Assembly: GCA_963781885.1 (NCBI GenBank)
Contig: CAWAHW010000001.1
Coordinates: 288,001-352,000 of the forward strand
Source of the DNA: an uncultured Spirochaetota bacterium
GTDB taxonomy: Bacteria > Spirochaetota > Spirochaetia > SZUA-6 > Fen-1364
Direction of reading: 5' to 3'
DNA length: 64,000 nt
A program made the position numbers and the translations under genes. The notes under the pieces are model-generated. The model was given only the letters and a program-made list of their open reading frames with translations, was not told where the DNA came from and ran no database searches. This document shows, piece after piece, positions 1-64,000 of this stretch. Numbering within the stretch: position 1 is the first letter of the stretch; each line of letters starts with the position of its first letter.

Positions 1-688
1 CGCTCTTCAGGTCGCGGCTGCGGTTGCCGGCCAGGAAGCCGCGCGCGAGCGGGCTCCACGGGATGACGCCCAGGCCCTGGTCCACGCAGAGCGGTATCAC
101 TTCGCGCTCCTCCTCCCGGTAGACCAGGTTATAGTGGTCCTGCATCGTCACGAACCGGGCCCAGCCGTGACGCTCTGAAATCGAAAGCGCCTTCATGAGC
201 TGCCAGGCGAACATGCTCGATGCGCCGATGTAGCGTGCCTTGCCGGCGCGCACGACGTCGTTGAGGGCTTCCAGGGTTTCCTCGATCGGCGTCTGATCGT
301 CCCAGCGATGGATCTGGTAGAGATCGACGTGATCCATGCCCAGCCTGCGCAACGAGGCATCGATGCCGTCCATGATGTGCGTGCGGGAGAGGCCGGCGGC
401 ATTCGGATCAGGACCCATGCGGCTGTTCACCTTTGTCGCCACGACAACCTCGTCGCGGCGGGCAAAATCCTTGAGGGCGCGGCCCGTCACCTCCTCGCTC
501 GCACCGAGAGAATAGACGTCGGCGGTGTCGAAGAAGTTGATGCCCAGATCGAGCGCGCGCTTGAAGAAGGGACGCGCCTCCTTTTCCTCCAGCACCCAGT
601 CCCGCCACTTCGGCGTGCCATACGTCATGGTGCCCAGGCAGATGCGGGAAACCTTGAGCCCCGTCTTTCCCAGCCTCACGTAGTCCAT
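1..688 (-). CDS. Aldo/keto reductase (3' end lies outside the window)
   Basis: Manual translation from ATG 688: MDYVRLGKTGLKVSRICLGTMTYG...GINFFDTADVYS...DLYQIHRWD, typical AKR motifs. Confidence 0.9.
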   Translation of the reverse strand, partial: MDYVRLGKTGLKVSRICLGTMTYGTPKWRDWVLEEKEARPFFKRALDLGINFFDTADVYSLGASEEVTGRALKDFARRDEVVVATKVNSRMGPDPNAAGLSRTHIMDGIDASLRRLGMDHVDLYQIHRWDDQTPIEETLEALNDVVRAGKARYIGASSMFAWQLMKALSISERHGWARFVTMQDHYNLVYREEEREVIPLCVDQGLGVIPWSPLARGFLAGNRSRDLKS

Positions 689-705
689 GCAGCCCCCACG
701 GGCAC

Positions 706-734
706 AAGCTACCGCCGCGGGAGGCAGGCGTCAA
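706..734 (-). promoter_or_regulatory. sigma70-type promoter for the AKR gene
   Basis: TTGACG-17nt-TAGCTT on the minus strand. Confidence 0.55.
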
Positions 735-808
735 TGCAACCGGCCGCGCCGCCCGCGAGGGCTTTTTCCATTGAACTGATGCCTGATGACTGTTAGCTTG
801 AAACCACG

Positions 809-1477
809 ATGCAAAAGACCCAGGCAAGGATATTGATCTGCGGTCTTGCCGCCCTCTGTTCTCTGCCCGTGGGGGCTCAGGAGAAATACATCTACCGGGA
901 GCGCACCCGGGATCAGGAAATTCGCACGACGATCTGGGAGACAAAGCTGCCTGGTGGATCGATCGTCAACTCCGCCATGAGCGATGGCGATGCGCACCGC
1001 GTGCAGGTCGATGAGTCCTTTGCAACGCAGAGATACACCTTCGAAAGCCCGAAGCGAAACACCGCGTACGTGGTCGTGCGCCAGGGAAACACGCTCCGCC
1101 TGGAGGGCACGCTGAACGGCCGGCCCCTGCTTCGCACGGTCCAGATCGACTCCCGTCCCTGGTACGAGTCCCTCGAATGGACTCTGCAAGGATATGTCGC
1201 CGCATCATTCGACTCGGTCGTCTTCTGGATCGTTCACCCTTTCGAAGCAAAGGTGTACCTCATGAGGGCGCATGCGGAGGCGCACGAAAGCATCCCGGTG
1301 AACGATCGCAGCACGGATGCCGTGAGGGTGCGCGTGGGCCTTGCCGGCATCGGCTCCATCCTCTGGAGCTCGCTCTACTGGTTTCGACCGATGGATGGCG
1401 AATTCCTCAAGTCCGAAGCCGTGCGCGGTTTCCCGGGAACGCCCCTGACTGTCGTGGAGCTGGTCAGCGCCCCGTGA
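809..1477 (+). CDS. Hypothetical exported protein (possibly DUF3108-like)
   Basis: 222-aa ORF with signal peptide (…CSLPVGA/QE) and beta-rich sequence; TTGAAC-17-TAGCTT upstream at 771-799. Confidence 0.65.
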   Translation: MQKTQARILICGLAALCSLPVGAQEKYIYRERTRDQEIRTTIWETKLPGGSIVNSAMSDGDAHRVQVDESFATQRYTFESPKRNTAYVVVRQGNTLRLEGTLNGRPLLRTVQIDSRPWYESLEWTLQGYVAASFDSVVFWIVHPFEAKVYLMRAHAEAHESIPVNDRSTDAVRVRVGLAGIGSILWSSLYWFRPMDGEFLKSEAVRGFPGTPLTVVELVSAP

Positions 1478-1506
1478 GCGGCGGCCTATCGGAAGCGCCG
1501 CGAAGC

Positions 1507-2505
1507 TCACTCCTTCTCGAAGGGCGTTCCCAGGGCAGAGGGCGGTTTGACATTCAGCGCGCGCAGGACCTTCGCGACGCGTTTGCGGGCCCGTTCGGGC
1601 AGGCGCGCGAGCGACCTCTCCACCCACTCGGCGTTGCCGATGTTCACGAAAAGAAGCGTCAGGATCATGAGGGGAAACGGGGCCACTTGCAGGACCTGCG
1701 ACGGGATGCCGGGCAGGGCAGGCTGCAGGACGAGCCCCAGCCATTGAAGGAAGGAGAAAAGGTAGGCGCCAAAGGCGGCCCGGAACGGGTTCCAGCCGCC
1801 GAAGATGGTGATCGCAAGGACGATCCATCCCATGCCGTCCAGGCCGCTTATGGTTCCCTTCCACCCTGCCTTGACTGAAAGCGAATAGATGGGACCTGCC
1901 AGACCCGCGATGGCGCCGCCTGCCACCGTGTAGAGATAGCGCAGCCTGTTCACGTTCGCGCCCCGCACATATGCCGCGGAAGGCCGCTCACCGATGCCGC
2001 GCAGCAGAAGACCGGGCCGCGTGCGGAAGATGAAAATCCATGCGCCAACGATCAGGAGGAAGCTGAGATAGGTCATGATGTCCTGCTGGAAAAGGAGGAC
2101 GCCAAGACCGGGGATGTCTGCAAGAAAGGGGATGCGCAGCGTGGAAAGGCGCGGCCCTGTTTCACCCATGATGGGATTGCCCAGGAAGTAGGAAAGATCG
2201 CGGCAGAGGAGCGTGAGCACGAAACCCACGGCCACCTGCGACTGGCGCAGCGTGATGCTCGCGAATGCGAGCACGAGGGCCACGAGTCCGCCGATGAGCG
2301 CCCCCGCAAGGAATCCCAGCACGATGCTCCCGGTGGCAAGCGTCGCGGCAAAGCCGCCCATCGCGCAGAGCAGGATCTTCCCGTTCATCGACAGGTTGGT
2401 GACGCCGGCCCTCTCCGAGATGGTCTCCCCAATGGCGCCGAAGATCAGGGGAGCGGCGGATGTGAGCACGCCGGCAAGCCCGACAAGAATGACGGCCAGG
2501 CTCAT
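1507..2505 (-). CDS. Nucleoside/sugar ABC transporter permease
   Basis: MSLAVILVG…GETISERAGVTNLS, GMGWIVLAITIFGGW; ATGA overlap with the upstream permease. Confidence 0.9.
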   Translation of the reverse strand: MSLAVILVGLAGVLTSAAPLIFGAIGETISERAGVTNLSMNGKILLCAMGGFAATLATGSIVLGFLAGALIGGLVALVLAFASITLRQSQVAVGFVLTLLCRDLSYFLGNPIMGETGPRLSTLRIPFLADIPGLGVLLFQQDIMTYLSFLLIVGAWIFIFRTRPGLLLRGIGERPSAAYVRGANVNRLRYLYTVAGGAIAGLAGPIYSLSVKAGWKGTISGLDGMGWIVLAITIFGGWNPFRAAFGAYLFSFLQWLGLVLQPALPGIPSQVLQVAPFPLMILTLLFVNIGNAEWVERSLARLPERARKRVAKVLRALNVKPPSALGTPFEKE

Positions 2506-3548
2506 GAGGCGCCCTTTCCCATGAGCTTCTGGCGCACGCCCTGGCCCAGAAGCACAAAGAGCACAAGCGTGCCCTGGAGCACGCCGGCGAGGGAGGAATC
2601 CTGCCGCAGCACGATCGGCAGCTGGATGCTCCCCACGTTGAGCGCGGCAAAAAAGAGCGCCACGGGCGCGGCGAGTGCCGCGTTGAAATTGGCGAGCATC
2701 GCCACCATGAGACCGAGGTAGCCGTAGCCGCTGGAGATGGAAGGGATGAGGCGATGATAGACCGACGTGACCTGTATCGCGCCGGCAAGACCGGCAAAGA
2801 TGCCGCACAGCGCAAAGGAGAACATCATGTGCTGCCAGGTCGGGACGCCCAGGAGGTAGGCTGCCTTCTCATTGCGGCCCACGGCCTTCAAACGCAGGCC
2901 GAAATGCGTGCCGCGCAGCATGCCGTACACAAGGCCGATGCCGAGCACCGCGATCACCAGCGCCGACACGCTGAGGCGCGACTGCGGGGTGACCGTGATC
3001 ATCCACAGCGCGGGCGGGAAGGGCACCGTGCCGGACATCGAGGCAACACCCGGTCTTTTCCAGGGCCCGAAGATGAGCCAGAGGTTCAACGCCGAGGCCA
3101 CGAAGTTCAGGCCAAGACCGCCGAATATCTCGTTCACGCCGCCGAACGTCTTGAGCGCTCCCGCGAGCATCGCCCAGAGCGCTCCTCCCGCCATGCCGGC
3201 GACAACCGCGCAGGCCAGGATGAGCGCGGGGGGCACGCTGCTTGCCAGGAGCGTGCGCAGCATCCAGGTGGTGAAGACGGCCCCGAGGGTGATCTGCCCC
3301 TCGATGCCGATATTCCACAGCCCTGCCGTGAAGGTGACCAGAAGGCCCGCCGTTGAAAGCAGGAGCGGCACCCAGGCAACCAGGACATTCGCCGCGACAT
3401 CCCAGGAGCCGACGGCACCCAGGACGATATTCGCGTAGGCGGCAAGCGGCGGCGCGTGCGCGGCAAGCATGACGAGAGTCGTGAGGAGGAGGGCGAGTAC
3501 GATGGCTGCGACGCGCAGCGCGGCACGGGAAACGCCCGCCTTATGCAC
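2502..3548 (-). CDS. Nucleoside/sugar ABC transporter permease
   Basis: GLWNIGIEGQ, GYGYLGLMVAML motifs; multiple TM segments. Confidence 0.9.
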   Translation of the reverse strand: MHKAGVSRAALRVAAIVLALLLTTLVMLAAHAPPLAAYANIVLGAVGSWDVAANVLVAWVPLLLSTAGLLVTFTAGLWNIGIEGQITLGAVFTTWMLRTLLASSVPPALILACAVVAGMAGGALWAMLAGALKTFGGVNEIFGGLGLNFVASALNLWLIFGPWKRPGVASMSGTVPFPPALWMITVTPQSRLSVSALVIAVLGIGLVYGMLRGTHFGLRLKAVGRNEKAAYLLGVPTWQHMMFSFALCGIFAGLAGAIQVTSVYHRLIPSISSGYGYLGLMVAMLANFNAALAAPVALFFAALNVGSIQLPIVLRQDSSLAGVLQGTLVLFVLLGQGVRQKLMGKGAS

Positions 3549-5034
3549 GGACGGCCTCGCCGGTGAATGCTTCCCACCCCTTGCCGCCGATCAGCTCTCC
3601 GAGCCGCTCCACCGAGAGACCTTCGGCAGGGAGGGGAGGCGACATGCGCCCCGCGAAGAAGACGAGCACCCTGTCGCTGTACTGCAGCACCTCGTCCAGA
3701 TCGGCCGAGATGAAAAGGATCGCGGCGCCCTGCGCGCAGCGCTCCTTGAGCTTGCCCCAGATGTAGAGTGTCGACTCGATGTCGAGGCCGCGCGTGGGAT
3801 GCTCCAGGAGGATGAGGGCGAGCTCCTTTTTCAGGAGCGCCAGGAGCATGCGCTGCTGGTTGCCGCCAGACAGCGCTTCCACGGCATGGGACGGGGACCC
3901 CTTGATGTTGTAGGTGCCGATGCGCTCCGCTGCGACCGCCGCCGCGGCGCGCCTGTCGATGAAGGGACCGGCCCTGCCTTCCGAAAGCACGAAGTGCTCC
4001 GCGAGGCTGAGGCCGGGCACCAGCCCCTGCTCCAGCCGGGCAGCGGGCAGGTAGGCAACCCCTTTGCGCATGAAGGCATGGTAGGAGTGACCGGTCATGT
4101 CGCAATCCATGATGCCCACGCGTCCGGCCACCGTGCGCGCAAGACCGGCGCAGCTTGAGAGAAGGAGGGATTGCCCCGAGCCTTCCATGCCGGCAAGCCC
4201 GATCACCTCTCCCGCACGGGCGCGAAAGCTCACGTCCCTGATCTGGATCCGGGCGCTGTCGATGCTCACCGCCTCCAGGGAAAGGATTTCCCGCCCGGGC
4301 CGCGCCGCCGTGCGCGCACCGATGGACACATCCTTGCCGAACATCATGCGCACGAGCGCGCTCGTCTGGTACGGCGGCGCGGCCGCGCCCGCCAGTTGTC
4401 CCTGGCGCAGCACGGCGACCCGGTCACAGAGGAACTCGACGTCCTCCAGCTTATGGGAAACGAAGACCACGGTCATGCCCTGCCCGGCGAGCGATTTCAG
4501 CGTAGCAAAGAGCTTCTCCTTCTGCGGCTGGCTGATGCCGGTGGTGGGCTCGTCGAGGATGAGCACCCGGGCGCCCAGCCACAGGAGACGCAGGATCTCC
4601 AGCTGCTGGCGCTCCCCGACGGTGAGCGTGTCGACCCACGCGTCAGGATCGAGGTCGAATCCGAATTGCCCCGCGAGCGTTTTCAGGTCCCTCCCGGCGC
4701 GACGGCGGTCGGGAAAGAAGCCCCCTTTTCTGCCCAGGATGAAGTCATCGATGATGCGCAGGGGCGGGAAGTCCAGCGGGTCCTGGTGCAGCATGCCGAT
4801 GCCCAGCCGGATGGCGTCGGCGGGTGACGTGATGATCGTGCGGACCCCGTCCAGCAGGATGTCCCCTTCATCGGGGTGAAAGAACCCCGAAAGTATCTTC
4901 ATGAGCGTGCTCTTCCCGGCCCCGTTCTCCCCGAGGATGCCCTGGATGCACGCGGAAGGCACGGAAAGGCTGATGCCGGCATTGGCCTGTATCGTGCCGA
5001 AGGTCTTTCGGATGGAGCGGAGCTCGACGTTCAT
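3541..5034 (-). CDS. ABC transporter ATP-binding protein (tandem ATPase domains, CUT2 type)
   Basis: GENGAGKST Walker A, ILDEPT, second-domain LSGGNQQ. Confidence 0.93.
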   Translation of the reverse strand: MNVELRSIRKTFGTIQANAGISLSVPSACIQGILGENGAGKSTLMKILSGFFHPDEGDILLDGVRTIITSPADAIRLGIGMLHQDPLDFPPLRIIDDFILGRKGGFFPDRRRAGRDLKTLAGQFGFDLDPDAWVDTLTVGERQQLEILRLLWLGARVLILDEPTTGISQPQKEKLFATLKSLAGQGMTVVFVSHKLEDVEFLCDRVAVLRQGQLAGAAAPPYQTSALVRMMFGKDVSIGARTAARPGREILSLEAVSIDSARIQIRDVSFRARAGEVIGLAGMEGSGQSLLLSSCAGLARTVAGRVGIMDCDMTGHSYHAFMRKGVAYLPAARLEQGLVPGLSLAEHFVLSEGRAGPFIDRRAAAAVAAERIGTYNIKGSPSHAVEALSGGNQQRMLLALLKKELALILLEHPTRGLDIESTLYIWGKLKERCAQGAAILFISADLDEVLQYSDRVLVFFAGRMSPPLPAEGLSVERLGELIGGKGWEAFTGEAVRA

Positions 5035-5042
5035 TGCCGCCT

Positions 5043-5077
5043 AAAAACGAGGGGCGAGACGGATCCGCCTCGCCCCC
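5043..5077 (-). terminator. Intra-operon stem-loop with U tract after the binding-protein gene
   Basis: GGGGCGAG…CTCGCCCC inverted repeat followed by TCGTTTTT on the minus strand. Confidence 0.6.
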
Positions 5078-5096
5078 GGTATGCGCATGCCCTCGT

Positions 5097-6296
5097 CTAT
5101 TTCTGGACGGAGAGCCCTTCCATGCCCTGAAGGAGCTGGGGCAGGTACCAGATCTGCTGGTCGGTCGCGGCCTTGCCGCTTGCAAGGTACGCGGTGCCGT
5201 CCTGGAGTGCCAGCGGGCCTTTCCAGAGGTTGAGGCCGCCCGCAAGCTCCTTGATGAACTTGTCCACCGTGGTGGAGGCGGTTGCGGAAAGCGCGCCGCC
5301 CTTGTTGAACCCGACCGCGGTCGTGTCGGGGGCGTTGATGTTCTTCCAGTCGGGCGCGTTCCACTCGAAGTGGGATTTCCAGCTGCCGCTCATGGCGCTC
5401 TTCACGACGTTGACGTAGGCAGGGCCCCAGTTGAAATAGGGGACGCCGAGGTTGACGTTCGGCGCCATTTCCGAGGCCTTGTAGTAGTCGTAGGCGACCG
5501 CCCAGACCTTCTTGCCCTGGGCCGCGTACTTCACGGCTTCCGTGACGGCTTCCGTGGTATCGATGCCCGACACGACGACGTCATAGCCGCTGTTGAAGAA
5601 ATCATCCGCGACCTGCGACGGATCGGAGGTGACGCCGGGGATGTTGAACCAGAACCCGATCCAGGTGACCTTGAACTTCAGCTTCGCGGGGTCCTTCTTG
5701 AGATAATTCGTCCACGCGTAGCGCGCGCCGAGGTACACCGAGGAGGCGAGCCTGCGGGTTTCATCGTTGATGAGCGGCCCGAGGTAGCCGATCTGCCCGG
5801 TCTGCGTCGTCATGGCCGCGGCAACGCCCGCGATCATCTTGCTGAACTCCATGCGGCCCATGACGTTGATCATGTTCGGCATGTCCTGGTAGGTCTTCCC
5901 GTCCTTCCACACCTGGCTGCCCGAGCTCATGATGACGAAGATGTCCTTGTGCGCCAGGGCGAACTTCACGGCTTCGTCGGCCATGTCGTCGGAGCTGAAA
6001 ATGATGAGCTTCGCGCCCTGCGTCATGAGGCTCTCGGCGAGCTGGGAGACCGTGGTCCCCGGGCGGTCCGACGAGTTCGCCTTGTCGATGTACACCATCT
6101 TGGTGCCCGGGACCTTGTTGGTGACGTACTGGACGGCGTCGTAGTTCGCCTGACTCCAGCCCTGGTCGTTGTACGGGCCGACCATCACGAGCCCGATGGT
6201 GAGCGACGAGCCCGCCGCGGGCATGGCCTGTCCCCAGGCTGCCGACGCGGCCAGGACAACGGCCAGAATGAGAATGAGTGTGCGGAACCTCTTCAT
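5097..6296 (-). CDS. BMP family ABC substrate-binding protein (nucleoside/purine type)
   Basis: Signal peptide MKRFRTLIL…; GPYNDQGWSQ, WIGFWF, YFNWGPAY motifs; first gene of the ABC operon. Confidence 0.9.
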   Translation of the reverse strand: MKRFRTLILILAVVLAASAAWGQAMPAAGSSLTIGLVMVGPYNDQGWSQANYDAVQYVTNKVPGTKMVYIDKANSSDRPGTTVSQLAESLMTQGAKLIIFSSDDMADEAVKFALAHKDIFVIMSSGSQVWKDGKTYQDMPNMINVMGRMEFSKMIAGVAAAMTTQTGQIGYLGPLINDETRRLASSVYLGARYAWTNYLKKDPAKLKFKVTWIGFWFNIPGVTSDPSQVADDFFNSGYDVVVSGIDTTEAVTEAVKYAAQGKKVWAVAYDYYKASEMAPNVNLGVPYFNWGPAYVNVVKSAMSGSWKSHFEWNAPDWKNINAPDTTAVGFNKGGALSATASTTVDKFIKELAGGLNLWKGPLALQDGTAYLASGKAATDQQIWYLPQLLQGMEGLSVQK

Positions 6297-6431
6297 GAAC
6301 CCCCCCTTTTGTGGTGCGTCGTCCATCTCCTCACGTCATTGCGAAAACACCTCGACACGAGGGAATGCACGACTCGTCTGTTTGAATATGCATGAATATA
6401 CAACGATCGAGTGACGCGTCACAAGCGGGCG

Positions 6432-7706
6432 CTATGGCCGCGTCCGCTTCCGATCGCGCGGAAAAAGGGTCGCCTCTTTCACGCTCGCCAGGCCCAGTAT
6501 CTTCTGCGTGAGCCTCTCCATGCCAATGGCAAAACCCCCGTGCGGCGGGCAGCCGTACTTGAAGATCGAGAGGTAGTCCGCAAGACCTTCCGGGTTCAGA
6601 TCGAAGGCCTGAAGGTTTTCCATCAGCATGTCGTAGCGATTGATGCGAATGCTCCCCGACGTCACCTCCAGGCCGCGGAACAGGAGGTCAAAGGACTTCG
6701 TACGATTGTTCTCCGCGGGGAAGGTGTAGAAAGGCCGTGACTTGCGCGGGTAGGCAAAGACAAAGACTGCCTCCACGCCCGCCGACTTCATGGCCCAGTC
6801 GCACAGTGCGCGCTCGCCCTCCGGGCTTATCTCGTAGACCTTCTTGCCCGTCTCCTTGCTCACGATCTCCTTCGCCTCGTCGTGGGAAACCCGGGGAATG
6901 CGGGAGCAGAGGTCAGGATCGGGCACCGTTGCCTTCCATGCGTCGAGGTCCTTCTGATTGGAGGAACGGACCCCCGCGAAGATGGCCGCGAGAATGCCTG
7001 CCTCCAGGTCCATCAGCTCCTGCTCGGACTCGATGAAGGCCATCTCCACGTCCAGTGACACAAACTCGTTGATGTGCCGCGGCGTGTCGTGCTTCTCGGC
7101 CCGATACGCCGGACCGATCTCGAAGACGCGCTCCAGGCCCGCGGCGATCATGACCTGCTTATAGATCTGCGGCGACTGGGTGAGGTAGACCTTCGTGTCG
7201 AAGTAATCCACGGAGAAAAGCCCCGTCCCGCCTTCCGTGCCCGTGCCGATGAGCTTGGAGGTCTTGATCTCCGTGAAGCCCTGGCTGCGCAAATATTCGG
7301 CAAAACAGCGCAGGACCGTGGACTGCACGCGAAAGATGGAGAGGATCGAAGGGTTGCGCAGCGCGATCATCCGGTTGTCGAGTATCGATTCAAGCGACGT
7401 CTTTCCCGGGTCCTGGTTGACGGGGAAGGGCAGGTCCGGGGCGGCAGGGGAGACGACCTGCATGCTCTGCACGCGCACCTCCACGCCGCCAGGCGCCTTC
7501 TCATTCGCGGCGACGGTTCCCTGGACCTGGATGACCGTTTCCACCGTCACGTCGGGCTTCGCGTCGAAGACGAGCTGGCCCATGCCGCTTCTGTCCCGCA
7601 AGAGCACGAATGAAACGCCCCCCAGGTCCCGGATGCGATGCACCCAGCCGCTCAGGCTGACCGTGCTCCCCACGGCGCTGGGAAGCTCAGAGACAAGCGT
7701 CCGCAT
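6432..7706 (-). CDS. aspS: Aspartate-tRNA(Asp/Asn) ligase, short archaeal-type, likely non-discriminating
   Basis: [44 protein letters not shown]; 424 aa with no GAD insertion; KAPGG loop. Confidence 0.93.
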
Positions 7707-10101
7707 TTCCCTGCTCCATTCGTGAAAGCATTTCCTCATCCGTGTCCGAGAAGGACGCGCAGACCACGAGCTTCGTCCACGCAGACTCCGTGGTGAGCGG
7801 GCCCAGGGGAATGGCCCCTTCGCGCCACAGCTCGTGGGAGCTCGTGTAGCGGGAGAAGTCCACGATGCCCTCCTGCTGCGAGGTGCAGAATATGTGCACG
7901 CCCTTCTCCCGCGCGGCAAGGAGCGCACGTCGCAGCGAGTAGGGGGAGTCGCGGAGATTTGCCGTGCCCGTGTCATAAAGCTCGAGCACGAAGTTCTTCA
8001 CGCCGCGATCCATGAGCTCGATGAGATGGTCGCCCCGCATGCCCGGGTAGACGCGGAGGATGAGGGAGGTGTCGATGGCGGCCTCCAGGCGCGCGCGCAA
8101 CGCGTCGCGGTCCTGCGCGAAGGGCACCTCCGCAAAGAGCGGGCTCCCGGTGTGACAGGGTTTCGCCATGTTCCAGTTGCGAAACCCGTCGGCAGCGATG
8201 CGCTCGAATTTCAGATTGACCGGCGAAAGGATCCGGCCCCCGAATGCGACATACACCCCGGGCTCCATCTCCTCCGCGGCCTGTATCGCGCGGCGCAGCG
8301 TGGGAATGGCGTCGCTGCCCGGCCAACCCGCCGGCTGCAGGGCTGCGGCAAGCACGATGGGCACGGGAGGCCGGGGGAAAAGCCAGTACACGAGCGACGC
8401 CGTGTAAGACAAGGTGTCCGTGCCGTGCGTCACGACGATGCCCGCCGCCCTTCCGCCGCGCAGCCTTTCGTCGATGAGGGAAATGAGCCGCGCCCAGTCA
8501 TCGGGGGTGATCTCTTCCGAAAGGATGCGGCCGACCTCACCCTCTTCGAATGCGATCTTTCGGGAAAAGGCGCCTTCCGCTTCCAGGAGGCGCATGATCT
8601 CCGCGGGGTCGCCTGCCCCGACGTCGCCTTGCGCGGAGGTGGTGCCCGCAATGGCGCCGCCCAGGGAAAGGATCTGGATCACCGACACGGCGAGCTTCTG
8701 CTTCACCAGGGATTGCACGCGCGCGGGGTCGGCGCGACCCGAGGTGGCGTGCATGATCTCACCGATCAGGAACGTGGTGGGCCTGCTGTCGCCGCCGCGG
8801 ATGGTGGCCACCGCCGCCGGGTGAGCAGCCATGACCTTTTCAATATAGCCGGCCAGGACGCCGGGGTCCGTGATCTGTTCCCAGCCCTTTTCCCGGATTA
8901 TCGCCGCGGGATCCTTGTCCTCCGCGAATATCGCTTCGACCACGGACTTGGCGATGCGGCCGTGGATGCGCTTGTCCGCCAGGAGCTGGAGCATTTCCGC
9001 GAAGCGCTCCGGTGTGAGCGGGCTCTGGGAAAGAGACGCCCCTGTCCGATTGAGATGCTTCTTCACGTCGGAGGCAAGCCAGAGCGCCGCGCTTTTCGCA
9101 TCCGCTCCCCGCTTCACCGAGGCTTCGAAGAAATCCGCCGTTTCCCTCTCTTCGCAGAGGAAGTCAGCCTGGTCCTCCGACAGCCCCATCGCGTCGATGA
9201 AGCGCTTCTTGCGCGCCTCGGGAAGCTCCACGAGTGCCCTCTCCACGCCGCGGAGGAAGTCCGCATCCGGGGCGAAGGGCGGCAGGTCGGGCTCGGGGAA
9301 ATAGCGGTAGTCGGACGAGCTCTCCTTTGTCCGCATGCTCTCCGTCACGTCGCGGTTCTCGTTCCACAGGCGCGTCTCCTGCGTGACGGTGCCTCCCCGG
9401 CTCAGGATCTCCGTCTGGCGCTCGATCTCGAACGTGATCGCTTTGCGGACGAACTTGAAGGAGTTGAGGTTCTTCACCTCGACCTTGCACCCCAGTCCCT
9501 GCCCCTCGAGATTGACGGACACGTTGGCATCGCAGCGCAGCGAGCCTTCCTCCATGTTCCCGTCGCAGACCCCGAGATAGCGCACCATGCGGCGGAGCTG
9601 TTGGAGGAAGACCTCCGCCTCTTCCCCGACCTCCAGGTCGGGCTGCGTGACGATCTCCAGGAGAGGCGTACCGGCCCGGTTGTAGTCCAGGAGAGTCATG
9701 TCCCCGGCATGGATCATCTTGCCGGCGTCCTCCTCCAGGTGCACCTCCCGGATGCGGACGCGCTTGCGGCGCTTGCGCAGCTCGATGTCCACCCAGCCGT
9801 CGGTGCCCAACGGGGAGCGGAACTGCGAAATCTGGTAGTTCTTCGGCAGGTCGGGATAGAAGTAGTTCTTCCGCTCGAAGAGCGTGGAGGCGGCAAGGGT
9901 GCAGTTCAGCGCGCGCGCAACGACGTAGCCCATGCGGATCGCTTCCGCGTTCAGGGCGGGGAGCACCCCAGGATAGCCCATGCAGACGGGGCAGACATTC
10001 GTGTTGGGCTCGGAGCCGAAGGCGGCGCGGCAACCGCAGAAGACCTTCGTCCGCGTGAGAAGCTGGGTGTGGACCTCAAGACCGAGGTAGGAGACGTACA
10101 T
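7687..10101 (-). CDS. gatB: Asp/Glu-tRNA amidotransferase subunit B fused to a C-terminal L-asparaginase/GatD-like domain
   Basis: GLEVHTQL, RKNYFYPDLPKNYQISQ, YRYFPEPDL, then in the same frame LSLGGAIAG…GIVVTHGTDTLSYTAS…LTTESAWTKL; GGAGGT RBS before ATG 10101. Confidence 0.93.
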   Translation of the reverse strand: MYVSYLGLEVHTQLLTRTKVFCGCRAAFGSEPNTNVCPVCMGYPGVLPALNAEAIRMGYVVARALNCTLAASTLFERKNYFYPDLPKNYQISQFRSPLGTDGWVDIELRKRRKRVRIREVHLEEDAGKMIHAGDMTLLDYNRAGTPLLEIVTQPDLEVGEEAEVFLQQLRRMVRYLGVCDGNMEEGSLRCDANVSVNLEGQGLGCKVEVKNLNSFKFVRKAITFEIERQTEILSRGGTVTQETRLWNENRDVTESMRTKESSSDYRYFPEPDLPPFAPDADFLRGVERALVELPEARKKRFIDAMGLSEDQADFLCEERETADFFEASVKRGADAKSAALWLASDVKKHLNRTGASLSQSPLTPERFAEMLQLLADKRIHGRIAKSVVEAIFAEDKDPAAIIREKGWEQITDPGVLAGYIEKVMAAHPAAVATIRGGDSRPTTFLIGEIMHATSGRADPARVQSLVKQKLAVSVIQILSLGGAIAGTTSAQGDVGAGDPAEIMRLLEAEGAFSRKIAFEEGEVGRILSEEITPDDWARLISLIDERLRGGRAAGIVVTHGTDTLSYTASLVYWLFPRPPVPIVLAAALQPAGWPGSDAIPTLRRAIQAAEEMEPGVYVAFGGRILSPVNLKFERIAADGFRNWNMAKPCHTGSPLFAEVPFAQDRDALRARLEAAIDTSLILRVYPGMRGDHLIELMDRGVKNFVLELYDTGTANLRDSPYSLRRALLAAREKGVHIFCTSQQEGIVDFSRYTSSHELWREGAIPLGPLTTESAWTKLVVCASFSDTDEEMLSRMEQGNADACL

Positions 10102-10103
10102 CG

Positions 10104-11487
10104 CTACCTCCATCCTGCCGGAAAGCCCGGAGCATCGGGGGACGGGAAGGCCTTCTCCAGCTCTCGGCAGGCAGCGAAAAGCGCGTCCTCCCCGAAGGCA
10201 GGAGCGAGGAACTGCATGCCGATGGGCAGCCCCGCCTCCACCGCGGCGGGAAAGGAGAGGGCGGGCAGCCCCGCGAGATTGGCGGCGCAGGTGAAGATGT
10301 CGGCGAGCTTCTGCGTGAAAGGATCCGCATCGGCGCCTCCCCGTGTGAAAGGCGGCACCGGATAGACGGGCATGAGCACGAGGTCCACGCCGCTGAATGC
10401 CTTCTGGAAGTCATTGCGGATTGCCGTACGGATCTTCTGCGCCCGCAGGTAGTACTCGTCCTGAAAGCCCGAGCGCAGGACGTAGGTGCCCAGGAGGATG
10501 CGCAGCTTCACCTCGGGCCCCAGCCCTGCCGTGCGGGAGGCAACCGTCATGGCATCCGGCGTCTCCGCGCGCGGCGAGCGTTTTCCGTAACGCACGCCGT
10601 CGAAACGGGCCAGGTTTGCGCTCGCCTCTGCCGTGGCAATGACATAATAGGAGGAGACAACGTGGTCCAAGGTCGGAAACGATATCTCGTGCACCGCGTG
10701 GCCCAGCTCTTCCAGCCTGCGCCGTGTCTTTTCGAAGGTCTTCTTCACGTCGGCATGCATGGGCACGTCGGCGCACTCCCGCGGCACGCCGATGGAGAGC
10801 TTCCCCCGGGGCTTGCCTGCCCGGCTGCCACGCGAGGGACGACTGGTCGAGCGCATCGGCGCCGCGCATGAGGGAAAAGGCCTTCTCCGTCATGTCCACG
10901 GTCTTTGCCATGACGCCGATCACTTCCAGGGACGAGGCGTAGGCGACAAGCCCGAATCGGGAGACTGCTCCCCAGGTAGGCTTCAGGCCGTAGATGCCGC
11001 AAAAGGAAGCCGGCTGCCGGACGGATCCGCCCGTGTCGCTTCCCAGCCCGAATGCCGCAAAGCCGGCGGCAACCGCCGCGGCAGACCCGCCGCTTGAGCC
11101 CCCCGGCACCCGGTCGGGGTTCCACGGGTTTCGCGTGACCTTGAGGGCGGAGTTCTCCGTGGACGAGCCCATGCCGAACTCGTCGAGATTCGTCTTTCCG
11201 GCAACCACCGCGCCCGCCTTCTGCAGCCGTTCCACCACCGTGGCCGAGTAGGGAGAGACGAAATCGGAGAGCAGCCGGGAGCCGCAGGTGAGTCGGAAGC
11301 CGCGGACGGCGATATTGTCCTTGACGGCAAATGGAACGCCCGCAAGCGGACCCTCCGGGGCGGAATCCGCCGCGCCGAGAACGGGATCGAACTGGAGGAA
11401 GCTGCCCACGGCGTCATCGCGCGACGCGACGAAAGCCTTCCACCGCTCCCGTGATTCCGCATGTGCCGCCAGGCCCAGCCAGTCCAT
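10104..11487 (-). CDS. gatA: Amidotransferase subunit A, split by a one-base frameshift near 10803-10811 (probable sequencing error)
   Basis: N-terminal frame has [30 protein letters not shown]; C-terminal frame has [28 protein letters not shown]; removing one G from CCCCGGGGG joins them. Confidence 0.9.
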
Positions 11488-11522
11488 TGTTCCTCCGCCG
11501 CGAATCGGCGCGTCGCGATGTT

Positions 11523-11801
11523 TCAGAGTACGTTCGGAATGACGATGAAGCGGTCCTCGCGCTCGGGAGAGCTGTCGAGGAGCGTGGCGGAGAGCGACGG
11601 CCCGGTTTCGACGTCCGCGCGAAGGCGATTCTCGCGCAGAAGCGGGTGGGTGGTCGGCTCCAAGCCTTGAATGTCGATCTCTTTCATGTGGGAGAAGTGC
11701 TGGAGCATCTGCTCGACGGCGACTCCGAGCCTGCCAAGCTCATCATCGGTCAGGGACAGGCGGGCCATGCGTGCCGTGAGCTTGAGCTCCGTGGCGTCCA
11801 T
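11523..11801 (-). CDS. gatC: Amidotransferase subunit C
   Basis: TARMARLSL…LEPTTHP…LRAD…FIVIPNVL; first gene of the gat operon. Confidence 0.9.
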
Positions 11802-11807
11802 GGACAC

Positions 11808-11836
11808 AGTTAACCCGCGCCCCCCTGTCCTGTCAA
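11808..11836 (-). promoter_or_regulatory. sigma70 promoter of the gat operon, probably leaderless
   Basis: TTGACA-17nt-TTAACT; 6 nt separate the -10 from ATG 11801. Confidence 0.6.
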
Positions 11837-12014
11837 GGCGCGGGGGGTGTGCGGCAACGGCGCGACGTTAGCTGACGTTCGACGCTTGACGCCACACGGT
11901 CGGTATCCGTACATTCTCTAGGGGGATTCTCGCTCCCATCACACAAGGACCTTCTTTCGCGCAACGCACGGCACAGGAAGATGCGATTTTACACCTTCCG
12001 GTCGAAAATTGCGT

Positions 12015-12042
12015 TTGACGATGAGCACATGCATGGTACAAT
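12015..12042 (+). promoter_or_regulatory. sigma70 promoter with extended -10
   Basis: TTGACG-16nt-(TGG)TACAAT; a second TTGACG-18-TACATT lies at 11886-11915. Confidence 0.6.
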
Positions 12043-12068
12043 ACTGCGCGCAAAAACGAGGAACATGA

Positions 12069-13490
12069 GTGGTAAAAAAGGATTTCCCCAAGATACATTT
12101 CTACGATCAGGATCTCGTATCGCTCTATGATGAAACGTGGCTTCTGATCAAGGACTATTGGAAAAAGGGCACCGAGGCAAACGGGTTTCACGGCCGCTAC
12201 TTCGCGCACCCCGACAGCGTGCGCATCAACCAGTTCGATGCCTGCTTCGCCACTTTCTTCCTCGTCTATTCCAATCGCATATTCCCCGTGATGTCCTGCC
12301 TGGACAATTTCTATTCCCGGCAGGAGGAGTCGGGCGCCATCCGCGGCGAATACCGGGAATCCGACGGCAAGCCCGTCCACTCGAAGGACAATCCCAAGGG
12401 CGTTCTCCCGCCCCTTTTCGCCTGGGCGGAGTTCAATATCTACCACAAGCTCGGGGTGAAGAAGCGCATCCGCGAAGTGCTGCCGGTGCTGGAGAAGTAC
12501 TTCCGCTGGATCGAAGAGAACTTCAAGACGGCCAGCGGCATGTACTCCGTGCCGCTCGCCGCGACAATGATGGAAAACTCGCCCCGGGACGGCATGTTTT
12601 ACCCCATCGATTTCAACTCGCAGATGGCGCTCTCCGCGTTCTATATCTCGGAGCTCGCCGACATCATCAATGACAAGGAGACAAACTATACCTACAAAAA
12701 GGCCTACTTCTCGCTGAAGACGAAGATCAACGCCCTGATGTGGGACGAGCGGGACGGCTTCTACTACGACCTGGACGAATCGGAAAAGCGGCTCAAGGTG
12801 AAAACTATCGCCTCGTTCTGGCCGCTGATCGCCGAGATTCCCAACGAGGCGCGCGGGGAAAGGCTCATCGAGCACCTCGTGGATCCCCACGAGTTCGGCA
12901 TCGAGAACCCATTCCCCACGCTGGCCGTCAAGGACAAGAGATTCGACACGCAGGGGTCGGGATATCGGGGATCCGTCTACCCGCCGTACAATTACATGAT
13001 CATCAAAGGCCTGGAGAAATACAAAAGGCACGACCTCTCGCGGGAGTTCGCCATCCGGCACCTCTATCACGTACTGGACGGGCTGTACACGACCAGCGGC
13101 AAGAAGGGCTCCCTCTACGAGGCATATGCCCCGCACACGGAAGGCCCGGCGAAATGGCCGGGGAAAAAGGGCTTCCCCCGCACGATGTTTGCGCCCTACA
13201 CGGCGCTCACGACCATTTCCCTCATGCTCGAGAATATCATCGGGCTTGATATCTCCCTGCCGCGGAAGACCGTGGACTGGACCATCCCCACGCTGGAGGC
13301 AATGGGCATCGACGACCTTGCGCTGAAACGCAACCTCATCTCCATCCTTAGCGCAAAAAGCAGCAGGGGCTGGGAAGTGCACCTGGAAAGCGAAAAGCTG
13401 TATTACCTGACCATCGACCTTTTTGGCGCGCGCAGCAAAACGTTGCCCATTCCGTCAGGCAGATGCTCCATCCTGGTGGATAAGCTGTAG
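12069..13490 (+). CDS. GH63/MGH1-like (trehalase-fold) glycoside hydrolase
   Basis: PPLFAWAE, MENSPR, LMWDERDGFYYD, YRGSVYPPYNYMIIKGL, LYEAY; no signal peptide. Confidence 0.8.
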   Translation: MVKKDFPKIHFYDQDLVSLYDETWLLIKDYWKKGTEANGFHGRYFAHPDSVRINQFDACFATFFLVYSNRIFPVMSCLDNFYSRQEESGAIRGEYRESDGKPVHSKDNPKGVLPPLFAWAEFNIYHKLGVKKRIREVLPVLEKYFRWIEENFKTASGMYSVPLAATMMENSPRDGMFYPIDFNSQMALSAFYISELADIINDKETNYTYKKAYFSLKTKINALMWDERDGFYYDLDESEKRLKVKTIASFWPLIAEIPNEARGERLIEHLVDPHEFGIENPFPTLAVKDKRFDTQGSGYRGSVYPPYNYMIIKGLEKYKRHDLSREFAIRHLYHVLDGLYTTSGKKGSLYEAYAPHTEGPAKWPGKKGFPRTMFAPYTALTTISLMLENIIGLDISLPRKTVDWTIPTLEAMGIDDLALKRNLISILSAKSSRGWEVHLESEKLYYLTIDLFGARSKTLPIPSGRCSILVDKL

Positions 13491-13560
13491 CCGCGGATGG
13501 CGAAATCGGCCGAGGCCGTGGATGGCCGAGAGGCCGATTAGGGAGGGGCAAGGCTCTTCG

Positions 13561-14148
13561 CTAGAAGGCGTTGCGTCCCTTGAATGAACGCATGAGGGTC
13601 TGCTTGTCGGCGTACTCCAGATCGCCGCCAACGGGAAGCCCAAAGGCAATGCGTGAGACCTTGACGCCCGTTTCCTTGAGCGCCTTCACCATGTAAAGGG
13701 CCGTGGTCTCGCCTTCAACGGTCGGGTTTGTCGCGAGTATCACTTCCTGCACGCCGCCTCTTTTCACCCTTTCGACGAGCGAGCCGATGCGGAGGCTGTC
13801 AGGTCCGATCCCATCGATGGGGGAGATCGCTCCCATGAGGACGTGGTAGAGCCCGTGGTGCTCGTGGATGGATTCGATGGTGAGCACGTCGCGGGGCTCC
13901 TCCACGACGCAGATCGACGCGCGATCGCGCGACGCGTCCGTGCAGATGCTGCACGGGTCAACGTCTGTATACGTTCCGCACATGCTGCACGGCCGGATCG
14001 TCTCCCGCAGCCGGCCCAGGTCTTCCGCGAGCGCCCGCACGAGCGATTCGTCGGTGCGCAGGAGGTAGTAGGCGATGCGCGACGCGCTTTTTCTCCCCAG
14101 GCCGGGAAGACGCGCGAGATTGCCCATCAGCCTCTCAAGGGCATTCAT
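13561..14148 (-). CDS. recR: Recombination mediator RecR
   Basis: LPGLGRKSA, C4 zinc finger, ATNPTVEGETTA, GGDLEYAD. Confidence 0.97.
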   Translation of the reverse strand: MNALERLMGNLARLPGLGRKSASRIAYYLLRTDESLVRALAEDLGRLRETIRPCSMCGTYTDVDPCSICTDASRDRASICVVEEPRDVLTIESIHEHHGLYHVLMGAISPIDGIGPDSLRIGSLVERVKRGGVQEVILATNPTVEGETTALYMVKALKETGVKVSRIAFGLPVGGDLEYADKQTLMRSFKGRNAF

Positions 14149-14150
14149 GC

Positions 14151-14474
14151 TCAGAGCCCGAACATCCCCGGCGGCAGGCCCAGCATCCCCGTTGCCTGGG
14201 AGACCTCGTCGCGTATCTTTTCCTTTAGCCGTGCAAGCGCGTCCGTCATGGCGGCCAGCACGAGGTCCTGCAGCATCGGCACGTCGCGTGGGTCCACCGC
14301 CTCCGGGGCGATGGTCACCTTCTCCACCAGCATCTGGCCGTTCATCTCCACGGTCACCATGCCGCCGCCGGCGGAGCCGGTGACGCGCACGGTCTTCAGC
14401 TTCTCCTGGATCTCCCCGACGCGGGATTGCAGCCCCTGGAGCTGCTTCAGCATCTCAAACGGATTTGTCGCCAT
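14151..14474 (-). CDS. ybaB: YbaB/EbfC nucleoid-associated protein
   Basis: GSAGGGMVTV, LQDLVLAA; between dnaX and recR. Confidence 0.93.
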   Translation of the reverse strand: MATNPFEMLKQLQGLQSRVGEIQEKLKTVRVTGSAGGGMVTVEMNGQMLVEKVTIAPEAVDPRDVPMLQDLVLAAMTDALARLKEKIRDEVSQATGMLGLPPGMFGL

Positions 14475-16008
14475 GCCCTTCCCCTTTCACGACCTCGCCG
14501 CGGAACACCTTGCGGAGCAGCTCCACCCTCTGGTCCACCTTCACCGGTTCCACGTGCGCTTCGCTATAGACCGAGCGCACGCGCTTCACCGTCGGCAGAA
14601 ACGCCGCAACGCGCGTCGTGAGCATATCCTTGTCCGTCTGCACGACCTCGCCCTGGAATCGGTCCCGTGCAGAAAATGTCATGACGAGGTCTTCCCCTTC
14701 CAAGGACGCGGAGAGGACCCGGTCCAGGGCCGAGGAGAGCGCCGGCTTCTCCCGGCGCAGCGCCTCGCCGATCTTTTTGATCACCTGCACGGGCTCGATC
14801 GCTGCCGCATCCACCTGCACCGGCACGGCGGCAGGCGCCGCGGCCGCGATGTGCACCCCCGGCGTGCCGACGATCTGAGCGCGCATATCCTGCAAAGCCT
14901 GGCGCATCTCCTGCGGGCTGATGAGCGCGTCCAACTCTGAAAGGCGCGTGAGGAGAAGCTCGAGCTCGAAACGCTGGTTGAGGGAAAACCGTATGTTGCG
15001 GTACAGGCTCAGGAGCAGCTCGATCGCCTTCTCGATCTGCTCCGCCCGCAGGGATTGGAGGACGCCGGCGTCGAAATCCTCCGGCGCATAGCCCAACAGG
15101 GTGTCCTTCGTGATGCCGCTCTTCAGGAAGAGCAGGTTGCGGAAATACTCGGTGAGGTTGACGACGAACTGCTCGAGGGAGACCCCCGACGCGAGCACGG
15201 TGTCCACGCGCTCGAGGACCTTGCCGACGTCTCCTGCGCGCAAAAGACGCGCGAAATCGTTCAGCTCGTCGATGCCGAGCACCCCGAGCTTCTCCCGGAT
15301 GCGGTCCAGCGTGAGGGAGCCGTCCGCGAAAGACGCCACCTGGTCGAGCAGTGTGTACGCGTCGCGCAGGGACCCGGTCGCCTCCTTCGCGATCCAGATC
15401 AGCGCGCGGTCCTCCGCCTGGAGACCCAGCTCACCGGCCGCCTCGCGCAGCTTCTCCTTGATCTCCCCCGTGGAGATGAGACGGAAATTGTACTGCTGGC
15501 ACCGGGAGCGGATGGTGGCAGGGACCTTGTGGACCTCGGTGGTGGCAAAGATGAACACGATGTAGGGCGGCGGCTCCTCGATGGTCTTCAGGAGCGCATT
15601 GAAGGCGCTGTTGGAGAGCATGTGCACTTCATCGATGATATACACCTTGAAGCGCCCCACATTCGGCGCGAAGAGCACCTCGTCGCGGATGGCCCGCACG
15701 TCGTTCACGCTCGTGTTGGAGGCGCCGTCGATCTCGATGACGTCGAGGCTTGCCCCGCGCGCGATCTCCGTGCAGCTCGCGCAGACCCCGCAGGGTGAAT
15801 CCGTCGGGCCCTTCTCACAGTTCAGCGCGCGCGCGAGGATCCGCGCGACGGAGGTCTTCCCCACGCCGCGGGGGCCGGCAAAAAGGTAGGCGTGCGCGAT
15901 GCGCCCCTGGCGGATGGAGCTGGTGAGTGTGGCGGTGACGAACTCCTGGCCGACGAGCTGGAGAAAGTTCTGGGGCCGCTTGCGCGTCGAGGTGACTTCA
16001 TACGACAT
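14455..16008 (-). CDS. dnaX: DNA polymerase III subunit gamma/tau
   Basis: GPRGVGKTS, EIDGASN, IIDEVHML, SRCQ. Confidence 0.97.
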   Translation of the reverse strand: MSYEVTSTRKRPQNFLQLVGQEFVTATLTSSIRQGRIAHAYLFAGPRGVGKTSVARILARALNCEKGPTDSPCGVCASCTEIARGASLDVIEIDGASNTSVNDVRAIRDEVLFAPNVGRFKVYIIDEVHMLSNSAFNALLKTIEEPPPYIVFIFATTEVHKVPATIRSRCQQYNFRLISTGEIKEKLREAAGELGLQAEDRALIWIAKEATGSLRDAYTLLDQVASFADGSLTLDRIREKLGVLGIDELNDFARLLRAGDVGKVLERVDTVLASGVSLEQFVVNLTEYFRNLLFLKSGITKDTLLGYAPEDFDAGVLQSLRAEQIEKAIELLLSLYRNIRFSLNQRFELELLLTRLSELDALISPQEMRQALQDMRAQIVGTPGVHIAAAAPAAVPVQVDAAAIEPVQVIKKIGEALRREKPALSSALDRVLSASLEGEDLVMTFSARDRFQGEVVQTDKDMLTTRVAAFLPTVKRVRSVYSEAHVEPVKVDQRVELLRKVFRGEVVKGEGHGDKSV

Positions 16009-16022
16009 GTTCGTAGGCCTCC

Positions 16023-16070
16023 GCGCCGCGGTATTCCGCGGATTCTGGCGCCGCGGTATTCCGCGGATTC
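16023..16070. repeat. Tandem direct repeat, 2 x 23 bp (period 25)
   Basis: GCGCCGCGGTATTCCGCGGATTC at 16023-16045 and 16048-16070. Confidence 0.85.
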
Positions 16071-16088
16071 AGCCGACGGCCGGAAAAG

Positions 16089-16218
16089 CAACCCCTCCAG
16101 CTCCGTCCAAGCCTCTTACGGCTCATGAACACGCTGCTTACCGCTGCTCCCTTCCGGGCCTGACGGGGTTAGGCAACAGCCCATAGCGTATGACCTGAAC
16201 ATCAACGCCAAAGGGGTT
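16089..16218 (-). ncRNA. ffs: Signal recognition particle RNA
   Basis: Domain IV motif GTCAGGCCCGGAAGGGAGCAGC inside a long hairpin closed by AACCCCT/AGGGGTT; upstream of dnaX; ends approximate. Confidence 0.9.
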
Positions 16219-16221
16219 GTA

Positions 16222-16308
16222 CGGAGAGAGTGGGATTCGAACCCACGGTACCCTTACGAGTACACACGCCTTCCAAGCGTGCACCTTCGGCCACTCGGTC
16301 ATCTCTCC
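16222..16308 (-). tRNA. tRNA-Ser(GGA)
   Basis: GGAGAGATGACCGAGTGG…CACGC TT GGA AG GCGTG…long variable arm…GGTTCGAATCC. Confidence 0.95.
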
Positions 16309-16456
16309 AAGCACCTTCCCGCGCCCGTGCCTCCGGCGGGCTCTCGTGCGGTCTGACGGTGCGGGGGCGGCTGCGGACGGGCAGGCGCCCGGGCACCCCG
16401 GACGAGCGTGCGGACGCTCGGATACCGTTCGTGGTGCCGGCGTGAAAAAGACCTCG

Positions 16457-16543
16457 CGGAGAGAGTGGGATTCGAACCCACGGAGCCGCAAGCGGCTCAA
16501 CGGTTTTCGAGACCGCCCGATTCGACCGCTCTCGCATCTCTCC
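16457..16543 (-). tRNA. tRNA-Ser(CGA)
   Basis: Anticodon arm GCGGT CT CGA AA ACCGT; long variable arm. Confidence 0.95.
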
Positions 16544-16554
16544 CTTTTCGACTA

Positions 16555-16628
16555 CGTGCCCAAGAGGATTCGAACCTCCGGCCTTTGGATCCGCAATCCA
16601 ATGCTCTATCCAGCTGAGCTATGGGCAC
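16555..16628 (-). tRNA. tRNA-Arg(GCG)
   Basis: GTGCCCATAGCTCAGCTGGATAGAGC; anticodon arm TTGGA TT GCG GA TCCAA. Confidence 0.93.
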
Positions 16629-16767
16629 CTGATTCCATGAGCACCTCGGTCTTCAAATCTACGGGCTCGCTTCCGTCCATCCCTGGACTCGCTCGCCCTC
16701 GTCTTCCATGATTACGCCGCGCCGTTCGTGCATCCTTGCACGCGGCGCGGCTCGACTTCCCTGTCTA

Positions 16768-16855
<88 letters not shown>

Positions 16856-16942
16856 AGATCCAGCACCTCCCCGGAAAATCCTTTGCACGCCGGGGGTCCC
16901 CTCAACGAATCTCCTGGTGACCGGGGGCAGGAGAAAAGTGAC

Positions 16943-17030
16943 CGGAGAGGGAGGGATTCGAACCCCCGGAACCGCGGAGCGGCTCAACGGTTTTCAAGAC
17001 CGCCTCCTTCGACCACTCGGACACCTCTCC
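16943..17030 (-). tRNA. tRNA-Ser(TGA)
   Basis: Anticodon arm GCGGT CT TGA AA ACCGT; long variable arm. Confidence 0.95.
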
Positions 17031-17109
17031 CGAGCATAAAGAAATGCGCCCCCAGCCCGTCTGCATCATGACGAGCGACAGCGCATTGCTCTCCTCTACT
17101 GGCAGGCTC

Positions 17110-17138
17110 ACTATAATCATCGACCCGCCCTTTGTCAA
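17110..17138 (-). promoter_or_regulatory. sigma70 promoter of the tRNA/ffs/dnaX transcript
   Basis: TTGACA-17nt-TATAGT. Confidence 0.75.
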
Positions 17139-17172
17139 CAAAAGGGCACGCCCCACCAGACGCCACGCGTCC

Positions 17173-18036
17173 TTATGCGAGGATTTGGAGGATTCTTTCC
17201 AGGTCGTCGGAAGAAAAATAGGATATCTGTATTCGCCCCTTGCTTCCCGTGCCATGCACTTCGACCTTTGTTCCCAGCTTTTCTATAAGCTTCTGCTCCA
17301 GCTCCTGAATCTCGGGTTCTTTTCGGATGCTGGACGCAACGCCGCTGCCCGAAGACCTTCCTTTGCCCTTCTTTCCCTTGTTGAAGGATGCGGCAACATC
17401 TTCGGCTTCTCTTACGGAAAGACCGTTTTCCACGATGCGTCGGAGCAGCACGTGCTGGTCGCCGGTATTCACCAGCGCCAGGAGGGCGCGCGCGTGACCT
17501 GCCGTGATCAGGCCGTGGGAAAGCGCCTCGCGCGATTCCTCGGGAAGCTTCAGCAGGCGCAGCGTATTGGCAACGGTGGACCTGTCCTTGCCCACGCGCG
17601 CGGCGACCTGCTCCTGGCTCAGCTCGGCGATATCCATGAGCCGCCGATAGGCAAGCGCCTCCTCGATCGGCGTGAGGTCCTCCCGCTGGACATTTTCGAT
17701 CAGCGCGATCTCCAGTTTTTCCTGCGCGCTGAAGCGGCGCACGATGACGGGTACCTTCTGCATGCCCGCGAGCCTTGCGGCCCGCGCCCGCCGCTCGCCC
17801 GCGACGATGATGTAGCTGCCGTCGACGTCCTGTTCGGCGAGTATGGGCTGCAGGATGCCTTTTTCTTTTATCGACTGCGCGAGCTCCTTCAGCGTCGCCT
17901 CGTCGAATGACTGCCGCGGCTGCTGGGGACCGGGCTTCAGCGACCCGAGCGCGACCTCCGTGACCGGCGCTTCATCCTGGGCGTCGTTCTCGCCGAGCAG
18001 GGCGCCAATGCCCTTGCCGAGCGCTCTCTTAGACAT
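17173..18036 (-). CDS. parB: Chromosome partitioning protein ParB
   Basis: MSKRALGKGIGALL, GILQPI, AGERRARAA, ALIENVQREDL, HTH. Confidence 0.96.
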   Translation of the reverse strand: MSKRALGKGIGALLGENDAQDEAPVTEVALGSLKPGPQQPRQSFDEATLKELAQSIKEKGILQPILAEQDVDGSYIIVAGERRARAARLAGMQKVPVIVRRFSAQEKLEIALIENVQREDLTPIEEALAYRRLMDIAELSQEQVAARVGKDRSTVANTLRLLKLPEESREALSHGLITAGHARALLALVNTGDQHVLLRRIVENGLSVREAEDVAASFNKGKKGKGRSSGSGVASSIRKEPEIQELEQKLIEKLGTKVEVHGTGSKGRIQISYFSSDDLERILQILA

Positions 18037-18784
18037 TGAGGAGCACCTCCTCGGCGAGCTTCTGGTAGCTGCGGGCGCCGATGCATTCGGGGTCGTACTG
18101 GTTGATCGGCTTGGCAAATGAAGGGGCTTCGCTCAGCCGCACGTTGCGGGGGATGATCGTGCGGAACACCTTTTCCTTGAAGTAGCCCGTGACCTCCTGC
18201 ACGACGTCGTGGGCGAGCTTCGTGCGCTGGTCGTACATCGTGAAGAGGATCCCGCCGATCTTCAGCTCCGTGTTCAGCGCTTTCTGCACCCTATTCACCG
18301 TTTTCAGGAGCAGGCTCAGCCCCTCCAGGGCGAAGTATTCGCACTGCAGCGGGATGATGACGGAGTTGGCCGCGACAAGGCCGTTCAGCGTCAGGAGGCC
18401 CAGCGATGGCGGGCAGTCGATGAAGATGTAGTCGAAACGGTCGCAGAGAGGCGCGAGAGATCGCTTGAGGAAATACTCCCGCTCGTCTTGGTCGACGAGC
18501 TCCACCGTGGCGCCCGTGAGGTCGATGGTCGAGGGGATGATCGAGAGATTGGGCACCGAGCAGGTCTGGATGGCATCGTCCACCGACGCCTTTCCCATGA
18601 TCACCTCGTAGATGCCCTGCCGGTCACGGGCGGCGCCGACGGAGCTCGTCGTGTTACTCTGGGGATCGAAGTCCACGAGGAGGACGCGCTTGCCGGCCTC
18701 AGCAAGGTAGGCGCCGAGATTCACCGCCGTGGTGGTCTTTCCCACGCCCCCCTTCTGGTTGGCAAAAACTATCGTCTTCCCCAT
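18029..18784 (-). CDS. parA: Chromosome partitioning ATPase ParA/Soj
   Basis: NQKGGVGKTTT, IDCPPSLG, PLQCEYFALEG. Confidence 0.96.
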   Translation of the reverse strand: MGKTIVFANQKGGVGKTTTAVNLGAYLAEAGKRVLLVDFDPQSNTTSSVGAARDRQGIYEVIMGKASVDDAIQTCSVPNLSIIPSTIDLTGATVELVDQDEREYFLKRSLAPLCDRFDYIFIDCPPSLGLLTLNGLVAANSVIIPLQCEYFALEGLSLLLKTVNRVQKALNTELKIGGILFTMYDQRTKLAHDVVQEVTGYFKEKVFRTIIPRNVRLSEAPSFAKPINQYDPECIGARSYQKLAEEVLLNV

Positions 18785-18966
18785 CGCAAGAGGAATATCC
18801 CATTTTCCGGGCGGTGGCAATAGAAGTAGACACCTGTATGCTGAACCTTCGTAGGGCATTTCCACGCCGTTTCCCGAAAAAAAATGGCTCTTGCGTCCGC
18901 AGGGGACTTGCGTTATACCAATGCTTCGCCAACAATCAGTTTGCAGCATCTCTGGGAGGGGAAAAC

Positions 18967-21069
18967 GTGTTTGTATCGATTAAAAAGCGCAATGGCGTCA
19001 TTGCTTCCTTTCGCCCTGACAAGATTACAACAGCGATCAAACGAGCAGGCGAAGCGACCGGAGAGCTCGACGAGGAGACAGCCGCACGGCTCACGCTGCG
19101 CGTGCTGAATCTCGCCCAGCAGGCGCTTCCGGGCAGCATCCCGTCCGTCGAGCAGATCCAGGACATCGTGGAGGAGGTGCTCATCTCCTCCCAGTTCAAG
19201 CGCACGGCAAAGGCCTACATCATCTACCGCGAGCAGCACGCCCGCATCCGCGAGATCGTCTCTCGCGCGGACGTCGACCTGATCGACCGCTATCTCGACA
19301 GGGCCGACTGGCAGGTCAATGAAAACTCGAACATGGGCTACTCCCTGCAGGGACTGAACAACTACGTCTCTTCGGAGATCAGCAAGATCTACTGGCTGAA
19401 CAAGATCTATCCGCCGGCAATACGTCTGGCCCATTCCGAAGGAGATTTCCACCTCCACGATCTGGGCATCCTTTCGGTCTATTGCGTGGGATGGGACCTG
19501 GAGGACCTGCTCGCGCAGGGATTCGGCGGCGCGGCGGGCAAGGTGGAGAGCAAGCCCGCGCGCCATTTGAGAAGCGCGCTCGGCCAGGTCGTGAACTTTT
19601 TCTACACGCTCCAGGGCGAGGCGGCGGGCGCCCAGGCCTTCTCCCACTTCGACACGCTCCTCGCTCCCTTCATCCGCTACGATCGCCTCGGCTTCGACGA
19701 GGTGAAGCAGGCGCTCCAGGAGTTCGTCTTCAACATCAACGTGCCCACGCGCGTCGGCTTCCAGACCCCTTTCACCAACATCACGATGGACCTCAAGGTG
19801 CCCTCGATGTTCCGCGACAAGCCCGTGATTGTGGGCGGCGAATACCAGGAGGCCGCCTACGGGGAGTTCGAGAAGGAGATGGCGGTCTTCAATCATGCTT
19901 TCCTGGAGGTGCTCGCCGAGGGGGACGCCAAGGGGCGCGTTTTCACGTTCCCCATACCGACCTACAACATCACCAAGGACTTCGACTGGGACGACCCGGC
20001 GCTCGACGTGCTCTGGCGCGTCACGGCGCGGTACGGCATCCCCTACTTCTCCAACTTCGTGAACTCCGACATGTCCCCCGAGGACACCCGCTCGATGTGC
20101 TGCCGGCTGCGTCTGGACATCCGCGGCCTGGAAGGCGAGAAGTCGCTTGCGAAGCGCGGGGGCGGCCTCTTCGGCGCCAACCCGCTCACGGGGTCGATCG
20201 GCGTGGTCACCATCAACATGCCGCGCCTGGGCTATCTGTCCGCTGACGAGGGCGAGCTCCTTCAGCGCCTTGGCGAGCTCATGGATCTCGCCAGCACATC
20301 GCTGGAGATCAAGCGCAAGATGCTTGAAAGCTTCACGGATGGGAACCTCTATCCTTACACGCGATATTACCTCCGCGGCATCCGGGAGCGAACCGGCCGG
20401 TACTGGAAGAATCACTTCTCCACGATCGGGCTGGTGGGTCTCAATGAGGCCTGCGTGAACCTCACGGGCGTCAACCTGGGCTCGGAGTCGGGCCAGCTCT
20501 TTGCCCTGCGCGTGTTGGACTACATGCGGGAGAAGCTCCTTTCATACCAGGAAAAAACGGGCAACAACTACAACCTGGAAGCCACCCCTGCCGAAGGGAC
20601 CTCCTACCGGCTTGCGAAGATCGACGCGGAGAAGTATCCCGGCATCAAGTTCGGAAACGACGGCGAGGCGTCGCAGAAGCCGTTCTACACGAACTCATCG
20701 CAGCTTCCCGTTCAGTACTCGGATGACCTCTTCGAGGTGCTCGACCTGCAGGACGAGATCCAGACCAAGTACACCGGCGGCACGGTCGTGCACCTCTTCG
20801 TCGGCGAGGAGATCTCCGACCCGCGCAATGTGCGGAAGCTCGTGAAGCTCATCTGCGAGCGCTACCACCTGCCCTATTTCACCATCACTCCGACATTCAG
20901 CGTCTGCCCGACGCACGGGTACCTGGCGGGCCGGCAGGAAAAATGCCCGACCTGCGGTGCAGTCTCCGAGGTGTATTCGCGCGTGGTGGGTTACCTTCGG
21001 CCCGTCAATCAGTGGAACGAGGGCAAGGCAGAGGAGTTCAAGGCGCGGAAGACCTTCAAGCTCGCCTGA
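18967..21069 (+). CDS. nrdD: Anaerobic (class III) ribonucleoside-triphosphate reductase
   Basis: N-terminal ATP cone, SMCCRL, EATPAEG, CPTH…CPTC, SRVVGYLRP glycyl-radical motif; GTG start after GGGAGG. Confidence 0.95.
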   Translation: MFVSIKKRNGVIASFRPDKITTAIKRAGEATGELDEETAARLTLRVLNLAQQALPGSIPSVEQIQDIVEEVLISSQFKRTAKAYIIYREQHARIREIVSRADVDLIDRYLDRADWQVNENSNMGYSLQGLNNYVSSEISKIYWLNKIYPPAIRLAHSEGDFHLHDLGILSVYCVGWDLEDLLAQGFGGAAGKVESKPARHLRSALGQVVNFFYTLQGEAAGAQAFSHFDTLLAPFIRYDRLGFDEVKQALQEFVFNINVPTRVGFQTPFTNITMDLKVPSMFRDKPVIVGGEYQEAAYGEFEKEMAVFNHAFLEVLAEGDAKGRVFTFPIPTYNITKDFDWDDPALDVLWRVTARYGIPYFSNFVNSDMSPEDTRSMCCRLRLDIRGLEGEKSLAKRGGGLFGANPLTGSIGVVTINMPRLGYLSADEGELLQRLGELMDLASTSLEIKRKMLESFTDGNLYPYTRYYLRGIRERTGRYWKNHFSTIGLVGLNEACVNLTGVNLGSESGQLFALRVLDYMREKLLSYQEKTGNNYNLEATPAEGTSYRLAKIDAEKYPGIKFGNDGEASQKPFYTNSSQLPVQYSDDLFEVLDLQDEIQTKYTGGTVVHLFVGEEISDPRNVRKLVKLICERYHLPYFTITPTFSVCPTHGYLAGRQEKCPTCGAVSEVYSRVVGYLRPVNQWNEGKAEEFKARKTFKLA

Positions 21070-21095
21070 GTGGGTCGGGTCCGTCCTAAGAAGCA

Positions 21096-21785
21096 ATGCG
21101 AATCGGTGGCTTCCAGAAATTCTCACTCGCCGATTTCCCGGGGCGCATCTCCTCGATCATTTTCACGCTCGGCTGCGGATTCCGCTGCCCATTCTGCCAC
21201 AATCCTGAGCTCGTGGATCCTGCCCGGGCGCCTGCGGAAATACCGCTGGAGACGGTGCTCGCCTTTCTCGACTCGCGCAAAGGCATGGTCGATGGGGTGG
21301 TCGTGACCGGCGGCGAGCCGACGCTCCACACGGACCTACCCGATCTGCTGGGGAAACTGAAGCAGCGGGGCTTCGCCGTGAAGCTCGACACCAACGGCAC
21401 CAACCCCGCCATGCTCGAAAAGCTCGCGAGCGAAGGTCTGGTCGATTACATCGCGATGGACATCAAGGCCCCGCTCGCGGCTTATGACCGGGTCGTGCGC
21501 GCCGCGGTGGACACCGAGTCGATTCGCAGAAGCATCGATATCGTCCTGGCCGCGGGGCTCGCCTATGAGCTTCGCACCACTTACGTGGAATCGCTTCTCT
21601 CAGTTGAAGATATGCTGGGGATCGTGCCTCTCGTGCGCGGCTGCGCGCGCTACGTCCTGCAGCGCTTTCAACCGACAAAATCGCTCGACGCCGCAATGCT
21701 TGATCAAGAGCCCTCTGCAGAAGCCTCTCTTTCCCACATCCAGGGCCTGATGGAATCTGCCGGCATCCCTGCAAGCGTGAGGTAG
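21096..21785 (+). CDS. nrdG: Class III RNR activating radical SAM enzyme
   Basis: CGFRCPFCHN, TGGEPT, KLDTNG; directly after nrdD. Confidence 0.93.
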   Translation: MRIGGFQKFSLADFPGRISSIIFTLGCGFRCPFCHNPELVDPARAPAEIPLETVLAFLDSRKGMVDGVVVTGGEPTLHTDLPDLLGKLKQRGFAVKLDTNGTNPAMLEKLASEGLVDYIAMDIKAPLAAYDRVVRAAVDTESIRRSIDIVLAAGLAYELRTTYVESLLSVEDMLGIVPLVRGCARYVLQRFQPTKSLDAAMLDQEPSAEASLSHIQGLMESAGIPASVR

Positions 21786-21820
21786 GCAGGGCGAGCCAGG
21801 CGCGGCGGGAACGAGGCCCC

Positions 21821-23341
21821 TCAGCCCAGCACCACCTGCTCCGCGGTGACGATAGCGGCATGCAGCTCGGCCGGGGTCGCCGCGTCCTCGAGCCTCCCCT
21901 CCAGGAAATCGCTTTCGAATATGCCGGCGATATGAGACAGCAGGATCTGGTGGATGCGTGGGGTATCCGCGGGTGTCACGAGGATGAAAAGCAGGTTGAT
22001 ATCTTCGCCGGGCACGGGAGCCGGCATGGGTGTCTTCATGCGCGCGACGATTACCATGGGGTTTGCCAGGCGCTGGAGACGTGCATGCGGGATGGCGAGA
22101 CGTTTGCCGACATAGCTGCTGCCCAGTCTTTCGCGGTCGGCAACCGAGAGGATGATGGCATCCCGTGACACCGGGAGGTCGGAGACCTTTATCCGCTGCA
22201 GAGCGTTGCGTGTCGCGGCAAGCACCGTGGTGCCTTCCACATCGAGCAGTGTGTGCTCGGGCGTGAGGAGATCGGAAAGACGGATGCTGGGCTCCGTCGG
22301 ATATTCCTCCTCAACGGTCCCGATCACTTCCTCTATCGCGTCCTCCAATGTGATGATGCCCGACCACTTGCCTTCCTCCGCGTAGACAATCGCCATGTGT
22401 GCCGCCTTGCGCTGCATCTCGGAGAGGCGCTGCTCCAGCGGATCCATCTCCCGGAATTTCAGACACGGCCGTACGAATGTCCGCAGGTCGTCGCTGTGCC
22501 GGCCCGCGAGCTCGGCGAGCAGGATGTCCTTCACGTGGATGAATCCCAACGGCTCGTTCGGGTCGTTGCCGATCAGCGGGTAGCGCGAATAGCGATACTC
22601 GGCGATCAGCGCGTCGTTTTCCGCCTGGGTCGCCATGAGGCTGAGACAGCGCACGAGCCGCCGGGCCCGCATGGCGTTCCTGACCGTCAGAGTGCCCATG
22701 TCCAGCACGTTCTCCATGTGCAGGAGCCTCCGGAAAGAGAGCATGCCGCTTTCCTGCGACTGGTCGAGGATGATCTTGATCTCTTCCTCAGAGTGCCCTC
22801 CCGCGGAAGTGGCCAGGGGAACGCGCAGCAGCCACAGCAGGGCCCGCACCGACTTGTTGAGAAGCCATATGGGCGCGATGAAGATGTAGCGGATCATGAT
22901 GAGCGCGCGCGCCGTCAGGAGCGCCGCCCGCACGGTCCCGCGGATGGCAAGGGACTTGGGAAAGAGCTCACCCAGCACGATGTGCAGATAGGAGACGACA
23001 AGGTAGGCTGCCACGATCGAAACCGAATGGGCAGTAATCCGTGCGGCGGTGACGGGGATACCCACCCAGAGCACCGCCGGCATGAGAAGCTCCGCGAATG
23101 CCGGTTCTCCAACAAAGCCCAGTCCGATGCTCGCGAGCGTTATGCCTACCTGGAAGACCGGCAGGTATGCGTCGAGATTCGCCTGAATTTTTTCCACCAA
23201 CCGCGCGCTGCGGTGCCCCGACTCGACAAGGGCCTCGATCTGGGTGGGCCGCACCTTGACGATGGCGAACTCTGCAAGCACGAAGAAGGCGTTGAGGAGG
23301 ATGAGGAGAAAGGCAAAGATGATGTACCAAGCGAGCGGCAT
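21821..23341 (-). CDS. CNNM/CorB (hemolysin-family) membrane protein: DUF21 + CBS pair + C-terminal PTS EIIA domain
   Basis: NAFFVLAEFAIV, QVGITLAS, GELFPKSLA, YSRYPL, GIITLEDAIEEVIG, then RERLGSSYVGKRLAIPHAR. Confidence 0.88.
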   Translation of the reverse strand: MPLAWYIIFAFLLILLNAFFVLAEFAIVKVRPTQIEALVESGHRSARLVEKIQANLDAYLPVFQVGITLASIGLGFVGEPAFAELLMPAVLWVGIPVTAARITAHSVSIVAAYLVVSYLHIVLGELFPKSLAIRGTVRAALLTARALIMIRYIFIAPIWLLNKSVRALLWLLRVPLATSAGGHSEEEIKIILDQSQESGMLSFRRLLHMENVLDMGTLTVRNAMRARRLVRCLSLMATQAENDALIAEYRYSRYPLIGNDPNEPLGFIHVKDILLAELAGRHSDDLRTFVRPCLKFREMDPLEQRLSEMQRKAAHMAIVYAEEGKWSGIITLEDAIEEVIGTVEEEYPTEPSIRLSDLLTPEHTLLDVEGTTVLAATRNALQRIKVSDLPVSRDAIILSVADRERLGSSYVGKRLAIPHARLQRLANPMVIVARMKTPMPAPVPGEDINLLFILVTPADTPRIHQILLSHIAGIFESDFLEGRLEDAATPAELHAAIVTAEQVVLG

Positions 23342-23400
23342 AGGACCCTGGCTCGATTGTAGCGGATTCAGGGCCCGCTCGTCACCGCCGCCATGCCGTA

Positions 23401-23416
23401 TGTTTCACGTGAAACA
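23401..23416. promoter_or_regulatory. parS centromere site (perfect)
   Basis: TGTTTCACGTGAAACA consensus palindrome. Confidence 0.93.
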
Positions 23417-23459
23417 TTCCGGTGTGCCACTATCAGGGACGGTCGGGGCACACCTGCAA

Positions 23460-23475
23460 TGTTTCCCGTGAAACA
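23460..23475. promoter_or_regulatory. parS centromere site (one mismatch)
   Basis: TGTTTCCCGTGAAACA. Confidence 0.88.
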
Positions 23476-23510
23476 TGCGGCCCCGCCGCGGCCTGCGGCG
23501 AGCGCTTCCC

Positions 23511-25967
23511 TCAGCTCTCCGCGGGCGTTTCCCCGTTCTGCTCTTCCTTCACCACGCGCGCCACGCCCACGACGACATCAGGTTTCGTGATGTTGACGAT
23601 ACGCACGCCCATGGCGTTCTTGCCGAGCGTGGAGACCTCAGCGAGCCGGAGCTTCAAGGCATTGCCCTGCGAGGTGATGCAGACCAGGTCATCCCGGTCA
23701 CTCACGGAGAGGACACCGACGAGCTCCCCGGTCTTTTCCGTCACCCGGTAGCAGATCTGGCCGCGCGTCCCTCGACCGTGGGGCGAGAAGTTGTCGTACT
23801 CCGTGCGTTTGCCGAAGCCGAACTCGCTGAGGAGAAGCATCTGCTCCCCTTCCGTCACCATGGCGACGCCGGACAGCTCATCCTTGTCGGAGAGCCTGAT
23901 GCCCTGCACGCCGTGGGAGGCGCGGCCCATGGCCCGCACCGATTCTTCCCCGAAACGCAGGGCATTGCCCTTGCGCGTCACGAGCACCACCTCATTCTTG
24001 CCGGAGGTGAGGAGCGCCGTCACCAGGCCGTCTCCCTGGTCCAGATTGATGGCGACGATGCCGCGCGTCTTTGCATTTGCAAAGTCGGAGATGGCAACCT
24101 TCTTCACGACGCCCCGTCGAGTGGCCATGAGCACGAAGCGTTCATCCGTGAAGTTGCGCAGGCTCACCACAGCGGTGATCTCCTCCTCGCTTCCCAGGGA
24201 CAGAAGCACCTTGATGCTCTGGCCCTTTGCCTGACGGCTGCTCTCCGGTATCTCGTGCACCTTCACCCAGTACGCCTTGCCCTGGTTGGTGATGAAGAGC
24301 ACGAAGTCATGCGTGGAGGCGATGAAGAACTGCTCGATGAAGTCGTCTTCCTTGAGGAGCGCCGAAGACGAGCCCTTGCCGCCCCTGCCCTGCCTGCGAT
24401 AGGCCGTGACGGGAATGCGTTTGATGTAGCCGCGGTTGGAGATGAGGATTGCCATGTCCTCTTCCGTGATCAGGTCCTCGACATTGATCTCCTCCGCCTC
24501 TTCCTCCACGATCTCCGTGCGCCGGTCATCCCCGAACTTCTTCGAGATCTCCTCCGTCTCTTCCTTCACGACGCCAAGGATCTTCTGCTCGCTTGAAAGC
24601 AGGTCTTTCAGGTGCTCGATGAGGGCCAGCACCTCGGTGAGCTCGTCGACGATCTTCTGCACCTCGAGGCTGGTCAGGCGCTGGAGGCGCATGTCAAGAA
24701 TGGCCTGCGCCTGCTTCTCCGAGAAGGCGAAGCGCTCCATGAGGGCCAGACGAGCCTGCTCGGTGTTCGCCGACTTCTTGATGATGGCGATCACCTCGTC
24801 GATATTGTCCAACGCGATCTTCAGGCCCCGCAGGATGTGGGCGCGTTCCTCCGCGCGCGCAAGGTCGAACCGTGTGCGCCGGGTGACCACCTCCTGGCGA
24901 TGGGCGATGAAGTACTGGAGCATCTCCCGGAGCGACAGTGTCTTCGGAAGGCCTTTCACCAGCGCGAGATTGTTCACGCCGAACGCCGTCTGCATCTGCG
25001 TGTGGGCGAAAAGCTGGTTGAGGATGACCTTGGGCGAGACGCCCTTGCGCAAATCTATGACGATCCGCATCCCGTGCCGGTCCGATTCATCGTTCAGGTC
25101 GACGATGCCGTCGATCTTCTTTTCCTTCACGAGGTCCGCGATGCGGATGATGAGGGCCGACTTGTTCACCTGGTAGGGAATCTCCGTGACGATGATGGAG
25201 TCACGGCCGGCGCTTGAGCTTTCCACTGTGACCTTCGAGCGCACAATGACCTTGCCGCGCCCGGTCAGGTACGCGTCCCGGATTCCCTTGCGCCCAAGGA
25301 TGATGCCGCCCGTGGGAAAGTCCGGTCCCCTCACGAGCTTCAGCAGCTCCTCCGCGGGCGCCGCGGGGTCGTCGATCAGCCTCACGAGCGCCGCGCAGAT
25401 CTCGCGCAGATTCTGCGGCGGGATGTTCGTGGCCATGCCGACCGCGATGCCGCTGGAGCCGTTGGCAAGCAGAAAGGGAAATGCCGCGGGCAGGACAAGG
25501 GGCTCGGTCTGGGAGCCATCGTAGTTGGGGCCGAAATCGACGGTGTCCTTGTTGATGTCGCGGAGCATTTCCTCCGCGATGCGGTTCATGCGCGCCTCGG
25601 TGTACCTCACCGCGGCGGGAGGATCCCCGTCCACGGAGCCGAAGTTGCCCTGCCCGTCCACCACCGGGTAGCGCATGTTGAAATCCTGGGCCAGGCGGAC
25701 CAGGGAGTCGTAGACGGCGAGGTCTCCGTGCGGGTGATATTTGCCCAGGACGTCGCCGACAATGCGCGCGCACTTTTTGTGGGGCTTGTCCGCGTGCAGG
25801 CCCATCTCGTTCATGCCGAAGAGGATGCGGCGGTGAACCGGCTTCAACCCGTCGCGTACGTCCGGAAGGGCGCGCGAGACGATGACGGACATTGCATAGG
25901 TGAGATAGGAGGTCCTGACCTCTTCCTCGATGGGCGTCGAGATGGTGCGGGATTTCACATCAGACAC
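23511..25967 (-). CDS. gyrA: DNA gyrase subunit A
   Basis: [31 protein letters not shown], GyrA-box QGRGGKG, beta-pinwheel repeats. Confidence 0.97.
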
Positions 25968-25989
25968 GATTCTCTCTCCTCAGGGCGCC

Positions 25990-28080
<2,091 letters not shown>

Positions 28081-28104
28081 CTACACTGCGGACACGAAAG
28101 GCCG

Positions 28105-28344
28105 TGTGAATAAACTGTGGATAGGCGATGACATATCCCACCCGCCAGACCGGAAAATGCTGGAACACTCGCTATGATACAAAATGTTATATATTTTTCA
28201 GGGACAGTCTTTTAATTAATTGTATAGAATACAATTATAAGCAGCATAGTTTCCGCCGCGATCGCGGCCAGGGTTTTCCCGACATAATTGTCGCCTTGCG
28301 GAAAGCGGCCCGCGTGACCCCCGCTGTTGACAACCTGTGCATAA
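28105..28344. other. oriC part 1: DnaA boxes and AT-rich unwinding-like tract upstream of dnaA
   Basis: TGTGAATAA 28105, TGTGGATAG 28116, TGTTGACAA 28325, TGTGCATAA 28336; AT-rich stretch at about 28176-28243. Confidence 0.75.
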
Positions 28345-28370
28345 TCTGGCGATAAGAAGGGGAAAATCTG

Positions 28371-29738
28371 ATGGAGTCGGGCAAGAGAAGCTACGAGAGC
28401 TTCTGGAAGCAGACATTGAAAGACATCGCAGAGGACATTTCCGACCAGGAGTTATCCACCTGGTTTCGGGGCATCGAGTATGTGAGCGGCAGCGACACTC
28501 AGATCACCCTTTCCGTTCCTTCTTCCTTCATCAAGGATCAGATATCACAGCGGTATCTCGCAAAGATGGAAGAAAAGCTGGCGGAATTGGCCGGGCACGA
28601 GCTCTCTGTCAAGTTTTCCATACAGAAGAAGTCGGGAAGCAAGGCTTCTCACGAGGAGCCTAAAGCCGGCGCAAAGGTGGAGGAGGCCTCGACGCGCAAG
28701 CGCCAGCATCCCCAGCTCAACAAGGAATACACCTTCGAGCGTTTCATCATCGGCGAGTCCAACTCTTTCGCGGCAAATGCCTCCCTGGCCATCTCGAAGA
28801 ACCCCGGCACCGGCTACAACCCCTGCCTCATCTACGGCGGGGTCGGGCTGGGAAAGACCCACCTCGTGCAGGCAATCGGCAATTCCGTCTACCGCGAGTT
28901 TCCCGACCTGAAAGTCGCCTACGTGACGGTGGAGACATTCGCCAACGAGTTCATCCTTTCGATACAGAAAAAGACGGGCCACCAGTTCAAGAACAAGTAC
29001 CGGCTCGTGGACGTGCTCCTCATCGACGACATCCAGTTCCTGGAGGGCAAGGAGGGGACGCAGGAAGAGCTCTTCCATACCTTCAACGCCCTCTACGATG
29101 CCAACAAGCAGATGGTGTTCACCTCGGACCGCCCCGTCTCGGAGATCCGCAGCCTTTCGGACAGGCTGCGCAGCAGGTTCGAGCGCGGCCTGAACGTGGA
29201 CCTGCAGCCGCCCAACTACGAAACGCGCATCGCCATCCTCAACCGCAAGGTGGAGGAGAAGAAGGCGAAGATACCCGACGAAGTGGTGGAGCTCATCTGC
29301 CGCAACATCAACACGAATGTGCGGGACCTGGAAAAGGCCCTCACGAAGCTCATTGCCTACGCGGAGCTCGTGAACAAGCACATCACGCTGGAGATCGCCC
29401 GACAGCAGCTGAAGGACTTCTTCGCCCAACCCAGCCAGAAGAACATCACCATCGAGCTGATCCAGAAGATCGTCTCGGAATACTTCGGTCTCACCTACAA
29501 GGACCTGCGGGGAAAGCGGCGCACGAAGGCCGTCGCATTCCCGCGCCAGGTTGCGATGTACCTCTCGCGCGAGCTCACCGAGTATTCCACCACGGAAGTC
29601 GGGGGCGAGTTCGGCGGCCGCGACCATACCACGGTCATGCATGCCTGCCAGAAGATCGAAGACCGCATGAAAATCGACCCCAACATCGAGCCGACCCTGC
29701 AGTCCCTTGTGAAGCGAATCAAGGAAAACAATGCGTGA
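28371..29738 (+). CDS. dnaA: Chromosomal replication initiator DnaA
   Basis: YNPCLIYGGVGLGKTHL, LIDDIQF, QEELFHTFN, GGRDHTTVMHA. Confidence 0.98.
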   Translation: MESGKRSYESFWKQTLKDIAEDISDQELSTWFRGIEYVSGSDTQITLSVPSSFIKDQISQRYLAKMEEKLAELAGHELSVKFSIQKKSGSKASHEEPKAGAKVEEASTRKRQHPQLNKEYTFERFIIGESNSFAANASLAISKNPGTGYNPCLIYGGVGLGKTHLVQAIGNSVYREFPDLKVAYVTVETFANEFILSIQKKTGHQFKNKYRLVDVLLIDDIQFLEGKEGTQEELFHTFNALYDANKQMVFTSDRPVSEIRSLSDRLRSRFERGLNVDLQPPNYETRIAILNRKVEEKKAKIPDEVVELICRNINTNVRDLEKALTKLIAYAELVNKHITLEIARQQLKDFFAQPSQKNITIELIQKIVSEYFGLTYKDLRGKRRTKAVAFPRQVAMYLSRELTEYSTTEVGGEFGGRDHTTVMHACQKIEDRMKIDPNIEPTLQSLVKRIKENNA

Positions 29739-29753
29739 GCCCTGGGGACGCGA

Positions 29754-29941
29754 TGTGGATAACCCGATGCAACCAGGCCGGCGGTCTGTGGCCTTCTCTG
29801 TTGACAGGAAGGCGCACATTGTGCGAAATCCCCCAGGGGGCATCGTCCAGGGGGCATATGTGGACAACCGGTGGAAAATGACGACCTCTTGTTCCACCTT
29901 GCATCTTCTTGCCGACAAGACACTTGGGCATGCTATCCACA
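29754..29941. other. oriC part 2: DnaA-box cluster between dnaA and dnaN
   Basis: TGTGGATAA 29754 (perfect), TGTTGACAG 29799, TGTGGACAA 29859, CTATCCACA 29933. Confidence 0.75.
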
Positions 29942-30016
29942 ATGCACCGGTGCTTACCGGTACTACGACCGGTTGTTTTTCCCTGAAAATCTAGAAAGAC
30001 AATGAAGGAGGAGACG

Positions 30017-31123
30017 ATGAAGTTCACCTGCTCACGAGACGACATACTCAAGGAGATCTCCATAGCGCAGGAGGTCATCTCTTCGAAAAACTCCCTATCC
30101 GTTCTTTCCAACGTTCTTCTCACCGCCTCCAAAGGACAGCTTTCCCTCCAGGCCACGGACTTGAAGGTCGGCTTCGAGACGAGCCTGCCCGTGGAGATCG
30201 TGCAGGAAGGGACGACCACCGCGTTCTGCGACAAGCTCCTGAACATCCTGCGCTCCCTTCCCGAAGGGGAGGTCGAGCTCGAGCAGGCCGATCCCACGAT
30301 GCTGCGCATCCGGCCGCTGTCGAAAAAAGTGGACTTCCAGCTGCGCTGCATCCCGTCGGACAAATACCCCGAGCTTGCGCGCGCGTCGGACAATATGTAT
30401 TTCGACTTTCCGCAGAAGGACTTCATCGAGATGGTCTCGCGCACTCTCTTCGCGGTGTCCGACGATGAAACGCGCTATTTCATGAATGGCATCTTCCTGG
30501 AAAAGCGCGACGACAATCTCATCATGGTGGCCACCGACGGACGCCGCCTCTCCTTCATCTCGCGCAAGATCGCCGTGCGCATGGAGAACATGAAGGGCGT
30601 GATCCTCCCGCCGAAGATCCTCACCATCGTGCGGAAGCTCTCGTCAGGTGAAGGCTCCCTGTCGCTCGCCCTCACGGACAAGAACGTGTTCATCAGGCTC
30701 GGGGCGACCCGCCTGTCTTCCAATCTCATCGACGGGCAGTTCCCCGACTATCGGCGCGTGATCCCCGACACGCAGAAACACAAGGCGCTGGTTGAAAAAA
30801 AGGCCCTCGAGGACGCCCTCCGCCGCGTGTCGCTCCTGGTCGAGCAGAAGTCGCGCAAGGTGGTCTTCTCCCTTTCCGACGGGGTGCTCACGATCATGTC
30901 CAAGGAGAGCGAGCTGGGAGTGGCAACGGAGGAGCTTCCCTGCGAGTACCAGGGGCCCGAGATGTCCTTTGCCGTGAATTGCCTCTACATGAGCGAACCC
31001 CTGCGGGAGATCGGGAGCGACAAGGTGAGCCTGGAGTTCAGCGACGTGAACAAGGCCATCACGCTGCGCCCCGTTCCCGACGAGGGCTATACGAACATCA
31101 TCATGCCCATGCAGCTGGACTGA
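30017..31123 (+). CDS. dnaN: DNA polymerase III beta clamp
   Basis: ATDLKV, VATDGRRL, LIDGQFPDY, IIMPMQ; RBS GAAGGAG. Confidence 0.97.
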   Translation: MKFTCSRDDILKEISIAQEVISSKNSLSVLSNVLLTASKGQLSLQATDLKVGFETSLPVEIVQEGTTTAFCDKLLNILRSLPEGEVELEQADPTMLRIRPLSKKVDFQLRCIPSDKYPELARASDNMYFDFPQKDFIEMVSRTLFAVSDDETRYFMNGIFLEKRDDNLIMVATDGRRLSFISRKIAVRMENMKGVILPPKILTIVRKLSSGEGSLSLALTDKNVFIRLGATRLSSNLIDGQFPDYRRVIPDTQKHKALVEKKALEDALRRVSLLVEQKSRKVVFSLSDGVLTIMSKESELGVATEELPCEYQGPEMSFAVNCLYMSEPLREIGSDKVSLEFSDVNKAITLRPVPDEGYTNIIMPMQLD

Positions 31124-31136
31124 TGCCCCCATTTGC

Positions 31137-32216
31137 ATGGGCTTCGCGCAGCTTCGGTTCTTCAATTTCCGCAACCTGAAGGACCGCGAGCTCGCCCTGG
31201 GGGCGCGCGAAGTATTCCTCGTCGGCCGCAACGGCCAGGGAAAGACGAACCTGCTGGAGGCGGTGCACCTGCTCTCGATGGGCTCGTCATTCCGCGAGAA
31301 GCGCGACGCCGCCCTTCTCCGCGACCCCATCCAGGCAATGAGCCTGGGCGGCCGCTCCATCACCGCGGCCGGTGAGACCGGCTTCAGCCTTCAGATCGCG
31401 CCCGGCGGCGGCAAAGAGCTGCGGCTCAACGACCGGCCGATCCTGCACCGGCGCGAGCTCTTCTCCGAGGTCCTCTGCATCTGTTTCGTCCAACAAGACA
31501 TGGAGTTCGTGAGCGGCACACCGGAAGACAAACGCCGCTTTTTCGACCAGACCCTCATCCTCTCCGATCTCTCGTTCCTCGATACCCTGCGCGACTACCG
31601 GTTGGTGCTGAAATCGCGCAACCTGTGCCTGAAGGAGAAGCGGGACGACCTTCTGGACGTCTACGATGCCCAGCTCGCCGTCCTGGGCCTTGCCCTGCAG
31701 GCGCGCCGCGCGGAGCTCGTGCGGGAGTTCGATGCCGTCTTCGGACCCCTTTTCCGCCAGATCACCGGAGCCGATGTCGGCATGAGCATCCGCTACCGGC
31801 CGTCCTGGGAAGGCCTTCCCACGACCGACGATGTCTGTGCCCACCTTGCGGCCCGCCGGGAGCGCGACAGGCTGCTGGGGGCGACCACGTCCGGGCCGCA
31901 CCGGGACACGTGCCTTTACCTCCAGGGCGGCAAGGACTTCTGCCACGTCGCCTCCACGGGCCAGCTCCGTCTCTGCGCCCTCGTGCTGCGCGTCGCGCAG
32001 GCCTCCTTCCTCACCGCGCGCACGAAACGCCTTCCCGTGCTCCTTCTGGACGACGTCCTGCTCGAGCTCGACCCTGACCGCAAGCGCGCGTTCCTCTCGC
32101 GCTTCCCCCCGTACGAGCAGGCCTTTTTCACGTTCCTCCCGGACGAGGCGTGGCAGGCGTACAAGACTCCTGCCACGATGGTGCTCTCCGTGGAGGGAGG
32201 GGATTTCCGGGCATGA
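31137..32216 (+). CDS. recF: DNA replication/repair protein RecF
   Basis: NFRN, GRNGQGKTNLLEA, GPHRD, STGQ, LLLDDVLLELD. Confidence 0.96.
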   Translation: MGFAQLRFFNFRNLKDRELALGAREVFLVGRNGQGKTNLLEAVHLLSMGSSFREKRDAALLRDPIQAMSLGGRSITAAGETGFSLQIAPGGGKELRLNDRPILHRRELFSEVLCICFVQQDMEFVSGTPEDKRRFFDQTLILSDLSFLDTLRDYRLVLKSRNLCLKEKRDDLLDVYDAQLAVLGLALQARRAELVREFDAVFGPLFRQITGADVGMSIRYRPSWEGLPTTDDVCAHLAARRERDRLLGATTSGPHRDTCLYLQGGKDFCHVASTGQLRLCALVLRVAQASFLTARTKRLPVLLLDDVLLELDPDRKRAFLSRFPPYEQAFFTFLPDEAWQAYKTPATMVLSVEGGDFRA

Positions 32217-32524
32217 AAAAGGTGGGAGACCTCCTGCGGGAGTATCTGCGGGAAAAGGGATGGCTTTCGGGAAGTCCCTATGACCAACTCTTCCACGACT
32301 GGGCAAAGATAGCCGGCGAGGGACTGTCGCGCCACACGCGGCTGGTGGATGTCCAGAAGGGCATCCTCCTGGTGGAGGTCGATCACCCGGGGTGGCTGCA
32401 GATGCTGCAGTTGCGGCGGGAGGGCATCCTGGCGGCCGCGCGCCGTGCCGCCCCCGATGTGGCGCTGGAGGGCATCAAGGCGCGGGTCCGCGCGGAGACC
32501 GATCCGACGAGCGGCGACCGTTGA
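32213..32524 (+). CDS. dciA: DciA/DUF721 family protein
   Basis: WAKIAG…[23 protein letters not shown]; follows recF with ATGA overlap. Confidence 0.85.
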
Positions 32525-32618
32525 CACGACGCGGGGCCCCGCCCTATATTCTATCGGACCTACCCATAACATAGAAACAGACACCTGCTCGTCAGGTTTT
32601 AGCAAGGAGCACTTTCCC

Positions 32619-32774
32619 ATGAAGCGGACGTATCAGCCCAGCAAGACAAAAAGAACGAGGAAATTCGGTTTTCGCGCCCGGATGGCCACCAAGGGGGGCC
32701 GACTCGTTCTGAAACGCAGGCGCGCAAAAGGCCGGATCAAGCTCACGGCCTCCGATGAGAAGAAGCCTTACTAG
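32619..32774 (+). CDS. rpmH: 50S ribosomal protein L34
   Basis: [22 protein letters not shown]; TTGACA-18-TATATT upstream at 32521-32550. Confidence 0.97.
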
Positions 32775-33096
32775 ACAGGAGCGACTCCGCAGAAGCACCG
32801 ACATCAGGGAGCTTTTCTCCGCGGCGCGCCGTGTCGAGTCGCGGGGGCTCCGGCTCCTGTTCCGGGATAATGGGAGCCCGACAACACGTTTTGCGGTTGT
32901 CGTGACGCGCGGCTCCGGCGGGGCTGTCAAGAGAAACCGTGAGAAAAGGATCACGAGGGAGGCATACCGCTCCCTCATGGAAACGGTACGCCCGGGCGTC
33001 AACCTGGTCTTCCTCGTCGTGCGACGCGGAAGCCCGTTCGCGGAGAGGCGGGCGGTCATGGGGCAGTTGCTCGGCCGGGCAGGTCTCCATGTCTGA
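32755..33096 (+). CDS. rnpA: Ribonuclease P protein component
   Basis: ERLRR…[18 protein letters not shown] (RNR motif). Confidence 0.93.
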
Positions 33097-33111
33097 CGGA
33101 ATGACAAGGCC

Positions 33112-33321
33112 GTGAAGTTCATCGCGGTTTTCCTGATCACCGTCTACCAGAAGATCATCTCCCCTGCTTTTCCCCCCTCCTGCCGCTACTATCCCACCTG
33201 TTCGCAATATGCCCGGGAAGCCATCATGAAGCACGGCTTCCTCAAGGGATCGTACCTGGCCGCCCGGAGATTGCTCCGCTGTCATCCCTTCCACGCGGGG
33301 GGATACGACCCTGTACCCTGA
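33112..33321 (+). CDS. yidD: Membrane protein insertion efficiency factor YidD
   Basis: [31 protein letters not shown]; start could be slightly upstream. Confidence 0.93.
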
Positions 33322-33334
33322 TAGAGAAGGACGT

Positions 33335-35238
33335 ATGGATAGGAAAACGCTGTTAGCTGTCGTTCTTTCGGTCGTCATCATCGTCGCGGGGCTCATCATT
33401 CAGCCCCTGCTGTTCCCCCCCAAGCACCCGGCGGTTTCCGCAACCCCGACGACCTCGCCCCGGCACCGGCGGCGCAACCCGCCGCGGGATCCCCAGCCAC
33501 GCAGACCGCCCCCGCCCCCACCCCTGCGCCATCCAGCGCGACGGGCCTTGTGAACAGTCCCGTGGCAACCAGCGTGGCGACGGCGGTTCCGGGTGTGGTC
33601 GCGGCCCTGCCTGAGTCTGCCCCGCCTGCGTCCCAGAGCGATACCATCACCCGGGAGACGGACCTCTATACCATCACCTTCAGCACCAATGGGGGCACGC
33701 TTGCGTCCGTAAAGCTCAAGAAGTTCAAGAACCTGGACGGCTCCCCGGTGGAGATGCTGCTCCGACCGAAAGGCGACCCCGCGGGCGAGCTTCCCTTTGC
33801 CATCAGCTTCGGCGACTACAAGGCCGCGCAGGTTGACGTGCCCTTCACGCTGCACGAGACAACGGGCGACCAGTCCACCTATGATTTCTCCCGGACCTTC
33901 TCCTCCCAGACCGGCATCCCCTTTACGCTCCACAAGACCTACGTCTTCGACAAGGACGAATACCTCTTCGAGATGCGCGTGACGATTGAGAACTCGGTGA
34001 ACGACTACCCGAGCCTCAATTTCGGCGGGTACGCCTACACGCTCACCCTTGGACCCCAGATCGGACCGCACTACACGAAGCTCGACGGCAGGAACGACTA
34101 CCGCAACTACGCCTACTGGGCGGACAACAAGCGCCAGGACCCGCGCGTGGGCATGGGCGCCCTGAAGGAGCTGGACAAGCGCGTTGCCTGGACGGGCATC
34201 GTGGGCAAGTACTTCACGGCGATCGCGGTGCCGGACGCCACGCAGTACCACCTCGTCTATGACTCGCGGAAGCTCGTGGAGGGCTATGACCGGTCGAACA
34301 TCGACTTCGAGCGGCCCGTACTTTCCGCCGCCAAGAGCACCGACACCTTCCGATTCTATATGGGCCCCATGAAGAAGGAGATCCTCTCCCTCTACAACGA
34401 TTCGTCGAAGAACCAGTTCCAGATCTCGGGCCTCCACGCGGACGAGGTCGTCACCTCCTCTGCTCTCATCGGGTGGCTTGCCACCCTCATGAAGTACGTC
34501 CTGGACTTCTTCTACCTGCTCATCCCCAACTACGGCATCGCCATCATCCTCCTCACGCTTCTCACGAAGCTCGTGTTCCTGCCGCTGACGTTCCGCAGCT
34601 CGGAGTCCATGGCGAAGATGGCGGCGCTCAACCCGAAGATGACGGAGATCCGCGCGCGGCTGAAGGACAAGCCCGAGAAGATGAACCAGGAGATCGCGGA
34701 GCTGTACAAGCGGGAGAAGGTCAATCCGCTGTCGGGGTGTCTCCCGCTGCTCCTCCAGCTCCCGGTGTTCTTCGCCCTGTACAACCTGCTCAACAGCCAC
34801 TTCGAGCTGCGCGGGGCGCTTTTCATCCCGGGCTGGATTCCCGATCTCTCGGCGCCCGAATCCGTGTGGAACTTCCCCTTCACCATTCCGCTGGTCGGGT
34901 GGACGGCGCTCCGGGTCCTGCCGCTCCTGATGGTGGCAAGCCAGCTCCTTTCCAGCAAGTTCACGCAGCCGTCCAGCGCACCGCAGCAGGGTGGCGCGCA
35001 GGCGAAGCTCTTCATGTACGTGTTGCCCATCGTATTTCTTTTCATCCTCTACGATATGCCGTCGGGGCTTGTCCTCTACTGGACGGTCCAGAACGTCCTC
35101 TCCACGGCGCAGCAGGTCTACATCAACTGGCTGCGGAAAAAGAAGGAGGCAGACTCGGGCTCCGGCTCCAGTCAAACCCCCGTGCTGGTGAGGGGCGGCT
35201 CCAAGCCGGGTGGCAAGGTCATCGCAAAGGGCAAATAG
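33335..35238 (+). CDS. yidC: Membrane protein insertase YidC, with a one-base frameshift in the Pro/Ala linker at about 33458-33461 (probable sequencing error)
   Basis: N-terminal TM MDRKTLLAVVLS; C-terminal NYGIAIILLT, NPLSGCLPLLLQLP, PSGLVLYW; one extra C in the C4 run joins the frames. Confidence 0.92.
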
Positions 35239-35264
35239 GATAATCACAGTCCAAGGAGACCCAC

Positions 35265-35996
35265 ATGATCGTGAAAGAGTTCGAAGGGAAAAACGAGAAA
35301 GAGGCCATCGACCGCGCCATCGAGGAGCTCGGGCTTGACCGCAACGAGATCGATTTCGAGATCGTCGAGGCGAAGAAAGCGGGCATCCTCTTCCGCGGGG
35401 GCAAGGTGAAGATACGCGTCCACCTGATGGAAGAGCAGGAGGAGCTGGAGGAGGACGAGGAGCCCGGGCCGGGCAACCGCCGCGATCCCCACGAGCCGGC
35501 CCCCCGCAAGGCGCCGCTTGCCGCGACCGGTGAGCTGGAGCCGAAGGTGATCGAGTTCACGCGCGGCCTCCTGGACAGGATGGGCTTCCCCGCCGAGGTC
35601 TCGGTGAACTTCCGTGAAGAGGGACGCGTGGGCCTGGACATCGAAAGCGACGGCTCGGGCATCCTCATCGGCAAGCAGGGAAAGACCCTGGAGGCGCTGC
35701 AGTTCATCGTCAATCTCGCCGCGGGCCGCATGGGCGGCGACACGACGCGCATCGTTCTGGACACCCAGGATTACCGCAGCCGCCGTGAGCGCGCCCTCAT
35801 CCGCATGGGCAACCAGGTCGCGGAACAGGTCCGGCGCAGCCGCGAGTCGGAGCTCCTGGAGCCGCTGAACCCCTTCGAGCGGCGCCTGATCCACACGTCC
35901 CTTGCGCGCTACGGCGACATCGAGACGGTGAGCGAGGGCGACGGCCTGTACAAGCGCATCCGCGTGATCTGGCGCGGCGATCGCGACGGCCAGTAG
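35265..35996 (+). CDS. jag: Jag/KhpB RNA-binding protein (KH + R3H)
   Basis: Jag_N, LIGKQGKTLEALQ, PFERRLIH. Confidence 0.94.
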   Translation: MIVKEFEGKNEKEAIDRAIEELGLDRNEIDFEIVEAKKAGILFRGGKVKIRVHLMEEQEELEEDEEPGPGNRRDPHEPAPRKAPLAATGELEPKVIEFTRGLLDRMGFPAEVSVNFREEGRVGLDIESDGSGILIGKQGKTLEALQFIVNLAAGRMGGDTTRIVLDTQDYRSRRERALIRMGNQVAEQVRRSRESELLEPLNPFERRLIHTSLARYGDIETVSEGDGLYKRIRVIWRGDRDGQ

Positions 35997-36006
35997 GAGG
36001 AGCGGC

Positions 36007-36237
36007 ATGCCGATCTTCGAATACAAATGCCAGGAGTGCAAGGAGGACTTCGAGCTCCTCGTGCGCGCGGAAACGCGCATCGCCTGTCCTGCCTGCGACA
36101 GCGAAAGGGTCATGAAGAAGCTGAGCCTTTTCGCCGCGCACATGGCACGGCCTTCGCAAGAGGTGCCTGCCTGTCATACGGGCGAATGCGGCTGTGACCT
36201 TGGCAAGTGCGGGTCAGGTTACTGCGGAGTCGAGTAG
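36007..36237 (+). CDS. FmdB family zinc-ribbon protein
   Basis: MPIFEYKCQEC…CPAC…KKLS, Cys-rich tail. Confidence 0.85.
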   Translation: MPIFEYKCQECKEDFELLVRAETRIACPACDSERVMKKLSLFAAHMARPSQEVPACHTGECGCDLGKCGSGYCGVE

Positions 36238-36247
36238 AGGCTTCATC

Positions 36248-37111
36248 CTAGGGATACGTTACGCCGCCGAGCGTTTCTCCAAGTTCCCACAGTCGTCTTG
36301 CGTCATTCAGATCGTGAGACGCTTTAGAGGCCTCAAGCTCTCTGCTTTCTTTCCAGTAGCCTGACGTTTTGCCTTTAATAGAAGCGTCTACAGCAAGGAA
36401 TGCAACCGATTGTGCCGCTTCTGCCGGACTTATCCCGTTACGCGTCCGCATCTTCCAAATCAATTTCACGATGCCGCCATTGCCTTTGAGGCCGATATCG
36501 GTCTTCACGAGCCCCGGGTCCACTGCGTGGCAGGCGATCGTGGACGAGCTTCCAAGACGGCGGGCAAGCTCGTGTGTGAAAAGCACCAGGGCGAGCTTCG
36601 ACTGGTCGTATGCCTTCAGGCCGTTGTAGCCGCGTCGAAGGCCGGGGTCCTTCCAGTGCATCCTGCCCGCGTAGTGAGAGCCCGAGCTCACGGAGATCAC
36701 GCGGGCGGCCGGTGCCGCGCGCAGGAGTGGCAGCAGCAGCCCCGTGAGAAGGAACGCGCTGAGCCAGTTCACCGCGAGCTGCGTTTCAAGCCCGTCGCAG
36801 GTGAGCCGGCGCCTGAATGTGAAGGTGCCGGCATTGTTGATGAGGACGTCGACACGCGAGGCGAGTCGGGCGATGTCCGCGGCAAGCCTGCGAATCTCGG
36901 ACATGCTGGCCAGGTCGGCGGACAGGAATATCACCTGCCGATTGCCCGTGCGGGACGTTATCGCCGTGCATGCCTCCGCGCAGCGCGCCGACGATCGCCC
37001 GACCCCGATGACACGCGCCCCCTGCGCCGCGAGTCGGACCGCCACTTCACGGCCGATGCCCGAGGTGGCGCCCGTGATCACGCACGTCTTGCCTTTCATG
37101 TGGTCATCCAT
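36248..37111 (-). CDS. SDR oxidoreductase (retinol dehydrogenase-like)
   Basis: ITGATSGIG, NNAG, YDQSK. Confidence 0.9.
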   Translation of the reverse strand: MDDHMKGKTCVITGATSGIGREVAVRLAAQGARVIGVGRSSARCAEACTAITSRTGNRQVIFLSADLASMSEIRRLAADIARLASRVDVLINNAGTFTFRRRLTCDGLETQLAVNWLSAFLLTGLLLPLLRAAPAARVISVSSGSHYAGRMHWKDPGLRRGYNGLKAYDQSKLALVLFTHELARRLGSSSTIACHAVDPGLVKTDIGLKGNGGIVKLIWKMRTRNGISPAEAAQSVAFLAVDASIKGKTSGYWKESRELEASKASHDLNDARRLWELGETLGGVTYP

Positions 37112-37118
37112 GCAGAGC

Positions 37119-37964
37119 CTACGCAGGGGCGGCCGCTGTCCGCGCCACCTCTTGCCGCGCCGCCGACGGGGATTCCGCCGTGCCCCAGCGGCGGGCGATC
37201 ACCGACATGTAGAGGCGCCGGGGAACCACGCGGCTTGCCCGCACGAGGACGCGGTTGACCGCACCCGGGACGATCAGAGCTTTTCCGCGGAAGAGACCCG
37301 CGAGCGCGGCGCGCGCCACCTCGTCAGGGTACTTGCAGGTGACCCTGCCCGCCCAGCCCTGGCGCGCGATCAGCTCGCGCGTGCCGCGGTTCGTGCGGAT
37401 GCCGTTGGGGCAGAGCACGCTCACACCGATGCCGGTGGAGCGAAGCTCCGCGCGGAGGACCTGGCTGAATGTGAGCACGAAGCTCTTCGTGGACGAATAG
37501 ACGGGCATCGACGGCATGGGGAAGTAGGCGCCGAGGCTCGCCACGTTGAGGATCCACGCATGCCGCTGCTTCTGCAGCACGGGCAGGATCTGCCGCGTCA
37601 TGCGCACGAGGCCCGCCACGTTCAGCTGCATGGTTGCCTCGTTGTGCTCTTCGGCGGATTGGGAGAACCGCGCGGTGAACCCCACGCCGGCATTGTTGAT
37701 GAGCGTGTCGACGGCGTAGCCTTTTGCGCGCGTGCGCGCCTCCACGGCAGCCGGCGTCTTCGGGTCGGTAAGGTCCGCCTCTATCGGCTCGATGCGCACC
37801 GCGTAGGCGCGCGCGAGGACCCGGGCGACGTCGCAAAGACCTGTCTGGGGAAGCGCCACCAGCACGAGGTCCATGCCCCGGCCGGCACATTCCTCCGCGA
37901 GAGCCCTTCCGAGCCCCTGGCTGGCCCCCGTGATCAGCGCGCAGCGCGCCTTGTTTTCATGCAT
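37119..37964 (-). CDS. SDR oxidoreductase
   Basis: ITGASQGLG, NNAG, YSSTK. Confidence 0.9.
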   Translation of the reverse strand: MHENKARCALITGASQGLGRALAEECAGRGMDLVLVALPQTGLCDVARVLARAYAVRIEPIEADLTDPKTPAAVEARTRAKGYAVDTLINNAGVGFTARFSQSAEEHNEATMQLNVAGLVRMTRQILPVLQKQRHAWILNVASLGAYFPMPSMPVYSSTKSFVLTFSQVLRAELRSTGIGVSVLCPNGIRTNRGTRELIARQGWAGRVTCKYPDEVARAALAGLFRGKALIVPGAVNRVLVRASRVVPRRLYMSVIARRWGTAESPSAARQEVARTAAAPA

Positions 37965-38119
37965 TCCCTTTTCTCCTTTTCCCCCCATCAGACGGCCGCA
38001 GGCGCCGTCACCCTTCACCTGGCCGCAAGATATTTCCGGCCGAACGCGTGAAGTGCTTTCCCGGCGGTGCGCGTCGAATGTGTTTGACAGCGCATTCTGC
38101 GCGCGGATATGGTGAAACG

Positions 38120-38704
38120 GTGCCCCGGAGCGCGAAAACCGAGACGGTGGATGATGACGAGCTCGTCGCGCGCGTGCGCGCAGGGGAAACGCGGCTCTTT
38201 GCCCCGCTCGTCACCCGGCATGCCGATGCGGTCTACGCAATGTGCCTGCGGTTGATCGGGGACCGGGCGGAGGCGGAGGACGTGGCGCAGGAGGTTTTTC
38301 TTCGGGTCCATCGCGGCCTTGCCTCGTTTAAAGGGGATTCGGCTTTCTCGACGTGGCTGTACCGGATCACCTGGAACCTGTGCGCCGACTGGCGCCGGAG
38401 GAACCGCGCGCCCGGGCGCGTGGCAGCATCGCTGGAGACGGCCCCGGACCAGCGCGACGGAAGGGTCGACCTTGAGCGGAGTGCCATCGATGCGGAGGAG
38501 CAGGGAATCGTACGGCATGCCCTCGACGGGCTTGACGACATCTATCGCAGCGTCGTCATCCTCCATTACTATCAGAAGCTCTCCTACGAGCAGATCGCCT
38601 CGATCCTGGAGGTGCCGGTGAAGACAGTGGAGACGCGGCTCTACCGCGCGCGGCGCCAGCTCCGCGTGCGCCTGGAAAAGGCCGGGCAGGGGGCAGGCGG
38701 ATGA
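38120..38704 (+). CDS. ECF sigma factor (SigW/RpoE-like)
   Basis: AEDVAQEVF, FSTWLYRI, LSYEQIA…TVETRLYRAR; start 38120 or 38147. Confidence 0.9.
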   Translation: MPRSAKTETVDDDELVARVRAGETRLFAPLVTRHADAVYAMCLRLIGDRAEAEDVAQEVFLRVHRGLASFKGDSAFSTWLYRITWNLCADWRRRNRAPGRVAASLETAPDQRDGRVDLERSAIDAEEQGIVRHALDGLDDIYRSVVILHYYQKLSYEQIASILEVPVKTVETRLYRARRQLRVRLEKAGQGAGG

Positions 38705-39177
38705 GACACGCCCAGGTCGACTCCCTGATCGATCGCTTCGTTGACGGCGCGTGCACCCCGACAGAGGCGCATGCGGTGGAGACGCACGCGGCGGGCTGTA
38801 CGCGCTGCGCCGCGCGGCTCTCCGCGGCCCGCCGGCTCTCCGCGGCGCTAGGACGGCCGCCTGTCCTGCGGGCGCCGCCGGGCTTTGCGGCAAAGGTGAT
38901 GGACAGGGTCTACCGGCAAGCCCTGCGGCCGGCCGCTTCGGAGGCGCCGGGGAAGGTACGCGTGAGCACGATGTACCGCAGGCTGGGCTTCAGCTTCATG
39001 ATCACCGCGTTCGTCCTCACGGCAAGCCTCGTCATTCCCCGTGCGGCCTATACGTCGCTGATCGGGGCGGGGACGGGCGTCGGCGGATCGACCGCTGTAC
39101 AGAGCGTCCTGCAGAGCGCCGACCGGGCGGTACGGGGTATACTCGGAGAGCAGCAGGTGGGAGGCAACGGAGAATGA
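38701..39177 (+). CDS. Zinc-finger (ZAS) anti-sigma factor with one TM helix
   Basis: HxxxCxxC (HAAGCTRC), TM segment; ATGA overlap with the sigma gene. Confidence 0.85.
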   Translation: MRHAQVDSLIDRFVDGACTPTEAHAVETHAAGCTRCAARLSAARRLSAALGRPPVLRAPPGFAAKVMDRVYRQALRPAASEAPGKVRVSTMYRRLGFSFMITAFVLTASLVIPRAAYTSLIGAGTGVGGSTAVQSVLQSADRAVRGILGEQQVGGNGE

Positions 39178-39839
39178 AGTGCACGAATCACCCTCGGGTG
39201 GAAGAAACGGCGCGCTGCGCCGAATGCGGCAAGCCGTACTGCGCCGCCTGCATCGTGGAGCTCGACCACCGTTCCTGGTGCCGCGATTGTCTTTCGCGCA
39301 TCCTCGCCGCACGGGGCACGGGGTCCCGGGTCCACCCGGGATGGCGGAAGCTCGCGGCCGGCCTCCTCAGCATCGTGCCGGGCGCGGGCCACATGTTCCT
39401 GGGCCTCATTGGAAAGGGCTTCATGCTCATGGGCCTGCTCATCGTCGCGGTCTTCCTCATCCTGCTCTACTCCGACGCCACCGGCATGTACTGGATGACG
39501 GCCTACCTCATCCCCACCATCGGCGTGCTCTTCCTGAGCTATGCAGTCTTCGATTCCATGGCGATCGCCGATGCGCAGAGGAGCGGCCGTCAGCCGGGCG
39601 GCACCGACGATGACGCGATGAAGATGATCTGGGAGCGGGTGCTTCTCAACCGGCGGACGCTCGGCTGGGTGATATTCCTGGCAGGCGCGGTCGGCATCCT
39701 GCGCCTTTTCGCGGACCCTTTCAGCCGCTGGACCATGGCGGTGTTCGCCGTGAGCTTCCCCCTGGCCGCCCTGGTGATCCCGGTCGTTCTTCTCATCATC
39801 GGTATCCTCCTGCTGAAAAGGAGCCGACAAGAGAAGTAA
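39174..39839 (+). CDS. B-box-like zinc-finger membrane protein
   Basis: MKCTNHP…CAECGKPYCAAC…CRDC, then LSIVPGAGHMFLG and several TMs. Confidence 0.8.
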   Translation: MKCTNHPRVEETARCAECGKPYCAACIVELDHRSWCRDCLSRILAARGTGSRVHPGWRKLAAGLLSIVPGAGHMFLGLIGKGFMLMGLLIVAVFLILLYSDATGMYWMTAYLIPTIGVLFLSYAVFDSMAIADAQRSGRQPGGTDDDAMKMIWERVLLNRRTLGWVIFLAGAVGILRLFADPFSRWTMAVFAVSFPLAALVIPVVLLIIGILLLKRSRQEK

Positions 39840-39849
39840 GAGAGGTGGC

Positions 39850-40647
39850 ATGCAGAAGACCGGCATCGCGGTCTGGGAACCGGTTGAAATCCCCCAGAAG
39901 AAATGCGCGGAATGGAAGTTCCCCCGGCGGCGCATCTGGGTGGAGCGTATTGAAACCGAATGGCACGTCCTTTCACTGCCGCACGCGCAGCGCGCGGGAG
40001 ACGCGCAATGCGCCTTCATGCCGCGGACTGCCAAGCCCACCTCATCAGAATGGCGCCACTACCTTCACCGCGACGGCGGCCCCATCCAGCCCTCGCCCGT
40101 GCTTCCCGACCGTCCCGTGGTGGTCCGGCCCGACAGGGCTCTCACGCTCCTGCCCGGGCAGAGCACGATATTCTTCCTGCAGCTCCCCGTCTGGTTTCGC
40201 CTCTCCACGTCGGGCTACCGCCCCTCCCGCATCTTCGAGGAACCGCTGGGCACCCTTTCGCGGACCTGGTTTGGCGATCCCCTGACCGGCGAGCTGTGCT
40301 GGGGGCTTGCCACTCGTCTCCACCACAGCGTCGATTCGCTCGATCCTGCCGCGGACACCGCGGTCTGCCCCCTCATGATCGAGAACGAGTCATCGGCCGA
40401 TCTGCCATTTGAGAAGATCTGTCTCCACGTGGAGAACCTGAGCGTCTTCCGCGGCACGCGACGCCTGTGGACGAACAGCCTCCACGCGGTGTTCCGGGGT
40501 CCCGAGCAGGCGACGCAGATCGAGATCATCCATACCCCGCCGGAGTACGAGCAGGGGCTCGTGCCGGTCACCGAGGCGCGCTCCCCCTCGACGGGCTGGA
40601 ATATACGCCGGACATTCGGGATGCTGAAATATTTCACCGACTTCTAG
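39850..40647 (+). CDS. DUF432-like hypothetical protein
   Basis: PVLPDRPVVVRP, LSRTWFG…GELC, VCPLMIEN; upstream of MscS. Confidence 0.65.
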   Translation: MQKTGIAVWEPVEIPQKKCAEWKFPRRRIWVERIETEWHVLSLPHAQRAGDAQCAFMPRTAKPTSSEWRHYLHRDGGPIQPSPVLPDRPVVVRPDRALTLLPGQSTIFFLQLPVWFRLSTSGYRPSRIFEEPLGTLSRTWFGDPLTGELCWGLATRLHHSVDSLDPAADTAVCPLMIENESSADLPFEKICLHVENLSVFRGTRRLWTNSLHAVFRGPEQATQIEIIHTPPEYEQGLVPVTEARSPSTGWNIRRTFGMLKYFTDF

Positions 40648-40663
40648 AGGGGGCGGGGGACAC

Positions 40664-41485
40664 ATGTTCCAACACCTGATGAACTGGTTCCGCTCACTGC
40701 CACCGGACATTTTCGCTCGAGGACTGCGCATCGCGGTCACCGTCGTGGTGGGGCTCGTCCTGGCGCGCGTGCTCGCCGTGGTGGCGCAGCGCTACGTATT
40801 CAAGAAGTCCACGCCCCAGCGCCAGATGATCGCCCGCAAGGTCATCAGCTACACGGGATTCTCCCTCGTGGTGCTGGCGGTCCTGAGCGAGCTGGGCCTG
40901 AAGCTCACCGCGCTCCTCGGGGCCGCGGGCATCGTCGGGATTGCCGTGGGTTTCGCGTCGCAGACCAGCGTGTCCAACATCATCAGCGGTCTCTTCCTCA
41001 TCTCCGAGAAGCCGTTCGCCATCGGCGATGTCATCCGCATCGGCACCACAACCGGCATCATCCAGTCCATCGACCTTCTGTCCATCAAGATCCGCACGTT
41101 CGACAACCTTTTCGTCCGCATCCCGAATGAGAAGATCCTCACCTCCGAGGTCACCAACATCACGCGTTTTCCCATCCGCAGATTGGACGTCACCTTCCAG
41201 GTGGCGTACGGTCAGGATCTCCGCCGGGTCCGCGAGGTCATCCGCGAGATCGCTGACGCCAATCCCTGGAGCCTCGACGAGCCCGAGCCGGTGATCATCC
41301 TTTCGGAGTTCAAGGAATCGGGCGTCGAGGTGCTCCTGGGCATGTGGTTCACGAAGGACGATTTTCTTCAGCTCAAGAACTCGATCATGGAGGATCTCGC
41401 CCGGCGCTTCGATTCCGCCGGGATTGGCTTCGCCCATCCCCGCAGGATCGTGCACGTCGCGGAGGCCGCGGTTCCTACCGCATGA
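40664..41485 (+). CDS. mscS: Small-conductance mechanosensitive channel
   Basis: AGIVGIAVGFASQ, KPFAIGD, IRTFDN…IPN. Confidence 0.92.
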   Translation: MFQHLMNWFRSLPPDIFARGLRIAVTVVVGLVLARVLAVVAQRYVFKKSTPQRQMIARKVISYTGFSLVVLAVLSELGLKLTALLGAAGIVGIAVGFASQTSVSNIISGLFLISEKPFAIGDVIRIGTTTGIIQSIDLLSIKIRTFDNLFVRIPNEKILTSEVTNITRFPIRRLDVTFQVAYGQDLRRVREVIREIADANPWSLDEPEPVIILSEFKESGVEVLLGMWFTKDDFLQLKNSIMEDLARRFDSAGIGFAHPRRIVHVAEAAVPTA

Positions 41486-42752
41486 TGATCTGGTCCCGGT
41501 GGGGTCCGATGGAGACCCATTTCACCGGCGTGTGGATCCTTTTCTCCACGAAGAGCACGTAGTCACGCGCGTTCGGCGGCAGCTCGTCGAAGCTGCGCGC
41601 GGCGCGGATGTCCGTCTTCCAGCCCGGCAGCTCCTCGTAGACGGGCCGCGCCGCGCCGAGCAGACGCGACACGGGAAACTTCGTCGTCACAACGCCGTCC
41701 AGGTTGTAGCCGGTGCACACGGGTATCTTTTCCCGGTACCCCAGGACGTCGAGATTCGTGATGACCGCCTCGGTCGCTCCCTGCACCAGGCACCCGTACG
41801 CAGTGGCGACGCAGTCGAACCAGCCGACCCGGCGCGGCCTGCCCGTGGTGGCGCCGTACTCCCCGGCCGATCCACCAAGCTTGCGCAGCGTTTCTGCCTC
41901 ATCGCCCTGCAGCTCGGTCACGAAGGGCCCTGCGCCCACGCAGCTCGAATAAGCCTTGGTGACGGCAACGACGCGCGTGATGGCCCACGGCGGAATGCCC
42001 GCGCCGACCGCGGCGAAGCCCGCAAGCGGGGAAGAGGACGTGGGGTACGGATAGATGCCATGGTCGGGGTCCCGCAGGGTTCCCAGCTGCCCTTCCAGCA
42101 GGATCGTCTTGTCCGCCTCCAAAGCGTCGTTGAGAAGCGACGTCGTGTCGGTCACAAATGGGCGCAGCCTTTCGCGGAACACCGCGACCTGGGCGATGAT
42201 CTCGTCGACGGAAAGTGGTTTTTTCCCGTACAGCTTCTCCAGAAGGACATTCTTCTGCACGAGCGACTTGGCGAGGCGGTTGCGCATGAGCGGCTCGTCG
42301 AAAAGCTCGTTCACCTGCAGCCCGATCTTCAGGTACTTGTCCGCATAGAAGGGGGCGATGCCCGACTTCGTGGAGCCGAAGCTCTCCTTTCCCAGCCTCT
42401 CCTCTTCCAGTGAATCGAAAAGGATGTGGTGCGGAAGCAGGGCCTGGGCGCGCTCCGAGACCCGTATGTCCGGGCGCGGCACGCCGCGCTCCACCAGGGC
42501 GTCGATCTCCCCGAGGAGGCCCGTGACGTTGACCGCGACACCGGGCCCGAGCACGTTCACGGTTCCCTTGGAGAAAACCCCCGAGGGGAGGAGATGGAGA
42601 GCGAACTTGCCGTATTCGTTGATGATCGTGTGCCCGGCATTGTTGCCGCCCTGGTAGCGCACGACGTAGTCTGCCTGCGCGGCGAGGTAGTCGGTGATCT
42701 TCCCCTTGCCCTCGTCACCCCAGTTTGCTCCCACCACCGCGATCGCGGGCAT
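41475..42752 (-). CDS. purA: Adenylosuccinate synthetase
   Basis: WGDEGKGK, QGGNNAGHT, EYGATTGRPRR. Confidence 0.97.
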   Translation of the reverse strand: MPAIAVVGANWGDEGKGKITDYLAAQADYVVRYQGGNNAGHTIINEYGKFALHLLPSGVFSKGTVNVLGPGVAVNVTGLLGEIDALVERGVPRPDIRVSERAQALLPHHILFDSLEEERLGKESFGSTKSGIAPFYADKYLKIGLQVNELFDEPLMRNRLAKSLVQKNVLLEKLYGKKPLSVDEIIAQVAVFRERLRPFVTDTTSLLNDALEADKTILLEGQLGTLRDPDHGIYPYPTSSSPLAGFAAVGAGIPPWAITRVVAVTKAYSSCVGAGPFVTELQGDEAETLRKLGGSAGEYGATTGRPRRVGWFDCVATAYGCLVQGATEAVITNLDVLGYREKIPVCTGYNLDGVVTTKFPVSRLLGAARPVYEELPGWKTDIRAARSFDELPPNARDYVLFVEKRIHTPVKWVSIGPHRDQIIMR

Positions 42753-42778
42753 GCATTCTCCCTGTTGAATGAACGATT

Positions 42779-43714
42779 CTATTCGGGCGCGAGCCAGACG
42801 CCAAAGACCCAGCCGGCCGGCTCCTTGATCCGGTACCAGGGGGAGGTGTCCGCGCCGATGGTGAAGCTCTCCGTGGTCTGCTCTTCCACTTGCACCGTCT
42901 GTCCCTTCGTGAGCGTGGCGACCACTGCTCCTGACGTCTCATCCGGGGCGCTGCGCACATTCACGTTGTTGTCGGTCGCCACCATGGTCGCGACGAACGG
43001 TATCGTTTCGCGCGTCACGGCAGGGGCGGCGACCGCCGTGAGGGCATCCTCGACGCGCGTGATGAAAAGGAAGCTGGGATAGCTGCGTTGCGCCGACTGC
43101 AAAAGCGCCTTTTTCTGGTCGGGGCTCTTCGCGTTTGACGCGAGCTGGAGAAGAACGGTGCCCTGCGCGTCATCCGGTTTTGACGACAGGTCGTCTTCAT
43201 GCACGTACTGGTTCTGCGAGAGGACCCGGGCGGCGGGGTCGTACCAGGTGATCTTGGCAAAGGGAGCTGCCACGGATTCGCTGATCCGGGCAACGACGGT
43301 TGCCGAGGAAAGACTCTTCCCGGTTGCCGCAGCGTCCTTCGGCGCGCTGTAAATGATCACGCCGTCGGTTTTCACAACGGAAAGCACGCAGTTGGAGACG
43401 ACATAGTCTGCCAGGGCCCACCCGGTGACGCCTGAATCGCGCTTCACGTGGATGAAGTCGTACTGTCCGCTGGCAAGCGTGGCCTTCTGGGTGCCCCCGA
43501 CAAGCTGGAGCTTTTCCCCGAGCAGGAGACCGTCCAGCCATTTGGCGGCACCAGCGTTGATATCGTAGATGCCGAGATCGGCGCGGATCACGAAGGCGCT
43601 CTTTGCGTCTGCCGTGAGGGCGCCGGGTGCCGTCGAGACCGGAGGCGCCTTCTGGCAGGAGACAGCAAGCGCAACAAGGGCGAGAAGGGAGAATATCTTC
43701 ACGACACGACTCAT
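42779..43714 (-). CDS. SH3b-domain lipoprotein
   Basis: Lipobox LAVS/C; C-terminal NVNVRSAP…WYRIK…GWVFG. Confidence 0.8.
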   Translation of the reverse strand: MSRVVKIFSLLALVALAVSCQKAPPVSTAPGALTADAKSAFVIRADLGIYDINAGAAKWLDGLLLGEKLQLVGGTQKATLASGQYDFIHVKRDSGVTGWALADYVVSNCVLSVVKTDGVIIYSAPKDAAATGKSLSSATVVARISESVAAPFAKITWYDPAARVLSQNQYVHEDDLSSKPDDAQGTVLLQLASNAKSPDQKKALLQSAQRSYPSFLFITRVEDALTAVAAPAVTRETIPFVATMVATDNNVNVRSAPDETSGAVVATLTKGQTVQVEEQTTESFTIGADTSPWYRIKEPAGWVFGVWLAPE

Positions 43715-43820
43715 CTTTCGCCTCCGCTCCTACTGTAGCGCACAGTAGGGCCAACGTCCTCACCCTGTCAAGAAATGCGCGCCCGACCCGAAACGCGACG
43801 TGAGGGGCGGCTCTTTTCCG

Positions 43821-43849
43821 TTGCCAGTTCCACCATCGCGCGATACTAT
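43821..43849 (+). promoter_or_regulatory. sigma70 promoter of the A2M-pbpC operon
   Basis: TTGCCA-17nt-TACTAT; divergent TTGACA-18-TACTGT at 43742-43771. Confidence 0.6.
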
Positions 43850-43886
43850 GCCTACGGATTAAAAGGTTCACAAAAGGGGGAGATAC

Positions 43887-46800
43887 ATGCGCCGGTCAGC
43901 AGTCAGGGCCGTCATCTCGGTGCTTCTTCTTGCACTCATCGCCAGTTGTTCCCTCCAGAGGCCGATGCGGCGACCCGATCCCCAGGTCGTGGAAAAAGTC
44001 ACCGGCGGCCTCCTCTCCCGGTATGCGACGATACAGGTCACCTTTGCACACGCCGTGGCGGGTGACATCGGCACGCCGCTTGCAAGCTCCCCGTTCCGCT
44101 TCAATCCTCCGCTCAGGGGCGTCGCGCGTTGGGCGGATGAACGCACGCTGGAGTTCGTCCCCGCCGCCACGCTTTCCCCCGGACGGGCTTACAGGGTCGC
44201 GGTGGACCTGCCGAAGCTTGCAAGCTTCGATTTTGCCTTCACGGTCCTTGCTTCCCACTTCGAGGTCGCGCTGGGAAGCCTCGCTCTTGACGACGACAAG
44301 GACACGACCTACCACCTCGACGGCACCGTGACCACGGTGGACCGGGAGGAGCCCGCGGCCGTGGAGAAGCTCGTGAGCGCGCGCCTGGCAGGCAAGGCCC
44401 TTGCCGTGACCTGGCAGCACGGCAGCGATCCGCTCTTACACGGCTTCCGCGTCACGGGCATCGCGCGCGCCAGCCGCGCGCAGACGGTGGCCGTGTCATG
44501 GTCGGGTCGCTCCATCGCCAGCCGGGCCGCCGGTCGGCGCGTGCTCGCCGTGCCCGCGCGCGGCGTCTTTGAAGTGATGGGGGTGCGCGCCGTGCAGGCC
44601 GACCAGCGCTTCATCGAGGTGAGCTTCTCCTCCAGCCTGAAGCCGTCTCAGACCCTCGACGGCCTCCTGCGGGTCACGGGCCGCACCGACGTGCGCACAT
44701 CGGTGGACAACAACATCGTCCGGCTCTACGCGCAGTCTCCCTGGAAGCAGTCGGAGACGGTGACCGTGGACCCCGGCGTGCAGAGCGCCGATTCCTCCAA
44801 TCTCACGCACCTGGTGGCGCAGAACGTCGCCTTCCAGGACCAGCTTCCGCAGGTGCGTTTCGCCGGCACCGGGGTGATCGTGCCCACGACCCAGGGAACC
44901 ACGGTGCCCATCGAGACGATGAACCTGAGCGCCGTGATCGTGGAGGCGTTCCAGATATTCGGCGACAACATGACGCAGTTCCTCCAGGTGAACACGCTGG
45001 CGGACTCCAACGAGCTCTACAGGGTCGGCAAGGTGGTGTGGCGCCAGGTGGTGCCCCTGAACTTCACCGACGACCAGAAGAACACGTGGGTCCGGCACGG
45101 CCTGGACCTGAGCGCGCTCATCAAGAATCACCCCGACGGCATGTTCCAGATCCGCGTCTCCTTCCGCCAGCCCCACATCGTGTGGAACTGGGGGGACAAG
45201 CCGCAGCCGGCGGCGCTGGATTATTCGAAGATGCCGTTGGTCATTGACGACCCCAACGTGTCGCAGGCAAGCTACTGGGACTACTGGGAGCAGGACTACA
45301 GCTCCAGCGACTACGACAACAGGAACGACCCGACGAGCGGCGCGTACTACAAGCCGTGGGAGGGGGAAGAGAACAAGTCCCTCGCGGTGCGCAACGTGCT
45401 CGTCTCCAATATCGGGCTGATCGCCAAGATGGAGCCGGCCGGGGCGCTGTACGTCCTGTCGGCGGACCTTCGCACCGCCCAGCCCCTGAGCGGCGTGAAG
45501 ATCACCCTGCAGTCCTTCCAGCGGCACCCCATTGCCGCGGGTCTCACCGACAAGCAGGGATCGGTGAAGTTCACCGGCATCGAGGCCCCCTCCTTCATCG
45601 TTGCCGAGCGTGCGGGGCAGTTCGGGTGGCTGAAGCTGGACGGCACCTCGGCGCTCGTCACCAGCCAGTTCGATACGAGCGGTGAGACCGTGCAGGCGGG
45701 CGTCAAAGGCTTCCTCTATGGAGAGCGCGGCGTCTGGCGGCCCGGGGACCCCATCTATCTCTCCTTCATCCTCACCGATCCGCTGAAGACCCTTCCGGCC
45801 GATCACCCGGTGACGCTGGAGATGCGCGATCCGCGCGGCCAGCTCGTCTCCCGCAGCGTGACCACGACGAACGTGGACGGCTTTTACGCCTTCACCACCG
45901 GCACGGCGGCCGATGCGCCGACCGGGAGCTGGGAGGCGCGCGTGAAGGTAGGCGACCGCACCTTCTCGCGGAACATCAGCGTGGAAAGCATCATGCCCAA
46001 CCGGATCAAGATGGAGTTCGACGTGCCACCGGCCACCGGGCCGATATCGGACGGCGCCTTCGCCGCCGACCTGCAGGCCGACTGGCTCTATGGCGCGCCG
46101 GCGGCAAATCTGGAAGCGAAGATCGGGCTCCGCCTCTCCCCGACGCCCACGGTGTTTCCGGCCTATTCGGATTTCATCTTCGACGATCCCTCGCGGCAGT
46201 TCTCCACGGGGGACCAGGACCTCTTCGACGGCCAGACCGATGAGACGGGCAAGGCGACCGTCTCCGGCTCCATCAACGTGGAGGGCCAGGCGCCGGGCAA
46301 GCTCTCCGCGTCCTTCCTCGTGCGCGTGATCGAGCCCAGCGGCGCCTTCAGCTCCGAGCAGTTCAGCCGGGAGCTCAGCCCGTACAGCCAGTACGTCGGC
46401 ATCCGGGTGCCCAAGGGGGACGCCGCGCGCGGCATGCTTCTGGTGGACACCGACCAGGCGGTGCGCATTGTGCTGGTCGACCCGAATGGCGCGCCCGTGA
46501 AATCGGGCACCGCGCATGCGGAGATCTACAAGATCAACTGGCGCTGGTGGTGGGAAAAGGGAGAGGAGACACAGGTCGATTTCGATTCTTCCGAATCCCG
46601 CACGCCGCTTCAAAGCGCGAACGTGCCGATCAGCAACGGCCAGGGTGAATGGAAGTTCCAGATCAAGTATCCCGACTGGGGCCGCTACCTCATCCGCGTG
46701 ACCGACCTGAAGGGCGGGCACAGCACGGGCAAGGTGGTCTACATCGACTGGCCCGGCTGGGCCGGGCGCGCCACGGAGGGGAAGATCGGCGCCTCCATGC

Positions 46801-49385
46801 TCACCCTTTCCGCGGACAAGCCGTCCTACAAGGTCGGCGAGCCGGTCACGGTGACCTTCCCGTCCAACGCGGACAGCCGCGCCCTGGTGACGCTGGAAGA
46901 GGGAGGCCGCGTGCTGAAGCAGGAGTGGGTGGCGCCGTCAAAGGACATCACGCGGTACAGCTTTGCCGCAACCCCCGACATGGCGCCGAACATCTACGTG
47001 CACGTCACCTTCATCCAGCCGCACCTGCAGACCGCCAACGACCTGCCGATCAGGCTCTACGGGGTCGTGCCCATCAACGTGGAGGACCCCAGCACGCATC
47101 TCACGCCGGTGGTCACGTCCGCCGACACGTTCAAACCCGGGCAGAAGGCAACGATCAACGTGAAAGAGGCGGCGGGACGCGAAATGACCTACACGCTGGC
47201 CATCGTGGACGAGGGGCTCCTCCGGCTCAATCGCTACGAAACGCCGGATCCATGGAACGTGTTCTACCGAAAGGAAGCCTCTCTCCTCGTGAACTGGGAT
47301 CTCTACGACCTGGTTGCCGGCGCCTTCTCGGGACAGCTGGACAGCCTGCTTGCCATTGGCGGCGGCGAGGACCAGTTCCCCGAGGGCGAGCGCAAGGCGA
47401 ACAGGTTCCCGCCCCTGGTGCGTTTCGTCGGCCCGGTATCGCTGAAAAAGGGAGCGACGAACACCCACACCATCGACATTCCCCAGTACATCGGCGCGGT
47501 GCGCCTCATGGTCGTGGCAGCCCATGCGGGCGCCTACGGTGCGGCGGAGCGCTCGGTGACGGTGAAGAGCGACCTGATGCTGCTGCCTACCCTGCCGCGC
47601 GTCCTGAGCGTCGGTGAGACGGCCGATTTCCCGGTGACGGTGATCAGCGGCAAGGCCGACATGAAGACGGCGAATGTCACGGTGACGGTCACGGGGCCGG
47701 TCACGGTGGTGGGAAGCCCCACGCAGAGTTTGAGCTTTGCCGGGGCGGAAGAGAAGATCGCCCGCTTCCAGTTGAAGGTCGGCAACGCGGTGGGCACGGC
47801 CACCGTCAACGTGAGCGCCGCGGGCTCCGGCGCCCAGGCCGCGGCGAGCACGGAGATCAACGTGCGGCTGCCGGCCACGCGGCAGACACGGGTCACCTCT
47901 GCGACGATCCAGCAGGGCAAGACCTGGCAGGGGGACCTCTCCATGATCGGCTACCCGGGCACGAACGGATTGCAGCTCGAAGTCTCGCGGCTGCCACCCA
48001 TGGACCTGGGAAAGAACCTCGATTACCTCATCCAGTATCCGCACGGATGCATCGAGCAGACCACGAGCTCCGTTTTCCCCCAGCTCTATCTCGACAAGCT
48101 CGTGCAGCTCTCCGCCGACGAGGCAGCCCAGACGCAGAAGAACGTGGACGCGGGCATCAAGAGGCTCACGTGGTTCCAGACGTCGTCGGGCGGCTTCACC
48201 TTCTGGCCCGGCTACGGAGAGGCCGATGACTGGGGAACGACCTATGCGGGGCACTTCCTCCTTGAGGCGCAGAAGCGCGGCTACGCGCTTCCTCCCGACA
48301 TGCTTTCCAAGTGGGCGGATTTCCAGAAGCAGCGTGCCGATGCATGGACGTCCGACTCTGCGGGTGCCGCCGTCCAGCAGGCCTATCGGCTCTACACCCT
48401 TGCACTCGACGGCGAGGCGGACCTGGGTGCGATGAACAGGCTGCGCGAGATGAACGGCCTTCCCGACATCGCGCGCTGGAGGCTCGCGGCGGCCTACCAG
48501 CTTGCGGGCCAGAAGGACGAGGCGCTGCGTCAGGTGCAGTCCCTCGGCGTCAACGTCTCGCGCTATCGCGAGATGTCCTTCACGTACGGCTCGGACCTCC
48601 GTGACCGGGCAATGATCCTCGAGTCCATGGTGATACTGGGGCTCATGGACAAGGCGCAGGGGCTTGCCACCACCGTCTCGCAGCAGCTTGCGAGCACCGA
48701 TCCTTATGCCACACAGACGACCGCCTATGCGCTCCTTGGTCTCACGCAGTACGCGCTGGGCTCGGGTCCCGTCTCGCCGCTCGCCTTCAGCTACTCGTGG
48801 GCGGATGGCGCGTCGAAGGCGGTGACGGGTGCCACGCCGATCGTCAAGGAGAACGTGGCCCTGGGCCCTGCGACAAAGGGCAGGCTCACGATCACCAATA
48901 CGGGCCAGACGCCGCTCTTTACGCGCGTCATCCTCCAGGGCGTGCCGCCCCTGGGAACGGAAAAGGCCGACTCCAACGGTCTTTCCCTCCAGGTGGCCTA
49001 CACCAGCGGAGGTGAGGAGGTCGATCCGTCCACGCTGCCGCCCGGAGCCGATCTTGCCGTGGAGGTGAACGTCACCAACACGTCGCGCAGCAACGACTAC
49101 CAGCAGATCGCCCTCAGCTACCTGCTGCCGGGAAGCTGGGAGGTGACGGCCGCGCGCGTGCTCCCCGACCAGAAGGACGCCGCGACCTCCTATGACTACC
49201 AGGACATCCGCGACGACAGGATCCTCACGTACTTCAGCGTGAAGCACGGCCAGAGCAAGGTGTTCCGCTTCGACCTGACGGTCGCCTACTCGGGCAAGTT
49301 CTACATGCCGGCCGTCTCCGTCGAGGCCATGTACGACGCGACGGTGCATGCAACGGTACCGGGGACCTGGCTGAGCGGGCAGTGA
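43887..49385 (+). CDS. Bacterial alpha-2-macroglobulin lipoprotein
   Basis: Lipobox LIAS/C, ERGVWRPGD, AIVDEG, thioester YPHGCIEQTTS, DIRDDR, VEAMYD. Confidence 0.95.
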   Translation: MRRSAVRAVISVLLLALIASCSLQRPMRRPDPQVVEKVTGGLLSRYATIQVTFAHAVAGDIGTPLASSPFRFNPPLRGVARWADERTLEFVPAATLSPGRAYRVAVDLPKLASFDFAFTVLASHFEVALGSLALDDDKDTTYHLDGTVTTVDREEPAAVEKLVSARLAGKALAVTWQHGSDPLLHGFRVTGIARASRAQTVAVSWSGRSIASRAAGRRVLAVPARGVFEVMGVRAVQADQRFIEVSFSSSLKPSQTLDGLLRVTGRTDVRTSVDNNIVRLYAQSPWKQSETVTVDPGVQSADSSNLTHLVAQNVAFQDQLPQVRFAGTGVIVPTTQGTTVPIETMNLSAVIVEAFQIFGDNMTQFLQVNTLADSNELYRVGKVVWRQVVPLNFTDDQKNTWVRHGLDLSALIKNHPDGMFQIRVSFRQPHIVWNWGDKPQPAALDYSKMPLVIDDPNVSQASYWDYWEQDYSSSDYDNRNDPTSGAYYKPWEGEENKSLAVRNVLVSNIGLIAKMEPAGALYVLSADLRTAQPLSGVKITLQSFQRHPIAAGLTDKQGSVKFTGIEAPSFIVAERAGQFGWLKLDGTSALVTSQFDTSGETVQAGVKGFLYGERGVWRPGDPIYLSFILTDPLKTLPADHPVTLEMRDPRGQLVSRSVTTTNVDGFYAFTTGTAADAPTGSWEARVKVGDRTFSRNISVESIMPNRIKMEFDVPPATGPISDGAFAADLQADWLYGAPAANLEAKIGLRLSPTPTVFPAYSDFIFDDPSRQFSTGDQDLFDGQTDETGKATVSGSINVEGQAPGKLSASFLVRVIEPSGAFSSEQFSRELSPYSQYVGIRVPKGDAARGMLLVDTDQAVRIVLVDPNGAPVKSGTAHAEIYKINWRWWWEKGEETQVDFDSSESRTPLQSANVPISNGQGEWKFQIKYPDWGRYLIRVTDLKGGHSTGKVVYIDWPGWAGRATEGKIGASMLTLSADKPSYKVGEPVTVTFPSNADSRALVTLEEGGRVLKQEWVAPSKDITRYSFAATPDMAPNIYVHVTFIQPHLQTANDLPIRLYGVVPINVEDPSTHLTPVVTSADTFKPGQKATINVKEAAGREMTYTLAIVDEGLLRLNRYETPDPWNVFYRKEASLLVNWDLYDLVAGAFSGQLDSLLAIGGGEDQFPEGERKANRFPPLVRFVGPVSLKKGATNTHTIDIPQYIGAVRLMVVAAHAGAYGAAERSVTVKSDLMLLPTLPRVLSVGETADFPVTVISGKADMKTANVTVTVTGPVTVVGSPTQSLSFAGAEEKIARFQLKVGNAVGTATVNVSAAGSGAQAAASTEINVRLPATRQTRVTSATIQQGKTWQGDLSMIGYPGTNGLQLEVSRLPPMDLGKNLDYLIQYPHGCIEQTTSSVFPQLYLDKLVQLSADEAAQTQKNVDAGIKRLTWFQTSSGGFTFWPGYGEADDWGTTYAGHFLLEAQKRGYALPPDMLSKWADFQKQRADAWTSDSAGAAVQQAYRLYTLALDGEADLGAMNRLREMNGLPDIARWRLAAAYQLAGQKDEALRQVQSLGVNVSRYREMSFTYGSDLRDRAMILESMVILGLMDKAQGLATTVSQQLASTDPYATQTTAYALLGLTQYALGSGPVSPLAFSYSWADGASKAVTGATPIVKENVALGPATKGRLTITNTGQTPLFTRVILQGVPPLGTEKADSNGLSLQVAYTSGGEEVDPSTLPPGADLAVEVNVTNTSRSNDYQQIALSYLLPGSWEVTAARVLPDQKDAATSYDYQDIRDDRILTYFSVKHGQSKVFRFDLTVAYSGKFYMPAVSVEAMYDATVHATVPGTWLSGQ

Positions 49386-51790
49386 GATTCTTGCAGCGGG
49401 CGGGGCATCTCCTCGCCCGCATTCCTTCCCGCCGCGCGCTCCTGGTGGCGGGTTTCCTGCCGACGCTGGCGGTCCTGATTCTCTTCTGGTTCTCCCTGCC
49501 GGCGCGCCTTTTTTCTCCCCCGTGGTCCACGGTGCTGCTGGACCGCGACGGGCGCCTGCTCAGCGCCTCCATTGCAAGCGACGGCCAGTGGAGGTTTCCC
49601 GGTGACGGGGAGATTCCCCCTCGATTCGTCACGGCCCTGGTGACCTGGGAGGACAAGAGATTCTTCCATCACCCGGGCATCGACCCTGCCGCCCTGGCGC
49701 GCGCCGTGGCAAGCGACATCAGGGCAGGCCACGTCGTGAGCGGCGGCAGCACGCTCTCCATGCAGGTGATCAGGCTTTCCCGGCAGGGCAGACCGCGCAC
49801 GCTGGCGGAGAAGGCCGTGGAGGCGGTGCTCGCCCTGCGCCTGGAGATGCGGTATACGAAAAGCCAGATCCTGCGTCTCTTCGCGTCGAACGCCCCGTTC
49901 GGTGGAAACGTCGTGGGCTTCGAGGCGGCCTCCTGGCGCTGGTTCGGCCGGGAGGCCGGCAGCCTGTCGTGGGCGGAGTGCGCCCTCCTTGCCGTGCTTC
50001 CCAACAGCCCCGGCCTCGTGCATCCCGGGCGCAACCGGGACACGCTCCTTGCAAAGCGGGACAGGCTCCTTTCGACGCTCCACGACGACGGCTTCATCGA
50101 CGAGGCGACGCTTCACCTCGCGCTTGCCGAGCCGCTGCCTCCCCAGCCCTTCCCGCTGCCCCGTCTTGCGCCGCACCTGCTGGACCGCGCCCGCGTGGAG
50201 CTCGCCTCCGCCAGGGAGACCGGCGCCCGTATCCGCACGACGCTCGACTATGGCATCCAGGGCGGGGTCAACAACATCCTCCAGCTCCAGGCAGGGCCGT
50301 GGAAGGAGAGCGGCATCAACTCCGCGGCGGTGCTCGTGCTCGACGTGGACACGGGCTCCGTGCTTGCGTACGCCGGCAACATCCCCACGCAGACCGAGGA
50401 GCCGCAAGGCGCCCAGGTGGACGTCGTGACGTCCCCCCGGAGCACGGGCAGCATCCTCAAGCCCTTCCTCTATGCCTCGATGCTCGATGACGGCGAGCTC
50501 CTCCCCGACCAGATCGTCTCCGACATCCCGACGCGGATCGGAGGATTCGAGCCGGAGAACAGCAGCAAGAGCTACTCCGGCGCGGTGCCGGCGAGCGAGG
50601 CGCTGGCGCGTTCGCTGAATGTTCCCGCCGTCCGCGAGCTCAGGTCCTACGGCCAGGAGAGGTTCTACAATGTGCTGAAGTCCCTGGGCATGACCACGTT
50701 GTTCCGTCCCGCCTCCGACTACGGCCTCACGCTCATCCTTGGTGGAGCCGAGGGAACGCTCTGGGACATCACCGGCATGTACGCGGGAATGGCCCGCAGC
50801 GCCAAGCGCCTTCCCGGGCAGGGCTCCGGCGGGGAGGGCGCATTCTTCGCGCCGCATTACCTTGCAGCGGCGCGCGCCCGTCCACCTGCCCAGCAGGGCG
50901 CCATCGGACCGGGGGCGTGCTGGCTTGCGCTCCAGGCTCTTCTTGAAGTCGAACGACCGGGCGAGGAAGGCGCGTGGCGGGACTACATCGGGTCGCGGAA
51001 GATCGCGTGGAAGACCGGCACCAGCTATGGCAACCGCGATGCCTGGGCGGTCGGCGTCAGCTCCCGGTACGCCGTGGGCGTCTGGGTCGGCAATGCGACG
51101 GGCGAAGGCACCGCGGACCTGCGCGGCTCCTTTGCCGCGGCACCCGTGCTCTTCGACGTCTTCGGCATGCTCCCCGACAGCGGCTGGTTTCCCATGCCGG
51201 AGTCCGACCTCGTGCAGGTGACGGTCTGCGCGAAAAGCGGCATGCGCGCCAGCGACAACTGCGAGGACACCCGCACCGTCTGGGCGCCGCCGGCCGCCGC
51301 GAACTCCGAGGTCTGCGGCTTCTGCCGGCTCGTGCACCTGGACGCCACGGGCCGCTACCGCGCGAGCACGCTGACGGAACCGGTGGCATCGCTCAGGACG
51401 GTGAAATGGTTTGTGCTGCCGCCCGCCATGGAATGGTTCTACGCGCGGTCCCATTCCGACTACAAGATGCTCCCGCCGTGGAAGCCCGGCTCGGAAGACC
51501 CTTCGCAGCGGCGCGTGTCGCCGAACATGAGCCTCATCTTCCCCGAGCAGGGCGGACGGATCTATGTCCCCATCGACCTGGACGGAAAGCCGGGAAAGAC
51601 GATATTCCGCGCGACGCACCGGAACATCCACGCCACGATATTCTGGCACATGGACGGGGAGTATCTAGGCGAGACGACGGAGATACACGACATGGAGGCG
51701 CGCCCCGGGCCGGGCGAGCACACGCTCACGCTCGTCGACGACCGCGGCGAGGAGTACGTGCGGACATTTACGTGCCTGTCGGAAAAATGA
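49382..51790 (+). CDS. pbpC: Penicillin-binding protein 1C
   Basis: EDKRF, GGSTLSMQ, STGSILKPF, SLN, KTGTS, C-terminal Ig-like domain; follows A2M. Confidence 0.95.
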   Translation: MRFLQRAGHLLARIPSRRALLVAGFLPTLAVLILFWFSLPARLFSPPWSTVLLDRDGRLLSASIASDGQWRFPGDGEIPPRFVTALVTWEDKRFFHHPGIDPAALARAVASDIRAGHVVSGGSTLSMQVIRLSRQGRPRTLAEKAVEAVLALRLEMRYTKSQILRLFASNAPFGGNVVGFEAASWRWFGREAGSLSWAECALLAVLPNSPGLVHPGRNRDTLLAKRDRLLSTLHDDGFIDEATLHLALAEPLPPQPFPLPRLAPHLLDRARVELASARETGARIRTTLDYGIQGGVNNILQLQAGPWKESGINSAAVLVLDVDTGSVLAYAGNIPTQTEEPQGAQVDVVTSPRSTGSILKPFLYASMLDDGELLPDQIVSDIPTRIGGFEPENSSKSYSGAVPASEALARSLNVPAVRELRSYGQERFYNVLKSLGMTTLFRPASDYGLTLILGGAEGTLWDITGMYAGMARSAKRLPGQGSGGEGAFFAPHYLAAARARPPAQQGAIGPGACWLALQALLEVERPGEEGAWRDYIGSRKIAWKTGTSYGNRDAWAVGVSSRYAVGVWVGNATGEGTADLRGSFAAAPVLFDVFGMLPDSGWFPMPESDLVQVTVCAKSGMRASDNCEDTRTVWAPPAAANSEVCGFCRLVHLDATGRYRASTLTEPVASLRTVKWFVLPPAMEWFYARSHSDYKMLPPWKPGSEDPSQRRVSPNMSLIFPEQGGRIYVPIDLDGKPGKTIFRATHRNIHATIFWHMDGEYLGETTEIHDMEARPGPGEHTLTLVDDRGEEYVRTFTCLSEK

Positions 51791-51800
51791 AGGAGACACC

Positions 51801-54506
51801 ATGATCAGCATCACCGACCTGCGTTGCGAGCACGCCGCGAATCCCCTGGGCATCGACAGTGCGCAGCCGCGATTTTCCTGGTACGTGCGGTCCGACCGAC
51901 GCGGCGGCGGCCAGACAGGCTACCAGATCATCTGCGCGGATTCACGCGCGGGAATCGAGCGCGGCAAAGGGATCCTTTGGGACACGGGAATGGTGGCCGC
52001 GGACCGCCATCATCTCGTCCCCTACGGAGGAAGCCCGCTCGAAAGCTGTGCGCGCTACTATTGGCGCGTCCGTGTTCGCGACGACGCCGGCATGGTGAGC
52101 CCCTGGAGCGCCACCGCCGTGTTCGAGACCGCCATGCTCTCTGCCGACGCGTGGAACGGGATGTGGATCTCCATGAAGGATCCCCTGGGCACGCCATCCA
52201 TGGTTCTTCTTCTGGGAAGCACCATCTTGGAGCAGAAGCACGTGCAGGCAAAGCTGTGCTGGGCCATCTACCTCCGCAGGCGATTCGAGATTGCGGCCAT
52301 GCCCCAACGGGCGCGTGTCTATGTCTCGGGGCTCGGGTACTACGATCTGCTGGTTAATGGGATGCCGATTGGCGATCATCGACTCGATCCCGGGCAGACC
52401 GATTATTCAAAGGTCGCGCTCTATGCCACGCATGACGTCACCGCGGCCCTTCGTCCCGGCGCAAACGTCATCCAGCTGGTCCTCGGCAACGGCCGACATC
52501 TCGATGCATACGGGTTCGGCGCGCCGCGCGCAAAGCTCCAGCTCCTGCTGGAAGGCGCGGATGGGCACCGGGACTGGGTGACGACAGACGAGAGCTGGAC
52601 GTGCTCCCATGGCCCGATCGAATGGAACGGCATCTATGCCGGGGAGCGCTGCGATGCGCGCAAGGAGCTCACGGGCTGGGGGGAGCCGGATTTCGACGAC
52701 TCCCCGTGGCAGAAGGCGGTCATCGTCGATGGACCGGCTCTTGTCTCGCAGCTCATGCCTCCCATTCGCGCGGTGAAGGTGCTTCCGCCCCGCCGGATGA
52801 GCAATCCCCGGCCGGGCGTGTTCATCTACGATTTCGGCCAGAACTTCACCGGGGTCGCGCGGCTGCGCGCGCGAGGGGCATCCGGGACCACGATACAGAT
52901 GCGATTCTCAGAGTTGCTCGAGGCCGACGGCATGTTGAACCTGGGAACCAATCGGGAAGCGACGTCCGTGGACGTGTTCGTTTTGAAGGGTGAAGGGGAT
53001 GAAGAGTTCGAGCCCCGATTCACCTATCATGGATTCCGTTACCTCGAGCTCACCGGCTTCCCGGGGGTTCCGTGCCTCGATTCGGTGCAGGGCGTCGTCA
53101 TGCACACGGACGTGGAGCAGACCGGCGCCTTCCGCTGCTCGAATGACGTGATCAACCGCATCCATGAGAACATCCTCTGGGGCCAGCGGTCCAACATCAT
53201 GAGCGCGCCGACGGACTGCCCCCAGCGGGGCGAGCGAATGGGATGGCTGGGGGACGCCCAGCTCACGTCCGAAGAGGCGGCGTGCAATTTCGACATGGCG
53301 GGTTTTTATACAAAGTACCTGGAGGACATCCGTCTTGCCCAGAGGGAGGACGGGAGCGTTTCAGACGTCGTGCCGCCATTCTGGCCGCTGTATCCGGCAG
53401 ACCCTGCGTGGGGAACGGCATACGTGACACTGGCGTGGACGCTCTACCAGCGCTACGGCGACCGCGAAGCTCTATCCCGGCATTACGATGGACTGAAGCG
53501 CTACGTGGATTTCCTCCACGGGGCATCGGAAGGCCACATCATCAAGAGCCTCGGGAGGTACGGCGACTGGTGTCCGCCGGGAAACGTCTATCCGAAAAAA
53601 ACGCCGATCGAGCTCACCTCAACGTGGTACTACTACCATGACACCCTCCATTTCTCGCGCATCGCGGAGGTCCTGGAGCGCGTCGAGGACGCGGAGCGCT
53701 ACCGGCAGAGGGCGGATGAGATCAGGGATGCGTTCAACCGCGTCTTCCTCCTTGGCAAGGGCCGGTACGCGATCCTTCCGATGAGCCCGATCGACCGATC
53801 CCTCGGCCAGACGTCGCAGGCGCTCCCGCTCTACCTGGACATGGTTCCCCCGGACCAGAAGGCGGACGCGGTGAAGGCGCTCCTGGACACGGTGGCCCGG
53901 GATGCCGACTACCACGTGGATACCGGCATCGTCGGCACCCGTTATCTCTTCGAAGTGCTGCGGGAGACCGGAAATGCCGAGGCCGCCTTCAAGGTCGTCA
54001 CGCAGAAGAGCTACCCCGGGTGGGGCTACATGCTGGAGGAAGGGGCAACGACTCTCTGGGAGCGGTGGGAAAAGCTGGGCGGCCTGGGAATGAACAGCCA
54101 CAACCACATCATGTTCGGGAGCATCGATGCCTGGTTCTACCGCACGCTGGCCGGCATCGTGCCGACGGCGCCCGGCGGAACCGCGGTCCGCATCCAGCCG
54201 TGGCCGGTCGGGGACCTCACGCACGCCGCGGCGGAGTATCGCACCATCCATGGACCGCTGGTGGTGCGCTGGGAGCGGGGCGGAAAGATGTTCCGACTCC
54301 AGCTGGACATTCCGGCGGGGTCTGCCGCCGACGTCTGCATCCCCCTCCGGGCCGACGCCGGTCGACTCCTGGAAGGTGACGCGGTGGTCTGGAGCAGGGA
54401 CGGCAAAGGCCAACCGGTCCCGGGAATAAGCTGCCACGGGCCCGACGGGCGATTCCTGGCTTTGCGTGTCGTCGGCGGGGTATATGATTTTGAGCTGAAG
54501 GAATAG
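51801..54506 (+). CDS. GH78 alpha-L-rhamnosidase family glycoside hydrolase
   Basis: DFGQNFTG, FTYHGFRY, PTDCPQRGERMGWLGD, GATTLWERW, SHNH. Confidence 0.92.
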   Translation: MISITDLRCEHAANPLGIDSAQPRFSWYVRSDRRGGGQTGYQIICADSRAGIERGKGILWDTGMVAADRHHLVPYGGSPLESCARYYWRVRVRDDAGMVSPWSATAVFETAMLSADAWNGMWISMKDPLGTPSMVLLLGSTILEQKHVQAKLCWAIYLRRRFEIAAMPQRARVYVSGLGYYDLLVNGMPIGDHRLDPGQTDYSKVALYATHDVTAALRPGANVIQLVLGNGRHLDAYGFGAPRAKLQLLLEGADGHRDWVTTDESWTCSHGPIEWNGIYAGERCDARKELTGWGEPDFDDSPWQKAVIVDGPALVSQLMPPIRAVKVLPPRRMSNPRPGVFIYDFGQNFTGVARLRARGASGTTIQMRFSELLEADGMLNLGTNREATSVDVFVLKGEGDEEFEPRFTYHGFRYLELTGFPGVPCLDSVQGVVMHTDVEQTGAFRCSNDVINRIHENILWGQRSNIMSAPTDCPQRGERMGWLGDAQLTSEEAACNFDMAGFYTKYLEDIRLAQREDGSVSDVVPPFWPLYPADPAWGTAYVTLAWTLYQRYGDREALSRHYDGLKRYVDFLHGASEGHIIKSLGRYGDWCPPGNVYPKKTPIELTSTWYYYHDTLHFSRIAEVLERVEDAERYRQRADEIRDAFNRVFLLGKGRYAILPMSPIDRSLGQTSQALPLYLDMVPPDQKADAVKALLDTVARDADYHVDTGIVGTRYLFEVLRETGNAEAAFKVVTQKSYPGWGYMLEEGATTLWERWEKLGGLGMNSHNHIMFGSIDAWFYRTLAGIVPTAPGGTAVRIQPWPVGDLTHAAAEYRTIHGPLVVRWERGGKMFRLQLDIPAGSAADVCIPLRADAGRLLEGDAVVWSRDGKGQPVPGISCHGPDGRFLALRVVGGVYDFELKE

Positions 54507-54511
54507 GACGG

Positions 54512-55339
54512 CTATCCCTTGAGGGCTCCCGCCGTCATTCCCTCCACGATGTATCTTTGCAGCAGGAAGTAGAGGACCAGGATCGGCAGGATCACGATCG
54601 TGATGTCGGCGAAAACCGATCCCCAGTTCGTGTTGAACTTCCCGATGTAGGCGAACACGGTGACCGTGACCGTCCATTTCGAGGAATCTGACAGAAGGTA
54701 GAAGGGGCCGAGGAAGTCGTTCCAGATCGTCATGATGGTGAGCAGACACGCGGTGACCAGCGCGGGCTGCATGAGGGGAAGCACGATCGCCCAGAAGACG
54801 TGGATCGGGCGGCAGCCGTCGAGACCCGCGGACTCGTCCAGCTCCCGCGGAAGCGTCTTGAGATAACCGGTGAGCAGGAAGACGGCAAACGGCAGCAGCA
54901 CGGCGGAATAGAACAGGATCATGCCCAGGTAGGTGTTGTGCACGTGCAGGCCCATCATGAGCTTGATGGTGGGCACGATCGCGACGGGGACCACCAGTCC
55001 CACCACGAAGACGTAGTAGATGGTATTCGTCAGACGCGTTCCGTTTCGCTGGATGCTGAATGCGGCCAGCGCGGCGCTCATGCTCACCAGGGCAAGGGAA
55101 AAGGCGGCAACGATCACGCTGTTCATGTAGCCGACCAGGATGCCGCCGCTCTGCAGGACCTCGGCGTAGTTGGATATCTGCGCGACCGTGGGAAAACCGA
55201 GCCCGAACTGCGCGGCCTCGCGCTGGTTCTTGAAGGAATCGATCACGATCATGTAGAAGGGGATCACCACGACGAGCACGAGCAGGAGCAGCACGAGCTC
55301 GATGACCAGGCGCCGGGCCGTGAATCGTCGGGCCTTCAT
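54512..55339 (-). CDS. Carbohydrate ABC transporter permease (MalG-like)
   Basis: LPRELDESAGLDG, WNDFLGP, QRYIVEGMTAGALKG. Confidence 0.92.
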   Translation of the reverse strand: MKARRFTARRLVIELVLLLLVLVVVIPFYMIVIDSFKNQREAAQFGLGFPTVAQISNYAEVLQSGGILVGYMNSVIVAAFSLALVSMSAALAAFSIQRNGTRLTNTIYYVFVVGLVVPVAIVPTIKLMMGLHVHNTYLGMILFYSAVLLPFAVFLLTGYLKTLPRELDESAGLDGCRPIHVFWAIVLPLMQPALVTACLLTIMTIWNDFLGPFYLLSDSSKWTVTVTVFAYIGKFNTNWGSVFADITIVILPILVLYFLLQRYIVEGMTAGALKG

Positions 55340-56211
55340 ACTTCCACCTCGCGCCGGCGCAGGAGCCGGAGGAACACGACGGCCACGACGGCGATGACCA
55401 CGGACAGGGTGAGGCTGGCGGAGGTGGCGTAGCCCCAGTTGCCGCGGGCGAAATTGCGATAGATGAAGGTGTTGAAGACCTCCGTGACCCAGCCGGGCCC
55501 GCCGTTTGTGAGCACGAGGACGGTCTCGAAGACCTTCAGCGAATTGATGAGCATCAGGAGCACCGTGACGGTGAAGGAGGGGGCCAGAAGCGGAAACGTG
55601 ATCCGGCGGAATCTCGTCATGTAGCCGGCGCCGTCGACGCTCGCCTGGTCCAGGAGGTCGCGCGGGATGGTCTTCAGCCCGGCGAGGTAGATGACCATGG
55701 CGAAACCCGAGCTCCTCCAGAGCTCCGTCATGATGATGGAAAACAGCGCGATCTGCGGGTCGTTCAGCCAGTCGGCCGCCAGCGCGCCCAGGCCGAGGGA
55801 GCGAAGAGCCCTGTTGAGGATGCCGACCTCGGGCTGGTAGATGGCGGTGAACAGGTACCCCACGATGAGCGGCGCGATGACGTAGGGGGTGAAGAACGCC
55901 GTCCGATAGACATTGCCCAGGACGGGAGCCTCGTTCAGGAGCATCGCGAGTGACATGCCGAGGATGTTCACGAATACCGTCACGCATGCGGCGTAGATGA
56001 ACGTGTTGCGGATCGCCGTGACCAGGAAGCCCTCACGGATCAGACGGGCGAAGTTGTCGAACCCTATGAAGGTGACCTTGTCGCTGTACGTGCTGAGGTC
56101 GGTGAAGCTGTAGTACATGCCGGTGATGTTGGGCACGATGAAGAACACCAGATAAATGACGAATGCGGGTGCGATGAAGACGAGCGGGTATCGGATGAAT
56201 GAACGTCTCAT
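55336..56211 (-). CDS. Carbohydrate ABC transporter permease (MalF-like)
   Basis: FIGFDNF, YLAGLKTIP…ASVDGA, LTNGGPG. Confidence 0.92.
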   Translation of the reverse strand: MRRSFIRYPLVFIAPAFVIYLVFFIVPNITGMYYSFTDLSTYSDKVTFIGFDNFARLIREGFLVTAIRNTFIYAACVTVFVNILGMSLAMLLNEAPVLGNVYRTAFFTPYVIAPLIVGYLFTAIYQPEVGILNRALRSLGLGALAADWLNDPQIALFSIIMTELWRSSGFAMVIYLAGLKTIPRDLLDQASVDGAGYMTRFRRITFPLLAPSFTVTVLLMLINSLKVFETVLVLTNGGPGWVTEVFNTFIYRNFARGNWGYATSASLTLSVVIAVVAVVFLRLLRRREVEV

Positions 56212-56222
56212 GCTGCCTCTGG

Positions 56223-56264
56223 AAAAATCGACCGGGCAGGCGGGGAATGCCCGCCTCCCGGTCG
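56223..56264 (-). terminator. Intra-operon stem-loop with U tract after the binding-protein gene
   Basis: CGACCGGG-AGGCGGG…CCCGCCT-CCCGGTCG hairpin followed by ATTTTT on the minus strand. Confidence 0.6.
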
Positions 56265-56292
56265 TGATCTTCTGCTCAGTGTATCACCCGGT

Positions 56293-57573
56293 CTATAACC
56301 CGGGAATCTTCTTGTCCTTGCCCTGCTGGATGTAGGAGGAATCCATCTGCTGGATGGTCTTGTCCACGTCTCCGCTCATGATGAATGCCTGGGTCACCTT
56401 GTCGTAATCAGGAACATAGTTCGAGGGCAAGAGCAGCTGGATATTGATCGCGCCCTGGCCCGCCTTGATCAGGTTGTAGATGTCCTGCTGGCCGGCGAAC
56501 AGCTTCGTCTGGACGTTCGTATAGACCGGGATGCCCGGGTTGTGCGCATACCAGACCTGGAGCGAATCCGCCGTGGTCATGAAGCGGAGAAGCGCCATGG
56601 CGGCATCGACGTGCTTGCCGTTCTTTGAGACCATGATCTGCTTGGGCGGGTACAGCGACGGCAGCCCCGCGTCGTTGTCCGACGGCAGGGAGAAGAACCC
56701 GATCTTGTCCACTGCATCGGGATACTTCGCCGCGATGGACGGCAGCATCCAGTCGGCCTGGAACGCCATTGCGGCCTTTCCGGTTGCAAGGGCATCCTGC
56801 TGCAGCTCGTACGTGCCGGCCGCCAGGTCCTTGTTGTAGTAGCCCTTCGTCTTCAGGGCGTACTCGCGCTCGAACACGTCCCTGATCGCGGGAATGTCCT
56901 TGATGCGCAGCTGGTTGGCGCCAAGCTTCGCGACCCCATTCGCACCGCCGATGGCGGGAAGAACGAATGTCTGGAACCCCGCCAGGGAGAATATCTGCAC
57001 GGGCCAGCCGGTCTTGCCCGCTTCATAGATCGGGGTGATGCCGGCCTTCTTGATCTTTTCACATATGGCAAGGAAGTCCGCGTAGTTCTTCGGGGGCTGA
57101 ACGCCGACCTTGGCGAACACGTCCTTGTTGTACAGCACGCCCATGGCATTGTAGGTGCCCCAGGGGATGCCATAGATCTTTCCGTTCACGGTGTAGAAGT
57201 TCCGCACCGCGGTGGAAAGGTTCTTCAGCAGATCCTCCTTGGAGAAATCCACGAGGTTCTTGTCCGCCTGCAGAGTCGTGTTCTCATTCGCTCCCGTGAA
57301 GAAGTAGAAGATATCGGGGGGATCATTGGTGGCAAAACGGGTCTTGATGATGTTTTCGTATTCATTCACATCCGGGAGAATCTGCTGGGTGGCGGTGTTG
57401 CCCGACTGCTTGTTGTAGTTCGCGAAGATCTCGTCGAATGCCTTTGCTTCCGGGTCGCCGTTCCCGAGCGTCGTGAACGTGAGCTTGACCGGTCCAGGCT
57501 TGCAGCCCGCAAGCATCATCGTCAGGGCTGCGAAAACGGCCAGGATCGCAACGAAACCGAATCGTCTCCTCAT
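56293..57573 (-). CDS. Carbohydrate ABC substrate-binding lipoprotein
   Basis: Lipobox LAG/C, PPDIF, GKIYGIP, YNKDVF, GKAAM. Confidence 0.9.
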   Translation of the reverse strand: MRRRFGFVAILAVFAALTMMLAGCKPGPVKLTFTTLGNGDPEAKAFDEIFANYNKQSGNTATQQILPDVNEYENIIKTRFATNDPPDIFYFFTGANENTTLQADKNLVDFSKEDLLKNLSTAVRNFYTVNGKIYGIPWGTYNAMGVLYNKDVFAKVGVQPPKNYADFLAICEKIKKAGITPIYEAGKTGWPVQIFSLAGFQTFVLPAIGGANGVAKLGANQLRIKDIPAIRDVFEREYALKTKGYYNKDLAAGTYELQQDALATGKAAMAFQADWMLPSIAAKYPDAVDKIGFFSLPSDNDAGLPSLYPPKQIMVSKNGKHVDAAMALLRFMTTADSLQVWYAHNPGIPVYTNVQTKLFAGQQDIYNLIKAGQGAINIQLLLPSNYVPDYDKVTQAFIMSGDVDKTIQQMDSSYIQQGKDKKIPGL

Positions 57574-57604
57574 TCCTTTGCCTCCCTTTTTCTTCGATAA
57601 GTTG

Positions 57605-57625
57605 GCATCATTACAGTAATGATGC
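57605..57625. promoter_or_regulatory. Perfect palindrome, candidate operator for the sugar ABC operon
   Basis: GCATCATTAC-A-GTAATGATGC, downstream of minus-strand TTGACA at 57673-57678. Confidence 0.55.
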
Positions 57626-57731
57626 GTGTAATGAAGAAAATCATAAAGAAATATTGCATGATCAAAAGTGGTTGTCAAGATGAATTCGAAGCATCCCGGG
57701 CGGGCTTTCGATAATCTTTGATTTGTAAAGC

Positions 57732-58526
57732 TTACGCGATTATGACTTTTACTCCCCGCGCCTCGAAACCGCTGCGCTGCTCATCGGTAATGCCGCTGTC
57801 CGTGACGAGGTAGTGAGCGAGATCCACCGGTCCCAGAGCAGCGAACGCAACCTTGCCGATCTTGGTGGAATCCGCCACCAGGACCACCTCCGAGGCGGCT
57901 TCTATCATGGCCTTCTTCACGACGATGTCGGCGAAGCCGGGGTAGGAGAGGCCGGATTCCAGCGAAACGCCTCCCGCGGCGAGGAATGTCCACTGGACAT
58001 GGATGCGGTCGAAATACGCCGCGGTGCGCTCGCCCGTGAGCGACAGTGTCGGGGCCTTGAACTCGCCGCCGGTGAGGTTGATCTCGAAGGAGAACTCCGT
58101 GCCGAGGAGAAGCGCGATGTTGAGCGCGTTGGTGATGATGCGCAGGTGATGCTTGCTGCCAAGGTTGCGCGCCACCTCCGTCACCGTGGAGCCGCTGTCC
58201 AGGATGAGCGAATCCTCGTCATGGACCATCTGCGCCGCGCGCACGCCGATGCGCGCCTTCTTGTCCATGTTGTCCAGGTGCTGGAGATTCAGGCTCTTCA
58301 CCTGCTGGGGCACGCTCTTCAGGAATGCGCCGCCATGCTCGCGCACGACGAATCCCTCCACCTCGAGGCGCTCGAGGTCCTGGCGGACCGTGGGCTCGGA
58401 GACCCCGAAGAGCCTGCTCAAGGCGCTCACCCGGGCGCTTCCCTCCTCCTGCAGCAGCTCGAGGATCTTCCGCCGCCGCTGCATGGCGAGCATGTTGGAG
58501 GGCATCGCGTGTTCGTTCGCTTCCAT
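57732..58526 (-). CDS. DeoR/GlpR family transcriptional regulator
   Basis: FGVSEPTVRQDL HTH, LDSGST, ITNAL, VADSTK. Confidence 0.93.
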   Translation of the reverse strand: MEANEHAMPSNMLAMQRRRKILELLQEEGSARVSALSRLFGVSEPTVRQDLERLEVEGFVVREHGGAFLKSVPQQVKSLNLQHLDNMDKKARIGVRAAQMVHDEDSLILDSGSTVTEVARNLGSKHHLRIITNALNIALLLGTEFSFEINLTGGEFKAPTLSLTGERTAAYFDRIHVQWTFLAAGGVSLESGLSYPGFADIVVKKAMIEAASEVVLVADSTKIGKVAFAALGPVDLAHYLVTDSGITDEQRSGFEARGVKVIIA

Positions 58527-58588
58527 AACTCCTCACGATATCACAGATAAAAGGGCGTAGATATCGGGTCGATTCTCCGACGCCCGGT

Positions 58589-59377
58589 TCAGCTCATGAA
58601 AAGCCCGCCGTCGACATTGATGGTCTGACCGGTGATGTACGATGCATCATCGGAGGCCAGGAACGCGACAAGCCCCGCGACGTCGGCGGGAAGGCCGGCG
58701 CGCTTCATCGGGATGCCATCGACCCATTCCCGCATGAGCTCGCCCGGGCGGTAGTCGCCCAGCAGCTTCCCCCATTCGCGGTCATTGTACACCCACATCT
58801 CCGTGTCGATGATTCCCGGGCAGAACGCGTTCACGGTGATGCCGTGCGGGGCCAGTTCCTTGGCAAGGCTCTGGGTGATGCCAACCACGCCCATCTTGCT
58901 TGCCGCGTAGTGGGGGGTGTAGATGAATCCCTGGCGCGCCTGTCCCGAGGCGGTATTGATCAATCGTCCCGAACCCTGACTCATCATGTGGCGCGCCGCC
59001 GCCTGGCAGCAGAGGAAGACACCCTTGGTGTTGACCGCCATCACCTTGTCCCACTGCTCCTCGGAGAGCTCGGGCAACCGGGCGATCGTGATCACACCCG
59101 CGTTCTGAACGGAAACGTCGACCCGTCCAAAACGCTGCACGGCGCGGGCATAGAGGCCTTCAACCGAGGCCTTGTCCGTCACGTCGCAGATGACGGGCAT
59201 TGCCTTTCCGCCGGCGGCAACCATCGCCTCGGCGACCTGCTCCACCTGCGGCTCGTTCGCGCTCACCACGACGGATGCCCCTTCCTGCGCAAACCGCCTT
59301 GCTATTCCTTCACCAATGCCGCGGCTGGCGCCGGTCACCACCACGACTTTTCCTCTGAACCTGCCGAGTTTTTCCAT
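58589..59377 (-). CDS. SDR oxidoreductase (polyol/acetoin dehydrogenase-like)
   Basis: [28 protein letters not shown]. Confidence 0.9.
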
Positions 59378-59415
59378 TGAGGCGCTCCTTTTTCGGAAAT
59401 CAGACAACTAGCACA

Positions 59416-59472
59416 ATAAAACGAAAAAAATAAAAAGCAATAGGTTGACAAATGATGAATATCAATTACAAT
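59416..59472 (+). promoter_or_regulatory. sigma70 promoter with upstream DeoR/AgaR-like A-tract sites
   Basis: TTGACA-16nt-TACAAT at 59445-59472; the upstream reverse strand reads TTTCGTTTTATT. Confidence 0.55.
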
Positions 59473-59512
59473 CGAGCCTGTTTGGGCTTTCTCTGGAGCA
59501 AGAAGGGATAAC

Positions 59513-60778
59513 ATGGCCGGTACCCCAGGGGTTGAGGAAAGAGCGCTTCGTGATTACATCCTGGCAAAAGTGGACGCCACCCTGCGCCCGCCGAACAGGA
59601 TGATGAAGTACCCGTTCATCGATCCCGGCTCCGTCTATGAGGGGAACCTGTGGGACTGGGATTCCTTCTGGTCGGCGTACTCTCTCCTCGGCATCACGAA
59701 AAACCCGGATCCCGCGGTCCGCTCGAAACGGGAGCTCTTCATCGAGCACGCCCGGGGAAACGTGCTGAACTTCCTCGACTGGCAGCAGGATGACGGCTAC
59801 CTGCCCATGATGATCCAGGAGAGGGACTTTCCCGAGCCCTATCTCATCCGCAAGCATCGGGAAGGCGCGATCCTGAACATGCACAAGCCTTTCCTCTGCC
59901 AGCAGATCTGCCTCGTGTCGGAGGCTGCGGGTGGCTTCGACTGGATTGCGGAGAAGTTCGGCCAGATCGAGGCGTATTTCGCCTGCTATGACCGCACCTA
60001 CTATTTTCCCTCCTGCGGCCTGTACGTCTGGGCGGACGACGTCATGATCGGCAACGACAACGATCCTTCGACATTCGGGCGGCCGCGCTTCTCCACCGCC
60101 GGCATGTTCCTCAACGGCTTCATGGTGACCGAGCTGCGTGCCGCCTCGCTGATCGCCGAGAAGCTGGGCCGCAAAGACCGCGCCCAGTACTATCGCGCCA
60201 AAGCGGAGGCATTACTGGGGGCCATCCAGGCGGAATGCTGGGACCCGCGCGACGGCTTCTTCTACTCCGTCGACGTCGACGTGAAGACCCGCCCGTACGA
60301 CTGGTTTCATGTGGGGCTTGGCGTCTTCTGGAAGAGTTTGCCCCTCAAGATACGCGCGTGGCCGGGCTTCATCCCGCTGTGGGCGGGCACGGCGACCCCC
60401 GAACAGGCGGCGCGGCTCGCGCGCCACGCGGCTGACGAAACGACATTCTGTGCGCCCACGGGAATCACGTCACTGGCGATGGATGAAAAGATGTTCAACA
60501 TCGAGCCGAGCCTGAATCCCTCGAACTGGCTGGGCGGCATCTGGATCATCGTCGACTACATCGTGTTCCGGGGGCTCATGCGCTACGGGTATCGCGAGCA
60601 GGCGCGGAGCCTGTGCGACAAGACGCTCCATCTCCTCCATGATGACCTCGTGCGCACGGGCACGCTGCACGAGTACTACGATCCCCGCACCGGCGCGCCG
60701 ATCATGGACCCGAATTTCTTCAACTGGAACATGCTCGCCGTGCTCATGGCGGAAGAAATGCGGGGAGGAGCGCAATGA
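59513..60778 (+). CDS. GH63/MGH1-like glycoside hydrolase
   Basis: LWDWDSFW, HKPFL, GNDNDP, WDPRDGFF, NWLGGIW, LHEYYDP. Confidence 0.82.
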   Translation: MAGTPGVEERALRDYILAKVDATLRPPNRMMKYPFIDPGSVYEGNLWDWDSFWSAYSLLGITKNPDPAVRSKRELFIEHARGNVLNFLDWQQDDGYLPMMIQERDFPEPYLIRKHREGAILNMHKPFLCQQICLVSEAAGGFDWIAEKFGQIEAYFACYDRTYYFPSCGLYVWADDVMIGNDNDPSTFGRPRFSTAGMFLNGFMVTELRAASLIAEKLGRKDRAQYYRAKAEALLGAIQAECWDPRDGFFYSVDVDVKTRPYDWFHVGLGVFWKSLPLKIRAWPGFIPLWAGTATPEQAARLARHAADETTFCAPTGITSLAMDEKMFNIEPSLNPSNWLGGIWIIVDYIVFRGLMRYGYREQARSLCDKTLHLLHDDLVRTGTLHEYYDPRTGAPIMDPNFFNWNMLAVLMAEEMRGGAQ

Positions 60779-62218
60779 CCCTTTTCGAGCGGCCCACCAC
60801 CTTTGGCGTCATCGTCGGAACCCGGGGCTTCTTCAATCCCGCGCTCGCCCGCGCGGGCAGAAAAGCGCTGTTGGATCGCCTTGAAAAGCTCGGTTACCGC
60901 GCGGTCATCGCTCGATGAGAACGCCCACGGCTCCGCGGTCGGCGGGGTGGTGGAAACCCGCGCCGATGCCCAGCGATGCGCCGCGCTTTTCCAAGCGCAC
61001 CGGGAAGAGATCGACGGCATCCTCGTGAGCCTGCCGAATTTCGGCGACGAGACGGGAATCGTGCAGACGCTGGACCTGGCGAAGCTCGGCGTGCCCGTGC
61101 TCGTGCATGCCTTCGACGACGATCTGGACAAGGTCGATGTCGCCCACCGGCGCGATGCCTTCTGCGGCAAGCTGTCGGTTTGCGCGAATCTCTCCCAGTA
61201 CGGGATCGAGTGGACCGATACCACCGAGCACACCTGCGCCGTGGACGGGCCCGAGCTTGCCGCGGACCTCGACCGGTTTGCGCGCATCTGCCGCGTCGTG
61301 CGCGGGCTTCGCGGGGCGAGGGTCGGCGCCATCGGCGCGCGCCCGGCCGCGTTCCAGACCGTGCGCTACAGCGAGAAGCTGCTCCAGGCTGCCGGCATCA
61401 CGGTGGTTCCCGTGGACCTGTCCGAGGTGCTCGCCCACGCCGAGCGCCTGCGGGAGAACCGCAAGGACGTGCAGGACAAGCTCGTCGCCATCCGGGGCTA
61501 CGGGACGATTCCCGACCGCATCCCCGCGGCCAACGTGCTGAAACAGGCAAAGCTGTCCGTGGCCATCGACCTGTGGATGGCCGCCAATGAGTGCACGGCA
61601 TCCGCGATTCAGTGCTGGGAAAGCGTGCAGGCCAACTACGGCTGCGCGACGTGTCTTTCCATGAGCCTCATGGGCGAGGAGAGGCGGATGCCCAGCGCGT
61701 GCGAGGTGGACGTGAGCGGGGCGGTCTCGATGCTCGCGATCACCCTGGCCAGCGGCAATGCCGCGGCCCTGCTGGACTGGAACAACAACTACGGCACGGA
61801 TCGCGGGAAGTGCGTGGCCACGCATTGCAGCAATTTCCCAAAAAGCTTCGTGGGCGGGGATATCGAGATTTCCGAGCTCGATATCCTCGGCGAATCCCTC
61901 GGCCGGGACAAATGCTTCGGCGCCATCAAGGGCACCGTGAAGCCCGGCCCCATGACGTATTTCCGCATGGACACCGATGATCGGCGCGGTCTCACCCGCG
62001 GATACGTCGGCGAAGGCGCCTTCACGAACGATCCCTTCCCGATGGACGGCGGAATCGCGGTCTGCGAGATCAAGGAGCTTCGGGCGCTCCTGGGGCTCAT
62101 CACGCGGGGAGGATTCGCCCATCACGTGGCGATGGTGAGGTCCCATTGCGCCGCCATCGTCCACGAAGCGACCAGCCGCTACCTGGGATGGGACATCCGC
62201 CACCATGGCGGGGCATGA
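60775..62218 (+). CDS. L-fucose/L-arabinose isomerase family protein, with a one-base frameshift near 60910 (probable sequencing error)
   Basis: N-terminus MTLFERPTTFGVIVGTRGFF in one frame; LPNFGDE, RRDAFCGK, ACEVD, HCSN, GFAHHVA in the next. Confidence 0.82.
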
Positions 62219-63066
62219 GCATGGTCTCTCGGAGCGCATCGGCCAATCCATTCCTCCTCACGCCGCTGGAGATCGAGGTGCGTGCCCGGGAAATCCGCCG
62301 CGCCATCATCCAGATGAACTCCGACGCGGGCCAGGGGCACACGGGCGCCGACCTGTCGGAAGCGGACATCCTTGCCTCGCTGTTCTTTCGCGTGCTCCGC
62401 TACGCCCCGGACCAGCCCGCTGACCCTGACCGTGACAGATTCATCCTCAGCAAGGGACACGGTGTCGGCGGTTTCTATTGCACGCTCGCGGAGGCGGGCA
62501 TCATCGAGCCGAAGCTCCTCTCGACCTACCTGAAATTCGATTCGGCGCTGCCCGGGCATCCCGTGCGGCAGAAAACCCCGTTCGTGGAGATCAACACGGG
62601 GGCGCTCGGGCATGGGCTGTCGGTGGCCGTCGGGCTTGCCCTGAGCGCGAAGATGAGCGGTCGGGGCTTCGGCGTGTATGTGCTCCTTGGCGACGGCGAG
62701 CTGCAGGAGGGCTCGAATTGGGAGGCGGCAATGAGCGCGGCGCAGTTCCGGCTGGGCAACCTCGTCGCCATCGTCGACAGGAACACGCTCCAGCTCGCCG
62801 ACCGCACCGAAAAAATCATGGCTCTGGAGCCGCTGGTGGAGAAGCTGGAAGCATTCGGATTCCAGACCGCCCGCGCGAACGGCAACGACCCTGCCGATAT
62901 CATCCAGGTGCTCGAGTCCTTCGACATGACCGGTCAAAAGCCGCACGCGGTCGTGGCCCGGACCGTGAAGGGCAAGGGCGTCTCCTTCATCGAGGACCAG
63001 CCCTCCTGGCATCACAAGATCCCCGTCGGGGACCAGCTGCGCCAGGCGATCGAGGAGCTGGAATGA
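62215..63066 (+). CDS. Transketolase, N-terminal (TPP-binding) subunit
   Basis: GHTGADLS, DRFILSKGH, NTGALGHG, GDGELQEGSNWEA. Confidence 0.92.
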   Translation: MSMVSRSASANPFLLTPLEIEVRAREIRRAIIQMNSDAGQGHTGADLSEADILASLFFRVLRYAPDQPADPDRDRFILSKGHGVGGFYCTLAEAGIIEPKLLSTYLKFDSALPGHPVRQKTPFVEINTGALGHGLSVAVGLALSAKMSGRGFGVYVLLGDGELQEGSNWEAAMSAAQFRLGNLVAIVDRNTLQLADRTEKIMALEPLVEKLEAFGFQTARANGNDPADIIQVLESFDMTGQKPHAVVARTVKGKGVSFIEDQPSWHHKIPVGDQLRQAIEELE

Positions 63067-64000
63067 CGTCCGTCGATCGCACGCAGGACCTGCGGGAAGC
63101 CATGGTCCAGAGCCTTGTGGAGGGAGTGGAGCAGGGCATCGAGCTGGTCGTGCTGGTAAGCGACTCTTCGAGCACCTCGTCGATCGCGCCGTTCAAGGCG
63201 CGCTTTCCCGACCGCCTGGTGAATGTCGGCATTGCGGAACAGAACCTGCTCGGCGTGGCCGCGGGTCTCTCCCTGGGCGGATACGTGAGCGTCACCGCGA
63301 ATGCCGCGTGCTTCCTGGTGGCGCGATCCTGCGAGCAGCTGAAGACCGACATCTGCTATTCGGCGACGAACGTCAAGCTCATGGGCTTGAATGCGGGCGT
63401 CGCGTATGGATCCCTCGCGAGCACCCATCATGCCATCGATGACATCTCCATCCTGCGCAGTCTCGGCACCATCAGGATTTTCGCCCCCGGGGACGGCCCC
63501 GAAGCGGCGCAGGTGATCGGCCAGGCCCTGCGCACCGACGGCCCCGTCTACGTCCGGCTGGACAATGCGCAGCTTCCCGTGTTTCATGATGCGGGATACA
63601 TTTTCCGGCCGGGACGACTCGATATCCTCCGGGAGGGAGGCGACCTGACGATCTTTGCGCTCGGCTCCGTCGTCCATGAAGCCCTCACCGCCGGGGACAT
63701 GCTCGCGAAACAAGGCTTGCGCGCAACCGTTGTGAACATGAGCTCCGTCCGTCCCACCGACGAGAAGGCCATTCGCCGGCTCGGCATGCGCGACCGGGCG
63801 CGTCGTCACGGTGGAGGAGCACTCGGTGAATGGCGGGATCGGTTCGCTCGTCGCGGAGAGTCTCGCCGAAGGAGGCTGCGCGGTGCGCTTCGAAAGGCTG
63901 GGCATCCCGGACGGCCATTTCGCCAAGGCAGGCCCCCGCGAGGAGATCCGGAGTCACTACGGGATAGATTCTTACGGCATCGTGCGGGCCGCACTGCGCG
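63063..64000 (+). CDS. Transketolase, C-terminal subunit (runs off the window; frameshift near 63780)
   Basis: Manual translation: FPDRLVNVGIAEQN, THHAIDD, DGPVYVRL; VVTVEEHSVNGGIGS appears in a shifted frame. Confidence 0.88.
   Translation, partial: MTSVDRTQDLREAMVQSLVEGVEQGIELVVLVSDSSSTSSIAPFKARFPDRLVNVGIAEQNLLGVAAGLSLGGYVSVTANAACFLVARSCEQLKTDICYSATNVKLMGLNAGVAYGSLASTHHAIDDISILRSLGTIRIFAPGDGPEAAQVIGQALRTDGPVYVRLDNAQLPVFHDAGYIFRPGRLDILREGGDLTIFALGSVVHEALTAGDMLAKQGLRATVVNMSSVRPTDEKAIRRLGMRDRARRHGGGALGEWRDRFARRGESRRRRLRGALRKAGHPGRPFRQGRPPRGDPESLRDRFLRHRAGRTA

Follow-up and report, generated by a model that had tools for sequence, protein, structure and literature searches.

Why should the only GatB of a spirochete end in an asparaginase fold, and what might such a domain do there? 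Indirect aminoacyl-tRNA synthesis by GatCAB and GatDE is textbook knowledge, and the GatDE pairing, in which GatD supplies ammonia to GatE, is taken as the archaeal solution. The window, the whole stretch of 64,000 nucleotides of an uncultured Spirochaetota bacterium that was analysed, contains a gene for which an original prediction proposed a fusion of GatB with an L-asparaginase/GatD-like domain, acting either as a hybrid amidotransferase or as an amino-acid-sensing module.

The fused gene, gatB::asnL, is an open reading frame of 808 amino acids at 7687..10113 on the minus strand, for which database gene calls place the start at Met5 (10101), giving 804 amino acids and agreeing with the end coordinate of the original prediction. 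Residues 5-475 of the 808-aa frame (8689..10101, minus strand) comprise GatB proper with its cradle, helical and YqeY tail domains, and residues 476-808 with the stop codon (7687..8688, minus strand) form the asparaginase-fold domain asnL, which matches PF00710 and PF17763 and is fused in frame. The features on which the original prediction was built are all present. GatB is complete up to ...RVQSLVKQKL, with L474 encoded by nucleotides 8694-8692, and translation, Pfam matches and AlphaFold model agree that the chain runs across the junction without a stop or linker, the last YqeY helix spanning residues 463-474 and the first asnL strand (478-483) following three residues on. The translation contains every asparaginase-fold motif listed (LSLGGAIAG, GIVVTHGTDTLSYTAS, PIVL, GVYVAFGG, YPG, VLELYDTG and LTTESAWTKL), and a Pfam scan assigns four domains to the single chain, all of them scoring higher than their curated cut-offs: GatB_N at residues 10-286 (379 bits), GatB_Yqey at 327-474 (144 bits), Asparaginase at 479-648 (103.5 bits against 22.5) and Asparaginase_C at 685-794 (45 bits against 34.6). 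The full-length AlphaFold model has a pTM of 0.57, so the placement of asnL relative to GatB is undefined.

On its profile matches, the first part is classed as a true GatB and not as GatE: over residues 6-475 it scores 613.6 bits with the GatB equivalog NF004012 (cut-off 338) and 539 bits with TIGR00133 (cut-off 315), the GatE models giving 148 bits (cut-off 456). It provides the single GatB_N match of the whole genome. In all 24 operon-type species, this one included, residues H15, K91, Q94, Q97, E127, E128, E153, D195, N197, E212 and K214 are identical, as are C26, C28, C41 and C44; we take H15, K91, Q94, Q97, E153, D195, N197, E212 and K214 to be catalytic positions of GatB, E127 and E128 to be among further catalytic or metal-binding positions of the cradle domain, and the four cysteines to be zinc ligands.

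The fusion is real and old. The GatB-like part reads in frame into asnL in 79 of 80 GTDB species-level loci, the remaining one having its GatB-like part cut off by the contig start, and there is no stop in any of the 79 extracted fused frames; an artefactual fusion is ruled out by these independent assemblies. One DNA run (Logan contigs; 0.33 of sampled words) covers 23 of 30 bins at a depth of at most 4.5 and leaves the GatB/asnL junction unbridged, its nearest contig ending at 8623 and the bin 8608-8751 having a depth of 0.26; the same run has no contig over 10768-10911, where the frame of gatA changes. In a sample of the phylum, the fusion occurs only in the class Spirochaetia (13 of 401 genomes), where asnL is kept across several families, and the family comprises at least 567 species-level loci, including those of gut and termite Treponema. 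Among the database matches listed, all 120 homologues combine GatB_Yqey with both asparaginase domains and 111 also have GatB_N, and none of the 80 loci carries a free-standing asnL. In a tree of 70 rows, which takes in 18 stand-alone asparaginases, the fused domains make up a single clade that excludes the stand-alone enzymes (SH-aLRT 100). The remark in the original prediction that it knew of no characterised example agrees with literature searches on the GatB-asparaginase architecture and on spirochete GatCAB, which returned nothing on the operon form or the second form described below; sequence databases nevertheless contain many proteins of this architecture, labelled GatB. A term search of a census of bacterial asparaginases (PMC9500103) yields no mention of fusion, fused, GatB, GatD or Spirochaet.

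Profile matches bear out the proposed gatCAB-aspS operon, all of it on the minus strand. The first gene is gatC (11523..11807, 94 amino acids; TIGR00135 58.4 bits against 47.1), gatA lies directly upstream of gatB::asnL, and downstream follows aspS (6432..7706), which encodes an archaeal-type non-discriminating AspRS (NF003483 514 bits against 353; TIGR00458 401.5 bits against 368). The ATG of aspS at 7706 overlaps the 3' end of gatB::asnL by 20 nt and is preceded by GGAG at 7714-7717, an overlap also present in relatives, and translation of aspS is coupled to that of the fusion gene. All four genes stand in the order gatC-gatA-gatB::asnL-aspS at 23 of the 25 operon-type loci, and a contig end truncates the remaining two. 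The conserved divergent neighbour is an MGH1-like glycoside hydrolase gene on the plus strand (12069..13490; PF22422 112.5 bits), a homologue of which is found upstream in divergent orientation at 21 of the 25 operon-type loci and at 46 of the 55 others.

The most likely role of the operon is to make asparagine on tRNA(Asn), by the tRNA-dependent route of Thermus and Deinococcus, since the genome encodes AsnRS (465 bits against 343) and GlnRS (672 bits), whereas AsnA was not found and AsnB gave no match over its cut-off in an assembly that is 92.6% complete, so that either gene could have been missed by the assembly. Of 39 fusion-bearing genomes of the order, 8 have AsnB, and tRNA is thus not the sole route to asparagine everywhere. 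A division of labour in genomes with both kinds of GatB (family f8, G023), with plain GatB serving glutamine and fused GatB asparagine, was considered and is unsupported, since 77 of 92 genomes from the order encode GlnRS, all five of f8 among them.

The residues of the asparaginase pocket give the clearest indication of what asnL has lost and kept. Catalysis by class-1 asparaginases has Thr12, Tyr25, Thr89, Asp90 and Lys162 of EcAII as its crucial residues, according to the review PMC8256714, and this pentad is incomplete in asnL: the nucleophile Thr12 is replaced by Ala487 and Tyr25 has no Tyr counterpart (the position is occupied by Asp497 in an alignment to AnsA, and by Ala500, domain residue 25, in one to 1wls), with Thr565, Asp566 and Lys635 present. 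The nucleophile column holds Ala in 23 of the 24 operon-type species, in 36 of the 53 species with the second form and in 110 of 119 database proteins; across both forms, Thr is found there in 8 and Ser in 7 of 77 species. Among 106 stand-alone homologues, 97 have a GGT motif, nine lack the motif altogether and GGA occurs in none. The remaining pocket residues are conserved, with S532, E533, E534, H563, G564, T567, N633, E711, G716, C743, Q746, Q747 and E776 invariant across the 77 species and T565, D566, K635, W647, N648, S745 and W763 nearly so, and the family has invariant motifs of its own (LSEE, WLF, SPLNLKF, GFRNWN, ELYDTGT and CTSQQ). Weak or altered catalysis may persist, three of the five catalytic residues being kept. 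The suggestion of a module sensing Asn, Asp or Gln is compatible with the data, in that the rest of the pocket is invariant. Conservation of the allosteric Asn site of AnsA in asnL is not supported, as Arg240 of AnsA aligns with the invariant Glu (E711).

The reading that best joins these observations, to which we assign a probability of about 0.5 as a whole, is that asnL is a dimerising module that no longer hydrolyses amides and possibly binds Asn or Asp, attached to a GatCAB dedicated to asparagine. On this reading, the sole GatB of the spirochete, which is extended at its C-terminus by a class-1 asparaginase fold that has lost hydrolysis, is co-transcribed with gatC, gatA and the non-discriminating AspRS, and GatA stays the source of ammonia. 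Through the 'intimate dimer' interface of asparaginases, asnL probably pairs two GatB chains, as the structure predictions suggest, giving a (GatCAB)2 that would match the dimeric AspRS. A composite pocket at this interface may bind a small ligand without turnover, most plausibly L-Asn or L-Asp, and transamidation could thus respond to asparagine supply. The predicted asnL homodimer has a complex score of 0.84, against 0.01 for the best of three controls; among proteins of solved structure, 20 of 30 that are pairs of one chain and 1 of 23 that are single chains attain such a score, a calibration that holds only roughly because a custom alignment was used for the homodimer. At least 88% of contacts are shared between the runs, with a partner pLDDT of at least 81, and most of the invariant pocket residues sit in the predicted interface, for example T717, which touches D566' and E533'. 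The prediction may nonetheless reflect solved asparaginase dimers that the model has memorised.

The same dimer score, agreement between runs and position of the invariant residues would also suit a domain that merely dimerises GatCAB or docks the dimeric AspRS as a built-in strut of a transamidosome, free of ligand and conserved for its interface alone, and the coupling of aspS to the fusion gene would fit such a role. This scaffold is a possible but rather doubtful explanation, as T565, D566 and K635, pocket residues in real asparaginases, would be needless in a plain interface, and as asnL is also maintained at loci without gatA, gatC and aspS nearby. In a second form of the fusion, found in Treponema and relatives, asnL is kept and the catalytic residues of GatB are systematically replaced in a fixed pattern (H15R, E153R, D195N and E212K); none of gatA, gatC and aspS lies within 6 kb of the 54 second-form loci, in which asnL and its invariant residues are retained equally. 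Genes for an MGH1-like hydrolase, Ppx/GppA, a TPR protein and TraB lie next to the second form; they display shared synteny and give no further functional clue.

A more specific proposal, which we put forward only tentatively, is that asnL is a natural 'substrate-trapping' Thr-to-Ala pseudoenzyme, in which free L-asparagine bound at the dimer interface would switch the dimeric (GatCAB)2-AspRS off, the second form being a wholly non-enzymatic regulator that senses amino acids or binds tRNA. If so, a machine for tRNA-dependent amino-acid synthesis would carry a built-in sensor of its own product.

The assignment of ammonia supply to GatA has to reckon with the state of gatA in this assembly, a split that the original prediction overlooked. 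The gene (10104..11487, minus strand) lies in two frames, the N-terminal part in the frame of the ORF 10411..11487 and the C-terminal part in the ORF 10104..10856, with Pfam Amidase positions 41-219 and 229-444 in different frames and TIGR00132 scores of 284 and 213 bits for the two halves. The change of frame coincides with a C4G5 homopolymer tract (10803..10811, minus strand) that is one base longer than an open reading would have it. Taken at face value, the two frames would mean a strain without GatA that depends on asnL or on free ammonia, and the intact rpoB and rpoC indicate that the assembly is not riddled with errors. Such a strain is unlikely: asnL is without its nucleophile; gatA has no other defect, its motifs GGSSGGS and GSDTGGS being present, and its halves are in one frame in all eight relatives examined; two more genes are split near homopolymers within the stretch of some 60-80 kb that was compared with relatives; and the assembly consists of 7 contigs for 4.6 Mb, split matches occurring also in other few-contig genomes of the genus. 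The frameshift at the C4G5 run is probably an assembly error. The idea that asnL replaces GatA was likewise set aside, given the intact gatA of those eight relatives.

The second amide-handling module that had originally been envisaged, in which asnL would be active as an asparaginase or glutaminase and supply GatB with ammonia, whether as a hybrid of GatCAB and GatDE or with Asn as amide donor, is now disfavoured. It would explain why asnL has the fold of GatD (Foldseek TMq 0.77 to 1zq1) and scores with the GatD models, albeit below their cut-offs (TIGR02153 103.8 bits against 324; NF003217 106.5 against 310), why T565, D566 and K635 are retained, and why a minority of species has Thr or Ser at the nucleophile position. 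The nucleophile is, however, Ala here and in nearly all operon-type species, the relay Tyr is absent and GatA is retained. The N-terminal domain of GatD is missing, the alignment beginning at chain residue 93 of 2d6f or 137 of 1zq1; asnL appears in the model to be attached to the mobile YqeY tail and not to the cradle domain; and hydrolysis of Asn would undo the product of the pathway itself. A second amidase is thus very unlikely, and an add-on that dimerises or binds asparagine is more likely than a second enzyme. That asnL is the functionless relic of an ancestral active fusion now being lost is scarcely credible, since the loss of catalytic residues and an evolution faster than that of GatB (the domain shares 46-51% and GatB 68-69% identity with the relatives L018-L020, which belong to other families of the order) go together with fused frames free of stops, many invariant columns among sequences sharing just 38-78% identity with this one, and retention across several families of the class.

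Bacteria have here joined the same two folds as GatDE independently and in one chain, keeping GatA and probably disabling the asparaginase, and the family offers a natural experiment on the origin of pseudoenzymes, the cohesion of transamidosomes and a possible product regulation of tRNA-dependent asparagine synthesis. Annotation as plain GatB hides both the extra domain and the non-catalytic second form.

The system most similar in its components is archaeal GatDE, the Glu-tRNA(Gln) amidotransferase (PDB 1zq1, 2d6f), which likewise combines an asparaginase fold with a GatB-type kinase/transamidase and has a GatD dimer at the core of its complex. In contrast to GatDE, the spirochete protein is a single polypeptide in which the asparaginase fold comes C-terminal to the YqeY tail; the operon retains GatA and GatC, a true GatB takes the place of GatE as partner, the nucleophile is changed from Thr to Ala, and the fusion is bacterial in origin, having arisen within Spirochaetia. 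Bacterial GatCAB with a non-discriminating AspRS shares gatC, gatA, gatB and the archaeal-type AspRS alongside AsnRS and GlnRS, with AsnA not found and AsnB below its cut-off in this genome. Work on tRNA-dependent asparagine synthesis and the Thermus transamidosome was reportedly presented by Becker and Kern in 1998, Min et al. in 2002 and Bailly et al. in 2007. The spirochete GatB differs in being about 330 amino acids longer and in its fused, translationally coupled operon, and we know of no described GatB with an extra C-terminal domain.

For asnL alone, the best matches in sequence and structure are archaeal type I L-asparaginases (P. horikoshii 1wls, P. furiosus 4q0m and T. kodakarensis 5ot0), 1wls being the nearest solved structure by sequence (3.2e-30) and Foldseek giving TM values of 0.78-0.81 at 25-27% identity. 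Common to both are the two-domain fold, the HGTDT motif, the Lys and the predicted intimate dimer, whereas asnL has Ala at the nucleophile position, no Tyr and its own invariant motifs, and stays below the cut-off of the type I subfamily (TIGR00519 107.6 bits against 260.5). Laboratory Thr-to-Ala mutants of asparaginases, BlAsnase T13A (7c8x) and guinea-pig T19A (5dnc), have been crystallised with intact L-Asn according to their PDB titles; the substitution in asnL is the same and at the same position, but natural and fixed in the clade. E. coli AnsA, a type I enzyme activated by Asn, binds Asn at a non-catalytic site in the dimer interface of the fold, as described in PMC8256714, and thus sets a precedent for an interface Asn site, yet its landmark Arg240 is an invariant Glu in asnL.

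The gene gatB::asnL, in which an asparaginase-fold domain (asnL, residues 476-808) is fused in frame to the C-terminus of GatB, is an open reading frame of 808 aa at 7687..10113 on the minus strand, public gene calls starting it at Met5 (10101) to give 804 aa. All the motifs on which the original prediction of a fusion was based are found in its translation, and a single polypeptide carries, at scores exceeding the respective Pfam cut-offs, GatB_N (residues 10-286), GatB_Yqey (327-474), Asparaginase (479-648), and Asparaginase_C (685-794). Residues 6-475 match the NCBIfam GatB equivalog at 613.6 bits (cut-off 338). In a whole-chain AlphaFold2 model (59-row alignment, mean pLDDT 87.2, pTM 0.57), the last YqeY helix ends at residue 474 and the first asnL strand begins at 478, so that no linker separates the two parts.

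The operon context likewise proved correct, with gatC (11523-11807), gatA (10104-11487), gatB::asnL (7687-10101), and aspS (6432-7706), encoding an archaeal-type non-discriminating AspRS (NF003483, 514 bits; cut-off 353), all on the minus strand. The 3' end of gatB::asnL and the AspRS start codon overlap by 20 nt, with GGAG upstream of that start. Divergently upstream of the locus lies a gene for an MGH1-like (trehalase/GH63-like) glycoside hydrolase (12069-13490, plus strand), found in the same position in 21/25 loci of the operon type and, across the class, in 46/55 others; this synteny is unusually stable, a functional link not being obvious. Further afield are an ABC transporter set downstream of aspS (Bmp-type binding protein, ATPase, and two BPD_transp_2 permeases; 1507-6326, minus strand), recR and dnaX upstream (13561-16008, minus strand), and the anaerobic ribonucleotide reductase NrdD (18814-21069, plus strand). 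The gatA gene occupies two frames, the switch falling within a C4G5 run at 10803-10811, with no other break seen in the rest of the gene; its halves share one frame in all eight relatives that have the whole region. When 104 ORFs of two congeners matching this genome at ≥60% identity (38,654 aligned residues, the relatives overlapping) were compared, three genes of this assembly proved to be frame-split, all of them close to homopolymers; besides gatA these are two genes beyond the window, at 282449-284253 and 369395-370473 of the same contig. The assembly comprises 7 contigs for 4.6 Mb with rpoB and rpoC unbroken, and split matches also occur in other few-contig genomes of the genus. The one public sequencing data set located has no coverage at the C4G5 tract. 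The gatA frameshift is likely to be an assembly error, probably arising from long reads.

The fusion itself recurs far beyond this assembly. A database search with asnL alone gave 670 proteins at E ≤ 0.001 among 8000 candidates scored; in 120/120 of the matches listed, GatB_Yqey accompanies both asparaginase domains, and GatB_N is also present in 111, the remaining 9 being 459-642 aa long. Homologues named in the database are labelled GatB of 'Spirochaetia bacterium'. An exhaustive search of representatives returned 39 clusters at E ≤ 1e-30, 14 of 743-817 aa with the asnL match at the C-terminus and the others shorter, stand-alone asparaginases (313-396 aa) appearing only below that level. Within the window's order, asnL is present in 39/92 genomes at E ≤ 1e-36, namely, leaving aside the window's own genome, in 22/24, 12/21, and 4/5 genomes of families f1, f6, and f8, and was absent from the genomes of f2, f3, f4, f5, and f7 in the same search. 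Of 401 genomes sampled evenly across the phylum, 13 have it, all of the window's class, and when one genome was scanned for each GTDB species, at least 600 stretches matched, at least 567 of which encode a relative, under titles including Treponema sp., Gracilinema caldarium, Alkalispirochaeta sp., and unnamed Spirochaetia. The GatB-like part reads in frame into asnL at 79 of the 80 GTDB loci kept, the 80th being cut by a contig start, which bears out a genuine fusion rather than two genes encoded separately in close relatives. A quick maximum-likelihood tree of 70 rows (25 of the operon type, 27 of the second form described below, taken as every second of 53, and 18 stand-alone) groups every fused domain to the same side of one branch (SH-aLRT 100), in line with a single origin of the fusion. 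At loci of genus g23 (e.g., G069:C1:4835960-4836940), asnL matches show a TGA near their end; recoding was ruled out, the ORFs at two such loci (L048 and L050) ending 12-15 nt before the end of the alignment, which simply runs past the stop codon.

The fused genes fall into two forms. At the 25 loci of the first, which include those of the window's own genus, the GatB part is 62-85% identical to the window's and the order gatC-gatA-gatB::asnL-aspS is complete in 23, contig ends cutting the other two; the catalytic and metal-binding positions of GatB (H15, E153, D195, E212, K214, K91, and others) are identical in 24/24 sequences. The second form, at 54 loci (L052-L122) from Treponema, Gracilinema, and others (e.g., L065 4594-6996, from a Gracilinema caldarium MAG), has a GatB-like part just 30-44% identical, and gatC, gatA, and aspS were not found within 6 kb of any of the 54. 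Here H15 is replaced by R in 53/53 sequences, E153 by R in 51/53, and D195 by N, E212 by K, and K214 by R in 52/53 each, while K91 is kept in none of the 53 and the zinc cysteines are missing in about half. By its sequence, this second form is an uncharacterised pseudo-GatB family. Five complete genomes representing other orders of the class were inspected: three (G414, G420, and G438) carry it beside a separate canonical GatB, G408 has a divergent fused copy only, and in G471 the only copy, a fused one, has a GatB part with a canonical score. As a divergent MGH1-like hydrolase gene flanks both forms on the upstream side, the second-form genes appear, by position, to derive from the operon through loss of gatC, gatA, and aspS from the locus. 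Six genomes, five of f8 (G038, G089, G090, G091, and G031) and G023, encode a plain gatB, in open frames of 488-638 aa, as well as gatB::asnL; both genes have canonical GatB_N scores, and GlnRS is present.

In the window's genome (92.6% complete, searched apart from 16 kb), the fused gene is the one GatB_N match, alongside a true AsnRS (465 bits; cut-off 343), GlnRS (672 bits), and a second, bacterial-type AspRS, with no AsnB above cut-off and no AsnA found. Some bacteria, such as Thermus and Deinococcus, synthesise asparagine in a tRNA-dependent manner, and this gene complement fits an analogous role for the operon. The lack of AsnB is not universal, the enzyme being found in 8/39 fusion-bearing genomes of the order as against 20/53 others, and GlnRS is nearly ubiquitous there (77/92).

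Class-1 asparaginase catalysis is ascribed, in a review (PMC8256714), to five crucial residues, Thr12, Tyr25, Thr89, Asp90, and Lys162. Alignments to 1wls and E. coli AnsA place Ala487 of asnL at the nucleophilic Thr and give the catalytic Tyr no counterpart, the other three being retained as Thr565, Asp566, and Lys635. The nucleophile column reads Ala 23 and Thr 1 (Ser and other 0) in 24 operon-type species; Ala 36, Thr 7, Ser 7, Val 2, and Gly 1 in 53 second-form species; Ala 110, Thr 3, Ser 5, and Arg 1 in 119 database proteins of ≥740 aa; and Thr in 97 (GGT motif) of 106 stand-alone homologues of 300-400 aa, none having Ala or Ser and 9 showing no motif. Going by the PDB titles 7c8x and 5dnc, laboratory Thr-to-Ala mutants of the fold have been crystallised with uncleaved L-Asn. 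Invariant or nearly so in all 77 species are S532-E533-E534, H563-G-T-D-T567, N633, K635, W647-N648, E711, G716, C743, S745-Q746-Q747, W763, and E776. Elsewhere on the contig, outside the window (L002 1300-1797, plus strand; about 132.6-133.1 kb), lies a gene for a single-domain asparaginase of 165 aa (Pfam Asparaginase, 100 bits) whose TGGT and HGTDT motifs are intact and which is similar to short asparaginase chains of 185 aa among the PDB matches. Most relatives give a weak match at a comparable place, suggesting conservation, and the protein may be this genome's real asparaginase.

Predicted as two copies from its own 47-row alignment, asnL gives a homodimer model scoring 0.84, the best of three controls reaching 0.01; runs share at least 88% of contacts with partner pLDDT of at least 81. 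The score mark is reached by 20/30 proteins solved as one-chain pairs versus 1/23 solved as single chains, counts that hold roughly given the use of an own alignment, and the pass may reflect likeness to known structures, since dimers of the fold are already solved. Most of the invariant residues map to the predicted interface, where T717 and Y713 of one chain would contact D566 and E533 of the other.

The fusion is old, two catalytic residues have been lost, and what remains of the pocket is strictly conserved together with the interface, from which we infer that asnL would be a non-hydrolytic module dimerising GatCAB and possibly binding Asn or Asp. The three catalytic residues still present count against this reading. 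A feedback role is plausible, as asparagine is the pathway product and AsnRS can use it in free form. A purely structural role is less probable. That asnL is a GatD-like second amidase, making the hybrid amidotransferase originally envisaged, is improbable with Ala487 for the nucleophile and no counterpart of the Tyr, even with Thr565, Asp566, and Lys635 in place. Full-text literature searches, with most subscription journals outside their scope, found no description of the architecture, nor did a term search of a bacterial asparaginase census; hundreds of copies are already in databases, named only GatB.

Among solved proteins, asnL is closest to archaeal type I asparaginases (1wls, 3.2e-30; Foldseek TM-scores 0.78-0.81), followed by GatD (2e-19, TMq 0.77), yet curated models give it only 108 bits for type I asparaginase (cut-off 260.5) and 104-107 bits for GatD (cut-offs 310-324), far too few for either. 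In E. coli AnsA, the counterpart of an invariant Glu of asnL is the allosteric Arg240, a difference that counts against the reading of asnL as a non-hydrolytic, possibly Asn-binding module. The predicted interface of asnL has the geometry of the composite site of real asparaginases.
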